Shown here piece after piece: positions 1 through 64,000 of a DNA stretch of 64,000 bases. The notes beneath the pieces were generated by a model. It saw nothing but the letters and a program-made list of their open reading frames with translations, was not told where the DNA came from and did no database searches. The first letter of the stretch is position 1. Every line of letters begins with the position of its first letter. The stretch covers positions 3,098-67,097 of the forward strand of contig JAUCBJ010008853.1 of the NCBI GenBank assembly GCA_032718475.1, read 5' to 3'. The position numbers and the translations under genes were made by a program. Origin of the DNA: Nemertoderma westbladi (taxonomy: Eukaryota; Animalia; Xenacoelomorpha).

Positions 1-145
1 GTCCCACCTGTTACTAGATTTCACTGCTATTTTCTCCCTGATACCGTGGTAGTTACACATTTCATTGAGTCTCATAGAATTAATTGATATTGATATTAAA
101 AGTTTTATTATTAGTTCTTTTTACTAATTTGATATTTATCCGTTT

Positions 146-250
146 TAAAACAATGTTTTATCTGTTTTAACACAATGTTTATCTGTTTTACCACAATGTT
201 TATCTGTTTTAACACAATGTTTATCTGTTTTAACTCAATTTTTTCCGTTT
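146..250. repeat. 21-bp tandem repeat (TATCTGTTTTAACACAATGTT), ~4-5 copies
   Basis: Unit recurs directly at ~21-bp spacing. Confidence 0.8.
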
Positions 251-410
251 TAGGCGGGGTAGCTCTATTGTTTTTGGGTTAAGCCCCGCCAGGGTCCACT
301 CAGACTTTCAATCTACTGGGGTCGATAAAATGAGTTAAATTACTGGGAGCAAATCTTGGGATAGGATTAGCGTAGCGCCCAACCCTGCCCTCGGGTGCAT
401 ACTTGCCATA
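250..410 (+). mobile_element. Possible degraded SINE with a conserved central core (Meta/Sauria-like domain)
   Basis: 291-335 GGTCCACTCAGACTTTCAATCTACTGGGGTCGATAAAATGAGT resembles the GACTCAGCCTTTCATCC...GGTCGATAAAATGAGTA core of metazoan SINEs (from memory). No clear A/B boxes. Confidence 0.4.
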
Positions 411-605
411 ATTACTGTAGAGCTGTTTTAGTACAGATGGATACCGATGGATGCTGGATCTAGTACTGTTTATTGAACTATTGATTATCGCTATTCGACT
501 GTAGGACAGTGTATTGAACTATGGATTAACGCATATAATATAATACTAATAAACTAATAATTAATAATTATAAATTAATTTAATTAAAATATATGTATAA
601 TCAGT

Positions 606-948
606 TTATCGGAGGTGGTCGTAGAGGTTTCTGCGTAATAGATCATTCAGTTGCACCTTGGAAACAGGCTCCAATCGCTCCGTTAATTCTCTCCACCATC
701 TTTCAATTTTATTATTTGTGGATGGGCCGTAAATTACGCCATCAGTTGGATCGTCGAAAATACCAACTCTGATGATGATAAAGCTGCATGTAATGTGGCA
801 GCTTTTCCCGTTTCCGTACCTCTGTCGAAACGGACGAAAACCGGAAGGCCTTAAAATATAAATTCCCAACAACATGGGGATTGGAGTTGGAATAAATAAC
901 TCTACACAATAGGGTTTTCCTCGAAAATGTATCTAAACATCCGTACAT
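606..948 (-). pseudogene. Fragment of an integrase-like DDE transposase (IS3EU/IS481-like eukaryotic family)
   Basis: Two frameshifted pieces: YGCLDTFSRK...SNSNPHVVG and YGPSTNNKIERWWREL, matching the G-x-x-D-x-F-S-R and N-x-x-I-E-R-W-W motifs. Confidence 0.6.
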
Positions 949-983
949 AGGCCTACCTATATGTGTACTAGGATATATGTGTA

Positions 984-1560
984 CTAGGCAGTAGTTTCTA
1001 CAGTAGGCAGTAGTTTCCTTCTTTTACGAGTTGCATAGACCATGTAGTGATCACTTATTTTCTCTTTGACTACACCGTAGTTATTGATCAAGCTGCAGTT
1101 TGAAACAAACACATGATTGATGATGGTTGCCGTATTCGATGTGACGCGGGTTGGTTCCATTATGAGTTGGTTCATTCCATGGGAGAGCCTGTGAATGACA
1201 GTAGTTTCTTTAGCTCAGTATCGATACCGGGGGTAGTTAATGGATATTTATTGAGTGACATTGTTTTAGAATTTACAACAGGAGTCATGTCAATGTTAGT
1301 GTCGCCCATTATAATAACTTCATTATATCTTGAGAAATCTAGACATGTTTCTAGGTTCTCAAACAGCAGTGTGTCTGCCTCAGGCCTGTAAACCGCTCCA
1401 ATAAGCAAAGGCTTGATATCTGGGAGAAATAATTCTCCAACTAACATCTCGGACTGTGTGGACTTCGATGACTCGAGCTCGATGAAGTTCAGTCTATCAT
1501 GCACATATATGACTATACCACCTCCATCGCGTTCAGGTCTATCTCGTCTAAAGGTGTTAT
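984..1560 (-). pseudogene. Apurinic-endonuclease (APE) fragment of a CR1/L2-type LINE
   Basis: RRDR..GGGIVIYV, IGAVYRP, IIMGDTNID, QLIMEPTRVT, ISDHYMVY motifs across frameshifted ORFs. Confidence 0.85.
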
Positions 1561-1799
1561 AAGAGTGAACGCAGAATTGTACAGTAATATTGTGGATAGA
1601 CAGGATTGATTTACAGCAGATATTTTAGATATGTTTCGAAAACGAAAATATTTAATATTGCATCGTTATAAATTCAATAATATTGCACATCATAATAATA
1701 TATTGAAGAACTTGTAACATGCAATTAATATTGCAGTTACAGTAGTTATGTTATGGGAGTACAAATTAAAGACCTAATAACCAACACCTTAAGACCAAA

Positions 1800-2718
1800 G
1801 ACCCCACAAAAGTAAGACCCCCCCTTCCCCGTCCTGGTACAAAAGTAAATCCCCATGGTACGAAAGTAAGACCTCTCAGGTACAAAAGTAAGACCCCCAT
1901 GGTACAAATGTATGACCCTTCCAGGTACAAATGTAAGACCTCCCAGGTACAAAAGTAAGACCCCCCTGGTACAAAAGTATGAACCCTCCAGGTACAAAAT
2001 TAAGACCTCCCAGGTACAAAAGTATGACCCCTCCAGGTACAAAAGTAAGACCTCACAGGTACAAAAGTATCACCCCTCCAGGTACAAAAGTACTGTAAGA
2101 CCTCCCTGGTACAAAAGTAAGACCCCCCCCCCCCCACTCAGGTACAAATAACAAATGTAAGACACCCCAGGTACAAAAGTAGGGTAAGACCCCCAGGGAC
2201 AAAATTAAGTCCCCCTGGTAGAAAAGTAAAACCCCCCTGGTACAAAAGTATGACCCCTCCTGGTACAAAAGTAAGACCCCCTGGTACAAAAGTATGACCC
2301 CTCCAGGTACAAAGGTAAGACCCCCTGGTACAAAAGTATGACCCCCCCCAGGTACAAAAGTAAGACCTCACAGGTACAAAAGTATCACCCCTCCAGGTAC
2401 AAAAGTACTGTAAGACCTCCCTGGTACAAAAGTAAGACCCCCCCCCCACTCAGGTACAAATAACAAATGTAAGACACCCCAGGTACAAAAGTAGGGTAAG
2501 ACCCCCAGGGACAAAATTAAGTCCCCCTGGTAGAAAAGTAAAACCCCCCTGGTACAAAAGTATGACCCCTCCTGGTACAAAAGTAAGACCCCCCTGGTAC
2601 AAAAGTATGACCCCTCCAAGTACAAAAGTAAGACTCCTCTGGAACAAAAGAAAGACCCCCTAGTACAAAAGTAAGAGCCCCCCCCCCCCAGGTACAAAAG
2701 TAAGACCCCAAGGTACAT
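1800..2718. repeat. Minisatellite, ~24-28 bp unit GGTACAAAAGTA(A/T)GACCCCYCCA, with a ~320-bp higher-order duplication
   Basis: Dozens of units. The block at ~2035-2350 is repeated at ~2351-2620, including variant units. Confidence 0.95.
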
Positions 2719-2839
2719 CTTGAGTGATAGTTGCATGACACTGAATTACAACACTACTGTATATTCCGGGGGACCTGGTGTAATAAATATTAACGTGACT
2801 AAATTACTGTACATTAAAATTTTCTATACAAGAATGTTT

Positions 2840-3280
2840 CTATTTAACCAATGTCAGACGTTTCAAAATAACGTTAAAATCTATGTTAAAATCCAACGTA
2901 ATTTTTACGTTTGGGTTTAGTGATTTATGTACATGATTGAATTTTACCAATGTAGACGTTACAAAATAACGTTACAAATCTACTGTATGTTAAAATTCAA
3001 CATTTATTTAACGTTTGGGTTTAGTCAGTTTTGTACATGATTAAATTTAACCAATATCAGACGTTTCAAAATAACGTTAAAAATTGATGTTAAAATTCAA
3101 CCTCAGTTTAACGTTTGGGTTTAGTTGATTATAAACATGTACTGTAGTTTGTAAACGATTATAAGAAGTTAGAAAACGTTTGTTCTTAAGTTATTTTTAT
3201 AACTTTATTTTTCTAACCTAAAACAGACTAAAGTCTAACGTTAGATTAGCGTAATTAACGTAAAATGTTTGCAGGGTACC
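2840..3280. mobile_element. Probable end of a non-autonomous DNA transposon with three ~100-bp subterminal repeats
   Basis: TTTAACCAATGTCAGACGTTTCAAAATAACGTT...ACGTTTGGGTTTAGT occurs at ~2843, ~2943 and ~3046; the region ends in ATGTTTGCAGGGTA. The partner end was not seen. Confidence 0.45.
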
Positions 3281-3394
3281 GATTTGGACCTAACGCTATT
3301 TCTGTACTTTACCCCTGCTCTGCTACACTAACCCTAGGCATATACAGCACGACAGCTACACACTACACGCCTCTATCAGTCTACGGTATCTGTC

Positions 3395-3422
3395 TAATAA
3401 TAATAATAATAATAATAATAAA
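3395..3422. repeat. (TAA)n microsatellite
   Basis: About nine TAA units. Confidence 0.9.
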
Positions 3423-3673
3423 TTCTTTTATTCCCAAAACTTCAAATATGTAAAATAATTGAAGGCAGCGTGGCCCTGGCTGATAATTTATGGGAATAAG
3501 CGTCATGTATGGCAGACAAATCCTTGACCTACACTAATTACATTACTGTGTATCCACTGGAGTCATATTGATGTTATACATACATACCCAATACATTGGC
3601 GCGTAGACACACACACACCCCATACTTACAATTTGATTGTTAATATTTATAATCCATACATATGGAACAACTG

Positions 3674-4894
3674 TGTTCGCGCTTTCAGACCTTTGGCAGT
3701 TTAACCCACCAAATTAAGATGTCTTCCAGATATTAAATCGGTTTTTAGTCTATGACAAGTATTTGATTCACTACACTAGTCGAAACCAATCTGTGCGCGA
3801 TCATTCACCCGCTGGATATTCCCGGGAGATTGGGTTCGACGGTTTAATTTTATTGCTATGTAAGCCTAATGTATTATTCGACTGACAGTATTATATAATC
3901 TCTGACAATATTATTCACCTTCGGGAATATTAACAGTTCCTTTAGGACGTGGCGCTTTATCTATATAAACAGAGTTATGACTTAAACTACTCACAACGAT
4001 ATGGCTTAATTATAATTCACATATATGGCGCATTCTTTAGGAATGCTTCTTTAACAGACTCACTCATACACAATGCTGCACAATACTGCACACTAATCTG
4101 CCGATCTTCACTGATTTTAGTCACATATAAAAGGAACACAGACTGACTCATGTAGGGTCTATCAAATAACATTAGATTCACTTCAAACCACTTTAACATA
4201 AGTCACAATCGTTTATCTGTAACCTTTCTCTCTTACCTTCGGTACATCAAGAATATTGGGTTTCGGGGTTATTTCTCGTTATTCCAATATAATAATTCAT
4301 CAACCATATTATGAAGAACTGACAGTAAATAGCAGTATAAAACAACAACTGAACACTGATTGTTATGAGTTTGCAATGTTTCAGCAGTCAGTATGTATGA
4401 TCAGTTAGCAGTGATTCCATGAGTTTGATCGGTATGTCAGTTAAAGGATATATGCTCTTATAATTAAACCTACTAGTGTAAGACTAAAAACTGAAAACAC
4501 GGAGGTGCCAAAAGCCGGTTCTTAGGCTCTGGGCAAAAACATAACACTGAACTACTGAGTTTCTGTATATACCTTCAACACAGAGACAACAAACGCTCTG
4601 ATTGGTCAACCTGAACAACGAGAGAACAGAGAAACAAAGAAACGTCGACGTGGCAATATCAGCTGCTAGCCGTCGTCATGGTAGCGACACTGTTTTCAAG
4701 AGTATCGAGCTTTTACGTCACGGAATTACGGATTATGTCCTCTAAAGTACAAATACAGAAGAAATAGCTTTTATGTCCGCTAAAACACCAGTACAGCAAG
4801 GACACGGCCTTTTTATGCCTGGTAAACCAACTACAGAGTATTTTACGGGAAAAATAAGGAAAAATAACCGGACAATTCAGCAAAAGCTTTTACA
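3674..4894 (-). repeat. 3' LTR of element 1
   Basis: Near-identical to 14208-15428; only two substitutions spotted by eye. Confidence 0.97.
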
Positions 4895-4902
4895 CCGCTC
4901 CC
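4895..4902 (-). promoter_or_regulatory. Polypurine tract of element 1
   Basis: Minus strand reads GGGAGCGG immediately before TGTAAAAG of the 3' LTR. Confidence 0.7.
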
Positions 4903-5039
4903 AGAAAATGGGATTTTCAGTCTATAAAATATAAAAATCACAGTTTCTAAAACATAAAGATACTCTAAACAGTTAGTCTTTCTTACGCAGACGGCGTTTA
5001 CGCAGTTTTTTGAGGCTAGCAAGAGTCTTTTTCTCTTTG

Positions 5040-6259
5040 GGGGGAGCCACTTTACTAGGAGGGCCATAACTCCTGGGTGAAGGGTGCAATATGATTGCAT
5101 CAGAAGGTGTAGGATTGTGGTCGGGGTATACGCCGTTTCGATATGCTTCTCCTCGAGCTGATTTTCCTCCGCTCGTAGCTGGATACGTTCATCCAAAAAC
5201 TCTCGCAGAGAATGGGGTTGTCTAAGTGCGATATCTTCTTAGAGATTCTGGATTTCACAATCGAACTGAGATAAAGACAATTCGTTTATCGCTTGGACTT
5301 GCTGTTATAACTTACGTTTATCTGAACAAACGTAGGTTTCCTTTCTGATCTTTGTAGAATAGCGTTTAACTCGTTTGGTACAACGTTCTCCGCCACTCTG
5401 GTGACAGGTTATATCGTGTCAAGCCGGGACGATGGTAAGGGTTAAACGGCGATATTAAATGTCCGCGTCACAATCCGGCTAGGTAAGATAGGCGGCTAGC
5501 TAGAAATCACTGTCGGAGTGTTACCGATTAATTGTTAGGGTAGCACTAGATCTTTGAACAGTGAATACAGTCCGCGAGGATCCGCGACATCACCAGGATC
5601 GCAGGTCTGAGGTCCAACTAAGGAATGAGGAGGTTTGACCGAGTATTCCGGGACTCTGATCGTAGGTTTACTCCAGGATCGTTCGAGCCGAGTGAGCATA
5701 GGTGATACGTCAACAAGTTTCGGTTTACGTGGATGTTTATGTCTTTCCGTTTATTAGTTGGGTCTAGGGCGTTTATCGTAATAATACCAAAGACGCACGT
5801 CTGGTAGGGTAAACGCGGGTGATATTTGTTTGTTGTTACAATGCTTCTATCAAGAATTCCAAATATACGTTGGAGTTACCGCGTCCATTTGTTTCTTTAG
5901 TGTCTTTTCTTTCGAGTCGATTTCGAATAGAATTTTCGCATTCGAATTTCAGTTTATGGTTCCGACTCCGCTGGGCAGGATATATAGTCGACATAGTCCG
6001 TATTGTGTAAATCGATAGGATGACCAGTAGTTAAGAAGCCCATATACGTACCATTACGCTGCGTATATCGAGCAGCGAATTTTCTATAGTCCAACTCACG
6101 CGTGAGCTGCTCTTGGGACATTGGCGGTTCGATATAACGACCATCGTCCTCCGCAGCAGTTGGACTAACGTCGCCGCGTATTAAGCTATCAACAAACGCT
6201 TGTAAAAGTAGAGTATATCGCTCCCCGATACCAAGACCATCTTCTATCAACTCCGTCAT
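5040..6259 (-). pseudogene. Possible decayed accessory ORF in the 3' region of element 1
   Basis: Protein-like ORF pieces 5954-6259 and 4843-5196 on the element strand, in sequence of higher GC than the flanking UTR. No recognisable domain. Confidence 0.35.
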
Positions 6260-7917
6260 ATCTGCTATATATGAGTTTATCCATATTATAATGAGTTTAT
6301 ATTCAGGCTAGCGAGCGTCGCTGCCTACTCCAATTAACCCCCGGACAGTACGAGATCCTCAGCGCCGATGTGTCGTCGCCGCTGTACTTTCGCCAACGAC
6401 GTAGCCGCACAACGACAACGACAACCGACACAAGTCACTCGACTGTCCGTCCCAAAGACTTAGATGTACTTCAGGTTTTCCTTGGAGAGTTAGGTTACTT
6501 TTACGATTGCGACTAGCTACTGTAAACACACCTTAGCAGTAACATTCACCTATAAACTCACAAATACCACACACACAACTTGTCACAAATTACACACATT
6601 CGGGCCATTTGTCCGTTAGTCAATGCCTTCCAGAATGTCACTGTATTATTATGTATCCTTGGATACTAGTAGTGCGCTATTTATTCCCTATGCTATTCAA
6701 TGGGACAAGCTTTCTATTGTTCTTTTAACTCAATTCTAATTCTAGCGTGGTTGTTGCTATGGTGACATTATGCAAAGCTAGCGGTAGAATTAGGGTGATT
6801 CCAATGCATACAGATCTGGGATGTTATTTAATAGTAATTCTTTAATAGTCAATGTCCTGTTTTATACATGACTTTAAGAATTTTATCGGCTATTAACTAT
6901 GTTTGGGAGACTTTCGTACACGTCATACGCATAATAAGATAAATCTCCGCTCCCTTGATCTATTAATTAATGGAATTTTGGGAACTGTTATAAATTGCGT
7001 AAAATGGCAATTTATTAAATTCATTAAAAGGCATGAATTTAAATTTATTCCCTGAAATTTTATTATTTGATAATTAAATGGACATATTTTGATTCTAGAA
7101 CATGTCTAGGGGCACAAGATCCTTAATTCTAAGAAATTGTCTCTTTAAGAATATCGGTAAATGCTACGATATCTTAATTGACTAGAATTGTTGAAGGATC
7201 TGAATTTTACAGATTTTGACTTATTTGATTTGTAAATATTAACTAATTAATATTTGAGATGGGCACCGATTTATTCCAGAACTTGTCTGGGGACGTTAAC
7301 CACTGATTCTAGAATTTGTCTTTCAAGTATATCGGTGGGTGCCGCGATATCTTAATCGACTAGAATTACAGATGGTCAAAGGGTTTAACAGATTTATTTT
7401 GCGTTATACGCTACTGTTAAAGGGACATCACGCTACTATATGTATTATTTAATATACGGTATGAGAGCAATATCGCACGAAGCAATGTCAGTGTGAAGAG
7501 GCAAGTCGTTTCCAAGGTCTACCCAGAGCTTGGTTTAGCCGAGACACGAGGATCTGAACTTTGCATTCCTAATACTCTGCCTACCAATAATACTTAAATA
7601 TAGTAGTGGCTTTATTGTACTTTAATAAGTACGGACATTTCATCTTACTGTAGTCACGTATTTATAATATGATACGGACAGTAAGGAAAGAGGAAAAGAA
7701 TTATTTCTTGCCGTCGCATTAAATATAATATATACGTAATTAAGTAATAAACGCGAATATATATTGCACTAATCTACTAAATAATCGCTAAAATAACATT
7801 CTACTGAATAAAATTAAAGAAAACGATTATAATAAAATTACATAGTAATACATACAGAAATATAAAAATAATAAAATAATATAAAATAATAGAGTCACAC
7901 ACCCACTCCATATGTTG

Positions 7918-10900
7918 TTACGTTATGGAGTCCCTAGATGTTTGAAGGATTAGGGAGGTGGTCGTGGGAAGAGAATCTTGCCTTCCACAGTTTCCGGAGA
8001 GTCCTCCATTCCCTTCCGATAAACACAAACGACCGACTGGGTGATTGAGTCGCTGCATCCTGAATACAATTCCAGGTTTCCTCTTCGTCCTGGAATAGTG
8101 ACGATAGAAACATCGCTCAAAGTATATGACGGCGTCACAAAGCCGATTCCAGGAGCTATAGTGGTCCGTCGCTCTCTGCAGGAGAGGTGAGAGTCCCTGC
8201 GAGACGTCTGATGTTCCAGAGCTCCAATCGCTCTCTCTGATCTTCATGAAGGATCCACTCGCGGTGGGGAGGCCCAGATCCACGGCGTCGTCCCTGGCAA
8301 CATGTAATACCGACAGATCTATCCCGGGTTCAAATAACTCCGATCCACCCGTCCGGGTTTCAGGTTCGACTTTCTCCGCTCCCTTGGCTGGTCTAATCTC
8401 AGTCGGAGTAAGATGGGGAGGCCATTCATTCTCCTTACTCAGGAAGTCGGGTTCACCTAACCGGTCTATAGTATCTGTCAGTTCTTGAGGAGTTGCTCCT
8501 CTGGAAGCGATGTCCGTTGGATTAAACTTCTTGGGGCAATATCTCCATTGATCTACATTGGAGCTAAGATTGTCATTATCTGAGGAGTGTGGTGTTCCCT
8601 CAGTTGGGTCGTCTCCCTCACTAGTATCGTCTTCCCATTCACTCACCTGGCAGACACGATCTTGAAGCAGTCTTTCCCTGAGCGTTCTACGGGAAGGTCC
8701 AGTAAGGTACCAACCTACTCTAGTTCTTACCGCATAGGTCTGTAGTGGCTGCGGTTGAGCAGGTCGTTTCTCTAATGTCTCCAGCGCCTCATGCGCGTTT
8801 TGGCCGATGAGTATTTGCACTCCAGGATAATCAGTCTGGAATCGAGGTATGTTAAGATGTTGTATGCTCTCATCCTCGTCCCAATTATAAAGGTCTGCTT
8901 GAGTAGTAGCGAAGTTCTTTATAGCCACCATTTTCACTGACCTTATGCTGTGTTCTCCTAGTTCGTCTTGTGGGGTGGACAACGCGCCTACATAATAATC
9001 AGCAGCTGTTATTGTAGATTTCCAAACTTGCATAATGCCAGACATGTTGAGCTTAGTTTGGAACTTGGGCTGTCCAGCAAATATATCTTCGGCTAGCTCT
9101 TTATCGATGAATGTTCCTGTGCTGCCGGAGTCCAGGAGGGCGTTCACTACATAACTCCGTTTAGGTCCGTGCACCCTTACCTGCACCACAGGAAACTCTC
9201 GGATCCCTATATTGGAAGTTGGCGCTTTCCAAGATGGTTGTTGATCGGAAGTAGTTAAGGTAAGGTCGCTGTCTGTGTCTTTCTCATGTACGAGTGCTCG
9301 ATACACTGCGGTGGTGTTTATTAGGTAACAGGATTCGTTTTGGTCGGAGAACTCGTCCGTATAGAATCCTTCCATCTCAGATTGATCAGTGTCGTTCACA
9401 TCACTGAATTGGACATGTAGTTCGGACTCACTTACCTGACTCGGGCTGTTTCGTTCGAATTCCGTGTGCAACAAGATATGATGTTTTGCGCCGCACTTTG
9501 CACACCTTGCGTCGGAGTTACAGGTTCGCCGTTGGTGTCCTCGTCTGAGGCAATTATAACACAACCGCTTATCCCACATGACTTCACGTCTATCCTCGAG
9601 TGATTTCCTCAGGAATTTATCACACGCATTTAAACGGTGGGGCCCGTCGCACAGCACACATTTCGGCTTGATGTTACTTACTTTAACCTGTGCTATGTGG
9701 TGCACACTTGTTCTTTCCTCGGGCTTTCTCACCTGAATTCTTTTAGGAGACGTAGGAAGGGTTTTTTGTACCGGTTCCCTTCTGTCATTGGGTCGAGACT
9801 CGGATTTACTTACCTGATCTTTAGGCAATTTATTGACATAATAAGATCTGTCAGTGTCTTTCCCGCTGTCCTCTCCTTGAGAAGTTTGGCTTTCACCGTC
9901 GTCGGTATAACATACTGGTGTTACCCTTCTCCTAGAAACGGGTTTCTCACTTACCTTGTTTTCCAATGTCTTCTCTCTGGACTGCCTTAGGAGCTGTAAT
10001 TTCACTTCTCTATCTAAGAATGACATGAGATCAGTCATGGTAGGGTCTCGTCGTTGTTGTTCCATCATATATAACACCTTCTTGTCCCAGCGTGTACCTA
10101 CTCCACCCTTGGGCAGAGTAGATGCTAAGGCTCCTACAACCATAGAATTCTGGTATTCATGAGACTTACCTAACCAATCTAGTTGTCTACAGATCTCCTG
10201 AATCTCATCGGAAAACTCTATAATCCCGCTGCTAAGAAACTTTCGGGGCGCCATTAATTTCGCATATAAATACCTAGCTATGTTAGTCCTATTACCATAC
10301 CTGATGTTTAGTGTATCCCAAACTTGTCTTAATCCGTCTGGATGTCCAATAAACTTTAACGCCATTAACTTGGGAGATCCTTCCAAGCACTCGATGAGGT
10401 ATCTCAGTTTTTCTCCATTAGATAGTACAGAGTTCTGTATGTTATCTTTGTAATATTCATTAAAAGGTAACCATTTCATCTCATCTCCATTGAACTTGAC
10501 GATCTCTCCCACCTTTACCGCTTGCCGGGCTTCGGTTCTAGCCATTTGACGCGTAAAACTTTCTTGGGCCATCGTGCTATTTAATATCGAGTTATCGGTA
10601 TATAAATTTCTCGGATTATGATCAGTTCTATATGGAATATCATTATCCACAGGTCTATAATTACCCTTAATAGGGTTCACTATAGGAGTTTCTACTTCGC
10701 TAGCAGTATAAATGCGTGTAGGTTCCACACCTTGCGCATGAGATACTTCAGACCTAACGGGTTGACACATTGTTACAGGGGGTTGTGGTATACCCTTTTG
10801 TAAATTTACTAATTTATCGCGTTCTAGCGCGATACTTTGCTGCACTTCTTGCAACTTTAGCCTACTTTCCCTCACTGTTCCCTTTAAATGTTGGACAGTC

Positions 10901-12024
10901 CCTTCCAACTCTCGGACCTGTTGGGAGGAGCGTATCCGATTCTCCTTCATCTCTCCGAGGAGAATATCCATCCCCCGCCGTCTCTCGTCTACCCAATCAA
11001 CCGCCGAAACGGGATCCGCCAACGTCGTAGCGGGCAGACGAGGGACAACGGGCGACAAATTTGGAATATTTCGCTCGGGGTCCAGGACCTGAACTGTCTC
11101 CTGGGCAGTTCTACGGGGCACAGGTAGCTTAGTGCTATGCAGAGGGAATTTATAGGTAGCTTCAGGGAGCACAGGTGTATCTATTACCAAAGGGGTGATT
11201 TCAAGAACAGGCCTACTTATTTCAGGCTCATCTACTATAGTAGGGAGTCTTTCTATTGTAATTATTTGGTCTGTTGGTTCTGTACTCTCTAAGTTGGTGT
11301 TATTTAGTTGCCTTCTAACAGCTGGAGGCAAATCAGGCAATTTCTGACGGTGGAATGTTCTTTTACGTCTACTTAGACGAGATCTATTTCCCTTGCCTTC
11401 AGTATCGGTGGTATCGCCTTCCTCAGATGATGTATATCCCTGTCGTTTGGGAGTAGATCGATTCATCATCTGCATATTACTAGCTGTTAACTGTTTATTT
11501 ATGCAGTCTTGATTCTCCTGAATGTATTCCAATTCTAGTTGGGTGGTTTCTTCAGTCGCTCTCCGTTCGGCTTCTGCCACTGCCTCTGCGGCCCTTCTCT
11601 CAGCCTCGGCCACCCTTCTTTCAGCTTCGGCCGCTGCCGCTGCCGCCCTTGCCTTTGCCGCTGCCGCCTTTCTTTCCACTTCGGCCGCTGCCATGGCTGC
11701 TGCTACTGCCGCTGCCTTTCTGTCTTCTATAAGTTTTTTCTTTACTTGCTCTTCTTGGACTCTAGTGATGCGGAGGAGTTCATCAAATTTAGCTTGGTTC
11801 GCAGCTAACATTTCCGCATCGATGGCATCCAATACAAGCTTGGTTCCTTCACTATTAGGGCTAAGCCCCTCCAGCCTTCTCCTCAACTCGTCATCACCTA
11901 AAAAACGTTGATAGTCTGACAGATAGATGTCAATGGCATCTCTCTTATGCGGCTTCTCTGCTGTCACTTCGCTCTCGGTTGTATCTAGTAGACTGTCTGA
12001 CAGGTTCTGCTTTGCGTCAGACAT
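7918..12024 (-). CDS. gag: BEL/Pao Gag-protease polyprotein (1368 aa) with RT, RNase H and integrase core deleted
   Basis: Coiled coil, DUF1759-like capsid (FNGDEMKW..F, EKLRYL, RYGN), three zinc knuckles, protease LLDSGS, then only post-RNase H (QWRYCP..NPTDIASRG) and integrase-tail (HPVGRLCLSEG) remnants. Confidence 0.93.
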   Translation of the reverse strand: MSDAKQNLSDSLLDTTESEVTAEKPHKRDAIDIYLSDYQRFLGDDELRRRLEGLSPNSEGTKLVLDAIDAEMLAANQAKFDELLRITRVQEEQVKKKLIEDRKAAAVAAAMAAAEVERKAAAAKARAAAAAAEAERRVAEAERRAAEAVAEAERRATEETTQLELEYIQENQDCINKQLTASNMQMMNRSTPKRQGYTSSEEGDTTDTEGKGNRSRLSRRKRTFHRQKLPDLPPAVRRQLNNTNLESTEPTDQIITIERLPTIVDEPEISRPVLEITPLVIDTPVLPEATYKFPLHSTKLPVPRRTAQETVQVLDPERNIPNLSPVVPRLPATTLADPVSAVDWVDERRRGMDILLGEMKENRIRSSQQVRELEGTVQHLKGTVRESRLKLQEVQQSIALERDKLVNLQKGIPQPPVTMCQPVRSEVSHAQGVEPTRIYTASEVETPIVNPIKGNYRPVDNDIPYRTDHNPRNLYTDNSILNSTMAQESFTRQMARTEARQAVKVGEIVKFNGDEMKWLPFNEYYKDNIQNSVLSNGEKLRYLIECLEGSPKLMALKFIGHPDGLRQVWDTLNIRYGNRTNIARYLYAKLMAPRKFLSSGIIEFSDEIQEICRQLDWLGKSHEYQNSMVVGALASTLPKGGVGTRWDKKVLYMMEQQRRDPTMTDLMSFLDREVKLQLLRQSREKTLENKVSEKPVSRRRVTPVCYTDDGESQTSQGEDSGKDTDRSYYVNKLPKDQVSKSESRPNDRREPVQKTLPTSPKRIQVRKPEERTSVHHIAQVKVSNIKPKCVLCDGPHRLNACDKFLRKSLEDRREVMWDKRLCYNCLRRGHQRRTCNSDARCAKCGAKHHILLHTEFERNSPSQVSESELHVQFSDVNDTDQSEMEGFYTDEFSDQNESCYLINTTAVYRALVHEKDTDSDLTLTTSDQQPSWKAPTSNIGIREFPVVQVRVHGPKRSYVVNALLDSGSTGTFIDKELAEDIFAGQPKFQTKLNMSGIMQVWKSTITAADYYVGALSTPQDELGEHSIRSVKMVAIKNFATTQADLYNWDEDESIQHLNIPRFQTDYPGVQILIGQNAHEALETLEKRPAQPQPLQTYAVRTRVGWYLTGPSRRTLRERLLQDRVCQVSEWEDDTSEGDDPTEGTPHSSDNDNLSSNVDQWRYCPKKFNPTDIASRGATPQELTDTIDRLGEPDFLSKENEWPPHLTPTEIRPAKGAEKVEPETRTGGSELFEPGIDLSVLHVARDDAVDLGLPTASGSFMKIRESDWSSGTSDVSQGLSPLLQRATDHYSSWNRLCDAVIYFERCFYRHYSRTKRKPGIVFRMQRLNHPVGRLCLSEGNGGLSGNCGRQDSLPTTTSLILQTSRDSIT

Positions 12025-13385
12025 GTTTGTTTATACAGTTGAATGCCTACTGCTATATTACAGTTAAAGCAAGTCTAGCAATTCAGTATCACTGTTAGCC
12101 TAATAATTAATTACCGATACTGCTACTCAATGTAGCGTGATATATATAATATATTAGAATACCGGTATACTTATAGTATATATAACTATATAAGTATTAT
12201 TACAGACTAGGTTTATCACAGAATACCGGTATAATTTTAGCACAAATATATATAAATATATAATAGGCCTATCTGGAATACCGGTATACAGCTTACAGTT
12301 TGTAGGATATATAATTCTGAAATAGAATTAATTACACGTACCGGTGTAATTTCAGCCTAGATTTATAGAAATAAAGATAATAGGCCTATCGTAAATACCG
12401 GTATATCAATTATTTTAAAATAACTGAATTTCTGAATTTCAAGGGTTACTTGGTTACTTTACTTACTTTATTAACGTTATTTGAGCAGTAATCCAACTGA
12501 TATTGAGACCTAATTGTTGTATGGCAGGCCTACTATTTATAAATCGTTTGAGTTGATTTATAATATATATATACCCGTTTTAATGGGTTTTGTCAATGTT
12601 GAAATAAATGTTATTATTTCTGGGGAGTAATCACTACACAAAGCGGTGCGCTTTCAGTGAAGTGTTACTTATAGGACACTAAAACAAATAATTCTAATTT
12701 ACCTAAGTTACTTAATACTACAAATTACGTACGATTCGGGTTGAGATTACAATCTCTAAATAAACACAAAAATTTTACAAAAAACACAAAATACGAATTT
12801 TTAGGGTAATTTTACAAGAAGTCTACAAACCAGCCTAACAAAGGGTTAGATAACCGGTTATTACAACGGACAGGGTACTACGGTATTTGAAATAATAAGT
12901 AGTAGTAAATACACTGCGTTGTCTAGATAGGAAAATGCCACCGCCTGACGACCTATAGCCGTATCGCTATAGGTTCTACGTTATGTATCACGGAGTGTTC
13001 CTACCTAGAAGTTAATAGAGCTAATCGAATGTGCCTATCAACCACTTTACAACACAAATATAATGCCTACACTAATTATTTTCGGAAAGCACTGTACACT
13101 AAACCCTAAATTAGGTACGAGTACTTGTACAACAGATAATCAGTAGTTAAATATACTTGAACAGCTAAAAGAACCACGGCATCTGCTGGAGTGACCGATG
13201 CACAAAATCACCAGTCTTTACCTACGCCGAGCAGCCCGTGTAGTACCGGGGTTAATTTAACTATAGCGGTATGTATAACAAACACAATTACTGTAGGAGC
13301 AAACTTGGGGAATGAATGTTGCGGATAATCGCATAAACTCTGAATAATAAATATTACGCTACGCGTACAAACTACTCAAACAAAA

Positions 13386-13915
13386 TACAGACCGAACACT
13401 GACAGACTACTATCAAGCCTAAACAAACTACGGTATATGCAGACTCCGAAATGATTAGGGAGTATGCGCTCTAACCCAGTAGTGCGACTTATTCTTTAGT
13501 TGGGGGTTTACCTTACAGCGTTCGCTGCCCCTACTGCCTAACCGTACTTAATCGGACAGATGATCTACACACGCGGCAATCCGTTCAGACCTAATAACAG
13601 CCAGACAACTATCCAGCCTACAAATTATCTAAATAAAATTATACGCCACCCGTACAGACTTACACAAACAAAGTACAGACTAAACGATGGCAGACCACTC
13701 TCAAGCCTAAATAAACTACAGGACATGCAGACTCCGAAATGATTAGGGAGTATGCGCTCTAACCCAGTAGTGCGACTTATTCTTTAGTTGGGGGTTTACC
13801 TTACAGCGTTCGCTGCCCCTACTGCCTAATCGTACTTAATCGGACAGATGATCTACACACACTGCAATTCGTTTGGACTTAACAGCAATCAGACAACAGC
13901 TCAGCCTACAAATCG
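13386..13915. repeat. 288-bp tandem duplication in the 5' leader of element 1
   Basis: Core 13439-13572 nearly identical to 13727-13860; flanks more diverged. Confidence 0.9.
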
Positions 13916-14207
13916 TCTGCACAATCTGATCAGGTTTACACGCCTTCTGTTCAATACTGGCCTACAAATAAATAAAGCTGACAGAAATAGGCCTAAGTAA
14001 AAATCCCAATAAAAACCAGGCGTCCCCGATTAATTATTAAGACCTACCGGCATATATAATCAAATCGAATAATACTGCTGTACTTATACGGAAGTACCGG
14101 TTAGGACAGTTAGGCCTACTGACCTACAGATGGACCGTTCAGGTTTACCGGTTGACCGGTACTTTCAACTTTATTGCTTACCGCAATAAAGAAGCTATAT
14201 CCTTTAA

Positions 14208-15428
14208 TGTTGGCGCTTTCAGACCTTTGGCAGTTTAACCCACCAAATTAAGATGTCTTCCAGATATTAAATCGGTTTTTAGTCTATGACAAGTATTTGA
14301 TTCACTACACTAGTCGAAACCAATCTGTGCGCGATCATTCACCCGCTGGATATTCCCGGGAGATTGGGTTCGACGGTTTAATTTTATTGCTATGTAAGCC
14401 TAATGTATTATTCGACTGACAGTATTATATAATCTCTGACAATATTATTCACCTTCGGGAATATTAACAGTTCCTTTAGGACGTGGCGCTTTATCTATAT
14501 AAACAGAGTTATGACTTAAACTACTCACAACGATATGGCTTAATTATAATTCACATATATGGCGCATTCTTTAGGAATGCTTCTTTAACAGACTCACTCA
14601 TACACAATGCTGCACAATACTGCACACTAATCTGCCGATCTTCACTGATTTTAGTCACATATAAAAGGAACACAGACTGACTCATGTAGGGTCTATCAAA
14701 TAACATTAGATTCACTTCAAACCACTTTAACATAAGTCACAATCGTTTATCTGTAACCTTTCTCTCTTACCTTCGGTACATCAAGAATATTGGGTTTCGG
14801 GGTTATTTCTCGTTATTCCAATATAATAATTCATCAACCATATTATGAAGAACTGACAGTAAATAGCAGTATAAAACAACAACTGAACACTGATTGTTAT
14901 GAGATTGCAATGTTTCAGCAGTCAGTATGTATGATCAGTTAGCAGTGATTCCATGAGTTTGATCGGTATGTCAGTTAAAGGATATATGCTCTTATAATTA
15001 AACCTACTAGTGTAAGACTAAAAACTGAAAACACGGAGGTGCCAAAAGCCGGTTCTTAGGCTCTGGGCAAAAACATAACACTGAACTACTGAGTTTCTGT
15101 ATATACCTTCAACACAGAGACAACAAACGCTCTGATTGGTCAACCTGAACAACGAGAGAACAGAGAAACAAAGAAACGTCGACGTGGCAATATCAGCTGC
15201 TAGCCGTCGTCATGGTAGCGACACTGTTTTCAAGAGTATCGAGCTTTTACGTCACGGAATTACGGATTATGTCCTCTAAAGTACAAATACAGAAGAAATA
15301 GCTTTTATGTCCGCTAAAACACCAGTACAGCAAGGACACGGCCTTTTTATGCCTGGTAAACCAACTACAGAGTATTTTACGGGAAAAATAAGGAAAAATA
15401 ACCGGACAATTCAGCAAAAGCTTTTACA
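14208..15428 (-). repeat. 5' LTR of element 1
   Basis: Duplicate of 3674-4894. Candidate minus-strand CCAAT (~15135), TATA-like (~15100) and AATAAA (~14385). Confidence 0.97.
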
Positions 15429-15539
15429 AACTGAGATACTAGTTAAAATTAAATTAAAACAATAATGTGACCATATAATTAGATAAAATTTAATTAGTTC
15501 CGTAACTTATGTAAAAAAGGATATTCCGTAATGATTAAA

Positions 15540-16735
15540 ATTTGACGTATTAACTGCGCATTTGGGGTCGATCAGTGGTCATCAGCCAGATTGCTGTTCG
15601 TAGGCGGGATCTGCAAAGGGGGATAGCCTGGCATTCCAGGTAATGTTGTTTGGTGGTCGCTGAGCAACCACACATCCAGCATTCACAGCAATCAGCTGGC
15701 CTCCAACAACTGGGATTGGGTGCAGATGCGGTGGTTGTATCCATTTGATATCAGCTGTGCGGCATAGCGGCGGCGTAAACCGGAGAGTCCAGTAACGTCT
15801 ATGTCGGACGCGTCTGGATGGTCAATGGCGTGGAGGATTGCAGTAGACGAGGCAAACTTGCTGATTCCGCACCATAACTTCCAGTGGAACGCTCGCACCC
15901 GTTGCACGTGGTCCAGTTGTGTAATGTCGCTACTCGTGAAAATACTGCACCCGTATGTTGTCGATGGAAGGACGATTGATTGCCATAAACGTTGTGCCGA
16001 TTGTTGGGATACTATACGAAGATTAACTTTTGTAGCGATTAATACACAACTTGATATGCCTTTAGAATACATGTGACCTTAATGCCCGCTAGCCCCATTT
16101 TTGGTTGATAGGATTACTCCTAAGTATTGAAAACAGTTCTGGAATTCCAATACTTGCCCGTTGTATTCCAGAACATCAGTGCGTGCCAATCTACCTCCAC
16201 AGCGAAACTTAACGGCTTTAGTCTTTGTGATATTGACTTCGAGTTTGTTAAGTTTACAATAATCAGCGAGTTTATTCAAACTACAGTAGATTGTACGTCT
16301 GCGATCGAGTCTCCGACAATTACTAGGTCGTCGGCGTACATTATCACCCAGATAGTAGCGAACACAATGTATGCGGGAAGGTCTGCCACGAAGAGACTAA
16401 ATAATAGTGGGGTGAGTTTGTCGCCTTGGACTACTCCAACCGTTTGAGCGATCGGTTCCAACACGTGCACTCGACGCAGATGCAAACGAAGTTTATCGAG
16501 ATCAAGGCCCAAATCGCGCTGATAAACTTTCGGCTCAATCCCACATTCGATAGTTTCATGCAGAGTATCTCGCGGTTTATTGAGTCAAAACATTTCCGGA
16601 AGTCTACAAAGACGCAATAAACGTGCCCGCCTGCTGGTTGTATAGCGATGTTAATACGGTTATATAAACATCTAACGGCGTCTATCGTAGATTGCGACTT
16701 CCTGAACCCGTATTGAGCGCCAGGGAACGCGCCGC
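15540..16735 (-). pseudogene. LINE reverse-transcriptase fragment (L2/CR1 group)
   Basis: QYGFRKSQST, CVFVDFRKCFDSINR, GVVQGDKLTPLLF, MYADD, NITKTKAV, FQYLGV motifs; frameshifted. Confidence 0.88.
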
Positions 16736-16939
16736 GGCGCTTACAATTACAAACACCATTATTTCACACATACCACACCACCCACACATACGTACACACA
16801 TTAATTGTTTACTTTATCACAGTATATTCTAAGTTGTGTAAGTTACTTGTTGCTATGTTATGGAGTCACGGTCATATATTGTATAATAGTGATTTTTAAT
16901 GCTATCCTTGTAAGTTTTTAGTTTTCCTATTTGTTTTAG

Positions 16940-17300
16940 AGTAATAAGAGATGCGTTCCAGATTTTTGTAGCACTGACAGTTAAACTTTTAAATCCGTAG
17001 TTGTTCCTAGTAGTAGGTATTTTAATATTATGTGTTCTGGGATTTATTAAGTATGCGTTTGTTCTTATAGTATTAAGAAATGGTAGTTGTAGTTTCTTAA
17101 ATGGTGTACTTAGATTAATACAGCTTTGGTGAACTAAAGCAATTTATTGGGAAGGATTACTCCACATCATTGGGTGTTGGGACAGTACAATAAATGCCTT
17201 ATAGTTTATCTGTCAAATTGAGAAGATTATAAATTATTGGAATGTCAGTGAAATATCTTAGGCTGCCTGCATACTAGCTTAATAACAGTCAAGAGTAGTG
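16940..17300 (-). pseudogene. Highly degraded C-terminal part of an L2/CR1-type LINE
   Basis: Minus-strand translation gives TPFKKLQL and RNNYGFKSLTVSATKIWNA. Confidence 0.45.
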
Positions 17301-19437
17301 ATTGGCCAGGTGTTCTTTCCTACGGGCAAGGGAGATACAGCAGCTCTGATTTACCTGGCTTACTGGATATTCTACACCACAATCCAATATTGGAGGCAGC
17401 AGGTCATACCTATTTGCAGGGAAATTGGCTAAATTACGAAATCGGTTATTTGTTGTATTTATATCTATGTGTATTCATATTTAATTGTCCTAATTCATAA
17501 ATGGTCACTCAGAAGTTAAAATAGTCTTATATTACTTTCATTTGTTTATAAACGACTGGCAATGCGGCAATTGCAATTTCTTAGTTCATTAATTAACAAT
17601 TACATAATTATTCGCATTTTTTATGAATTGATTAATAGGCCTAATTTTGATAATAGTTTACATTTTGTATGTATAGTACCCACTGTACATAAGTAACATA
17701 AGTAACATAATACATAGTGCAGTAGTGGGTGCCAAGGTCCAGCGCAGCGCAGAGGCAACAGCGGTGCCTGCGATTTAATCATTCGATTGCGCAGATTGGG
17801 CAGTATTACAAGAATTATAAGTGTTACTTCCCTTAGCACTTAGAGCAGAGCAGTCAATCACCAAGGGCACTGGTTGCTGTGGCTGCAGCCAGAAGTTCAG
17901 AGCAGAGAGGGCAGAGGGAGTGGCTGTAGCCGGCGCTGATTAAAACCGGCGCTGATTTATTGGTTTAACAATTACGGAAGTGCCTTAAAAATCGCATTTA
18001 GCTGTTTAAAAATTTTGGCTCGCTTCGCTCGGCCGAAATTTTTTCTGCTGTATGGTTGTATGGTACTGCTGTACAGGGATATAGGTACAGCTGCAGTGCA
18101 GTACTGACATTGGCAGACTGGTTTCACTCCTTCAAAATTTAAATTGCATTGGCTGATTGGCGCGGCGCTCTTCAAAATTGTTTCTATGTGCGGCACGCTT
18201 AAAAATTCCGTTGGGGCGGGGTTTGCTTCGAAATTGCATCGGCGCGCATAATGGTCGGCGCGCTATCCGGCGCACTTTTTGGATGGATTCCATACAGGTA
18301 AACAAGGCCATGCCATCAAGTTAACTGGGGGCCGTGACTGGGGGCAAAATTTTTTTTACAACAATTTGATATTTTGATATGGGGAGAGTTCTATAAATTT
18401 TCATTTGCTGTAATTTGGTCAATGCAGCAATGGACGTAATTGAAAATAATTTATAATTTATTGAAAGTATATTATTGAAAGTTGTTATTGAAAATATATT
18501 ACTATATTATTACTATATATTATATAAAATCGAAACCGCTCTGGCATACATTACGTTCTATTGATTTTATTCCGGTTTAAAGTTGGCGTAACGGTCGTGC
18601 CTGAAATGGACAAGCTTTTTAGAGACTCTCCTACACATTATAAATTTCTATCGAATTTATTGTACTTATTTGCCGTTACCTACTGACTTATGTCAGACTA
18701 ACATGTTAATAGATAGAGTTTTAAATGAAATTAACAGTAAGGCAATATAATATCATTAGAGAATGTGGCAATCAATTAACCAGCGTAACGGTCGTGACAT
18801 AGTTTTGTAACGGTCTGACGGTTGTGACATTATCGATTTTCACATAGGTTTGCTTATGGTCAGAGAATGATCCAACTCTGTAACTTGGCAATCGATCAAA
18901 TCCATTCATCTGAATGGCACAGTAGAGTAACCTAAAGTAAATTCCCTATACAATGTTCTGAAGGGGAGACTGACAGAGTAATTCAACAATAAAACATTTT
19001 GCAATAATGTTGGCATTAATGTAGCCAACTCACTGTGTACTTAACAGCCATTCAGCTTACATTAGCAGAGTGAGATATTCCCATAGATTGCATTGGGAAG
19101 AGTAATTCAGCTGAGGCGATATTAGATTTCAAACTAAACCAACCAGTTAATGTTTGCTTTGACAGAGAGTGGTGGCCTATACAAACAGTATGGGTGTACT
19201 GAGTATAATAATCTTGGCAACCTCATCAATTTATTACTAAGCCTTGTGTAGAAATGCATTACATAAGCTATTTTTCATCACGACACCAGCTGTTATTGGT
19301 GTTATTTTACCATTGCGCCTATGGCGTTTTTTCGTTTATCTCTATTTTTCGAGTCCTGAGGCTATGGACAAATTATATATATATTAAAATGTTTACATAA
19401 TTTACATATTAAAATAAGTACGTACGCGGTTAAATTT

Positions 19438-19508
19438 AATTGAATAATATAAATCGATAAAATTCATAAAATGATTTTATGAATTTTATCGATTTATATT
19501 ATTCAATT
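19438..19508. repeat. Perfect palindrome, 35-bp arms with a 1-nt centre
   Basis: AATTGAATAATATAAATCGATAAAATTCATAAAAT-G-exact reverse complement. Confidence 0.95.
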
Positions 19509-19522
19509 TTAATATATATTTA

Positions 19523-19566
19523 TATCACTGAAGACGTGTGTTAATACACGAAATGGCCATATGATA
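19523..19566 (+). ncRNA. Minimal type I hammerhead ribozyme, Penelope-like-element type
   Basis: TATCA-CTGAAGA-C-GTGTG/TTAA/TACAC-GAAA-TGGCCA-TA-TGATA: intact core, stems I and II, palindromic stem III, AUA cleavage triplet. Confidence 0.8.
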
Positions 19567-20154
19567 AAAAGGAATTTGTTTTACTTAGAATCGTGGCTTA
19601 GACCCTTACAACACCAATATAACTCGATACAGGCTTGTGGCCGACATCACTACACCATACTGCCATATGTTAATTAGTCGTCTTCAGGCAGTCAGGTTAG
19701 GACTTAGGAGTGGAACTTTCTGTGATCTGCTGGTTGATATTGAGATTATTTATTGAGGACTAATATAGTATAGGAACGAAACAACAGCTGGTTAAGATAT
19801 GCATGACAAACTGAAAGTATTTAACACGGATTTAACACAAGGCTGCAAGGCACAAAATCTAATTAGTTAAAATCACAAATTAAATTTTAAAAAGTATAAA
19901 GTCTAAGTAGGGCCTACTGTACGTAAGTTAAAGGCTCGGTATCACAAATTAATTAAAATCACGAATTTAATTTATGAATGTATGCAGGCTAAGTTAAAAG
20001 GTAAAATCACGCTTAAAATCACATTAAAATCTCTGAAAATATTTAATTTATAGCACCAATTAATTAAAATCACAAATTGAATTTAAAAATTGTATGTAGA
20101 TTAAAATGTATGTCTCTCGTACCTTGATTATTTAAAATTTATCCGATTATTTAG

Positions 20155-20560
20155 AGCAGCAGTAGTTCCAGTACTCCTCTATGGGCTGGGCTCTAACTGC
20201 TGAGGACATCAAATATATGGATTGCACATTCACAAGAATTCTACGCCGGGTTCATTGTGTCAAGTACAATGCAGACATCTCCAACCAGACACTATATAAC
20301 ATTGGAGGTGTCTCATTGGTTCCCCCAAGCTTGACACTAGAACTTTGCAGGGCATTGCTTTCGCAATGAGGACCAGCCAGTGCATCATAATCTCGTGCTT
20401 TGGCAGCCTCATGGAGTGAATAAGCATGGTGGACACTCTGGACAGCCCATGACTTTCTTGATACGCATCTTAAAGGACACTGGCCTTGAAGATGCGGATG
20501 ATCTAACAAATGTCATGGGTGATATGGAGTTGTGGTGGCGCAATTTTGTCGACAAGCCGG
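20155..20560 (+). pseudogene. RTE-like LINE C-terminal fragment
   Basis: AAVVPVLLYG, FTRILRRV, ISNQTLY, LVLWQP motifs; frameshifted. Confidence 0.6.
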
Positions 20561-20791
20561 CACAGCATTCTTGTAATTTAAAAGCATGCCAATTGTCAAT
20601 TATCTTATCCGTATGTGCCTTGTTCTTTTGTTACTGTAACTATAATTTGCTCCTCTCCTTTCTGTTACAGCGACCTCATCGTTTATTATAATTGAGTCGC
20701 TTGAAATTTATAATAGAGAAGAGCGTGATATACATTAAACTACTGCCACCTGTATTTAATTTATCGATTAATACTTAATTAAGATTTCATA

Positions 20792-22324
20792 ATGGATCAA
20801 CATACTAATTTATTGAAAGAGAAATCTTCTGGTGCCGGTATAATTATAAAGAGCGAACCAACCGACTATATAATCCTAAACAAAGAACCAACAGACTTTA
20901 TAATTATAAAGAAAGAACCAACAGACTTTATAATTATAAAGAGAGAACCAACAGACTGTATGATTATAAAAAGAGAACCAGCAGACTCTACCCCCTATTC
21001 TCTTGATGTTAAACAAGAGAACTGCGTTCACGGATCATCTCCCATCGAAGAGCACAACAATTTGTTCGGTAGAGTAGATGTTGTCCCTTTACTAGATGAC
21101 GAAGATATTTCTTATGAACCATCTGGAGATTCTTTTATTGTTGAAAAACGGGAAAACGACAGCCCAGAGTGTTCTTATGGTAGGCCTATTGAAACTGAAG
21201 GTACAGAAGCGACAATCAGTTGTGCAACAACAGAGTCAGGTAGTTCTAATGAAACGGTTGGGGAATTGGTATCTTCTTCAGATACCAGTTCCTGTTTGCG
21301 TTGCAATGAATTATTTAATAACAAAGGAGATTTAGAGAGACATATAGAATCCGTTCATAAAGACGTCAAGAATAAGTATAAATGCGAGTATTGTGAGAAA
21401 CAGTTTAAATGTAAGCTTGGTGTAAAGAAGCATGTTAACTCTATCCATAAAGGTATAAAATATAATTGCAGTTATTGTAATAAAGAATTCTGCGTGCAAA
21501 TTAATCTGAACACCCATGTGAACTACTTTCATAAAGATATCAAGTACAACTGTCTCGATTGTGGAAAATCATTGAGTACAAAAGTCGAACTAAAACGACA
21601 TGTCGACTCTATACATAAAGGTATCAAATATAAGTGCGGTTATTGTCATAAAGAATTCAGTCAGCAAGGGAATCTATACACCCATGTGAACTACTTTCAT
21701 AAAGATATCAAGTACAACTGTTTTGATTGTGGAAAATCATTTGCTAGAAAATACGTACTAAAACGACATGTCGACTCTATACATAAAGGTATCAAATATA
21801 AGTGCGGTTATTGTAATAAAGAATTCAGCCTACAAAGGAGTCTAAACACCCACGTTAACTTTGTCCACAAAGGTATCATCAAGTACAACTGCTTCGATTG
21901 TGGAAAATCATTTGCTACAAAAGCCGAACTAAAACGACATGTCGACTCTATACACTCTATACGACATAAAGATATCAAATATAAGTGCGGTTATTGTCAT
22001 AAAGAATTCAGTCAGCAAGGGAATCTATACACCCATGTGAACTACTTTCATAAAGATATCAAGTACAACTGTTCTGATTGTGGAAAATCATTTGCTACAA
22101 AAGCCAAACTAAAACGACATGTCGACTCAATGCATAAAGATATCAAATATAAGTGCGGTTATTGTAATAAAGAATTATGTCATCAAATGAATCTAAACAC
22201 CCATGTGAACTACTTTCATAAAGATATCAAGTACAACTGTTCTGATTGTGGAAAATCATTTGCTACAAAAGCCAAACTAAAACGACATGTCGACTCTATA
22301 CATAAAGAAAGATATCAAACTTAA
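20792..22324 (+). CDS. C2H2 zinc-finger protein, 12 fingers, single coding exon
   Basis: 510-aa ORF with 12 CxxC...HxxxxH fingers, N-terminal IIIKxEPTD repeats, and an upstream splice acceptor at 20670 (pyrimidine tract + TTACAG). Confidence 0.92.
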   Translation: MDQHTNLLKEKSSGAGIIIKSEPTDYIILNKEPTDFIIIKKEPTDFIIIKREPTDCMIIKREPADSTPYSLDVKQENCVHGSSPIEEHNNLFGRVDVVPLLDDEDISYEPSGDSFIVEKRENDSPECSYGRPIETEGTEATISCATTESGSSNETVGELVSSSDTSSCLRCNELFNNKGDLERHIESVHKDVKNKYKCEYCEKQFKCKLGVKKHVNSIHKGIKYNCSYCNKEFCVQINLNTHVNYFHKDIKYNCLDCGKSLSTKVELKRHVDSIHKGIKYKCGYCHKEFSQQGNLYTHVNYFHKDIKYNCFDCGKSFARKYVLKRHVDSIHKGIKYKCGYCNKEFSLQRSLNTHVNFVHKGIIKYNCFDCGKSFATKAELKRHVDSIHSIRHKDIKYKCGYCHKEFSQQGNLYTHVNYFHKDIKYNCSDCGKSFATKAKLKRHVDSMHKDIKYKCGYCNKELCHQMNLNTHVNYFHKDIKYNCSDCGKSFATKAKLKRHVDSIHKERYQT

Positions 22325-22779
22325 GTGCGGTTATTGTCAAAGAATTCCGTCAGCAAGGCTACCTAAACACCCATGTTAATTCTCTAGTTACCGGTAACAA
22401 AATACAATTGTTGTATTTGTACTGAACTATATTTGTTTCGGATCATTATTGGAAAGATGTTTCTTTTAGAATGAAAAAAATATAAAATAAAACAAATGGA
22501 AAGTGGTTCAAATACATTGATTATCAGGTTATTATGCGTTCAGGGATGCTGATTGTAATGCAACATAAACCAAATCAATCAATGAACCAAAGTGAAAGTT
22601 ATAAATTAGTAGGATTATCGAGTCAGATACCCCCTCACCCCCTTCAAACGATTCCCACTTATTCCCACGCTAAATTTTTCATCGTTTAATTGTTTTTCTC
22701 AATTTTTTGTCTATAAATGGTCTCGCAATTAAAGTCTCGTCTAATTAATAAGGTAATTACGGAGTCGTATTAAATAGTT

Positions 22780-23785
22780 TTATTTAAATTATGATCAATT
22801 CTAAAGTTTAGCGAATTGTGCGCAGGTACGGTGTTGAGTTGATGTTTATGATAAAGATGTTTTATTAGGGGCGGGGGGGGGGGGGGGGGGGGGGGGTAGG
22901 TAACACCCCCCTATTTTGGAAATTGACAAAAAAAGTTTTTTTATTCTATCATGTGCCGAATTTAATGGAGATTTCAAATCTGCAAGCAGTTTTCTCATAT
23001 CTTTTCTCAAACTCAAGTTATTACACAAAACGTAAGAGCTAGTCTCATTTTTGTAAAGCCTTCGAGCAGCAATATATTTTACAATTGTACGGGGCCCTTT
23101 TCATAAAAATGGCTCTCACGGTACAGATATTAACAAAATTGGTAGAAAGTTATTTTACTAGTTATCTGTTTAGCAAGCAAGAAACATTTCATCAGAATGA
23201 TGTTTTTTCATGAAAAGGGCTATTTCTCCGCCAATTTTAACTGAAATGACTTGAAATTTGGTACACTTGTTAAGATTACTCTTCTTCATACTTCTTCCGA
23301 ACAAATTTGGTTAAAAATGCCCTGGAGCCTTTTTATACCAAAAAGGCCTTTTTTGTGGCCTTTTTGTTCTAAAAAGGCTCCAGAGCATTTGAGGCAAAAT
23401 TTGTTCAGAAGAATTGGAAGCAGGGTTCTACTGACGCGATATTCAAAATTTCAACAAGTATTGGTGGAGAAATAGCCCTTGACGCAAAGGGCACTTTGAA
23501 TAGCACAAAAATACATTTTGGGGCCAGTTTAAAAAAATTTGGTTTGGTTATTCACACACAGTCCAGACGATGTTTAGTAGCACAAACAATAAATTTCACC
23601 CAATTTTATGGTCTAGAGACACAAAAATGTGAAGTTCAATTTGGATGTGCTCCCCCCCCCCCCCCCCCCCCCTTAAGCTTAAATAAAAATTTAAATATCA
23701 GACGAATTGCTAATTTTGTACAGCATGGTCTGTGTGGTAAAGTATGGGACATTGATAAAGTAAACTACGGGACCTGTAGGGTGAG
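22780..23785. mobile_element. Copy of the repeat family at 36.5-38.4 kb (inverted), interrupted by a poly-G/poly-C-ended insertion
   Basis: 22787-22867 and 23673-23780 are reverse complements of contiguous sequence at ~38000-38190. Confidence 0.75.
22868..23672. mobile_element. Non-autonomous DNA transposon (MITE) with GGGG.../...CCCC ends at a TTA(A) site
   Basis: Cleanly interrupts the host repeat; poly-G and poly-C termini flanked by TTA and TTAA. Confidence 0.65.
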
Positions 23786-24934
23786 TGTAGGAGACTTGAT
23801 CCCCAAAAGTTATAATCGCTCTAAAGAACAGATAAATAAATTTTTCAATGCCGTTTTAACTTTTTCACATTACATTTATGATTGCTACTGTATCATTATG
23901 TGAGAGTTTGAGATTTTCAACTCTTAAACTTTTTTAATTAAACCAATTATTCGTATTTTCGAAACAGCGTCAGCGTCAAGGCTTGACAACTAGGGTGGTA
24001 GACTTGAACCCCACCTCGCATACTTATAAATTCGTTCAAAAATGCAGAAGAAGTGTAATAATTACATGTTCAACATGTCTATTTTCTAGTAGAGCAAAAA
24101 AAATTCAAAAAATCACACCTACTTGGGTTTTTTTATATTAATTAATATACTTTCAAAACGGTTGAACCAAAACTGGAAAACAATATATGGCAGGATAGTG
24201 CAATAATTAGTCAACACATGTTGTGAATTACAATTAACATACATTAAAATAAGGATGCGATTTTTCATTCGTTGTAAAGGGCAAAAATTTACTTTTGAAC
24301 CCAGAAAACGTTTATTGACAATAAAACAAAAAATAACCAAAAGGTAATAAAACATTGTTGCGCGGGTGTAGCCAACTTGTATTTTACACATTTTTGTGTG
24401 GTATTGTTAAATAATTTACAATAGTTTTTGAGTTATTTAAAAAAATCAAGTTTCCCCTAAAGTCAAGTCTCCCTCACTTTTTCAACTTTCACAATTTTAT
24501 AGTCGAAATGATCTCTTACACCTAATCTAAAAGTAATTTCGGGACAATTAGTGATAAAAAAAAGTGCGACTAAGTATTCCAACCAAGTGGGACGAGGCAC
24601 AAAGTAAGCGAAGTGACGAGTTGTCTGTCACTGTCTAATATTTGATCGCCAATAACTCCGTCATATATTGATGAAATTAAATCAAACTTTGGGGTGTAAA
24701 CGTTACGCCGACAGCAGACCACCGACAGTAGACAGCCGACAGTAGATATACTACACTACATACCCTACATATTATACGGAATAATACTATGGGGCAATAC
24801 CTACGATAAACATATTCATCCAATTCGAGTGAAAATTAACAAAATTATAAGAGCAATTACATTTAGCCACTACCAATCCCATATTTGCCTACTGTATATT
24901 GAGCGAAGTAATTTCTTCCAGTTTCGTTCCAAAC

Positions 24935-25070
24935 TCCACCAATACTCAACACGAGGTTCTTCCTTGGTGCTGTCAGATCAAACTGTAGGACTCAAAGGAA
25001 ATGCAACAACTTCGCAGACAGCGTTGTAAACATTTGGAATCTTTTACCGGCCAGTGTTGTTAATGCACGT
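24935..25070 (+). pseudogene. CR1-type LINE 3' end fragment
   Basis: Translates to YSTRG...NFADSVVNIWNLLPASVVNA. Confidence 0.6.
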
Positions 25071-25527
25071 GTACTGTAATAACCTTGGTACTCCAAGCAG
25101 GCCCGTATCGTGCGGGGGGCTTTGGGGGCACTGCCCCCCCAGAGAAGTCCCAATGCCCCCCCCCCCCCCCCCCCAGACATGTATTGTTCACTCGTCTTGT
25201 TCACAATTAATTAATAATAATATTTTTGGAATCAATATTATTGGATTCACATACTCCTGCCCATTGACCTGGCCTGACTCCCCACCATTCCATTTGGTCC
25301 AATTCTATAACTACATGACATTAATATACCTACCTACTGTACCTGTAATTACTAAAAAATACTCGAAAGCGCTAGGTTCTCTCATTGGCTACCAGGGTGG
25401 AGGGGTTGTTTGTTGTTGACCCATTGTTTATTTGCTTGTAGTTTGGGAGCCAGCTTGCAGCTAAAAGGCTTGGCGCTGAGGGTTGCTTGCGCTGGTATCC
25501 ATAGCTATAATTTGTTGTCACTTAATC

Positions 25528-25940
25528 TTATCCCTATTAAACCCGGGGGGGGGGGGGTCAATATGACCCCCCCGTGGTTTTTTTATTATAATTCTGAAAA
25601 AAAGCAGTTGGGAATCTGAAATTTGATGACTTTTCCTACAAATCTATTGTCTTCCTAATAGTGAAAACCGTATTCAAAAATATTGGGTACTTTTCGAGTT
25701 ATGGCACCATTTTTTAACCCTACTTTTGGCACTTTTTTTGAGACGTTTTTTGAAAATTACATTTCATTAAATATGAATTGTAACATCTCTATTTTTGATT
25801 TACACCGGTTTTTTGGTGTTAGAAATTTGATGGAATTCATATAAGATTTAGAAATTTCAAACTTGTTTTTTCGGTGGGTGCCAAATTTTGGTGCCAGCAC
25901 CAAATACCATTGCGTGGTTACAGTTGGTTTAAGGGGGTCC
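25528..25940. mobile_element. Probable piggyBac-like MITE
   Basis: Begins CCCTATTAAACC-poly(G)-GTCA..TGAC-poly(C) hairpin; imperfect GGTTTAAGGGG end. Confidence 0.4.
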
Positions 25941-25997
25941 ATTATTCATTGTCAGTAAATCACGTTTAAAAGAGTTTGTCAACAGGATGAGAAGGGT

Positions 25998-28900
25998 TTA
26001 AAAGGGTTTAGCATTGTCACCAATGTCCGCAGCAGGATCCGGAGTAGGGAACTTATCACCTCTCTTGGAGTCACCACTGTCATTGCCTTCAAGAAGGCAA
26101 AGCCTCTGGATAGGGCGTTGGTAGTGGCCTTTCGCCGTCCGTATCGTCACTGTCCTCGCAAGTCCGTCCTTGCTTGGGGTTATTTCCATGACTCGCGCCA
26201 CAGGCCAGTGGACGCGGTCTTTAAGGTCTTCCTTAACAAGCACCATGTCGCCAACTGCGACGTTCCGGTAGGTGTTATTCCATTTCCTTCCTCCTGGTCC
26301 GGAGGGTTATGAGGTACTCTTGGGCCCAGATTCTCCACCAATGCGCTGCCAGCGCTTGGGCCTTTTTCCAGTTGGTGTGTCTCGCAATATCATTGGGATC
26401 TGGGAACATTGCCTCTGGAAGAATGTTGGTCTTGGGTCTTCCGAGTAGATGTTTGGGTGTAAGAGGCTCTAGGTCTGTAGGGTCATCGTGGATGGGTACG
26501 ATTTGCCGGTTATTTAGGGTGGCCGTGATCTCGCAGAATTGTAGTGCGAAGGGTGTCATGGGTTACCCGGGTATCTCCTAATGCGACGCACATGGATCGT
26601 TTCACCAAGTCGATGAGTTTCTCCCATACCCCGCTCGTATGGGGTGCCAAGGGCGTTTGGAAGTGCCATTGTATATGGTGTTCCTTCCAGACTTGGGATG
26701 CGGTTTCGTCGGTGAACCATCCTTCGATAGCCTCTCTGAGTTCCCTTTCTCCTCCCACGAAGTTTGTTCCATTATCGGAGTACATATGCCATTGTTCACC
26801 ACGATCCGACGCAGAGCGTTGATAAAGGCGTGCTGCGTGAGGTGTACTATGAGGTCTAGGTAAATCACCCTTGACCTAAGGCATGTGAAGGTGGCTCCCC
26901 AGCATTTGATGTTGGATCGTCGCTCGATGACTGTAAATGGTCCGAAACAGTCTACTCCGGTTACATAGAACGGCGGTGAATCGGATTGCAGCCGTGTAGC
27001 CGGTAGGTCGGCCATTCTTTGGGTGAGCGGTGGCGCTAGGTATCGTCTGCAAGGGAAACATCGTTTTAAGACTTTCCAGATCAGTGGCTGGATGTAGGTG
27101 ATCCAATATCTTTGCCGGATGTTGGCCATAATCCAGTTCTGGCCCGCGTGATGGTTTTCTTCGTGACACTGCTGGATTAATAGCTTAGCTAGTGTTGATG
27201 TATTGAGGTGAGGCTAGTGTTGAGGTATTTGACTTCATATTCAACCGGGGCGTTCGCCATCCGGGTATTTAGTCGGATCAGTCCATCTTCCCCCATCATG
27301 GGTCTCAACCGGTAGACTGGGCTGTCAGGTTTCAAAGTCCTGCCCACGCTGAGCTGTTCCCATTCATCGGGGAATCTTTCTTTCTGTACGTATCTCACAA
27401 TACATTTCTCCGCAATAATGAGTTCTTGTATACTTTGTCGAACTATCGGTTTATTATCCTTCCACCGCAAGAAGTTACAAAGAGTCACGACGTGGTGGAT
27501 AAGACGTCTCATCGAGGAGGTTCACTCTATCAATAGTTGTAAGGACGCGGCTGATTGCGCAGTGGTCGCAACATTATAATGCCTGCCCGAGTCCTTTGCA
27601 GGCTCGGTCAGACAACTATAGATTTCCACGGTGGCGCTTCCATGGACTTTGCGAATCTCCTTGTCGTCTTCCGAATATTTCCCGCTATCTAGCTCAGGAT
27701 CGAATCGGGTGCTCCAGGTTAGTTGTGGTTGCTTTAAGAACCCCGGGCCTGTGAGCCAAAGTTTACTCTTACCAAGCTGTCGTGGGGTGGCGCCTCTGGT
27801 CAATAAGTCCGCTGGGTTTTCTTTTCCGTTCACGTGGTGCCATTGTTCTCGGTTGGTACATTGTTTTATTTCCGTGGCTCGGTTCGCTACGAACGTGGTG
27901 TGTCGCCATGATGGTGAGTGGAGGTAGTAAAGCACAATACTCGAATCAACCCAGAAATGCTGCGATTCAATGGGGATTCTTAGGTTCCCGCATGATCATG
28001 CGGTTCTGCCTCACTGCCCAGACTGCGGCCTGCAGCTCGTGTCTCGGGATTGTTGCCACAAATTCCCCAGATACCGTCTTGGCTTTGGAGAATAAGAAGC
28101 TCGTATCACCGTTTCCATCCTGACTTAATCTTCTTAGGAAGGTAACTACGCCGATTCCGGTATTTGATGCATCCGAGAAAGTATGGAGCTGGAATATATC
28201 GGTGGGTAGTTTGTCGAGGAAGAATGGTCGAGGGATCCGCATGAGGTGTAGCTGTTCGAGTTGTTCCGCCCACTTCTTCCATTTGGCACTGAGGTGTGGG
28301 GGGAGTTCTTCGTCCCATCCCAGTCCTTCTATCCACATTTCTTTGATCAAATTCATTCCGGCCAATGTTACTGGGGATATGAAGTTTAATGGATCAAATA
28401 TGGCGCTCTTTACAGATAAACATCCCCTTTTTGTCATTGGTTTGGGCAGGGGGTTATGTTTGAAGATGAACTGATCCAGTTCTTTGTCCCATTCGATACC
28501 GAGTATGCGGTGATCTACACCCTCGGCATACATTTTGTTGTCGTCTAGCCTAATTTCTTCCGGGAACCTTTCCATAAGTTCCTTATCGTGGGATCTAATC
28601 TTCACAAGAGGGAAACCTCCTCTCTTTAAACATTCCACCATTCCCATAGCCAGCTGATATGCCTCGTCGACGTTCTCAGCACCAGCGCATCCGTCATCTA
28701 CGTAGAAACATCGTCGGATGGTCTCTATGACTGTCGGAGGGAACTCATTTTCACACATAGTCGCTGTTTTCTTCAACATGTCGCTACATGCAACCGCCGA
28801 GTCCTTAGCGCCGAAGATTCTGACAATCATGCGCATTACGTCCACATCCTTCAAGGTGAGTTGGTTTATCTCTTGTGGAGTCAATGTTTAATCTGTCCAC

Positions 28901-30130
28901 AATATACGTAGGCAATCTGAGTCTCTTGGTAGCATTCGGACCTGGTGGAACATCGCTTTGATGCCGCATGTGAAGGCTATTTTGTTTTCTCGGAACCTGA
29001 TCAATACGCCGATCAGTGTACTGTAGATGTTGGGTCCGGTGTAAAGTTGGCTGTTTAAGGATTCGCCATGATACATAGCCACAGCGTCATTCACTACCCG
29101 GATTTTACCGCCCTTCCGGGCTTCCATCACGTAGTGGGTCGGGAGATAATATGTCCGTCTAGTCCCCTGCAGTTCATTCAGGGGCACCATTTCCGCCAAT
29201 CCATCTTCTAAATAACCTTTAACCACATTATTATATTTCTCTTTTATCTCAGGTAGCTCGTTTAACCGGCGTAAGATACCTTTGAGCCTCCTTAGGGCCA
29301 TGCTGGCGTTATTCGCCATCGGTCTATCTGGGTCTTTCCAAAGCATGGGCGAGCACCAATGTCCGTCTTTGAATGTTGCCTGGTCGAGAACATCCATACA
29401 ATATTGATCTTCTTCGGACGGATTCTCGTCCTTCTCAGCGAATTCTAGAGTCTCTAAGTTGAAATATTTTGTCATTTCCCGTTGGGTTTTTTCAGTTTCC
29501 AAGAATAAATCCTCGTCCAGGTCGGTTGCTGAACAGTAACCCACAGATATTGCGTTCTCTTTGATCTGGCATTTTGGAAGATATCTATATGTGTCGGTAG
29601 TCTCTTCTTTGATGCCACAGAGTGTCCATCCCATGATGGTGCGCTCCGCATAGAAACCATCATCCGGTTTTACAGATCGGGCTATGTCTCCGGTCGGTAT
29701 ATGTAATTCCGGTGTATCGAGCCCGATTAATAGCGTGATTCTGTTCAAGTCCAACGGTGGGCATCGTAGATCCACATCTTCCCGATCTAACTGTATGAGG
29801 GGTGCGTATTCGGATGATTGTCGGAATCGCACTCTGAGATCGGTATGCACCAGAGCATTTTTAATCGTTAGTTTGACCGCTTCGTAGCCTTTCATAACTC
29901 CTTCCATCCTGAGTTGTACCTCCCCGGACTCCACTTCTTTATGGTCGGTTATAGTCTGTATGGGCCGCCTGCAGGGTTCATAGTCTAGGCCTAGTTGTTC
30001 GAGAAAATCCCTGTCTGTGATCGTTCCGTCCGACCCATTGTCCTGTCCAGGAACGCGAGTGTTGTTAAGGATTTTCCGACCCCTTGGATTCTTACCAGGA
30101 TCACTTTGGTAAAGACCATATAACGGCGGT
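25998..30130 (-). pseudogene. pol: pol of element 2 (protease, RT, RNase H, integrase)
   Basis: AFLD protease; IKAMFHQV and FYVDDG RT; HTFSDAS RNase H; GVDCFGP, YSDNGTNF, GVWEKL integrase; YQRPIQRLCLLE tail. Many frameshifts. Confidence 0.92.
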
Positions 30131-33100
30131 TTATTAAATTGACTGTAGCTGATATGCCGGTCACATGTGATACGTCAGCGGTGGTCTTGAACGGATTGGT
30201 TTCCCTCCGCTGAATCGTCCAGGTACCTTTGGAGACGTGATTCGTTTCTCCTCTCTGTTTGGATTCGATATGGAACGGTAGGGTGGTGAAATCGAAATTT
30301 GCGGGAATGTGGAGGAGTGTATGATGTCGTAGGTCGTTACAAACCGCACAGCATGACCTTTGGTCGCAATCCCGTACGTAGTGACCTGTTCCAAGACACC
30401 GGAAGCATCCTCGGTGTTTCATTATTGCCTCGAAGCGTGGAACGAGTTCGGCGAACTAGAATTTTCTGCAGAATTCCACCTTGAGTTTCTCCCCACAGAA
30501 GAGACATAGAAGGGAGGTTGTTGTGCCTTCCCTCTCGGGTGCCCAATTTGCTAGATAGCATGCCCATTCCTCAGCCGATGTTGGTTCGTCATAGTCCTCA
30601 TCGTCGGAATCCTCGGCCATGGTGATGGCCATCGTACTCCCCGGAGGGGGGCGGAATCTCGGTTTCGGAGTGGGTGCCCTGCTCCTAGAGTTGTTCTCTA
30701 TTCCGTCTAACTTGGAGAGACTTTGCTTGGAGAACATCGAGTCGTTCATGGCTTCGGAGATATCATCTAGGAATGCCGACATTTCGAGGAAATTAGGATC
30801 CCAATCCGGGTGTCTGCATCTGAGATCGACACATTTATACACCCATTTGCTTTGCAACCATCCGGGGAATTTCCGGGCAATCTGACGGAGGTTTAGGATG
30901 TTGTTTACTTGCTCCTCCTTGTTCAATGGGTTTAAAGTGTAGTAGGCGTCTTTCATTGAGTCCGAAAACTCTTGGATATTCGGTGGGTCCCCTAGAGATC
31001 CAGCGTCCTGTATCCGTTTTTCAAGCGTCTTATTGATTATAGTTCCGATGTTACCATATCTCTTATCTAGAGTTTTCCACGCATCATAGTACGCTTCGTG
31101 AGATCCTCCTTCGAAACATTTTCTTTACTGGGTTTTCACATGGTATTTTCTGAACAAAATCGAGTATCGTTTCCGAAAGACAAATTGTCCAAGTCAAAAT
31201 CCAGTATGTATATTGATAATGTCAGATTTACCACGACAAAACCCAGTAAACAGAGTTACTGGGTATACAGCAGTTTGAGATACTGGGTTTTGACGTGGGA
31301 TTTCCCGAATGCAGATATTATGCCAAACCAAAACCCAGTAACTCCGGCAACGCAACAGACGTAGACAAATAATTAAATGTTCCAGAATATTATATTCTAG
31401 AATGTTGCCTCTTTGTTTTCGCTAACCGTTGGCGAAGGAAAGAGTTTTAACTGGGTTTTTGGCGAAGGGAATTGTCAGTTACTTGGTTTTGGCATGGGAA
31501 AAGTAACTGATTGGAAAAGTTAAATGTTAGTTTACTGGGTTTTGGTGTGGGAAAATTAGTTACTGTGTTTTGAAATGGAAATCATGACGTTACTGGGTAT
31601 TGATTGTTCTCTTTTCTACCATACCAAATCCGTGTAAGTCGATTCATAAGAAAAGTAAGGAATAAATTTAAAAAAAGTTTTTGACTTTGCACTAATATAT
31701 GTACAATTTGTAAAGGTACACAAAATTATAACTCATCAAATTAAATTTCAACCAAGTGCCAGCTGTTTAAAGTCCAAAAATTTTAAACGCGATTATCTCG
31801 AAAAGTCAAAAAATGTACCGTACTTACTGGGTTTAGGTTTGGAGCTGCCGAGTATTAGGAGAGTAGCCCCCCCCCCCCCCCCCCCCCCGGACAGTAGCCC
31901 CCGGGATTTTATATCACAGAAATTCCAGAATATAATATTTTTTTAATGTTTTTTAGTATTGGGTGAATATTCTAGAACAGTAGTAGATATGTTTTTGTAT
32001 GATAGCTACCCGTTCCCGTTCCCGTTCTACCAAAGCTGACTGGAATATCGTCAGTACCGGTACTGTGGGCCTTGGTTCTACACAGGAATACAGAATAGTG
32101 ATCAATAAAGCGGGAAATTTGAAGTTATTTTTATGTTAAGTTAATTTGCAATTTCAAAACATTGAAACTACTGTATAATTTTCCGATTTTCAGACAAAAA
32201 TAGGATGAAACTTTAAATATCTCTTTGTGGTCCTATGGCAATCTGAACCGATTATTACGTTACGGTATTTTCGGTAATACACAATTATGTTTCGGAATTC
32301 AGTAACGTAACGTAATTTGGAAATTATTCCGTAATGTAATATCGTAACGTAAAACATCCTTGGTAATGAGGGAAGCAACTCTTTATCTCATTTTAACTTG
32401 TGTGGTTCCTTTTTCCCCTTTATTTTAACTTTTGTGGTTACCTTTCCCCTTTTGGGTTCCTTTTTTGTGAAATTTGCCGCTGGGAGGGGTGTAACTACTG
32501 AAACCACTAAACACTACTTCCTATCAGCACTTCTTAAACTATCAAACTAAAGATTGCACATATGTACATGTACCGGTACCAAGGCCGAATAGAGGTCATG
32601 CAGCCAGAATTCAGCTTTTTAACTAGAGAGGGTTGAAGTGTTTTTAAGTGAAATACGATAGCAAAGGTAAACAAAACTGGTTTTCTAACGTTTTCGAGGG
32701 TGCTGAATCCGTTTTTACAACATTAGAAGCGTAAATAAATAAATTTCTTTATGTACTCCCATTTTTTTATTGTTAATTTTATAGTTCCTCTGTATTTCTC
32801 GTTTATTTGAATGTTTAATGTAAAATTGAAAAAAATGTTTAATGTAAAATCTTTCAAAAAAGATTCGGATTTAATTCTTAAATGTTATTAAATTAATAAT
32901 TAAATTAAAGCGAAATTAATGTTTACGAGGTTAGCTTTGTAATCTTCCTAATCTTCTGTTTATCGGGAGATCGAAAACTGGTTATGCGATTTAGTAGTGT
33001 GTTCAATTACACCATTTTAGCTTTGTGTGAAAATCCCTTTGGCAGTGAGTTGTCAGCTGAATTGAGTCTATTAATATCAAACCTCCCGATCTACATGGTA

Positions 33101-34961
33101 ATTGAATAACTTCCATTAAAAAAGCGTAAACATACAATGCCAGTTTAAAGAACTTGTTTGGAAACGTTAGTCTGCCACGATTTAAAACATATAGTGAATT
33201 ATCCAATATATAATTTGTCGCAGAGCTAAGCAGGGCATTTTTGCGCTACAAGATTCGACGTGGTTTGTCACCCAGGTATTGAGATAAATATACCAGTTTT
33301 TGCGCTTCGGTTATATACGTTGATCCAATCTGAGAAAGAACCATTTTTTAAATCCAAGATAATCAACGGGGTCTACCTCGAAGGTACGGATCTCCATCTT
33401 GGGCATAGCTAGGCGGTTCTCTAATGCTCGGATGATGCCGACGTCATCCGAACTAGGATGACTAGGAGGGTTATAGTTACTAACGCTTTCTCCCATACAT
33501 GATGGATCGATAAGAGGTGGAGTTTTAATAATGATGCGGTTACGGATTTTCGGGGTGGACGTGAATGGATTATTGGATCGAGGGGTGGCGTCCCATTCCG
33601 AGTTCTTTTCAGGCTTGTACTGGGGAACACTCGGTGCTGTAAGGTTGGAAGGGAGATAGGGTTCCTCATTCTTAAGCGTAACCGGTGGGGGATGGAATGC
33701 CGGTGCTTGCGCCGATAGTGTGGACCGGATAACTGGTGGGAACTCGGGTTTCGGAGGTTTTGCAGCCAGTGGCATAAATGACTTTTCTAATTCCGGGCCC
33801 GGAATTGGTTCATAGTCCTGTTCTATACCCCTTTCCCAGTCCTCGTACAGTTGGAGGTCCCGTTCTATGAGTGCGGCTTCTTAGTCTGCGAGTTTAGCAA
33901 TATCCGCATTCTTTTTGTGAATAAGAATCGCTTGGGCCTCGGCATTTCGTTTATGCTTTTCGGCCTCTTGTTTCCATACCTCGGCCTGTTGTTCGGCCTC
34001 TACTTTATGCATTTCGGCCTCTTGTTTACGTTGTTCCGCCTGTTGTTCGGCCTCTAGTTTACGCATTTCGGCCTCTTGTTTTTGTCGTTCGGCCTCTTGT
34101 TTCCGTATCTCGGCCTGTATTTCGGCCTCCTGTTTATGTCTTTCCTCAGCTAGTACGTCCTGTTCGATCTGTAATTGGACGTATTCGTCCTCCATTCGGG
34201 CTTTAAGGGCCAATGCCCTCTGTTCTCGTAGCTGATCTCGGAGTGGCTGACCCCCTTGGGAGCTGTGGCTGAACCGGATATCTCGCTCCTGGTGCTGGAG
34301 TGCTGGTGCCTCGAGGACCCCGTTCTCTTTTGCTGAACCACAGTCCTGGTGCCGGAGGTCTGCACTGATTCCGCGTCCGCCCTTTCAGTTCTTTTGTAGT
34401 ACTGCTCTTCGTAACCTCTCACAAGGCTGAGGGTCCTCCGATGTTGCTTACGGAACTCTTCCAGATGTGTAACGTGTTCCTCCACTCTGGGGTAGTTTTC
34501 CAGATTGGTTGCGGGGATGAGTTCCTGATATGCCTGTATCATCCGTTCATATCGTTGTAGGATACTTCGGATTTTTTGTAGTTGAGTCTGTATGTCGCTG
34601 AGGGGGGTCTCAACTCCCTTTAGTTGTTTCTCGATGCGGTGATATGCTCGAGTCAGTCCGCCTTTGAGAGCTCCCAGTCAACGGGCCATGTTCTTTACGT
34701 TTGGGACCTCGTTGGCTTCCGAGTCTGTGGGGGGCTCCATTTCATTGGTGTCGGAGACATTATCCATTATCATTCTAAAGCCTCGTTTATTGCTAGATAT
34801 GCGATATCGTAGAATAGTTTGTCGTAGGTTTCGTATTCAGCCTGAACTACCCGAACGGTAATCCTGAATCGTCCCACGTTCGTACCCTGTACTTCGACTT
34901 CAATGTGCCAGATTCCTGGCTCTACTTGGATTATATCAATAGATGTGATCGATACTTCCAT
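30130..34961 (-). pseudogene. gag: gag of element 2, split by a ~2.1-kb insertion
   Basis: Coiled coil, MPKMEIRTF, KLVYLSQYL / AWKTLDKRYGN on either side of the insertion, and zinc knuckles CFRCLGTGH and CAVCNDLRHHTLLH. Confidence 0.88.
31114..33215. mobile_element. Composite AT-rich DNA-transposon-derived insertion in gag of element 2
   Basis: Gag frame resumes on both sides. Repeated TTACTGGGTTTT motifs at 31125-31840, AGTAGCCCCC repeats at ~31860, and a transposase-tail-like LNRGRLTFP peptide at ~33170. Confidence 0.7.
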
Positions 34962-35657
34962 TCCCTGTTAACGACTCGCTATTAATGATCTGCCGACTAC
35001 GAGTTTTAGATTGAGTTTGTAAGTTGATTAAACCACGGCTTTGTCTTAAATCAAATACCAGAGTTTCCTCGTAGTGGGTGCTGGGTAAGCACGGAGAGAG
35101 TTTGAAGAATACTGTAGAATTCCCAACTTCCACCAGTTGAAGTTGGCCCCAAATTATTCTCAATTTTGTTGCCGTTATTCCCGACACCATGGGGAAAACG
35201 CCGATGCTGGAGGCGGAATTTTCAGACCACAGGATTCCGACCAGTCACCGGATATTGGGAGTGGAGAAGGAGTCCTATCTGAGATGCAAGATTGCAGTCG
35301 AGAAAAAGTTGCATTGGTTGGAAATAATCTTTAATGTAACTAAACTCTGAATGAATCCTGATTGAGAATAATTTGGGCTTCCCCACACCAATATACCAAA
35401 TATTCACAATAATACACGAACATATAAATTCCTGAGTACTGCTTGATTTTGCCTCCCACCCTTGGCACTTAAATATCCGATATGAGTCCCGTGCCCCGTA
35501 AGTCGCCCCAATAGTCGCCCGTAAATCGCCCCCAGTCCATTGAATATACCCAAATTCCATGTTCCCGCACCCAGTACTGATATTGGAATATTCATTATAA
35601 ATAAATCCGAAAAATATTCAACTCGCATTATGAAAAGTTGAAATACCGCGAACACTA

Positions 35658-36336
35658 TCCGTTATTGCTCGTTGTTGCTCATTGTTGTTCATTGTTGGTC
35701 ATTGTTGCACGTTGTTTTTCGTTGTTCCTCATTGTTGATCATCGTTGCTCTCTGTTGCTCATTGTTGCTCGTTGTTGTTCTTTATTATTACACGTTGTCG
35801 TTATTGCTCGTTGTTGCTCATTGTTAGTCATCGTTGCTCGTTGTTGTTCGTTGTTCCTTATTGTTGATCATTGTTGCTCACTGTTGCTCATTGTTGCTCG
35901 TTGTTGTTCTTTATTATTGCTCGTTGTTGTTCGTTGTTACTCATTGTTGCTCATTGTTGGTCATTGTTGTTCGTTGTTCCTCATTGTTGCTCATTGTTGG
36001 TCATTGTTGCTCGTTGTGGTACTTTATTACTACACCTTGCCGTTATTGCTCGTTGTCGTTATTGCTCGTTGTCGTTATTGCTCGTTGTTGTTATTGCTCG
36101 TTGTTGCTCATTGTTGGTCATTGTTGCTCGTTGTTGTTCGTTGTTCCTCATTGCTCCCTTGTTGCTCGTTGTTGCTCATTGTTGCTCGTTGTGGTACTTT
36201 ATTACTACACCTTGCCGTTATTGCTCGTTGTCGTTATTGCTCGTTGTCGTTATTGCTCGTTGTTGTTATTGCTCGTTGTTGCTCATTGTTGGTCATTGTT
36301 GCTCGTTGTTGTTCGTTGTTCCTCATTGTTGGTCAT
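35658..36336. repeat. TTG-rich degenerate satellite (TTGTTGCTC[A/G] units)
   Basis: Low-complexity 9-12-bp units with a higher-order repeat. Confidence 0.95.
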
Positions 36337-36479
36337 AGCCTCTGGTGTGTTCCAAAAAGGATACCAAAAGGATTCCGTCTTGGCAAAGTTTATGGTCAGT
36401 TTGTTTTCAATACACCATTGGGCTCATTCCATGAAAAGGTCAACCTCCCCACTAATTTCTAAAATTGAGATGTAGCTTT

Positions 36480-38400
36480 GAATTTATACTTATTTTAGGT
36501 CAAAATTTATCCTACTTCATGAATTCAGTGCCAAAAATTGTATCAACACAGGTTGTTTATCAAAAATAGTCGAATTACAAATTATGCACCTGCTCTGCAC
36601 AAAATGTGAATAAAAGTGTGCAAAAGTTTCGTTTCCTGTAGGCACTTCCTATGACCAATAAATTAACATTTCTGAGCATGTACCAAATCATAAACAAACC
36701 CCTTTTCGAATTTTTTTGGTTTTATTTAATTTCACCAGTGTTTCATTCCTCTGTAATGAAATCGATAAAGTTAATCTTGTGATGTCCCATACTTTACCTA
36801 AAATAGTGAAATTTTTAGTTTATTCACAGAGATGTAACTCTGCCTAATCACCCAGTGGAATGCAAAGCACGTTTGTGTTGCGTCATCGTATAAAACAATT
36901 AGTTTAATCTTCACTCCCTCAGAAATATCATGGCGGCCAATTGAAATTTGTCCCATACTTTACCATGAAAATGGCGATTATATTAGTGCACTGCATTAAT
37001 GTAATATGTGAAGCCATGAGTGTTATAATACTCTAAGGTCATAGACGGCCGTAAGAATAGGATTCTATATTTGAACTGAGAATCATTCCTCAGTCAATAA
37101 ATCTTTGGGTTTATGCATGTAAAGTCCCATACTTTACCAAAAAATAGTGAAATTTTTAATTTATACACATAGAAGTAGTATAACTCAGCCCAATCACCCA
37201 GTGGAATACAAAGCACGTTTGTGTTGCGTCATCTTAAGAAACAATTACCTGTAGTTTCATAATCTACTCCCTCAGAAACATCATGACGGCCAATTGAAAA
37301 TTGTCCCATACTTTACCATTATAATGGCGATTACATTAGTGCACTGTATTAATGTAATATATGAAACCTGGAGGGCAGGAGTGTTATTAATGCTTTAGGG
37401 TGATAGTAGTGGGAAGCATAGAAGTATGTATTTGAACTAAGAATCATTCCTCAGTTAACTAATCTTTGAGTTTATGCATGTAAAGTCCCGTACTTTACAA
37501 CAAATTTCAAAAAATTTAGTTTTTTAGAAGATAAGAAGATCGGTAAGTACAGTAATTGATACATTTTCAGAAAAATGGAAAGAATTTCTAAACTTTTTAC
37601 AGACTACATGTGTACCAAGTTCGGTTATATTTCATCAATGATTGGCAGACTTATTTCGGTTTTTATCAAAATTTTGAAACTATCGGTACCAACAGACAGA
37701 TGTCTGATATGTGACCTTTGATTCCTTAAACTTCAGATTCTTTCCAAACTTTTGACAGACTTCATACGTACCAGGTTTGATTTAATTTCATCTAAAAATG
37801 ACCGAGTTATACAGTATTAGCGATCAAAAATTAGACAGATGACATACAACTCCTAAGGGCACCCATATGCTAAGACTTCGGGTCAATTTGTGGGCCGCCC
37901 CACATTTTGTATCCATATCTTGGTTGGAAATACTTAGTTGCACTTTATATTTATAATACTTAGTTAAGTGTAAGAGACCATTTTGACCATAAAATTCGTA
38001 CAGGTCCCGTACTTTACTTAGCAATGTCCCATACTTTACCACACAAACCACACTGTAAAAAATTAGCAATGCAGCAATTCGTCTTATATTTATATTTTTA
38101 TTTAAGCTTAATAATACATCTTTATCCTAAACATCAACTCAACACCGTACCTGCTCACAATTCGCTAAATTTTAGAATTGAAATCATAAAATAAAAAAAA
38201 CCATTTCGTACGAATCCGTACTTTACCTTAATTGGACAAGTTGGCGTTTTCTCAAAAGTGACTAAGTCCCGCCATAAGCTTCGCGAAATCAAAGCTGATA
38301 TTCGAAAGTTTAATCCAAGCGCAATTTTGTGCACATATGTGCTGTGGTTAACATTGTACAGGCAATCAAAGTTGTGTACGAATGTCCCGTACTTTACTTT
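36480..38400. mobile_element. Non-autonomous DNA element with repeated GTCCC(A/G)TACTTTAC motif and ~345-bp internal duplication
   Basis: Motif occurs about nine times; ~36780-37125 is duplicated at ~37125-37500; a second partial copy lies at 22.8-23.8 kb. Confidence 0.65.
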
Positions 38401-39050
38401 GGAATGAGCCATTGACAGACTCTACCAATCGTGTTAGTTAATGAAATAGATATATTTTCTGAGTGTGCATCACTGTGGGCCAGTCCAGTATAGTCTGCGA
38501 ATATGGGCACTAGAGTGTCATCTTCAATTGCTTGGGGGATGTCATTGGTACCGCTGATGTACATTAGTACTCCGAGGATCGATCCCTGTGGAACCCCAAT
38601 ATCAATTTGCTTGCAATCGGAATGAACATCTCCTATGGAAACATACTGTTTAATTTGTTTATAACAGTTAAAACTTTCTTTGCTCAAATCGATGAGAACC
38701 ATACCTGTTAGTTGACCTCTATCTATGGACACACGGATGTAATTATCTAATAACATAAGCGCAGACTCTGTTGAGTAACCGATTCGATAACTGGACTGAA
38801 ACTTGTTTAGTGTGTTGTTGGATACTAGGTAGTACATCCATTGGTCAAACACAACGCGTTCTATTATCTTGGACAGAATGGCTAATAGGGCAATTGGTCG
38901 GTAGTTACCACGCTCTAAATTGGACCCTTTTTTTTCTTTATTGGATTAAGTTGCGCGACTTTGTAGCTTTGTGGAAATGTAGATGTTTCTATAGATTAAC
39001 TATGTGCCGGAAAGGAATTACTAGTGAGTTCAATCCATCTTTAATAACTC
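38400..39050 (-). pseudogene. CR1/L2-type LINE RT fragment with internal deletion
   Basis: FQSSYRIGYSTESAL, MVLIDLSK, GVPQGSILG, FADYT. Confidence 0.85.
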
Positions 39051-39065
39051 GGGCGGGAATACAGA

Positions 39066-39908
39066 ATGTACAGTAGACATAATGTACAGTAGATATAATG
39101 TACAGTAGACATAATGTACAGTAGACATAATGTACAGTAGACATAATGTACGTACAGTAGAAATAATGTACAGTAGACATAATGTACAATAGACATAATG
39201 TACAGTAGACATAATGTACAGTAGACATAATGTACAGTAGACATAATGTACATTAGACATAATGTACGTACAGTAGAGATAATGTACAGTAGACATTATG
39301 TACAGTAGACATAATGTACAGTAGACATAATGTACAGTAGACATAATGTACAGTAGACATAATGTACAGTAGACATAATGTACAGTATAAATAATGTACA
39401 GTATACATAATGTACAGTGAACATAATGCACAGTAGACATAATGTACAGTAGACATAATGTACAGTAGACATAATGTACAGTAGACATAATGTACAGTAG
39501 ACATAATGTACAGTAGACATAATGTACAGTAGAAATAATGTACAGTATACATAATGTACAGTAGACATAATGTACAGTAGACATAATGTACAGTATACAT
39601 AAAGTACAGTATACATAATGTACAGTAGACATAATGTACAGTAGACATAATGTACAGTCGACATAATGTGCAGTAGACATAATGTACAGTAGACATAATG
39701 TACAGTAGACATAATGTACAGTAGACATAATGTACAGTAGAAATAATGTACAGTAGACATAATGTACAGTAGACATAATGTACAGTATACATAATGTACA
39801 TTAGACATAATGTACAGTATACATAATGTACAGTAGACATAATGTACAGTAGACATAATGTACAGTAGACATAATGTACAGTAGACATAATGTACAGTAG
39901 AAATAATT
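39066..39908. repeat. 16-bp satellite (GACATAATGTACAGTA)n, left arm
   Basis: About 50 highly homogeneous units. Confidence 0.98.
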
Positions 39909-42012
39909 TACGATTTTGCGATTTGATAATAATTTGCGATCATCTACTGTATCCGGGAGGATTTACAGGAGGTTGGGGGTGACGTGCAGCTCTGTCTTGG
40001 CCAGAAGGCCGGGATAGAGTTCGCCATCCACAGCCTCAACGACGCCTTCGACAGCGATGATTGCGACGCGGTGTTACAGATAGACGCCACCAATGCTTTC
40101 AACGTTCTAAACCGCCAGGCAGCGATCCATAACATCCGGTCTGTCTGTCCCTCGCTGGCCACCGTCGTCACCAACTGCTACAGTCGCCCCTCACGGCTGT
40201 ATGTGGATGGGGAGTTTATCCTCTCAGAGGAAGGCTCCACACAGGGTGACCCGGTGGCCATGCCGATGTTTGGCGGCTCGATGATGCCACTTATAATCAA
40301 GTTAAGGGAACTGTGCGACATCATCCAGCGTTGGTTCGCGGATGATGGGAACGCGGCAGGGAAACTTGCGGAGCTCCGCAAGTTTTGGGACATTGTATCG
40401 AAAGAAGGTCCGCTTTACGGCTATTTCCCTTCGAAATGCCATCTAACTGTCAAACCAGGGAAACTAGCCGAGGCGGAGGCGTTGTTTGCGGGGACAGGGG
40501 TGGTGATAAACACCGTGGGCCACGAACTCCTGGGCGGCGTTATAGGGAGTGAGGGATTCAGGGGTGAGTTCCTGGACCGGATGGTGGATGAGTTCGCTGC
40601 CCAGGTCGACCGTATCTCCGACATCGCGGCGGTCGACCCCCACTGCGCGTACGCGGGGCTGGTGTTCGGGTTGTCGTGTCGGTGGCGGTACGTCTCGAGG
40701 GTCGTCCCGGGCGCCACCGAACACTTCGCTAAGCTGGAGGAGGCGGTGACGCGGTTCCTCTGTCGCCTCACCAACCGCCCCGCTATCTCCCCGGAGGAAC
40801 GCCAGCTCCTCTCCCTACCGGTTCGCCTGGGAGGTCTGGGAGTCCCGGTAACCAGGGATCTCGACTCCCAATATAGGAACTCCCGGGCGATATGTGAACC
40901 CTTCCGCCAGCCAACCTCCCCCATGATGTCCCAGGTCAGGGAGGACCAGAAGCGGGTGCTGTCGGCGCTAAAGGCCGATACCGCTCAGAGAATAAAATCG
41001 AGAACGGAGGAGGTCAACAGCATTATATCCGTAGAACAACGGAAGTTATGCGAATTAACTTCGGAGAAGGGGGCGTCTACTTGGCTTAACACCAAGCCAC
41101 TGAGTCATCTAGAAACTCACCTGGACAAGGAGGAGTTCAGAGACGCCCTCTGTCTGCGGTACGGGTGGTCGCCGAAGAACCTCCCATCTCGTTGTGCCTG
41201 TGGGGAGCGATTTTCCGCTTCTCATATCCTGTCGTGCCCCACTGGAGGGTTTCCCTCTATAAGGCACAACGAGATCCGAGACTTCGTCGCCGACTCCCTG
41301 ACCGAGGTGGCTCACAATGTGGCTGTTGAGCCAATGCTCCTGCCACTGTCGGGTGAGCAGTTCACCCTCCGATCCACCTCGACCGACCAGCAAGCGAGAC
41401 TGGACGTTTCGGTGAGCGGATTCTGGGGCAACCGCTTCCAGAAGACGTTCATCGACGTCTCAGTCTTCAACCCGCTGGCCGCCACCAACGCCGCCATGAC
41501 GTTGGACGCCGCCCATCGCCACCATGAAGACCGGAAGGCCAGGAAGTATGAGGAGCGAGTGAGGGAAGTTGAACACGGCAACTTCACTCCCCTCATCTTC
41601 ACGGCCTTCGGTGGGATGGCTCCAACCGCCACCCAGTTCGTCTCCCGCCTCGCGCACAAGATCGCCGATAAGCGGGAGATCCGTTACTCAGATAGCGTGA
41701 CCTGGGTGCGCCGGCATCTCAGTTTCGCCCTCCTCCGTTCCTCCCTCCTCTGTCTGCGGGGGTGTCGGTCGGCAGCGCGCCGCCCTGTGCGCTGCAATAT
41801 CGCCGACACCTCCATCCGTCTGACCAACGCAGCAGTGGACACTACCGGTACTATTAACTAACTGCAAACTGAAAACTGCAGAAGACAGGCAAATAGGCCC
41901 TCACTACCCTACTGTACATATTCAAATGTTGTCCAAGTATTGCCGTGTGTATATAGTTTCTTGAGTTATTTTTATAATATAATATACGTTACAAAAAAAA
42001 AAAAAAAAAAAA
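39909..42012 (+). mobile_element. 5'-truncated CRE-clade (restriction-like endonuclease) non-LTR retrotransposon
   Basis: GC-rich ORF, short 3' UTR, poly(A) tail at ~41993-42012, satellite on both sides. Confidence 0.92.
39984..41861 (+). CDS. RT + zinc knuckle + RLE endonuclease ORF (N-terminally truncated; frame open from ~39933)
   Basis: QLCLGQ.AGIE, IDATNAFN, GSTQGDP, WFADD, LPVRLGGLG, CACG..HILSC, RHNEIRD, RLDV..FIDV, RKARKY, FTAFGGM. No stops. Confidence 0.93.
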   Translation: MQLCLGQKAGIEFAIHSLNDAFDSDDCDAVLQIDATNAFNVLNRQAAIHNIRSVCPSLATVVTNCYSRPSRLYVDGEFILSEEGSTQGDPVAMPMFGGSMMPLIIKLRELCDIIQRWFADDGNAAGKLAELRKFWDIVSKEGPLYGYFPSKCHLTVKPGKLAEAEALFAGTGVVINTVGHELLGGVIGSEGFRGEFLDRMVDEFAAQVDRISDIAAVDPHCAYAGLVFGLSCRWRYVSRVVPGATEHFAKLEEAVTRFLCRLTNRPAISPEERQLLSLPVRLGGLGVPVTRDLDSQYRNSRAICEPFRQPTSPMMSQVREDQKRVLSALKADTAQRIKSRTEEVNSIISVEQRKLCELTSEKGASTWLNTKPLSHLETHLDKEEFRDALCLRYGWSPKNLPSRCACGERFSASHILSCPTGGFPSIRHNEIRDFVADSLTEVAHNVAVEPMLLPLSGEQFTLRSTSTDQQARLDVSVSGFWGNRFQKTFIDVSVFNPLAATNAAMTLDAAHRHHEDRKARKYEERVREVEHGNFTPLIFTAFGGMAPTATQFVSRLAHKIADKREIRYSDSVTWVRRHLSFALLRSSLLCLRGCRSAARRPVRCNIADTSIRLTNAAVDTTGTIN

Positions 42013-43632
42013 GACATAATGTACAGTAGACATAATGTACAGTAGACATAATGTACAGTAGACATAATGTACAGTATACATAATGTACAGTAGACATAAT
42101 GTACAGTAGACATAATGTACAGTATACATAATGTACAGTAGACATAATGTACAGGAGACATAATGTACAGTAGACATAATGTACAGTAGACATAATGTAC
42201 AGTAGACATAATGTACAGTAGACATAATGTACAGTATACATAATGTACAGTAGAAATAATGTACAGTAGACATAATGTACAGTAGACATAATGTACAGTA
42301 GAAATAATGTACAGTAGAAATAATGTACAGTAGACATAATGTACAGTAGACATAATGTACAGTAGACATAATGTACAGTAGACATAATGTACAGTAGACA
42401 TAATGTACAGTATACATAATGTACAGTAGACATAATGTACAGTATACATAATGTACAGTAGACATAATGTACAGTATACATAATGTACAGTAGACATAAT
42501 ATACAGTAGACATAATGTACAGTAGACATAATGTACAGTAGACATAATGTACAGTAGAAATAATGTACAGTAGAGATAATGTACAGTAGACATAATGTAC
42601 AGTAGACATAATGTACAGTAGACATAATGTACAGTCGACATAATGTACATTATACATAATGTACAGTAGAAGTAATGTACAGTAGACATAATGTACAGTA
42701 GACATAATGTACAGTATACATAATGTACAGTATACATAATGTACAGTATACATAATGTACAGTATACATAATGTACAGTAGACATAATGTACAGTAGACA
42801 TAATGTACAGTAGACATAATGTACAGTAGAAATAATGTACAGTAGAGATAATGTACAGTAGACATAATGTACAGTAGACATAATGTACAGTAGACATAAT
42901 GTACAGTAGACATAATGTACAGTATACATAATGTACAGTAGACATAATGTACAGTATACATAATGTACAGTAGAAATAATGTACAGTAGACATAATGTAC
43001 AGTAGACATAATGTACAGTAGACATAATGTACAGTAGACATAATGTACAGTAGACATAATGTACAGTATACATAATGTACAGTAGACATAATGTACAGTA
43101 TACATAATGTACAGTAGACATAATGTACAGTAGACATAATGTACAGTAGACATAATGTACAGTAGACATAATGTACAGTAGAAATAATGTACAGTAGAGA
43201 TAATGTACAGTAGACATAATGTACAGTAGACATAATGTACAGTAGACATAATGTACAGTAGACATAATGTACAGTATACATAATGTACAGTAGACATAAT
43301 GTACAGTATACATAATGTACAGTAGACATAATGTACAGTAGACATAATGTACAGTAGACATAATGTACAGTAGACATAATGTACAGTAGACATAATGTAC
43401 AGAAGACATAATATACAGTAGACATAATGTACAGTAGACATAATGTACAGTAGACATAATGTACAGTAGACATAATGTACCGTAGACATAATGTACAGTA
43501 GAAATAATGTACAGTAGACATAATGTACAGTAGACATAATGTACAGTAGACATAATGTACAGTAGAAATAATGTACAGTAGAAATAATGTACAGTAGATA
43601 TAATGTACAGTAGAGATAATGTACAGTAGAAA
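42013..43632. repeat. 16-bp satellite (GACATAATGTACAGTA)n, right arm
   Basis: About 100 units directly after the poly(A) tail. Confidence 0.98.
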
Positions 43633-43919
43633 AGGTAAAGAAAGAATTGCGTATAAAAGAAATAAAAAGAACTTACAATATTTATCTTATGCTATAATTA
43701 AATTTACCAAAAAGGAAAATAAGGCGAAGGTAAGAACATACTGTAGAACAAATTAAATCTTATAATAAAAGTGGCGAAAATAAGAATATGATGTACAGTA
43801 GAAAAGGTAAAGAATTGCGGAAGTAGATTAATTTCTTTCAGCGTACATGTAAATAAATGTTTATAGGTTATACTACTACTACTACTAATATAATAGTACA
43901 TATAGTTATTCGATGAATT

Positions 43920-45480
43920 TTAGTTTTGATTCTCTATGGTGCAACCGATGTTAAGTACTTCTGACTGCCCCGTGTATTTTAGAAAATGGTATCTGATGGA
44001 ACGAGGGTCCTCCATAAATAGTTGCAGCATTTGCTTCTGAGCCGCCAGAGTTTGATGCTGTCTCGATGCAAAGAAACAGTTCTCGACCCAGACGTTTATA
44101 TACTTCTTCACTAGTTAACATTATCTGAAATAAAAAAAATATTGGTTCTGTGTAGTCCGAAATATGCTACTTGTGGACGAGAAATGTTTTAATAAATAAT
44201 AATTACATAGAAATTATGATATATTTCAGGGCTAGCGTCGGGACGGTACTGGAGTACAGAATAAAAAGAGCATGAAGATAGGAAAAGTCAGTTCAGTATA
44301 ATGGGGCGAGCCACGACGTCAGTTGAGTTAGAGGCGCCAGTTCTCTTGATTGTGTTGGCTATGATAATGTTAAATTGAACTCATTTGAATAAAATAAATC
44401 ACTTAATTACAGTAGGGTGAACATATTTAGGAAATATTTAACTTAATTTAAGTTATTCTCAACTCAATTAATATTTGATTTTATATTCATGAATTATAAT
44501 AAGAAATTTGCTCCCGATTTAAATATTCAGTAACCTTAATGTGAGTTGGTTCGTCCAGAGTACAATTCCAGGTTAGTCCGGTTGTGGCAGTGGTCACCTT
44601 AAACCACAGTCTTCACTGTGGTCTCATCAGACACTACAAGTTTCACTATCCGTGAAGAATCGATTGATCCACTACTAGTTACTAGTTTCAGAGAGCAAAC
44701 ACCATATTCACTCAGATCTCCAAACATAAATTGTAGAAACTGTAACTTTAGCTTCGAGAACAAGGTGTCCGCGCCCAGGTTGAAGTCTGGTAAAAGTTGC
44801 GGGTCGTTCTGAATAGCTTTCTGAACGTGGTCGAGATTTTGAACATATAAGTCAAACCAAACCTGAAAATTAGTTAATTATAATAAATTACTACAGTAGA
44901 AAGCTTGATATAAATGCTTGCTCTCAGTAAGTCAGTTGGGGTATAAAAAGTACTTATTGCCAGTGTGGTCCCCCAGATCTATACTCCCCAGCGGAAACTC
45001 CAGTAAAAATTCAACGCATCCACTGCAGTGGGGTGGGAACTCTTGACCCAATCAAAATTCATACCTCTACGGAGGAAAATCAACACAAATAATAGCTTTT
45101 AACTCACAAAAATAAGATTGTATTCTGTTATATTGATCGTCTGAAAAAACGACATGTAATGTGGGGAGAGTTAATAAGATGGACGAAGGTCGACACCCTC
45201 AAACAGTCCAGTCATTCCCTAATAATACACACCTGAAGAAGGCCTCTATTTGAGGCAGAAAGGTTGTAAAGATATTATTTATTTTTCTATTTGTGGGTGT
45301 CGACCTTGGTCCGTCTTTAACTGTTCTATTGACTGCAGTTATTGTTTTGGTTAGAATAACATTCCACTGTAACCTGCTGCTTTCCCTAAATTGGTAATAT
45401 AACAATGAGGCGAGATATTAATTCGCCAGATGACTATTTAACCATACTTGATTGGCCTATCATGTTTAGACATCGTAGAA
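43920..45480 (-). pseudogene. Possible decayed spliced gene of unknown function
   Basis: Minus-strand TTTCAG acceptors at ~44126, ~44863 and ~45141, each followed by exon-like sequence (e.g. VWFDLYVQNLDHVQKAIQND...). Confidence 0.3.
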
Positions 45481-45699
45481 ACACAACTAAATTATTTGGG
45501 GTGATGAGGTGAGCACCAAAGAGGTGCACGCTGCCTTTGAAGACTTTAGCACTAACCTGAAATTCATGCTTTCCAGCAGCAAAGTAACTCGGACCAGCAA
45601 TCGCATGTATTGGTGTAGTTGAATGTGAGGAACTGTAATCACCAGCAGCTAATGATAAAAGTAATTCAAAGTCTAGGCACTCTGCTAGAATTTTTGTAC

Positions 45700-48013
45700 A
45701 TTACACCTGTTCAAACTACTGCTGATCCTTTCGCCCAAATCCTTTGCTAGCTGCCTCTGTTATCCTCCTCGGAATCTTCCAAAGAGCGCGCTGTCCAGGT
45801 GTACACCTTTGTAGTTGTCTTTCGTTTGGCCCCACTTCTATCTGATGGTTGCCCTTCAGTATTTGCAACCTCAGTAATCAACCAGCCATCAACAAGTTCT
45901 ATATCTTTGTACTTCATCGCCTTCAAATCGTTCAAGTTATTAGCCAATATGCCGACATCGTTGAAGGTATGTGTGAGTTCCCTGTACATGGCCAAGAGAC
46001 GATTGCCGTATCGAACTGTCTTCCAGTGGAAGAAATCTACGACTGGCTCAACATCATTAGCTAAAAACAGAATAACAACTATCAGCGCAGAAAACCCAAA
46101 ACAATTTTTCACCACCCGCAGATGATAAACTAATTTATCGATCAGTGGGTGGTGAAAAATATGTTGTTGTTTAAAGTTTCAAAAAGTTAAACATGTAAAA
46201 ATTCAAGAATATAGTGAGTGATCTGACATCCATTTCAATTATTCAGATGAAATGTTAAGATTGATTACTAGGATATATTATGGAATCCCTCCAGATTCCT
46301 TCATCAGATGTATAACCAATTCTATAAAAACTAAATATTATTATATATTTTTATGTATAAGCGAAAAACATGACGTGTGGTGATAAATTTAATTGACTAA
46401 CCTCACACAAAGGTTCCATTATCACTTGCATCGCCAGTAAATCGTATACATAATCTTGTCCGAGTATTTCATACTACAGTGTCAATATCCTTGTTTGGAT
46501 ACATCTGGTGAAACGTTGTTGCATAAATTTTAAATCCCTTTGTAATTTTCCTCCACTGATCTATGTCTGAGCTTGTAAATCGCTGTGTTGCGTATGGTAC
46601 AACTACCACAACTTGCTCTTCCATTTCTTTGGCAACTGCTTCCATATGAGCAAAGCCTTTACCCCGTGAGAACAGTTTGTTGAACTTGTTGCTGCTTCCA
46701 ATAAATGATAGGAAATGATCCTTGCTGCCAATGAGGCCATCACGAACATCCTGCACAACCAAATCGAGAAAATGAGCTAAATCCCAAATGACAGGTTCTA
46801 GCTCGTCCATGCGTCACTGCCACGACCTGTGCGTTATTGAATTCTGGTTTTAAATGCCTCACTCTGGTATTGCCCATCAGCAGTTGTGCCCATGTAGTAC
46901 TGTATTTCCTCCAAATCTAACCCTAAATTGTTTTCCAAACAAATTCATAAATAGATCAGCTAAGTCTTTTGACCCACCTGCAGTTAATAATACAGCTGAT
47001 GGAAGAAGCGAGGTAACTGGATCAATGGTGTCTTCATCGCCTTCATCCTCATCTGACTCAACTTCGTCTATTAATAGATATCTGTCATGCGAGTGGTAAA
47101 CCAATGGAGCTGCAACTGGAATGGAGCACCGCCTACCATCGACTAAAAAGGCAATTAAAATTGTAAAATAACTCGAGTCTCCTTCATTATACACTTTAGA
47201 GCCAACTGTAAAATTATGTTTAGCTGTTTGCGCCCATGACAAATATTACCAACATTAACTCCACAGGAAGATGGAAGAGAAATTAATGTTTCATAGTGAC
47301 AAGAAGCTGCTTTGACGCGCACATCTGGAAATGCAGCACGGACCAAATTCTGCATGATTGAATGCGAGAGATCACTTCGTTGTTTCTCCTTTGGAACGCT
47401 CTTCTGTAGCAGTGAAATGTTGCCTGCCATGATGCAAACTACTTATGCCAAGCAAATGACAACGTAAAAGTGAATTTAATCGCCTCCACGTACTTGTCTT
47501 TCCGCCTATAGCATCTCCTGTTTCCAACTTACCAATCCACATTCCACCTACTGGTGTACCTCTTGTCATCGGGGATAAATTCTGTGCACTTGTCGTTGAG
47601 TTAATTTCTGCTGGGTCTTTCCCATGGAAAAATGAAAAGCACGTCTCACAGCATATAACACTTTCTCCTGTTTCATTGGAAATGAAAAATTATATATCCG
47701 TAGCCCTAGAAACTTCCACAATGTTGCTCAGTTTAATCCACTTGTCTAGATCGGTAATGGTTGACCCAATAGAGTCCGATATTGGATGTTCTTCTGTGGT
47801 GCTCGGAGACTGCTCCCGCAAAATTGGAAAAGTGGCAGACATTTTCTCAATTAGAATTTCAACCAGTTGGTCGATATTTGTTTGGGAATCACAAATTGCT
47901 GAAGGTAACTTTCGATCCTGAGCAGTAAATCGAGATATTGTTGTCTGTACTAATTCAACAGGTTCAACAGGTGGGGGTGGGGGTGACTCGAAAAGCACAT
48001 CATCCCGAATCAT
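45700..48013 (-). pseudogene. hAT-like transposase pseudogene with N-terminal TTF-type zinc finger
   Basis: CCETC...WRRL..CHL..LH, HYETLI, DGQY, WDLAHFLDL, TQRF motifs across frameshifted ORFs. Confidence 0.6.
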
Positions 48014-48067
48014 GCATGCCCGAGGTCGACTTCAGTAACAGACACTTCGTCAGGTTCAATGTCAATG

Positions 48068-48128
48068 CCAGATATGTTTGATATGGACCCAGATATGTTT
48101 GATATGGACCCAGATATGTTTGATATGG
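48068..48128. repeat. 21-bp tandem repeat (CCAGATATGTTTGATATGGAC) x3
   Basis: Direct observation. Confidence 0.9.
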
Positions 48129-48279
48129 GTGACGTTGCTTGTGGTGATGAAAAAATAATAACCCCTGTCTTTGATTCCTTTTGTTTTACGCGATCATTTC
48201 GTTCTAAAACAATAAATATATTATAAGCCTGATAACAATGCGGTCTTCTTTATTAGATTCCTATTAGATTACTAGATGA

Positions 48280-48861
48280 TAGTGGCAATGGTGGTATTGT
48301 TCTATTGATGAATCCCACTGCACATGCAGCATTGGACAAATTAGACCAAATCTCCAACCGCATCATCCGTTGCCACTTCTCATGTTCTGGAAGACTGGCT
48401 AAGAAGTTTCCTAAGGTGGTTCTGATTGTGTGCTACTCTCCAACTAGTGTTGCCCCTGTAGAGGAGGTGGAAAAGTTCTACCACAATCTACAAGCAGCTA
48501 CTGATGGAGTGGATCAGCATGCATTCTTAACATTCCTTGGAGACTTTAATGCAAGTCTGCATCAATCACCTACATCGCCCTGGGTCTATAGCAATAGTGC
48601 TAACCGAAATTCCGTCCATCTTCAGGATTTTATCTCTGGAAATGGATTGTTTTCGGCTGGAACCCAGTTCAAGAAGCGAACTGGAAAGCTATGGACTCAT
48701 AGTGGACCCAGTGGTCACAAGTCCCAGATAGACCATATTCTGTTTCGTAGGAAATACAGGAGCTCTATGCAAGACTGTAGTGCATTTACACTTCGACCCT
48801 TCTCCAGTGATCACCGCCTTATTGTGGCCAAGGTAAGACTTAGTCTGCGTGTTAGCAGAAC
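48280..48861 (+). pseudogene. RTE-type LINE APE endonuclease, interrupted by element 3
   Basis: ISNRII, VCYSPT, LGDFNA, WTH, QIDHIL, SDHRLIVAKVRLSLR; the frame is cut by the LTR at 48862. Confidence 0.9.
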
Positions 48862-49442
48862 TGTGACGGGATCCGAGAATCCCGATTTATCCGGTGGTTA
48901 TCTTATCTACGCGTCCCCGCCGTGTGTGTGTGAAAAAGAGTTCTTGAGTTGTTGACTGATCGGTATGTATAAATATAGGGTATAATACAATCGAATAAAG
49001 TGTAACACAGTTGATTGATGATAACTAAAGTGTACCGATAAAATAGCTGAAAGATGGTGGTGGCAGTAGACGGTGATAAGAGTTCCCGTTCTGCCCTAAC
49101 TAACTGACTAACTAAAGTGAATGAAATGACACAGCAACTGGTAATATATTGCACTGGTTGGCCGTATTACATTACTCAGTGGATGCCTGCCCCCCATTGG
49201 CTAATAACCCAATTCTCGCCCTCCCATCTCTCTGGGAGTGTTTCCCCCTGCTGCTATCACTATCTCCCTCCCGGAGGTGTAACCTCTGACCCCCGCTGTG
49301 TGTGTTCCCTTGGGGTTTGTCGCCCCGTTTATTGGGGTGATACGAGGTTGATTGGCAATCAACCTCGTACTCCCAATATTGCTTAAAGCTCCTGTTTGGC
49401 CAACTCTGTGTGGGGTGGTTAGCGGAATTGAATACGCTAACA
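48862..49442 (-). repeat. 3' LTR of element 3 (581 bp)
   Basis: TGTGAC...GCTAACA; PPT GGGGGGAG (minus, 49443-49450); candidate CCAAT (~49198), TATA-like (~49145) and Inr. Confidence 0.9.
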
Positions 49443-49730
49443 CTCCCCCCATGCTATCTTCCCGGTGAGAAGATAGCATCCACCTCTAGTGCGCTACAAT
49501 TCCGCTGGATCCTGATCTACTATCGGGTGTGGGGTGGAATTATTTTTTCCGGAGCCGGCTTTCCAGGCCGCTCCCTATGGGTATGATATCGCTACCCTGT
49601 TTTCCTGGCGTCCCGTGTCGGGCCGATCGTGCGCTTCTCTCACACGATTTTTGTTTCCCCAAAACCTTCGCCACTCTAGCTCCACTCTACTCTCACCCTG
49701 ACTCTCCTCTACTTCTCTTCACTCCCTCTC
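49443..49730 (-). repeat. PPT plus 3' UTR block, copy 1
   Basis: Near-identical to 50269-50555. Confidence 0.9.
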
Positions 49731-49789
49731 TTCACTCTTCACTCTTTATTTTATCACGACTTTTAATTCTTTCTTCGTGATCATTGTGG

Positions 49790-50268
49790 AATGCTGTAAA
49801 GAGTTCTGGTGTTATTGATTCTCCGATATGTATAATGTGAGATATATATAAGGGTATAAGGATATAGTATAAAATGGATACGGTATAAGTAATATCTAAT
49901 AATAATGGTGGTAGGCGAGGATGGTCTTAGAAGTCTCCGCTCTACCCTAGCTAACCGACTAACACAATGAGATAACTGAAATAACTGATTACTGTCAACT
50001 GGTTATATTGCACGGGTTGGCCTTGTTACTGTACCTAGCCGGTGCCTCCCTCCCATTGGCTAATATCCCTGTTGGCGCCCTTTGGAGTGTTTCCCCTCAC
50101 TCCTGCTATTCTCCCTCGGTCAGGGGTTTGGCCCCTGACCCTTATTGTGTGTTCCTCCTTCCCATTTTATTGGGGTGGCACGAGATTGGGTATCCAACCT
50201 CGTGGCCCCCAATATTGCTTAACGGCTTACTTTATGGGTTCGTGTTAGCGGAATTGGATAAGCTAACA
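49790..50268 (-). repeat. Internal, diverged, U5-truncated second LTR of element 3
   Basis: Colinear with ~48930-49442 but clearly diverged; ends GCTAACA with its own PPT. Confidence 0.85.
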
Positions 50269-51468
50269 CTCCCCCCCATGCTATCTTCCCGGTGAGATGA
50301 TAGCATCCTCCTAAAGTGCGCTACAATTCCGCTGGATCCCGATCTAGCATCGGGTGTGGGGTGGAACTATTTTCTCTCGGAGCCGGCTTTCCAGGCCGCT
50401 CCCTATGGGTATGATATCACTACCCTGTTTTCCTGGCGTCCCGTGTCGGGCCGATCGTGCGCTTCTCTCACACGATTTTTGTTTCCCCAAAACCTTCGCC
50501 ACTCTAGCTCCACTCTACTCTCACCCTGACTCTCCTCTACTTCTCTTCACTCCTGCTCTAACCCTCGGACCTCCTTGTCCCTCACTCTGCCTCTTACTCC
50601 TCCCCCCCCACACTTGAATTGCACCCGCACTCTCTTCGTGCTATCACTCGACCCCTATCTCAACCACTCACTCCTGGCGAGCCTCACCCCCCTCCTGTGC
50701 CGTCGCACTCAAGAAGTGTGAAGTTGTCCAGCATCTCGTTTGTCATAGTCAATTGTTCCCCAGTCCCAGTAGCTAATTGGAAAAAGGTTGTATGACTATA
50801 GTACTTACTTTGATTGTATTTTCTTGCTAAACTAATGATTGTTTCGAACGTACATACTAATTGCACTTTTCAATTATTTAAATTATTTGAATTTGTACTT
50901 AGGAGTTCGCACGTCTCACGTGGTGCCTTCCAGGCATACCACATCGAAGTCTTAGTTCGTTCCACCTGTCTTTGGGAACCACCTCAACTCTTTCCCTCTG
51001 TCGTCCTCCTCCCTTGGTCGTTTCCTGGCCGCTGCCGCTCCTTTGGTCTTATCTCCCTTCAGGCTCCTGACCCTCGCCGTCACCTCTCTACTAATCCCGG
51101 TCGTTGACTCCTTGGGCGCTGGTGTTATTAGCTCCCGGTATCGCTTCGCGGGTGGCCCCTCCGAGTGGCCCTGTTGTTTCCCCCTGGTGGCGTCCCATGG
51201 GATCACTTTCATCGCCCGCGGCACATGCTCCGCCAAGAAATCTCTGAACTCCTGTCCACCTGTCCAAATACCTCTGCGTATTTATCACCACGGCATACGA
51301 CGCCGCCGTCGCTACCTCCTGGTAGGTAAACGGAAGTCTCCGTTTGATAATCTCCAAGTGGGCCTCCTGGTTGATATTGAAGAAGCCCCACCGGAACTCC
51401 TGGGCCTTCATACGTTGCCGAGTCATGGCCCCGAAGTTGGCCCACTCCTCAAAGATCCTAAACTTATC

Positions 51469-53499
51469 TTAGTCATCCATCCAGTCGCACTGGCGTCCGT
51501 AGTGCCCCCAGAAGCTGCACTTCGAACACCGGTTGTGCAACCGTGGACATGCCCCCATCCTGTGGCACGACTCGCGGCAGTAGAGACAACTAGTCCCTTT
51601 CTGGAACCGGTACAAACAGCTCCTTTCCTGGTGGGTTTGCCTCCCACAGTAATCACAGCCGAGCACCAATGTCTCCCGCCCCTCGTCGTCTTTCGTCCCA
51701 AGCGATCTCCGCGGTCTGTGGAGTCGCTGGTAAGCGAACTTCTGGACGTTAGTGTCCCTGTCCACGTCGATCTCCTCGCCCCTCCCGGGCATCGTCTCAC
51801 CGAATACTACCCGTGGTGCCGTTCCCGGTTGCTCGCCCAACCTGATGGTGCTCCCCGCGAAATCCATCGCCGGCTCCTCATGCACCCAGGCCCGCTTGCT
51901 GGGTCTATCCCAGAAGGCCCTCGCCCCACTAGCCGTCACCACCCTCCTGCTAACCCAGTCCGTGTCCGAGTGGCCGATTCTCCCGATGGGCGGCATCTCT
52001 CCAAACTCGTCATCATCCTCGTCCTCCTCTGGGAGTGGCTCCAACCCCGGTATCCCGGTGGACCCACTGTGTCCCTTCCCGCCTTGGCTCTCGCTCGTGA
52101 CTTTCCATCCTTCCAACTCCCCTAGCCTCTTTAGCGGGTGATCGCCCTCGGCGCCCGCTGGTATGGGCATCATCTCCAATCCCGATGTCGCCTGTTTCGG
52201 TGATCCCACCATCCACCCTAATTCTCGCCCTAGAGACTCCCCCGAACTCCCTGATGACGTCCATCGAAGTTCGTCTAAGGCCGCCTGTTCCTCGAAGCCG
52301 TAGCTCTGCGCTCTAGCTTCTTCCTCCCTTTCCTCTGCCTCTCTCCTTTCATGTCTAGCGATTTCTTCCAATCGCTTCGCTTCTCGTCTATCCGCCTCTA
52401 GCTGCTCCCATCTCTGATATGGCGTATCTACCTCCCCGTCTACCAGATGTCGGCAGTTATAGTACACCGACTCGCCCTTCAGCCCTGGGAGGTCTACTAG
52501 ACCCTCGAAAGCCGTCTTGAAGGCTCTTCTGTAGCTTCGGGGTGATCCCGATAGCAGGAATGCTGTTGGTTCCCTCTCGATAACCACGGTCATGAATAGG
52601 TTAAGCGAACCCATCATTATCCAGTCCTCCTGTAGGATATATCGCTTCTGATATACCTTTATCGCTCCTCTCTGGAATTGATACACCTCTTGTTTCCCTG
52701 GCCTTTTCCCTGGCGAGTTCGCCAACTCCACTCCGTACTCCTCTCTGAACTTACTCCAGTCCATAGGTTTGTGACACACGAGCCCCATTAGCTGGCCCAT
52801 CGCCACCGCTCCACAATGGCGTGAGTTCTCCACTAGTCCCAACCCGTCTGGTGTTGTCATAGCCACGTAGACCGTCTGCATGTCCAGAAGGTTGGGGGTG
52901 TCCGGACTGATGATTCTCTCCGCATCGTCGCAAATCGCCGATCCCACTTTCGTCCTCGACTTCTCTCTCACTAGGGTTTGCACTGCCTTCGGCAACCGGT
53001 TCAACTTCGGCCCGTCCTTCTTCCCATACGTCCCTAGATCGAATAGGAATATATCTCCATTTGGCGCGCCCAAATTTAGGAGTATGGTTCTGGCCGACCC
53101 CGCCGATCCTCTCCTCGAACCCTCCTCGTCTTCCACGGTCCCCTCATCGTCTAGGATCATGTATCCTCCTCTGCTGACGGACTCTACGAACCTCTTCCAA
53201 TCCTTTCTCGGTAGCTCTCTTGCGTACTTCGGAATCCCGAACTTCGCTTCGTCTCCTTTCACCACATAGTGGAAATGCTCAAAGATCACGTTGTGCAGCG
53301 ACGGCGTCCCATAGGTCCCGACCAGCCGCTGTTCATGCACCTCCCTGAAATGGTCCTGTAGCGCTCGCGCCTTGTGACCTCTCTCTAACCGCTCGTAGTA
53401 TCCCCTCGTCTTCTCTTCCGGATGCCTCTCGGTGAAATCCACCAGTATCTCCTTTCCTCCTAACTCCACCTTTCTCTTTCGGACAAGCTTCCCTGCCAT
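51469..53499 (-). CDS. Accessory ORF: DEDDy-like 3'-5' exonuclease + coiled coil + triple zinc knuckle (676 aa; the frame continues past the stop to 51091)
   Basis: ExoI ILDDEG, IFLFDL, LPKAVQTLV, ExoII KVGSAICDD, LLDMQ, ExoIII QKRYILQED; C-terminal CDYC..H..C, CLYC..H..C, CSKC..GH..C. Confidence 0.8.
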   Translation of the reverse strand: MAGKLVRKRKVELGGKEILVDFTERHPEEKTRGYYERLERGHKARALQDHFREVHEQRLVGTYGTPSLHNVIFEHFHYVVKGDEAKFGIPKYARELPRKDWKRFVESVSRGGYMILDDEGTVEDEEGSRRGSAGSARTILLNLGAPNGDIFLFDLGTYGKKDGPKLNRLPKAVQTLVREKSRTKVGSAICDDAERIISPDTPNLLDMQTVYVAMTTPDGLGLVENSRHCGAVAMGQLMGLVCHKPMDWSKFREEYGVELANSPGKRPGKQEVYQFQRGAIKVYQKRYILQEDWIMMGSLNLFMTVVIEREPTAFLLSGSPRSYRRAFKTAFEGLVDLPGLKGESVYYNCRHLVDGEVDTPYQRWEQLEADRREAKRLEEIARHERREAEEREEEARAQSYGFEEQAALDELRWTSSGSSGESLGRELGWMVGSPKQATSGLEMMPIPAGAEGDHPLKRLGELEGWKVTSESQGGKGHSGSTGIPGLEPLPEEDEDDDEFGEMPPIGRIGHSDTDWVSRRVVTASGARAFWDRPSKRAWVHEEPAMDFAGSTIRLGEQPGTAPRVVFGETMPGRGEEIDVDRDTNVQKFAYQRLHRPRRSLGTKDDEGRETLVLGCDYCGRQTHQERSCLYRFQKGTSCLYCRESCHRMGACPRLHNRCSKCSFWGHYGRQCDWMDD

Positions 53500-53974
53500 C
53501 TCTAACTCTCCTCAATCGCTCACCTGTAAGGTGGTGCCTTGCCAAGGCGCAGTACAGATGAGTGATAAAGTTAGGATGGTCTGTACAGTTCGACAATGGC
53601 CTATCTCTTACTTAACTTGAGTTTTCGCCTAATTTTCCCTACTTAATTTCTAAAACTGCTAAATTGTACCCTAAATTGTAATTTTGTCCGCTACTTTAAT
53701 TATGTTCCAGAATATTTTTCCCTACTGTTACCATAATTTGTTTAATTTCTACCTTTTATTTTTATTTTTAATCTAATTCAATCCTACTACTGTGTTACTA
53801 CTTCTGCCAATGGATTATTTTACTTTATAATCCACACTCTGGCCTATTTTGTGGGCTTGTGCAGTACAACAGTATGCGTCGTGTGGCCTACACGATTTAT
53901 CCAGCTGTACTCACGTGCCCCCCTCTCGCTACTCACTACTAACTAATATCTATATTATATATATACCCTTCTAC

Positions 53975-54680
53975 CACTAACTTCTAACTAACTTCTACTA
54001 ACCGGTACTACGTACCCTCTTACTAACTTCTGACTGACTTCTACTAACCAGTACTACGTACCCTCTTACTAACCTCTAACTAACTCCTACTAACCGGTAC
54101 TATGTACCCTCTTACTAACCTCTAACTAACTCCTACTAACCGGTACTACATACCCTCTTACTAACCTCTAACTAACTCCTACTAACCGGTACTACGTACC
54201 CTCTTACTAACCTCTAACTAACTCCTACTAACCGGTACTACGTACCCTCTTACTAACCTCTAACTAACTCCTACTAACCGGTACTATGTACCCTCTTACT
54301 AACCTCTAACTAACTCCTACTAACCGGTACTACATACCCTCTTACTAACCTCTAACTAACTCCTACTAACCGGTACTACGTACCCTCTTACTAACCTCTA
54401 ACTCTCTCTCAACTAACGGTACTACGTACCCTCTTACTAACCTCTATCTCTCTCTCAACTAACGGTACTACGTACCCTCTTACTACTAACTCTTACTAAC
54501 TAACGGTACTACGTACCCTCTTACTACTAACTCTTACTAACTAACTAACGGTACTACGTACCCTCTTACTACTAACTCTTACTAACTAACTAATGGTACT
54601 ACGTACCCTCTTACTACTAACTCTTACTAACTAACTAATGGTACTACGTACCCTCTTACTATTAACTAATTATCTAACTA
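53975..54680. repeat. ~46-bp tandem array (GGTACTACGTACCCTCTTACTAACCTCTAACTAACTCCTACTAACC), ~15 units
   Basis: Direct repeats with a gradient of unit variants, between pol and the accessory ORF. Confidence 0.95.
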
Positions 54681-54812
54681 TCTGCCTACTTACTCTTTCT
54701 TTTCTTTTCTTTTCATTTCTTTATTTATTTTTATTTTTAAGTGTGGGAAGGGCGTCTTGCCCTCAATCCCACCCCCCTCAGTCCAAAACTTGGACGATTA
54801 AACTCTACTCGT

Positions 54813-57800
54813 CTAAGGTGCTCCCTCTAGTAGGCAGCACTTCCCTACAGCCCTCCTGTAGGTCTTCCTATCTTTCGCTCCTATCTTACCACCTATCCGC
54901 ACTTCTACCGATCGGACTCTTCCGTCCTCGCCGGAGTAAGTGCCCACAACTCTCGCCAACCGCCATTGGTTGTTGATGATGGTATCGTCCGTGACGATCA
55001 CCAGATCACCCTCCTTTAGCTCTCTATTCGTATCCCTCCACTTGCTTCTCCTATGGAGCGTGGGTAGATATTCCTCGACCCACCTCCTCCAGTACTCTGC
55101 GCTTATTGCCTTAGCGACTTTCCAACTCTGTCGGGAGTGTATATCGTCTGGGTCTACACCCCACATGTCGATGGTCGCCGGCCTCTCCATTAGAAAGTGA
55201 CTGGGCGTCAGCACATCTAATGACTCTGGGTCATCATTTTCTGGATATAGCGGTCTGCTATTAATGATACCCTCACATTTTGCTAGTACCGTCCTTAGTA
55301 CGTCCTCGGTAACCATGTGGGTGTTCATCAACTTCGTCATCAGATGCTTGGAACTACCCACGAGTCTCTCGACGCATCCTAGAGTATGCGGAGCATACGG
55401 CGTCCTCCTCTCCCACTTCACCTGTTGTCTTCTCATGGCTGCCCTGACTTCCTCCCCTTCCAGGATATCCAAGGCCGCTGCCATCCCATTCTCTGCCCCC
55501 ACAAAGTTGGTTCCGTTATCGGAGTATATTACTGCGATCGTCCCACCTTTGCGGTCTCTGAACCTTTCTAGGGCATTAATGAATGCCGATGCGGTTGCAT
55601 CTTGGGTGAGTTCTATCCCTACCGCTCGCGTGTTGTTACATACGAAGATAATACCGTAGCGTTTCTCCGTGTGTCGCATCACCTTAATCTTTATCGGCCC
55701 GAACATATCCACACCGCAGTGCGTGAATGGCGGGTCATGTTGTCTCACTCTGCTGGCCGGTAGTGGCACCATCTCCTGTATGGCCCGCTCCTTCTTCGTT
55801 CGTCGGCAGGTCTGGCACTGCCCCACTACTGCCTCTACCTTCTTCCTTAACTGTTTGACCCAAAAGGTCCTTCGTATCTCCGTGAGGGTTCGGTTGGTGC
55901 CCCCATGCAATATCGACTTATGGGAGTCCCAGATGATCTGGTGGACTATCGGCGATCCATTAGGGATGATGATGGGCTTTGGCGGAATGATAATACTGTT
56001 GTTACTCAACACCCTAGAGTTCATTACTAAGATCCTGTCATCATTGAGTTGTGGCGACAGCGCGATCAGCTCACTGTCCCGTCGGAGATGCTGTTGTCTA
56101 CCGACGCATTCCACCTTGTCGCTGTAATTCTTTCTCTGTTCATAGCGGATAACGGCTTTGGCCGCTCCCTCCAGATCGATGGTTGTTCTAATTTTTACGT
56201 CTTTGCCGACTCCCTTGAGGAAATCCCCGAAGGCTCTGCAGTACGCCACTAACTTCTTGGTCTTGTACCAACTAGAGCTGTAGCTAAGGAGTTTGTCCGT
56301 CGGGTTATCGCACAGTTCTTCCGATTTTAGTTGCACGTCCCTTATCTCCCTCACCATCTGGCTATATATTTCCTCACCTTCTGAATCTCCTCCCTCTTCC
56401 TCTAACGCTACTTGCTCTGCGCCCGGGTCCACCTTTCTCATCGGCGGCCAGGCTGTCTTATCATTTAGTAATTGCGGCCCATGCTGCCACAATACTTCCT
56501 TCTTAAAGAAAGTGTGGCATGCCACGCCCCTCGATAACAAGTCTGCTGGGTTCTCGTCCATTGGGCAGTAGTGCCACCTTTCTAACTCTGTGGTCGCCCT
56601 TATTTCGTCCACCCTGTTTGCGACGAATATAGGGTATCTCGTCCTTTCGTTATGTAGCCAACCAAGCACTACCATGGAATCCGTCCAGTAGTGTGTTTCC
56701 ACTATGTTGGGAATAGCGCCCATCAAGTAGGCTGTGGCCCTAACTCCTAACCTCGCAGCTGTCAACTCGAGTTTCGGAACTGATGCTGAATCTGGTGGCG
56801 TCGACTTCGCTTTGCTGAATGCGAGTCTGGGCTTGTGAGCCCCCTCTCATTGTACTAAGTAGAGTGCCGCTCCGTATGCCTCTAATGATGCATCGGAAAA
56901 CATGTGTAGATCCAGATTCATCATGTCCCCATCCGGGAAATACACGCGTGGCATGCTGTATGTTCCCATCTGCTCTAAACTCTCTGTCCACTTACACCAC
57001 TGCTTGCTGATCTCTTCCGGTACCTCTGTGTCCCACTCGTCCTTTAGTTTGTATACTCTCTTGAGTATCTGTTTCCCCGTGACTAATAATGGGGATGCTA
57101 GGCCTAGGGGATCGTATATCCTTGCTATGTACGAAACATAGCCCCTCTTTGTGTGGATGTCTGCGCCCTCCTGATTCAACTGGTATTTCAACTTGTCTGT
57201 CTCTCGGTTCCACACGATCCCTAGTGCCTTCTGTTGGGACTCTACTCTCTTGTTCGCCATGTCCTGTCCCTTGGCTGTCGTGGGATTATCCATGGTCGAC
57301 TCTGGCCTCCTGTCCTCTATGGCTTTCATGAACTCTTGCGAGCTGGATTGGAACTTGGTTAGGTTGAACCCGGATCCTTTTAGGATGTCGCGAACCTCGC
57401 ACCCCGTATCCAGTAGTTCCTTAACCGTATTTCCAGACTCCATCCCGTCGTCTACATAGAAGCCGCGTCGAATCATATCAACGGCTTTGTCGCTGAATTT
57501 ATCTTCCTTCCCTTCTACTGTGTCTCTTACGGCCACAGTCGTCGTAAATGAAGACGACTTGGCTCCCATATTCTGTACTACCATCTTATACATCGGTATG
57601 GTCGACGGTTCCTCGTCGCCGTGTACCATAGAACGTCGCTGTCGCTATCCTCTTCCGTTACACGGACTTGGTTGAACATGCCTTCGATGTCGCAGGTGAA
57701 GGCGTGTTTCCCGTTCCTGAATCTAAGTAAGACCTCTATCCCTGAGTTGTAGATATTGGGACCCTCCAGCAGATAATCGTTTAGGCATTTGCCGTTGGTC

Positions 57801-58850
57801 TTAGCTGATGCGTCAACTACCATCCGCAGTTTACCTTTCTTCGGGTCTAGAGCCACGTGGAGTGGCAGGTAATAGGTCCTGTCCGTGTTTGGTTCGTCGA
57901 CCGGTAGCTCTACGGCCCATCCTTTCTCGACATACTTCCTAATCGTCTTATGAATGTACTCATTCTTTTCGGGGCTCCGTTTTAGCGTCTGCTTCAACTT
58001 ACGAAGCCTCGTGAGTACCATTCCTCTGTTGTCGGGTAGCGGTAGCTTCGGTAGCTTCCATACCATTCCTATGGTATACCGCCCCTCGTCGCACCTCATC
58101 GACTCCTTTACGCTCTGTAGAGCCTGTTTATCTTCTACCGAGGTTCCGACCCCGGTCTCTTTTAATCCCTCAAAATCCTGCCTGAGCAGTCTCCTGAGCT
58201 GCTCCTCCGCTCCCTCATCTCCCATCTCTCGCATAGTTCCCGCGAACATGCAGCCTGATGTCTCCGACATCCTAAATGGTATCTTGCTCTTAATTGGGCC
58301 GCTCAGCGTCCACCCGAATGGTGTTAAAATCGCCACCGGGTCACACTGCCTGTCTTCGCCGAAGACCGTTTGCATTCTCTCGTGGGCCGTCGGGCAGTCC
58401 ATTCCTACTATAATGGATACCTTCCTAACGTCCACCTCTGGGATTGAGAAGTCGATACTGTCCAGGAATTTATATTGTTCGACCTCGATGTTGGTTGGCC
58501 GCCTGGCGTTGATATTTATCGACTCTATCACCTGGATGGGGTCGATGGTCGCCCCATAGTCGCATCCTGGTGCTATCGCTGCTATCGCGCACCGTCCGGT
58601 CCTCATCTCCAGGACCTCATCTTTGCTGGAGATGGTTGTTACCGCCATTCTACTTGGCCTCGTTCTCAATCCTATCTCTTCGGCCACCCAGTTCTCGACT
58701 AATGTGAAGGCTGCTCCACTGTCGACCAGCATCAGTGTGGTCACTGATCGATTGCCTTCCCCGATCACTCGCACTGGTACTACCCCAAGTAGTACCGTTC
58801 CTCTCTTCTTTGCCCCTACGGTGCTCGTTGCCATCGTCTGACCTTTACTT
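54813..58850 (-). pseudogene. pol: pol of element 3 (PR-RT-RH-IN), a few frameshifts
   Basis: MLVDSGA, CDIEGMFNQV, FYVDDG, HMFSDAS, WTDS, HGG..CQTC, GVDMFGP, SDNGTNF, GCVERLV. Breaks near 57640 and 56850. Confidence 0.95.
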
Positions 58851-60352
58851 TGACCGAACTTAATTGGCGTTTCCTTGCATTGGTTGGCTCTATGTCCACT
58901 CATCACACATCGTGAGCAGATTTCATTTCTTCTCGCGTATTCTACCTGATCTTCCCTGGGTAGCGCTTGCCAGTACCTGCAGTTCATGGTCTGATGAAGT
59001 GCATTTGTGATGTAATTGGCATTTGCTCTTTGGGTTGTAGCCGTCCTTATAAAGTGCGTTGCATATCGCACTTATGTTTGTACCAAAGTCCCTACTATTC
59101 TTATTGTTTGGGTTCGGCCTACTGGGCGTGCTGGGGTTATGTTTATTTGTGTTGTTATTTTTCCCCTGTCCGCTCCATGATGTGGTCTTACCCCCGGCTA
59201 CTTGTGGACTAGCAGTCCCCTGCGTTGCTGCGTACGGCAGTGACTGTCTGAGCTTTGGCAATGCGTTCGACGCGTTGTGTTCTGGTTTCGGTCTGTGGTA
59301 ATCGGTCTTTGGTCCCTTTCCCAGGCTATCCTCGCTATAGACTGGGTCTGTTATTAATTCGGCTTCATAGTTCAAGAAGCTCGACATTTCTTCTAAACCC
59401 GGTTCCGCACCCTTCTTATCTCGAGTGGTGAAAGCGATTTTCCTCCACTTATTACGCATCCAGATCGGCAGTGCCTGTGCTATCGTGGTGATGTTGTTAG
59501 ACGCGTTGAGTTCGTATGGTGCGTCTAGCGTCTTTAGTACGATTAGCGCCTTCTCAACCTTGTTCGCAAACGTCTTTATGCTAACGGGATTATCCTGTAG
59601 GCCACCCGATGTTATACCTCTCAGGGTCTGCCGGATGATCTTGGCCGGGTGCCCGTACTCCCTGTCTAATGCCCGCCATGCTGTCGTGAAGCCGCCCTCG
59701 ATACCCTGGTATTGCCTCACGATATCGTATGCTGGGCATCCTGTATATACTTGTAGATATTTTAGGCACTCCGCCTGCGTCAAGTTCTTTGTTAGTATTT
59801 CGTTACTATACATGCGCCGAAACTGTAGGTATTCTTCCGGCCTACTTCCATCGAATTTGAATGGTTCCACGGGTGGTAACTCGATCCTAGTTTTTAATGC
59901 ATCGATTAATGTAGCCATTCCCATCGCTTGCGCTTCCAATGGGTTCGATGGATGCCATATAGGTTCTCCCATTGGGTGCGGTCCGTTCGTCCTGTCTGAC
60001 GCTTTTCTTTGACTTATATCATTGGGGGTAGCGGCCCCCTGCATATTTTAGTGTCGCACGATCTATTCTTATCCCTATTGGGGTATATTGTTGATATTGT
60101 GATGGGGGAATGTCACCCTGCCCCCCCCCCCCCCCCCACCGGTATGTTTGATACTGGGGTTGATGTTAATATATTGGGGCCCATACACCTATCCACAATA
60201 ATTCTCCCCTCCCCTGGGTATATGTTATGTCCTTGCATGCTGTAGTCATACTGCTGTGCTGGTACCGGTATAGGCCTATCCACTTCTGGCCTACCTGCCG
60301 GTATATACTCCGCGACTTCCGGGTTTAGTCCCGTCGTCCGCGCTATCCTATT

Positions 60353-61064
60353 GCTTACATTATCTCTCCCAGCATGGCCTATGGTATGTGGGGCGAGACA
60401 CGCAGTCGGCGAGCCTTGGCATACGGTTCATATAGGGCAAATGGGGCATGTCCATCTGTCTGTCTGTCTGGCTGTCTGTCTGTCTGGTAAATGTTTGAAC
60501 GCGAATTTCTCTGCATCGCTGGTTCGGAATTGAACCAAACTTAGTAGGTAAGTAGTATAGAAAAAGTTTAGAAAGTTTGTAAAGTTTGGTGAAAAATCAT
60601 GCAGTCTGACGTCAGCTACGACAGATTATGTGGTTTTTAGAAAATGTTAAATTTCTCGGGAAGGCCTCATTTTCCTGAGCTTAAATTTTGGTGGCCTGTA
60701 GAGAATCATGAAGTCTATCTTTTACGAAATTGAAAAGTTAAGACATTTAATTGGGGATCCGCTAGAGACTCAGAAGTAATGACATAGGCCTACCGGTACG
60801 GTACTGCTGTACAGTGCTGCACTGGTAAGTACGAAATTGCAGAATAACAATTTGACACCACCTAGCGGATTAACATATGATTGTATATCGAATGAATACA
60901 TTTATAGCATGGGATATTGGGTCCAAACTAGACATGCCCCATTTGCTCTATATGAACCGTATGCCAAGGCTTGCCGACTACGTGCTGCGCGAAGTCCCCA
61001 CGAACGTGTGCAGTAAGGCCTACAGTATGTCCTGCAGTCTGTATGTGTCGCTCGGGATCAAAGT
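60353..61064. mobile_element. Helentron/DINE-1-like non-autonomous insertion in gag of element 3
   Basis: Removing it restores RRLNRIA at a TT site. ~49-bp inverted repeats (~60404-60452 and ~60931-60979) and a (CTGT)n microsatellite after the first repeat. Confidence 0.65.
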
Positions 61065-61799
61065 TTAACCTTCTCGAATAATCCTCCCCGCGGCTACCGT
61101 ACTCTCGATCGCTAGGTAGATCCCGTCGGGAAGTTTCTCTTCGACCCCCTCTACTGCTCTCGTCCTCGTACCGGTACATCCCGTACCCCCCTCTCGACGC
61201 GTAGTACGCCTCGTCAGGTCGCGTTTCTCCGGGCCGACGGCAATCTCCCGAAGTTCGACCCCACTGACTCTCCGTCTCCATCTCTACTACCGACGGCTCG
61301 CTGTCCGTCCTCGCTCTCCTGTCGTTCGCGACGACACTTCTTCTACTCTCTTCCCTTCTTCTCTCTGTAGTGCAGTATCCCCGGTCATGAGATCTCTCGT
61401 CGACCTCCCGGTTAAACTCCACTGTTCTTCTTCCCTCTTCTGATGGGCTCGACGCTTCGTCGCCTCGCCCTCTCGCGACGTCAACCTGTCTCTCTCTGCT
61501 CGATCGCACGCCGCTGGGGATACTCGCAATCCCCCTACTATTCTCCATCGCCGGGTGCTGCGGTTCACCTAATTCGCCCCGCGCATTGTCCGCCGACGCC
61601 TGTGGGGCATTCTTTCCCCCCCCCCTCTCGCCGCTAATCTCTCGTTGTGGGGCTCCTATAGCCCTCCCCCCCCCCCCCCCCCCCCCCCCGCTCGCCACCT
61701 ATCACTCCACCGCCTCTTACTTCACTTCTACACCCCTCTCTAGTCGACACACTAACCCTACTGCGGCTGGGTCTATTCACCCCCGCCTCTCCCTCTACT

Positions 61800-61985
61800 A
61801 CTGTGTGGCCTACCAGGCCCGCCACTTCCTGCCTACTAACTACGTGGCCTACCAGGCCCTCATTGGGTTGACTCAACCCCGCCACTTCCTGCCTACTAAC
61901 TACGTGGCCTACCAGGCCTTCATTGGGGTTTCTCACCCCCACCACCCCCTGCCTACTGACTACGTGGCCTACCAGGCTCTCATTT
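61800..61985 (-). repeat. 60-bp coding repeat in gag (NEGLVGHVVSRQEVAGL...)
   Basis: Three to four copies of ACGTGGCCTACCAGGC-containing units. Confidence 0.85.
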
Positions 61986-63814
61986 GCCGGGCTGCCTGCG
62001 CTTGCCGCGTTTATATTAATAGCACCATTACCAGTATTATCTGTTAAATCAATTAAATCCTCCAAATCAATTAAATTATTTTGCACGCCTAAATTAGAAA
62101 CGGGATTATTTTGTTCGTTCGAAATAAGATTATTTGAATTATTTTGCGTAATTATATTATTTGAATTATTTTGTAAATTCAGATTTAGATTATTTGAATT
62201 ATTCCCTACGTTTATATTATGAATGGGTCGGATTTAAATTACTACCATCGGACGAAATGTTATCTCCTGCAATGAAAGTTTGATTAGGGTTATCCACTAC
62301 GGTACTATTAATATTAACGTCCTCTACTGTATTATTATTATTACCCCCCCCCCCCCCCCCCCCCGCCCGCACGGTCACACCAGTCCTGGGTCTGTCGTGC
62401 GGTCCCTGTAAGTGGGGCATTAATAAACGTTTCCCTAACTCCTGGCTCCTCGTAAATACTCGAGCCAGCCTCGCTCTCTGACAGCCCCATCTGCGCCAGT
62501 TCCAGTCTGCGCCTCTGCTTGACTTGATATTGCATAAGCCCCCTCAACCGGGCATGCATATTATCTCGCACACGCTTCCCCGTTGCCTCTCTCTCCCAGT
62601 CCTCCCGCATACTCTGCTCGGCAATTCCGCCTCTCTCGCAACTCTCTCCAGTCGTCTCGCCTCGCGCTCTTTTCGCTCACTCTGCTCTCTCGCCTCACGC
62701 TCTTCACGTCTATTCTGCTCTCTCGCCTCACGCTCTTCTTGCTCCTTCCTTTCTATCCTCCCTATTTCCTCGCACTCCTTAAAACTTCTCGCGACCTTTT
62801 CGGCTCTCTCTCTGTTCTCTCTAGCCAGTTCTTTCTCCTTCTCTATTAACGCACTCTCTTCCTCTAACTGTCTCTCTAATTCTCTCTGGTCTAGCGCCGC
62901 CAGATCGAGCTGGCACGCCAGATCTATTTCCATCACCCGTCTTACTTTCGTGGAGGATGTAGCAGACTTATCGGTCGCGATGGACTCCCTCCGCCTTCCC
63001 GTCCTACTAACTTTCCCCCGCCTCCCGGAATTTTCTCCGACCGACGAGACCGAATCCTCGGGGCTAACCTCGGATTCGCCCTCCTGCGGTCCCCTCCAAC
63101 CCACTAATTTTATTCCCCGGGCATCGACTAAGTATGGCCCTATGTACACTACGCCAGGCTCCATACCCCTACATTCCCATAGTTCAAACAGTTCGCTGGC
63201 AACCCCTCTCGCTCTCTCATCGGCTAGTTCTCCCTGCCCAAAGCGCACTAAGTAATCAAAATGTTTGTTCGACTCACCTAGCCGCTTCTCTAGCTTCACC
63301 TGGTCTATCTTGGCCCCTCCTTTGGCTTCTCTTAGCTGCTTCCGGGTCGCGGCGTAGGCTCGTCGGAGCCGGTCGCTGACCCCGACGTCCTCGTCGCCGA
63401 CGTCTCCTCTATCCCTCCGTGTCCGGCGTCGTACCGGCGGCCCCACCGTCGCCGTTCCGGTGGGCCGTCCGTCGCCCTCGGCCTGTGGCTGGCCGGCGAC
63501 ATCGGCACGTCGACCGCCGCTCGTGTGTCGACTCGTCTCTCCCCTCTCTCGACTCGCTCTCTCGTTGTAGACGGCCCCCCTCCGTTTGGATTGCCGGATC
63601 GCCTATGGTCGACGAATCCGGCGTCGTGGGTCGGTACCGTCGCGTCGCGGCCTCGCGGATCGTTAGGTCGCTGTCCGGGGTCCGCGGCGGTGTCGTCTCT
63701 CCTTCTCGACTCATCTTTTGTCTTTACTTGAGTCGGTGGCTGGCAGTCAGTTCAGGCAATTGATCTTGTCACTACGGATCTTATCACTTAGGGCAGCTGC
63801 TTGGTTCTTATCAC

Positions 63815-64000
63815 TGTGACGGGATCCGAGAATCCCGATTTATCCAGTGGTTATCTTATCTACGCGTCCCCGCCGTGTGTGTGTGAAAAAGAGTTCTGGA
63901 GTTGTTGACTGATCGGTATGTATAAATATAGGGTATAATACAATCGAATAAAGTGTAACACAGTTGATTGATGATAACTAAAGTGTACCGGTAAATAGCT
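63815..64000 (-). repeat. 5' LTR of element 3 (partial)
   Basis: Matches 48862-49048. Confidence 0.95.

Follow-up and report, generated by a model that had tools for sequence, protein, structure and literature searches.

Predicted self-priming of a non-autonomous BEL/Pao retrotransposon of Nemertoderma westbladi and a recurrent LTR self-complement in its relatives

The stretch of Nemertoderma westbladi DNA analysed here (64,000 nucleotides of contig JAUCBJ010008853.1, referred to as the window) carries on its minus strand, at positions 3674-15428, a non-autonomous BEL/Pao LTR retrotransposon that we call element 1. The LTR pair was located as a direct repeat by self-comparison of the window, and its near-identical copies and intact target site duplication (TSD), both described in the original prediction, mark element 1 as a recent insertion. 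Its features are listed below, the pair probabilities being taken from the RNA folds discussed later.

3669..3673 and 15429-15433, strand not applicable: TSD AACTG, flanking both ends of element 1
3674..15428, minus strand: element 1, 11755 bp, with LTR pair, TSD and DUF1759, and no reverse transcriptase, RNase H or integrase by tblastn
3674..4894, minus strand: 3' LTR, 1221 bp, two mismatches relative to the 5' LTR
4895..4902, minus strand: polypurine-tract-like sequence, abutting the 3' LTR
7918..12030, minus strand: 1370-aa ORF encoding Gag (DUF1759, three Cys-His boxes), protease and a short post-RNase H fragment
14146..14161, minus strand: second small hairpin, pair probability 0.8-0.99 in two of three folds
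14169..14191, minus strand: 9-bp hairpin located shortly downstream of the primer-binding position, with a pair probability of 0.97-1.0 in two folds out of three
14196..14207, minus strand: primer-binding position, the first 12 nt of the internal region, with no tRNA-type TGG
14208..15428, minus strand: 5' LTR, 1221 bp, TG...CA
14383..14388, minus strand: AATAAA, candidate poly(A) signal by its sequence
14975..14986, minus strand: predicted self-primer at LTR positions 443-454, exactly complementary to the primer-binding position

Membership of BEL/Pao follows from both ends and content. The ORF matches PF03564 (DUF1759) with an E value of 3.8e-13, three Cys-His boxes and then a protease motif can be read off its translation, and all of its homologues (16/16) carry DUF1759 or Pao peptidase domains and are BEL/Pao polyproteins; the TG...CA LTRs, the 5-bp TSD and the polypurine tract are likewise those expected of the group. 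The BEL-type reverse transcriptase-RNase H-integrase block is missing: using three full-length BEL polyproteins as tblastn queries, none of the three enzymes was found in element 1, and only Gag-protease and one fragment of 42-48 residues matched. Element 1 is a deleted member of the group, and, encoding none of these enzymes, which corrects the original prediction, it must borrow them in trans. Among the homologues returned there was no named reference element of the named BEL/Pao clades (Suzu, Sinbad/Sailor, Dan, Flow, Tas).

The missing enzymes are present, in interrupted form, in a second BEL element of the window, E3, whose relevant parts are the following.

48862-64000, minus strand: E3, with its LTR at 48862-49442 and its 5' LTR cut by the window end
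49073..49081, minus strand: 9-nt complement in the LTR (positions 362-370 of 581)
63806..63814, minus strand: first nine internal nucleotides, abutting the LTR end

BEL elements with interrupted pol were detected by tblastn at ~26100-31100 and ~54800-59000, and the region 26000-35000 holds a third, broken BEL element with no detectable LTR pair. At the 3' end of E3 (49418-50553) there is a tandem pair of units, each made of a 3' UTR, a purine tract and an LTR. Of the two LTRs, the inner, LTR-like one (49726-50267) shares ~77% identity with the outer LTR of E3, has no clear CA end and carries other letters where the primer would lie; many copies share its U3 part, while its downstream half is nearly unique. 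The primer-binding site of this diverged sister LTR was found on no contig of the sequencing runs.

The internal region of element 1 begins at 14207, flush with the LTR end. A tRNA-primed element would have at this place a primer-binding site (PBS) starting with TGG and complementary to the 3' end of a tRNA; element 1 has no TGG within the first 70 nt of its internal region, no tRNA gene was found in the window, and an Rfam search of 13900-15500 for a ribozyme or tRNA-like leader RNA returned no match (0 at E up to 5). As originally predicted, its first 12 nt are instead an exact complement of 14975-14986 in its own LTR, and the predicted self-primer, whose 3' end is 767 nt upstream of the end of the LTR, would pair through that end with the first internal base. 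Element 1 thereby shows the combination expected of a self-primed element, namely no tRNA site, a PBS that matches its own LTR and a primer 3' end that faces the LTR end.

The probability of a chance match, which the original prediction had left to be calculated, is about 3e-4 (3.6e-4 expected matches of the 12-mer in the LTR from base composition, 2.6-5.4e-4 by Markov models of order 1-3). Counting the site itself, three of the 9288 internal positions of element 1 have a complement of at least 12 nt in the LTR; for the remainder of the window, the counts on the two strands are 3 and 6 out of 47975 positions. In the wider search used for the marked-end set of the survey below, 2/200 decoys match the length of element 1's complement. 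The complement is real and not due to chance. It is also of the contiguous type, the best spliced junction for element 1 being only 7 nt long. A hammerhead-like appearance downstream of the primer was dropped, as the core is missing.

The element 1 family is abundant in three DNA runs of the same species (13081 contig pieces in run X1). Measured against their contigs, the G at 14212 is almost private to this copy, and a near-universal family variant at 14182 falls within the loop of the 14169..14191 hairpin. None of the 40 listed family variants (of 125) hits either 12-mer, primer site or complement, an absence that weighs little because the two together make up 24 of 1551 positions and 85 more variants stand outside the list. 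Low-depth contigs that leave out 14051-14207 or 14882-14969 occur in runs X1 and X3; they represent either copies devoid of the primer-binding site or flank artefacts, and the second of these gaps stops 5 nt short of the predicted primer.

Folding of the leader RNA gave a result that depends on where the transcript starts. With an RNA starting at 14986 the primer helix of element 1 forms with a pair probability of 0.74-0.99, but with starts at 15082 or 15428 it is absent from the best fold and the site pairs elsewhere. Both local hairpins proposed downstream of the site were recovered, each in two of the three folds. A second helix of 7 bp (14141-14147 with 14999-15005), also proposed at the outset, appears in none of the three folds, nor in a two-strand cofold; the complement exists but does not rise above chance, since 860 of the 9288 internal positions (~9%) have a complement of at least 7 nt somewhere in the LTR. 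As for the start itself, a CCAAT and TATATA pair near 15100-15139 of the element 1 LTR, recognised from its letters, suggests initiation at a distance of ~100 nt upstream from the primer. A TATAAG at 14991-14996, read in the same way, would place the start downstream of the primer and exclude priming in cis. In the folds, a start at 14986 suits element 1 best, whereas E3 pairs better from an upstream one, and the start site is the weak point of the self-priming reading for element 1. The AATAAA at 14383..14388 lies downstream of the predicted primer, in the position that an R region needs, and may serve as its poly(A) signal.

Several other observations concern the same part of element 1. Its long 5' leader contains two 288-bp copies, 88% identical, at 13339-13913, and its LTR carries on the minus strand, at 14770, a strong donor-like site (AG/GTAAGA) ~200 nt downstream of the primer; this candidate donor, if used, could yield an mRNA that skips the primer-binding site. 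The otherwise unrelated LTRs of element 1 (14958-14969) and E3 (near 48960) have a 12-mer in common, located 5 nt downstream of the primer in the former and ~110 nt in the latter, which may be due to chance.

Other BEL/Pao families were surveyed using 89 loci fetched with an alignment of 40 BEL polyproteins, of which 46 were left unscored as fragments without the region upstream of gag, as near-duplicates or because the gag start was not located. A marked-end set of 16 was formed by the 14 fetched loci whose two LTR copies mark the end of the 5' LTR, together with element 1 and E3. Within this set, the complementarity is kept across sister families with letters that differ between families, each following its own LTR: all 13 elements without a tRNA site have a self-complement of 9-15 nt, as opposed to none of the three with a TGG-type site, which score 4-5, like their decoys. 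The complements lie 0-9 nt from the LTR end, beginning at 0-4 nt and once at 9; decoy medians are 5-8, and 0-9 of 200 decoys are as long, the upper figure being that of E3, where 9/200 decoys reach 9 nt. This part of the survey was not blind, the junction regions having been seen already; for L006 and L046 the LTR end was placed by eye, and both the donor pattern and the maximum offset (9) were chosen only once the sequences had been seen. By-eye LTR ends tried for L023 and L055 were wrong and gave no match, and the ends found for them by the scan described next gave junctions of 12 and 10 nt. Of the shared structure-based mechanism originally put forward, the core inference, a primer taken from the element's own LTR-derived RNA instead of a tRNA, is supported by this recurrence of the complement (13/13 versus 0/3), and the second helix does not stand.

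In a wider scan of the 43 scored loci, every ACA upstream of gag was tried as an LTR end. It gave 26 matches of at least 10 nt, two of them at wrong ends (L008, L088), leaving matches of 10-17 nt at plausible ends in 24/43 loci, 19 spliced and five contiguous; the adjusted p-values per locus are modest (0.016-0.2), as the number of decoys was limited to 120. Among the 17 loci that stay below 10 nt there are three of tRNA type, four matched or half-matched elsewhere (L046 in the marked-end survey; L018, L079 and L062 by eye) and ten without assignment. Judged from these data, the pattern of element 1 is widespread in BEL/Pao. Element 1 itself stands out by its 767-nt loop, far longer than the 44-211 nt of the other elements measured, and by a site that begins with TT. 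By eye and uncounted, most predicted primers end with AC, then C or G (often CG), and most primer sites begin with GT or AT after a spacer of 0-4 nt, from which element 1 departs; the recurrent primer ends could reflect a cut-site preference.

The complement is not always contiguous. It is so in seven of the marked-end elements (element 1, E3, L008, L046, L049, L051, L082), whereas in 6/13 (L006, L013, L067, L068, L077, L083) it exists, at 11-15 nt, only across a GT...AG segment of the LTR. The junction search in the marked-end set required GT and AG only, and yet five of the six real junctions combine a consensus donor with a pyrimidine-rich acceptor, versus 12 of 851 decoy junctions. The wider scan found spliced junctions of 10-17 nt in 19/43 loci, with GTAAGT or GTGAGT as donor in 12/19. 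A primer assembled by splicing is likely in many BEL/Pao families. In L049, the junction is contiguous in the 3' LTR copy, an acceptor precedes the exon-2 part in the 5' copy, and the tree neighbours (95% group) carry the intron, which looks like precise intron loss, in a locus whose LTR copies are 88% identical and whose contig may be a mosaic of copies. On the tree, the spliced and contiguous states need eight changes, meaning that the LTR intron was lost or gained repeatedly.

Trees were built from the RNase H-integrase region by two quick searches without a true root. Loci with a self-complement and loci with a tRNA site fall on opposite sides of one branch. A group with 98% support unites 30 scored metagenome loci and excludes the four tRNA-type loci, with E3, a long branch whose position changed between trees, outside it. 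In the smaller tree, 29 self-complement loci, E3 and P0002, the best match to the element 1 Gag, lie on one side of a branch (86%), a grouping neither shown nor rejected. Element 1 cannot be placed directly, since it has no reverse transcriptase or integrase; its Gag-protease is 20-27% identical to the best loci, with the tRNA-type L036 in the same range.

The reading that we prefer is that element 1, like Tf1, primes reverse transcription in cis with part of its own transcript, and we give it a probability of roughly three in four. Its transcript would start at or upstream of 14986, and the 12 nt would pair with the primer-binding position. RNase H borrowed from an autonomous partner would cut after 14975, freeing a 3' end that faces the LTR end, from which minus-strand DNA would copy the 767 nt of R and U5 and jump to the 3' LTR. 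Finally, plus-strand synthesis would rewrite the primer-binding position as a copy of the primer, and this would account for a match that stays perfect as families diverge. Such copying of the primer into the site by plus-strand synthesis, which keeps the match perfect, is established for tRNA primers. Where the LTR carries an intron, we propose that cleavage would occur 3-8 nt inside exon 2; the unspliced 3' LTR would then serve as the template for the intron, which would thereby be retained. The simplest primer for a site that tracks the family's own LTR and stops at the LTR boundary, does not occur alongside a tRNA site and often exists only as an exon-exon junction is LTR-derived RNA. For the survey as a whole, the best account is probably that a large group of BEL/Pao elements self-primes as Tf1 does and that many families assemble the primer by splicing, element 1 being a contiguous case with an unusually long loop. 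We lean, less firmly, towards a single event in which a large BEL/Pao branch, mostly of aquatic animals, gave up tRNA priming and became self-priming; in most of its families the host spliceosome would build the primer from two LTR exons, reverse transcription would be limited to spliced transcripts and the unspliced 3' LTR would restore the intron. Element 1 and E3 would be intron-less derivatives.

The mechanism has a published precedent, which the original prediction had not recognised. Self-priming is described for Tf1 and Tf2 of Schizosaccharomyces pombe and for Tj1 of S. japonicus; the Tf1 primer is released when RNase H cleaves between bases 11 and 12 (PMC7175516, PMC4600332). Element 1 resembles the Tf1/sushi group, as portrayed there, in lacking a tRNA site, the PBS of that group being complementary to ~11 nt of its own LTR-derived RNA. 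It differs in family, since Tf1/sushi are Ty3/gypsy chromoviruses whereas element 1 has BEL/Pao domains, with a DUF1759 Gag, in place of chromovirus proteins; unlike Tf1, it is non-autonomous and has a loop of 767 nt. The GT-AG-split complement of many BEL/Pao families is another difference, none being described for Tf1 in the available parts of PMC7175516 and PMC4600332. By analogy, element 1 would work like Tf1 without being a member of the Tf1/sushi group. Self-priming was also predicted from LTR/PBS complementarity in Tcn1 chromoviruses and the TAR (Houba, Osr-1) elements of Ty1/copia; these are plant and fungal gypsy or copia elements and not BEL/Pao, and no splice-formed primer appears in the available part of that paper (PMC6317226). 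Hairpin priming is mentioned for chromoviruses in PMC3601003. GalEa copia elements, with their 'conserved hairpin site', and TRIMs of bivalves that have no tRNA site (PMC6934838) are like element 1 in having no canonical PBS and short hairpins at the start of the internal region, but their inverted repeats lie inside the internal region, whereas the decisive match of element 1 is to the LTR. Another comparison comes from the tRNA-primed BEL/Pao loci (L032, L036, L061, L088), which have the same protein families and a short spacer between LTR end and primer site but a TGG-type site, presumably a match to a tRNA 3' end, no self-complement and a position on the other side of the tree split.

Three other explanations have to be weighed against self-priming in cis. 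An LTR-derived primer might act in trans, its source being another genome packaged in the same particle, the transcript of a solo LTR or a small RNA produced by cleavage of such a transcript. The element 1 family is very abundant (13081 contig pieces in run X1), the 767-nt loop and competing folds weaken pairing in cis, and cis and trans are indistinguishable from sequence alone. A trans primer would nevertheless still require a precise 3' end, the precedent of Tf1 is in cis, and E3 has a colinear second helix of 9 bp upstream of its primer (49091-49099 with 63788-63796, pair probability 0.77) that fits a fold-back, even if its flush helix reaches only 0.04-0.28; on balance we consider priming in trans unlikely. 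About as improbable, in our view, is that the pairing is a conserved leader structure, involved in packaging, dimerisation, translation or a splice checkpoint, and that the real primer is something else, for example a half tRNA. Half-tRNA priming is known in copia lineages (PMC6317226), and stable hairpins do follow the element 1 site. A purely structural helix, however, need be neither perfect nor end at the LTR boundary, whereas the observed match varies by family in step with the own LTR and sits at the place required for a primer terminus, its first base being 0-4 nt (in one case 9 nt) away from the end of the LTR; the elements with a tRNA site are precisely those that lack it.

It could finally be argued that the match in element 1 is a coincidence or a local inverted copy confined to one lineage, which would then be primed by another route. 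Element 1 is indeed unusual in its loop length and in its TT start, where most others have GT or AT, and its clade is not fixed, its Gag-protease being no closer to the best loci than 20-27%, a range that includes a tRNA-site locus. Against this stand the ~3e-4 expected at the one predicted position, the 2/200 decoys of the wider search and the same pattern in 12 other elements, and we regard this explanation as very improbable.

Self-priming has already been published for Tf1/sushi, Tcn1 and TAR/Houba, and we found no report of it for BEL/Pao in the texts available. The words primer, PBS, priming and tRNA do not occur in PMC3118150, PMC6238403 or PMC2774666; PMC8556966 has no PBS, primer or priming, PMC554778 uses 'primer' for PCR only, and the available parts of PMC8220671, PMC13524379 and PMC3286476 contain nothing on BEL priming. 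In BEL/Pao, neither self-priming nor a primer formed by splicing is mentioned in the titles and abstract openings covered by the literature searches. The available text of the main surveys of the group that were searched does not address how its members lacking a tRNA site are primed. If the preferred reading is true, self-priming reaches a third LTR superfamily and very many animal genomes, a splice-assembled primer ties host splicing to retroelement replication, and the survival of an LTR intron through RNA-mediated copying is explained. Self-primed BEL/Pao elements would also be beyond the reach of defences based on tRNA fragments. For annotators there is a simple rule to be gained, as LTR ends in these families can be found via the self-complement.

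A scan of viral contigs for BEL relatives gave none. Loci L081-L089 are animal BEL/Pao elements in contigs filed under bacterial genomes, probably through host contamination; one of them, L088, lies in a 1.4-Mb Wolbachia-labelled record and has intact 195-bp LTRs and a tRNA-type site. Elsewhere in the window, an ORF at 20783-22324 encodes a C2H2 zinc-finger array with 168-bp repeats, and 39100-43700 is occupied by 16-bp tandem arrays with a GC-rich interruption near 40000-42000.

Follow-up and report, generated by a model that had tools for sequence, protein, structure and literature searches.

What kind of gene does a retrotransposon carry in the env position when the protein encoded there has none of the features of an envelope protein? 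This question is raised by a window of 64,000 nt (the whole stretch of DNA analysed here) from Nemertoderma westbladi (GCA_032718475.1, contig JAUCBJ010008853.1, positions 3,098-67,097, forward strand). In this window an initial annotation, made from the sequence alone, described a 676-aa open reading frame that follows the integrase of a BEL/Pao element and precedes its 3' LTR, and read it as a DEDDy 3'-5' exonuclease with zinc knuckles. Our analysis indicates that this frame, ORF3, is a real and selected third gene that is not env, and that its product is most likely a diverged nuclease of the WRN/EXD2/Nibbler type carrying zinc knuckles.

The element that hosts ORF3 is assigned to BEL/Pao on the basis of Pfam matches of the pol pieces to Peptidase_A17 (E 2e-29), DUF5641 (E 4e-25) and Integrase_H2C2 and of a gag piece to DUF1759 (E 5e-10). 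It has the Pao-specific domains Peptidase_A17, DUF1759 and DUF5641, the order PR-RT-RH-IN and TG...CA LTRs in the 0.2-1.2 kb range with a polypurine tract, all of which characterize Belpaoviridae; a 581-bp TGT...ACA LTR lies directly 3' of the polypurine tract GGGGGGAG. The 18-nt tRNA primer-binding site that also characterizes the family was not found, as judged from the leader sequence, which we count as a variant and not an exclusion. Its pol is ~33% identical to metagenomic BEL loci. The total length exceeds 15 kb and there is no tRNA primer site, whereas the ICTV profile describes elements of 4.2-10 kb with such a site (PMC8742986). At the edge of the window, the 5' LTR end aligns with the end of the 3' LTR over 189 columns at 97.9% identity. 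This copy has decayed, with stops and frameshifts that break gag and pol, and its 3' end is rearranged and contains two different LTR units; the final ~290 bp of the 3' untranslated region recur between LTR-like unit A and a second polypurine tract. The distance from integrase to LTR is 4.5 kb, of which 1.3 kb, between the integrase stop (54813) and the start of ORF3, is a spacer that holds a 46/45-nt tandem array. The features of the element, in 5' to 3' order on the minus strand, are as follows.

63815..64000, minus strand: inner end of the 5' LTR, the remainder lying beyond the window (LTR comparison)
63770..63814, minus strand: leader without a TGG tRNA site, pairing with two 9-nt LTR blocks (blocks of the 3' copy at 49099-49091 and 49081-49073)
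58923..63714, minus strand: long gag region in several broken frames, DUF1759 at 58923-60047 (ORFs, Pfam)
56847..59071, minus strand: pol, with protease, RT and RNase H in pieces owing to a stop and a frameshift (ORFs, Pfam)
54813..56846, minus strand: pol, with the end of RNase H, integrase and DUF5641 (Pfam)
53884..54712, no strand assigned: 46/45-nt tandem array in the pol-ORF3 spacer (repeat detection)
51469..53499, minus strand: ORF3 as open in this copy, 676 aa (ORF listing; ATG in strong context, A at -3 and G at +4)
52564..53232, minus strand: predicted DEDDy-branch 3'-5' exonuclease domain, aa ~90-312 (ESM Atlas, HMM, hhalign, alignment, guided model, selection)
53151-53143, minus strand: D117 and E119 codons (domain alignment)
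52926-52924, minus strand: D192 codon (domain alignment)
52641-52627, minus strand: Y287 to E291 codons (domain alignment)
52264..52419, minus strand: charged, likely coiled-coil helix, aa 361-412 (62% E/K/R/D/Q; from composition)
51487..51657, minus strand: three CX2CX4HX4C zinc knuckles, aa 615-671 (motif; Pfam zf-CCHC_4 E 0.025; Atlas zf-CCHC clusters 0.87)
51091..51468, minus strand: 125-codon in-frame continuation past the stop at codon 677 (open frame; stop site different in most other copies)
49732..50277, minus strand: polypurine tract (50277-50269) and diverged LTR-like unit A (50268-~49732), 66% identical to LTR B over 405 columns
48862..49450, minus strand: polypurine tract and 3' LTR B (49442-48862), 581 bp, TGT...ACA, matching the 5' LTR end at 97.9% identity (189 columns)

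ORF3 runs from 53499 to 51469 on the minus strand, ATG to TAA in 676 codons, and thus has the annotated length, strand and placement, lying on the pol/gag strand between the integrase stop and the polypurine tract and LTRs. From a basic N-terminus its product passes through a globular domain (aa ~90-312) and a charged helix to an acidic linker of low complexity and then to the knuckles. All three annotated CCHC knuckles are present as canonical CX2CX4HX4C motifs beginning at aa 615, 638 and 658, and the charged segment of the annotated coiled coil is likewise present at aa 361-412, with the coiled coil itself suggested by composition alone. The absence of transmembrane env features also holds, as ORF3 has no membrane segment (best 19-residue hydropathy 1.08) and no N-glycosylation sequon; together with the basic N-terminus, this leads us to reject env as its identity. 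The true gene appears to be longer than the frame open in this copy. The reading frame continues for 125 more codons past the stop at codon 677 (51468-51091), and at this stop other contigs carry a different sequence in at least ~99% of the depth in three sequencing runs and in 84% in a fourth. The stop is thus a defect specific to this copy or to the lineage from which it comes, and the family gene exceeds 676 codons. The annotated span, which began at 50952, includes both this continuation and an ORF in another frame.

The identity of the globular domain has to be addressed by tests that are each weak singly and that appear to converge on one family. Pfam detects no exonuclease in ORF3 and a PDB sequence search gives no homolog. 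Homologs were also not found by length-limited word-index searches with aa 1-330, with aa 580-760 (X at the stop) or with the domain alone at E 10, by HMMER with aa 1-330 against 1.84 billion representatives, by tblastn against phage and plasmid sequences or by scans of viral and metagenome contigs. As a consequence of these blanks the assignment draws on weaker, convergent evidence. The region that matches the WRN/EXD2/Nibbler branch spans residues ~90-310. In a comparison of ESM Atlas features for aa 80-330, the PF01612 set holds 24 of the 30 listed matches, and the best PF01612 cluster (50% of members PF01612) scores 0.94 with 176 of 256 features in common; the top three among the listed matches (0.94-0.95) are unnamed eukaryotic clusters, and these scores are read against a background in which four to ten of 100 shuffled proteins reach 0.9. 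With HMMs built from bacterial PF01612 proteins (nine WRN/EXD2-like, and 17 DEDDy), ORF3 scores 4.2 and 5.6 bits, respectively, at aa 136-198, which exceeds all 300 global and 300 local shuffles (600/600). Profiles of DEDDh enzymes (three proteins) and of NrnC/RNase D/PolA (eight proteins) do not place ORF3 above shuffles. The best solved relatives of the nine-protein profile are WRN, Mut-7/Nibbler and EXD2. Additionally, hhalign gives E values of 6e-4, for a match from strand 2 to ExoIII, and 8e-4 (probability 28% and 24%), and in a 35-row alignment D117, E119, K184, Q284 and Y287 occupy invariant columns and D192 a near-invariant one, a conserved-column count that is marginal alone, being equalled by 9 of 200 shuffles. 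From these results the domain is very probably a 3'-5' exonuclease of the DEDDy branch (WRN/EXD2/Mut-7-Nibbler), as had been annotated, and a DEDDy/RNase H-like fold is at least as probable.

Structure prediction, which had been suggested along with HHpred as a check on the fold, gave a divided answer. Without an alignment AlphaFold modelled the domain at pLDDT 35 with no fold match, whereas with the DEDDy alignment it reached pLDDT 78. Foldseek matches of this guided model are led by Nibbler (E 6e-7), EXD2, RICE1 and Exd1, with giant-virus 3'-5' exonucleases also matched, and structural comparison gives Z 13-15 to WRN, RNase D, NrnC and Pol I, a range across which RNA and DNA enzymes are not discriminated. 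Because the DEDDy alignment biases the fold, all of these matches are circular and indicate only that ORF3 is compatible with a DEDDy fold. For example, WRN superimposes on the alignment-guided model at Z 14.4 with an rmsd of 3.2 over 173 residues. Relative to the WRN/EXD2/Mut-7-Nibbler/EXD1 branch, ORF3 has the same motif order and predicted fold, but differs in its low identity (8-17%), two insertions, a Glu in ExoIII, the knuckle fusion and carriage by a retrotransposon.

The catalytic residues are of particular concern. The annotated ExoI, ExoII and ExoIII-like motifs are recovered as D117, E119, D192 and Y287, so that the D-x-E of ExoI and the Asp of ExoII are in place. In ExoIII the Tyr is retained, but the acid is Glu291 and not the Asp of a canonical Y-x3-D (Y287-x3-E291), and the motif as a whole reads D117-E119-D192-Y287/E291, i.e. 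D-E-D-E(y). Because this last Asp is Glu, the catalytic activity of the predicted nuclease is uncertain. This substitution, the differing Trp, Gln and Ala columns that are conserved in the DEDDy alignment, and the presence of Exd1 and Egalitarian among the structural matches of the guided (circular) model would all fit a pseudo-nuclease in the manner of EXD1 or Egalitarian, one that does not cut but binds RNA or serves as a decoy. We nevertheless consider this quite unlikely, as the residues D117, E119, D192 and Y287 are all in place and position 291 is acidic, and among the best 40 of 66 rows of differences between copies there is no non-synonymous variant at codons 117, 119, 192, 287 or 291; the only listed variant at these codons is a synonymous one at D192. 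The codons for D117 and E119 are close to one end of the aligned stretch used for the selection test described below.

That the domain is maintained can be assessed from other copies of the element. Contig pieces from four publicly available DNA sequencing runs, representing no more than three samples, were aligned to positions 50560-53870, giving 7009, 4559, 4668 and 57 pieces, many of them 80-95% identical, and the BEL/Pao family thus consists of many copies. All 12 indels listed among 65 rows lie outside ORF3. The comparison of non-synonymous and synonymous change across copies that the initial annotation had called for was undertaken on 52600-53170 with the best 40 of 66 difference rows, from which three (52705-52712, one misaligned contig) were dropped. 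Among the 26 listed differences that segregate among copies, 20 are synonymous and six are non-synonymous, as compared with 33% synonymous expected for transitions (p 7e-6; rough ratio 0.15). This synonymous excess establishes that the nuclease-like domain is under purifying selection in the family. In contrast, 8 of the 11 listed differences private to this copy are non-synonymous, which fits neutral decay. A broader set of coding differences (20 non-synonymous and 12 synonymous among 32 scored from the best 40 of 833 rows) is mostly private to this copy and is no test of family selection.

A further issue is whether ORF3 belongs to the element at all, as the annotated reading would fail if the frame were absent from other copies or were part of a separate nested insertion. 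Codon usage of ORF3 correlates at 0.73 with that of its own pol, whereas for two other BEL copies, a LINE and a host gene the correlation never exceeds 0.38. The frame has neither repeats nor a poly(A) at its borders, and contig cover extends beyond ORF3 on both sides without breaking off at a shared position. On these three grounds we reject a nested insertion, and ORF3 is a resident accessory gene of the BEL/Pao family, its linkage to pol across the spacer being seen in this copy only; none of the listed contigs reaches across the whole aligned stretch (50560-53870). These results also bear on the broader reading that the domain falls outside the DEDDy exonucleases, or that ORF3 is a separate or passenger sequence. 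In its favor are the blank Pfam, PDB and database searches, the circularity of the only confident model and the rearranged 3' end of this copy. Four partly independent methods nevertheless indicate one family with the same residues and, given also the purifying selection, the codon usage, the absence of insertion marks and the continuous contig cover into both flanks, we regard this reading as improbable.

Linkage of ORF3 to BEL/Pao pol in other genomes, a further check proposed with the annotation, was not found. A metagenome scan by integrase motif recovered 80 distant BEL-like loci, several of them redundant and with at most 33% identity in best alignments, and none of the 80 has an ORF3 homolog or DEDDy match. 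Only 18 of the 69 loci with an integrase end have at least 2.5 kb downstream of it, and in the 15 loci with two LTRs the gap from integrase to LTR measures 0-785 bp; in one of these an alternative repeat lies at 2460 bp. The absence of ORF3 from all 80 loci and the short integrase-LTR gaps lead us to conclude that ORF3, as judged from these sequences, is a lineage-specific addition. Within the window, no frame resembling ORF3 follows the integrase of a second BEL element (~26-35 kb), and a BEL copy at ~8-12 kb has partial pol matches only.

Exonuclease cargo has a precedent in bdelloid rotifers, in the Ty3/Gypsy-like elements Juno and Vesta and in the Penelope-like Terminons, whereas the host of ORF3 is BEL/Pao. 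The comparison with these rotifer genes made in the initial annotation is correct: Rodriguez et al. 2017 describe DEDDy (RNase D-like) ORF3s in the Juno and Vesta LTR retrotransposons and in Terminons and state that DEDDy nucleases were previously unreported in retrotransposons (PMC5408684), an account that is repeated in PMC6431247 and PMC5718144. The rotifer genes resemble ORF3 in being a separate ORF after pol, in the env position, that encodes a DEDDy-type exonuclease with one altered acid. By published description their motif is DEED, as compared to D-E-D-E here, and the paper reports no coiled-coil or TM domains, no clear departure from neutrality and no demonstrated activity (PMC5408684). 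ORF3 differs from them, on this account, in its charged helix, three knuckles and purifying selection. Term look-ups in a BEL/Pao survey (PMC3118150) and in PMC9094657, PMC11662393 and PMC3315495 show no BEL/Pao exonuclease. The statement that no BEL/Pao example has been characterized thus agrees with the literature searched, in which exonuclease cargo is described for rotifer elements and no BEL/Pao case came to light; an earlier mention, for instance in Repbase, GyDB or supplements, may exist. Env-bearing Belpaoviridae (roo, Tas, Cer13 and Atlas) likewise have gag-pol and a third gene before the 3' LTR, but unlike theirs the third gene here does not encode a membrane protein. The Trypanosoma brucei RNase D (PDB 7C42 series, "CCHC-type domain-containing protein"), a structural match, also combines a DEDD exonuclease with a CCHC module; it is a cellular enzyme with no evidence of a direct relationship to ORF3.

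One candidate role for the predicted nuclease is in replication, with the protein packaged via its knuckles and trimming the 3' ends of the element's own RNA or cDNA, for example by maturing a fold-back primer to its duplex edge, as was suggested with the annotation, or by removing RT mismatches. The fold-back presumed by this idea is real. The leader begins GTGATAAG, contains no TGG and forms a duplex of -34.7 kcal/mol with the LTR, computed with the 3' LTR standing in for the 5' LTR, and none of 1000 shuffles is as strong. The family is apparently self-priming; we found no literature on self-priming in BEL/Pao. The knuckles are also nucleocapsid-like, and WRN-type enzymes act on DNA ends. 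Weighing on the other side, an exonuclease requires a prior cut, and in Tf1 the primer cut is made by RNase H. Additionally, a two-LTR BEL locus with too little space for ORF3 (L153) has no TGG either and carries a 10-nt self-complement of low complexity, a weak parallel. Nothing ties the nuclease to the fold-back, and the two features stand unlinked. Although 3'-end processing of element RNA is suggested in PMC5408684, we consider a replication role unlikely.

The role that we favor is one in which the predicted ORF3 nuclease trims RNA 3' ends and thereby blunts host small-RNA or RNA-surveillance silencing. It is favored because the nearest host branch acts in small-RNA pathways and because such cargo occurs across unrelated priming routes. 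Host Nibbler acts in small-RNA pathways, as do host mut-7 and EXD1. The latter two are so described in PMC5408684. From the occurrence of similar ORFs in both LTR and Penelope-like rotifer elements we infer a job independent of the priming route. An anti-silencing role is a tentative assignment that falls somewhat short of an even chance, and comes close to even if the exonuclease identity is granted. The fullest version, in which a self-priming 15-kb BEL/Pao family encodes an active DEDEy exonuclease like Nibbler/Mut-7, aimed by its knuckles at host piRNAs or siRNAs, and thus a retrotransposon-encoded silencing suppressor that is one case of recurrent nuclease capture in the env slot, is doubtful as a whole.

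These observations add a second LTR superfamily, with a different architecture, to the elements that carry predicted exonuclease cargo in the env position, and purifying selection is evident here where the rotifer study found none. Repeated capture of a 3'-5' nuclease would point to a job beyond those of gag-pol. If the nuclease destroys or mis-trims small RNAs, it would constitute a testable counter-defence in the conflict between transposons and piRNAs, and if it matures a primer, it would bear on tRNA-independent priming in BEL/Pao. In the anti-silencing mechanism, ORF3 would be made from its own, probably spliced, message; the zinc knuckles would bind RNA, the charged helix would oligomerise the protein, catalysis would proceed with Glu as the last metal ligand, and RNA 3' ends would be trimmed such that host small-RNA or surveillance silencing is blunted. 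A separate message is suggested by the start context and by an acceptor-like AG near 53525, upstream of ORF3, which is preceded by a weak pyrimidine tract.

The main BEL/Pao element, a decayed copy on the minus strand, terminates in a double 3' end.

48862-50559, minus strand: double 3' end of the main BEL/Pao element

The first set comprises an untranslated stretch followed by a polypurine tract and an LTR unit of 66% identity, while in the second set the untranslated stretch is repeated at 91-97% and leads to a second polypurine tract and an LTR, this last LTR being the one that matches the 5' LTR. This arrangement resembles the product of recombination between two subfamilies. Immediately ahead of each polypurine tract lies a near-perfect 29-nt hairpin (49451-49479 and 50278-50306).

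No tRNA-type primer site occurs in the leader of the main element (63770-63814). This leader pairs with two 9-nt LTR blocks (within 49099-49073), which lie close to the point in the LTR where transcription probably starts. The first block of the leader is itself repeated. The element is a candidate for self-priming.

The gag N-terminal region (60047-63714) is of unusual length, ~3.7 kb, with 33-nt, 60-nt and Asn-rich repeats as well as a 54-nt inverted repeat pair (60399-60452 and 60931-60984). ORF3, the predicted exonuclease frame in the env position, starts with a basic patch (aa 7-10; 53470-53482) that resembles a nuclear localisation signal.

Two further minus-strand BEL/Pao-like elements are present (~26000-34700 and 7921-12030); one is broken and has no ORF3 after its integrase, and the other has a gag-protease frame of 1370 codons with an early end. 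A host-like C2H2 zinc-finger array ORF of 513 aa with 84/168-nt repeats lies at 20783-22376.

The main element interrupts a plus-strand LINE endonuclease (EEP) ORF at 48257-48861. At 39061-43630, a tandem array with a 16-nt unit surrounds a non-LTR reverse-transcriptase ORF (39933-41861), a placement that suggests satellite-targeted insertion.

Follow-up and report, generated by a model that had tools for sequence, protein, structure and literature searches.

Element 3 and its surroundings

The analysed window, by which we mean the whole stretch of 64,000 nucleotides, carries several BEL/Pao retrotransposons on its minus strand. Element 3, at its right-hand end, consists of the following parts.

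48862..49442, minus strand: 3' LTR, 581 nt, TG...CA (start from a purine tract followed by TG, motif alone; end from LTR comparison and empty-site contigs)
49443..49450, minus strand: polypurine tract preceding the 3' LTR (sequence)
51469..53511, minus strand: extra ORF of 680 aa between integrase and 3' LTR (Atlas lead, 0.93)
54813..60047, minus strand: gag-pol in four ORF pieces with DUF1759, protease, RT/RNase H with Peptidase_A17, integrase and DUF5641 (ORF list and Pfam)
63815..64000, minus strand: final 186 nt of the 5' LTR, the remainder lying beyond the window (97.9% identity to 48862-49048)

The Pfam matches of the coding region (PF03564, 5e-10; PF05380, 2e-29; PF18701, 4e-25) identify element 3 as a BEL/Pao retrotransposon, and they follow the order of that superfamily: DUF1759, aspartyl protease, Pao peptidase, integrase zinc finger and DUF5641. 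The BEL/Pao label given in the initial annotation is borne out by these domains and by the PR-RT-RH-IN order. PF18701 or PF05380 is present in 120 of 120 relatives of the integrase piece among the matches listed, and the closest relatives among 394 matches share about 34% identity. Comparison of contigs with the window finds the family to be multi-copy and diverse in all four sequencing runs compared. The coding region is interrupted by frame changes and one stop, and this copy is therefore not intact.

Element 3 has a polypurine tract and TG...CA LTRs, with 186 nt of the 5' LTR inside the window. The two LTR copies are 97.9% identical over 189 nt and end in CA at 63815 and 48862. Contigs from the uninterrupted LINE site depart from the window directly after 48861 in three of the four runs (as loose ends in X1, X3 and X4, of which X1 and X3 are one sample). 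Because the LTR-copy comparison and the empty-site contigs set this boundary, the LTR end is fixed independently of the self-match described below. The sequence motif behind the purine tract indicates that the 3' LTR most likely starts at 49442, which makes the LTR 581 nt long and places the predicted primer end, 49073, 211 nt from the LTR end. A 2.36-kb LTR was considered and dropped in favour of this purine-tract/TG junction.

The element sits in a high-copy LINE-like element (47460-48861, plus strand), recognised by a Pfam endonuclease domain and by the empty-site contigs. Its gag region contains an inverted-repeat insertion (60399-60984, 54-nt arms, 94%), at which contigs skip about 620-650 nt. 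For the extra ORF at 51469-53511 (minus strand), 24 of 30 Atlas look-alikes fall in 3'-5' exonuclease sets (PF01612, 50% of members of the best such cluster; score 0.93), and Cys/His knuckles lie at its C-terminal side. A Pfam search and a homolog search at E 0.01 gave no match, and the single-sequence fold is unusable (pLDDT 37.8). A 3'-5' exonuclease domain in this sequence is a lead only. DEDDy ORF3s are described in bdelloid LTR elements in the accessible part of PMC5408684.

The window also holds two arrays of one 16-nt tandem unit (39061-39911 and 42012-43630, 53 and 101 copies) and, on the plus strand at 20783-22324, a C2H2 zinc-finger array ORF built of 84/168-nt repeats. Rfam and ARAGORN returned no tRNA gene or Rfam match in the 64 kb.

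The leader of element 3 is complementary to its own LTR

On the minus strand the 5' LTR of element 3 ends in CA at 63815 and the leader starts with GTGATAAGA. The initial annotation had proposed that three leader words, in place of a tRNA-type site, pair with complements in the LTR. The sequence confirms these words and their complements. The words lie at 63806-63814, 63788-63796 and 63745-63752, and the 3' LTR holds an exact complement of each, in matching antiparallel order, at 49073-49081, 49091-49099 and 49102-49109, with 0 G:U pairs. Helices 1 and 2 are separated by a 9x9 loop, helix 1 is flush with the LTR end, and TGG is absent from leader bases 1-115 (63700-63814). The features concerned are these.

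63806..63814, minus strand: primer-site position, leader 1-9, helix 1; adjoins the LTR end and is exactly complementary to LTR 49073-49081 (sequence and shuffle nulls)
63788..63796, minus strand: leader 19-27, helix 2; complement of LTR 49091-49099 (sequence; pair probability 0.89-1.0)
63745..63752, minus strand: leader 63-70, helix 3 (weak); complement of LTR 49102-49109 (sequence; probability 0.1-0.33 in that register)
63779..63787, minus strand: second exact copy of the helix-1 9-mer, leader 28-36; predicted to be unused by the LTR arm (sequence)
about 63854..63861, minus strand: U5 copy of the GATAAGA word (7 nt of the helix-1 9-mer), predicted competitor for the primer arm in uncut RNA (sequence and fold)
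49073..49109, minus strand: complementary LTR block with the arms of helices 3, 2 and 1; the predicted primer has its 3' end at 49073, 211 nt short of the LTR end (sequence of the 3' LTR)

The copies of the helix-1 word at 63779-63787 and in U5 were absent from the initial annotation, and both are able to compete for the same LTR arm. In the 5' LTR the same block would be expected at about 64025-64061, beyond the window end. Upstream of the block (49119..49200, minus strand) the LTR contains what we take to be promoter motifs: CCAAT at 49196-49200, a TATA-like motif at 49142-49150 and an initiator-like motif at 49119-49129.

We used dinucleotide shuffles of the 581-nt LTR to estimate how often such a match arises by chance. 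A flush match of at least 9 nt occurred in 78 of 20,000 shuffles, and one accompanied by any further nested 8-mer in 4 of 20,000. A flush match with a second 9-mer in near-register was seen in 0 of 20,000 shuffles of the last 310 nt of the LTR and in 0 of 8,000 of the 2.36-kb stretch. Along the element itself, a match of 9 nt is reached at 9 of the 12,490 internal positions, and these include leader positions 1, 19 and 28.

Element 1 repeats the arrangement with different letters

A second element in the window has the same geometry, here in a true 5' LTR.

14208..15428, minus strand: element 1, complete 5' LTR, 1221 nt, block 14975-14986 (LTR-pair comparison)
14196..14207, minus strand: first 12 leader bases of element 1, without TGG; exactly complementary to 14975-14986 and abutting the LTR end (sequence)
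3674..4894, minus strand: element 1, 3' LTR, 99.8% identity to the 5' LTR, block 4441-4452 (LTR-pair comparison)

The flush 12-nt match of element 1 was reached in 12 of 20,000 shuffles and at 3 of 9,283 internal positions. Its leader begins with TT and that of element 3 with GT; the gag and protease of the two elements share 24-27% identity only, and swapping leaders and LTRs between them leaves matches of only 5-6 nt. A Tf1-type site, complementary to the element's own LTR and adjoining the LTR end, is present in both elements, each with letters of its own.

Element 1 (3674-15428, minus strand) is young, to judge from its 99.8% identical LTRs and the 5-nt target duplication on both flanks. 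It is nevertheless non-autonomous: its gag and protease run into a short remnant of the RNase H/integrase side, and no RT match is present. The otherwise unalike LTRs of elements 1 and 3 have one 12-nt word in common (about 14960-14975 and 48955-48967), which lies directly downstream of the block in element 1 and about 105 nt after it in element 3. A third BEL/Pao element, element 2 (about 26000-34700, minus strand), is broken and groups with element 3 on long branches; an LTR pair was looked for there and none was found.

Folding predictions separate the three helices

Folds were computed in six sequence windows, with a piece of the 3' LTR as one strand and the 5' region as the other. The three-helix picture of the initial annotation survives in part. 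Helix 2 is predicted to be stable (pair probability 0.89-1.0), whereas helix 3 is weak (0.1-0.33) and a shifted register is preferred to it. Helix 1 is absent from the uncut two-strand fold (probability 0.0 in 6 of 6 windows) but forms once the RNA ends at 49073, when that strand pairs with leader 1-9 at a predicted probability of 0.91-0.97. In uncut RNA the primer arm is instead predicted to pair with the U5 copy of GATAAGA, a fold better by about 4 kcal/mol (-76.6 versus -72.4). The bases 3' of the primer are predicted to pair with the same U5 tract in both the element's own LTR and the sister LTR described below (-14.8 and -15.8 kcal/mol). The primer-site helix of element 1 formed in two of six predicted fold windows. 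The fold predictions cut both ways for self-priming: as modelled, the U5 copy could act as a switch, could be a flaw peculiar to this copy of element 3, or could indicate that helix 1 goes unused.

These predictions bear on the possibility that the LTR-leader pairing is real and selected but serves as a structural or regulatory fold, in packaging, dimerisation or a translation switch, while something else is the primer. That the most stable predicted helix is helix 2 rather than the primer-site helix fits such a role, as do the three GATAAGA copies, which permit alternative folds. It leaves unexplained, however, why the match starts at leader base 1 in element 3, in element 1 and, among the surveyed loci below, in L046 and in those with matches of 11-14 nt; nor does it account for G:U-free matches that replace the TGG site, which tRNA-type elements without such a match have kept. 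We regard a purely structural role as unlikely.

A sister LTR and related copies

about 49800..50268, minus strand: sister-subfamily LTR, truncated and having a purine tract of its own (sequence; contigs join it to the common U5)

This truncated LTR and its upstream region (49760-50600, minus strand) stand in tandem before the 3' LTR of element 3, an arrangement that is likely to be recombinant. Contig joints at 48936-49799 and 63883-49798 link the sister LTR to the common U5. Its block departs from that of element 3 at 4 of 9 positions in helix 1, 2 of 9 in helix 2 and 1 of 8 in helix 3, with the terminal AC unchanged. Of the three changes in helices 2 and 3, two would produce G:U pairs with the leader of element 3. 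Compensating leader changes are predicted for the sister copies; contigs compared with 63725-63860 yielded no variant rows. Similarity among related copies covers leader 1-27 and breaks down beyond it: of the 28 pieces listed (184 more exist), 16 start at 63776-63791 and none reaches the helix-3 site. One contig type (X1 and X3, one sample) is without the helix-2 site, with a joint at 63762-63808.

The sister block also bears on whether the match in element 3 is a by-product, either of GATA-factor-like words on both strands or of the LTR block having been duplicated locally, in inverted form, into the leader. Helix 1 does hold a WGATAR word, of which there are 10 forward and 5 reverse copies in 48862-51225 and two in the leader. 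Yet no such word occurs in helix 2, in the 12-mer of element 1 or in the sister block, helices 1 and 2 enclose a non-complementary loop, which a simple duplication would not be expected to leave, and the flush position recurs in other families. We consider this origin very unlikely.

Leader-LTR matches in other BEL/Pao families

We extended the analysis to 97 loci taken from public contigs with a 36-sequence integrase alignment, the metagenome part being the best 80 of 522; the viral contigs gave one locus from 27 candidates, which was left out. LTR-leader regions could be tested in 31 of the 97 loci (loci showing a repeat or an overlap at their termini, or in which both an LTR and a leader were visible). 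A match was allowed to be split by a GT..AG intron, and was scored at the CA|GT site against block shuffles. Unanchored scanning of long regions had yielded many chance 9-11-mers, and of the two approaches only the anchored test with its null is counted.

Nine of the 31 regions, from loci that include the best 80 of 522, have a self-match of 11-14 nt, against 0.03 expected, in every case across a predicted GT..AG intron in the LTR (L026, L038, L052, L053, L073, L078, L085, L089 and L092). The six TGG-type regions, by contrast, reach 3-5 nt and the 16 others 3-8 nt. The count of nine is to be read with the following in mind: L073 and L092 entered the set after showing the match, L026 and L092 share one site sequence, the LTR ends of the split-match loci were located by the match itself, and the introns are predictions. 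A further five loci (L008, L017, L043, L072 and L079) show 10-13 nt only with a relaxed filter for which there is no null. Where the LTR end is set by a repeat boundary (11 loci), eight are TGG-type with a flush self-match of at most 5 nt, L046 has 9 nt flush, L024 has 11 nt at offset 3, and L017 has none at that boundary. A 10-nt match at the tRNA-type locus L068 was rejected, its position being outside the LTR. The leaders of the self-matching loci differ in sequence yet begin with GT, like that of element 3. Folded freely from exon 2 to the leader, 5 of 10 survey loci gave the same predicted fold as with the primer helix forced.

A primer made by splicing was rejected for elements 3 and 1, whose best split matches are 6 and 9 nt against contiguous matches of 9 and 12. 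Neither element has a better split than contiguous match, and both therefore represent an unspliced form.

Chance has a negligible probability as the source of the match in element 3. Matches of 9-11 nt do occur somewhere in kilobase-long regions, and 6 of the 12,490 internal positions of element 3 outside the leader reach 9 nt, but two elements in one window match at leader base 1, each at the low shuffle frequency given above, and element 1 together with the survey count largely refutes coincidence.

The survey likewise bears on priming by a host tRNA half or another small host RNA, with the LTR match secondary. Half-tRNA priming exists and is known for some Ty1/copia lineages (accessible text of PMC6317226). 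The lack of TGG excludes a mature tRNA 3' end for element 3, however, and primer-site sequences vary by family, each matching its own LTR, which one conserved host RNA would not produce. We judge a small host RNA to be a quite improbable primer.

Among other observations from the survey, L018 (60-130) and L019 (100-170) have TGG-like starts before gag, with undefined LTR ends; both lie inside the main self-matching clade and may be tRNA-primed. L081-L094 are BEL/Pao elements, some of them complete, in contigs filed as bacterial genomes, a filing that is likely to reflect host contamination.

Element 3 lies outside the main self-matching group

In a tree of RT-RH-IN sequences most self-matching loci form one group, and element 3 falls outside it, in a set with TGG-type loci and L078. 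Forcing element 3 into the main group was rejected in an alignment of 38 rows (LG+G4, p-AU 0.01) and in one of 28 rows (mixture model, p-AU 0.027), both drawn from 63 rows with unlabelled ones mostly left out and with primer-type labels that we assigned ourselves; the tested group was named after the trees had been inspected, and element 3 is on a long branch. The tree is unrooted and was built without the named BEL/Pao references (BEL, Tas, Pao, Sinbad, Suzu, Dan and Flow), and in it gain and loss are indistinguishable.

A self-priming reading of element 3

These comparisons suggest that in element 3, as in Tf1, the primer for minus-strand synthesis is probably not a tRNA but the leading part of the element's own RNA. 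The initial annotation had put forward the same reading, which gains from the replicate in element 1, the unrelated BEL/Pao families and the tRNA-type negative controls, while the specific three-helix picture comes out weaker. Self-priming is favoured because the argument is positional, in that a primer ending at 49073 would extend directly into the terminal CA, as minus-strand synthesis needs, and because an exact, flush and family-specific match replaces the tRNA site rather than joining it. Against it, helix 1 is 9 bp, compared with 11 nt in Tf1, and the predicted primer is about 50 nt long rather than 11. Also against it are the predicted uncut fold, in which the U5 copy displaces helix 1, the weakness of helix 3, the helix of element 1 forming in only two of six fold windows, the TT at the start of that element's leader, the contig type without the helix-2 site, and the many survey LTR ends that were placed by the match.

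In the proposed mechanism, transcription would start about 45-55 nt before the block end, and helix 2 would clamp the 5' end of the RNA onto the leader. A cut after 49073, which by analogy with Tf1 could be made by the element's RNase H, would leave an RNA that ends in AC with a free 3'-OH. Seated on leader 1-9, this end would be elongated directly into the CA that closes the LTR. The primer would later be copied in plus-strand synthesis, so that site and primer would remain exact complements. Since the prediction names one base, 49073, as the primer end, the claim is sharply testable.

A broader reading, which we put forward tentatively and hold to be rather doubtful, joins these observations. 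Self-priming would be a common and unrecognised mode across BEL/Pao, either ancestral or arisen more than once, and one large clade would make its primer by splicing an LTR intron. The lineage of element 3 would use an unspliced, clamped 5' end, with the U5 copy as a decoy that keeps the primer off its site until the RNA is cut and possibly with the exonuclease-like ORF trimming the 3' end.

If many animal BEL/Pao elements do self-prime, theirs would be a third LTR superfamily with this mode, beside Tf1-like gypsy and TAR copia elements, and the frequency with which tRNA priming is gained and lost could be tested on the tree. At their primer sites such elements would presumably give tRNA fragments nothing to target, and they would escape annotation tools that require a tRNA site.

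Comparison with known systems

The general description of BEL/Pao elements as tRNA-primed, from which the initial annotation had started, agrees with the ICTV profile of Belpaoviridae, in which an 18-nt primer site is complementary to the 3' terminus of tRNA-Arg or tRNA-Gly and BEL/Pao replication is called poorly understood (PMC8742986). For the BEL/Pao element Achilles, the accessible part of PMC4580426 gives a tRNA-Tyr site. The LTRs, the gag-PR-RT-RH-IN order and polypurine tract of element 3 and the 5-nt target duplication of element 1 agree with Belpaoviridae, but both elements differ from the description in having no tRNA site; for element 3, no site complementary to a tRNA 3' end was found by the absence of TGG from leader 1-115. 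No report of BEL/Pao self-priming was found in the literature searched, which comprised largely the accessible portions of open papers, exclusive of supplements and Repbase, and an earlier mention is possible; PMC3118150 and PMC554778 contain no passage with 'PBS' or 'tRNA'.

Self-priming is given for Tf1/sushi, Tj1, Tcn1 and TAR copia elements (accessible parts of PMC6317226, PMC4600332, PMC7175516 and PMC3601003). Element 3 is like Tf1/Tf2 of Schizosaccharomyces pombe, Tj1 of S. japonicus and the Tf1/sushi and Tcn1 groups, all of them Ty3/gypsy, in having, by its 5' LTR, a site complementary to its own LTR-derived RNA and not to a tRNA (as far as the accessible text of PMC7175516, PMC4600332 and PMC6317226 describes those elements). 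In Tf1 the RNA's first 11 bases anneal to the site and RNase H makes its cut between bases 11 and 12 (PMC7175516, accessible part), and on about half of the cDNA the site is present as a single-stranded DNA copy (PMC11042837, likewise in part). By analogy, such copying would keep site and primer matched in element 3 too. The Tf1 primer is the first 11 nt of the RNA, whereas the match in element 3 is 9 nt, lies a predicted 50 nt or so into the RNA, and comes with an accessory helix and a U5 competitor; and self-priming has been shown experimentally for Tf1, whereas element 3 is known from its sequence alone. Membership of element 3 in Tf1/sushi was rejected on its BEL/Pao domains and the lack of a chromodomain match by Pfam, and the two are alike in mechanism at most. 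In the TAR lineage of plant Ty1/copia (Houba, Osr-1), self-priming outside the Tf1 group is also predicted from sequence (PMC6317226, accessible text), although these are copia elements of plants and not BEL/Pao.

The splice-junction self-matching BEL/Pao families from public contigs share with element 3 a leader GT after the LTR CA and a match to the own LTR. Their match is split by a predicted GT..AG intron, whereas it is contiguous in elements 3 and 1, and element 3 stands outside their main clade. Taken together, the feature of element 3 is real and the comparative signature is strong; the feature would be a variant of a known self-priming mechanism in a superfamily not described as using it.
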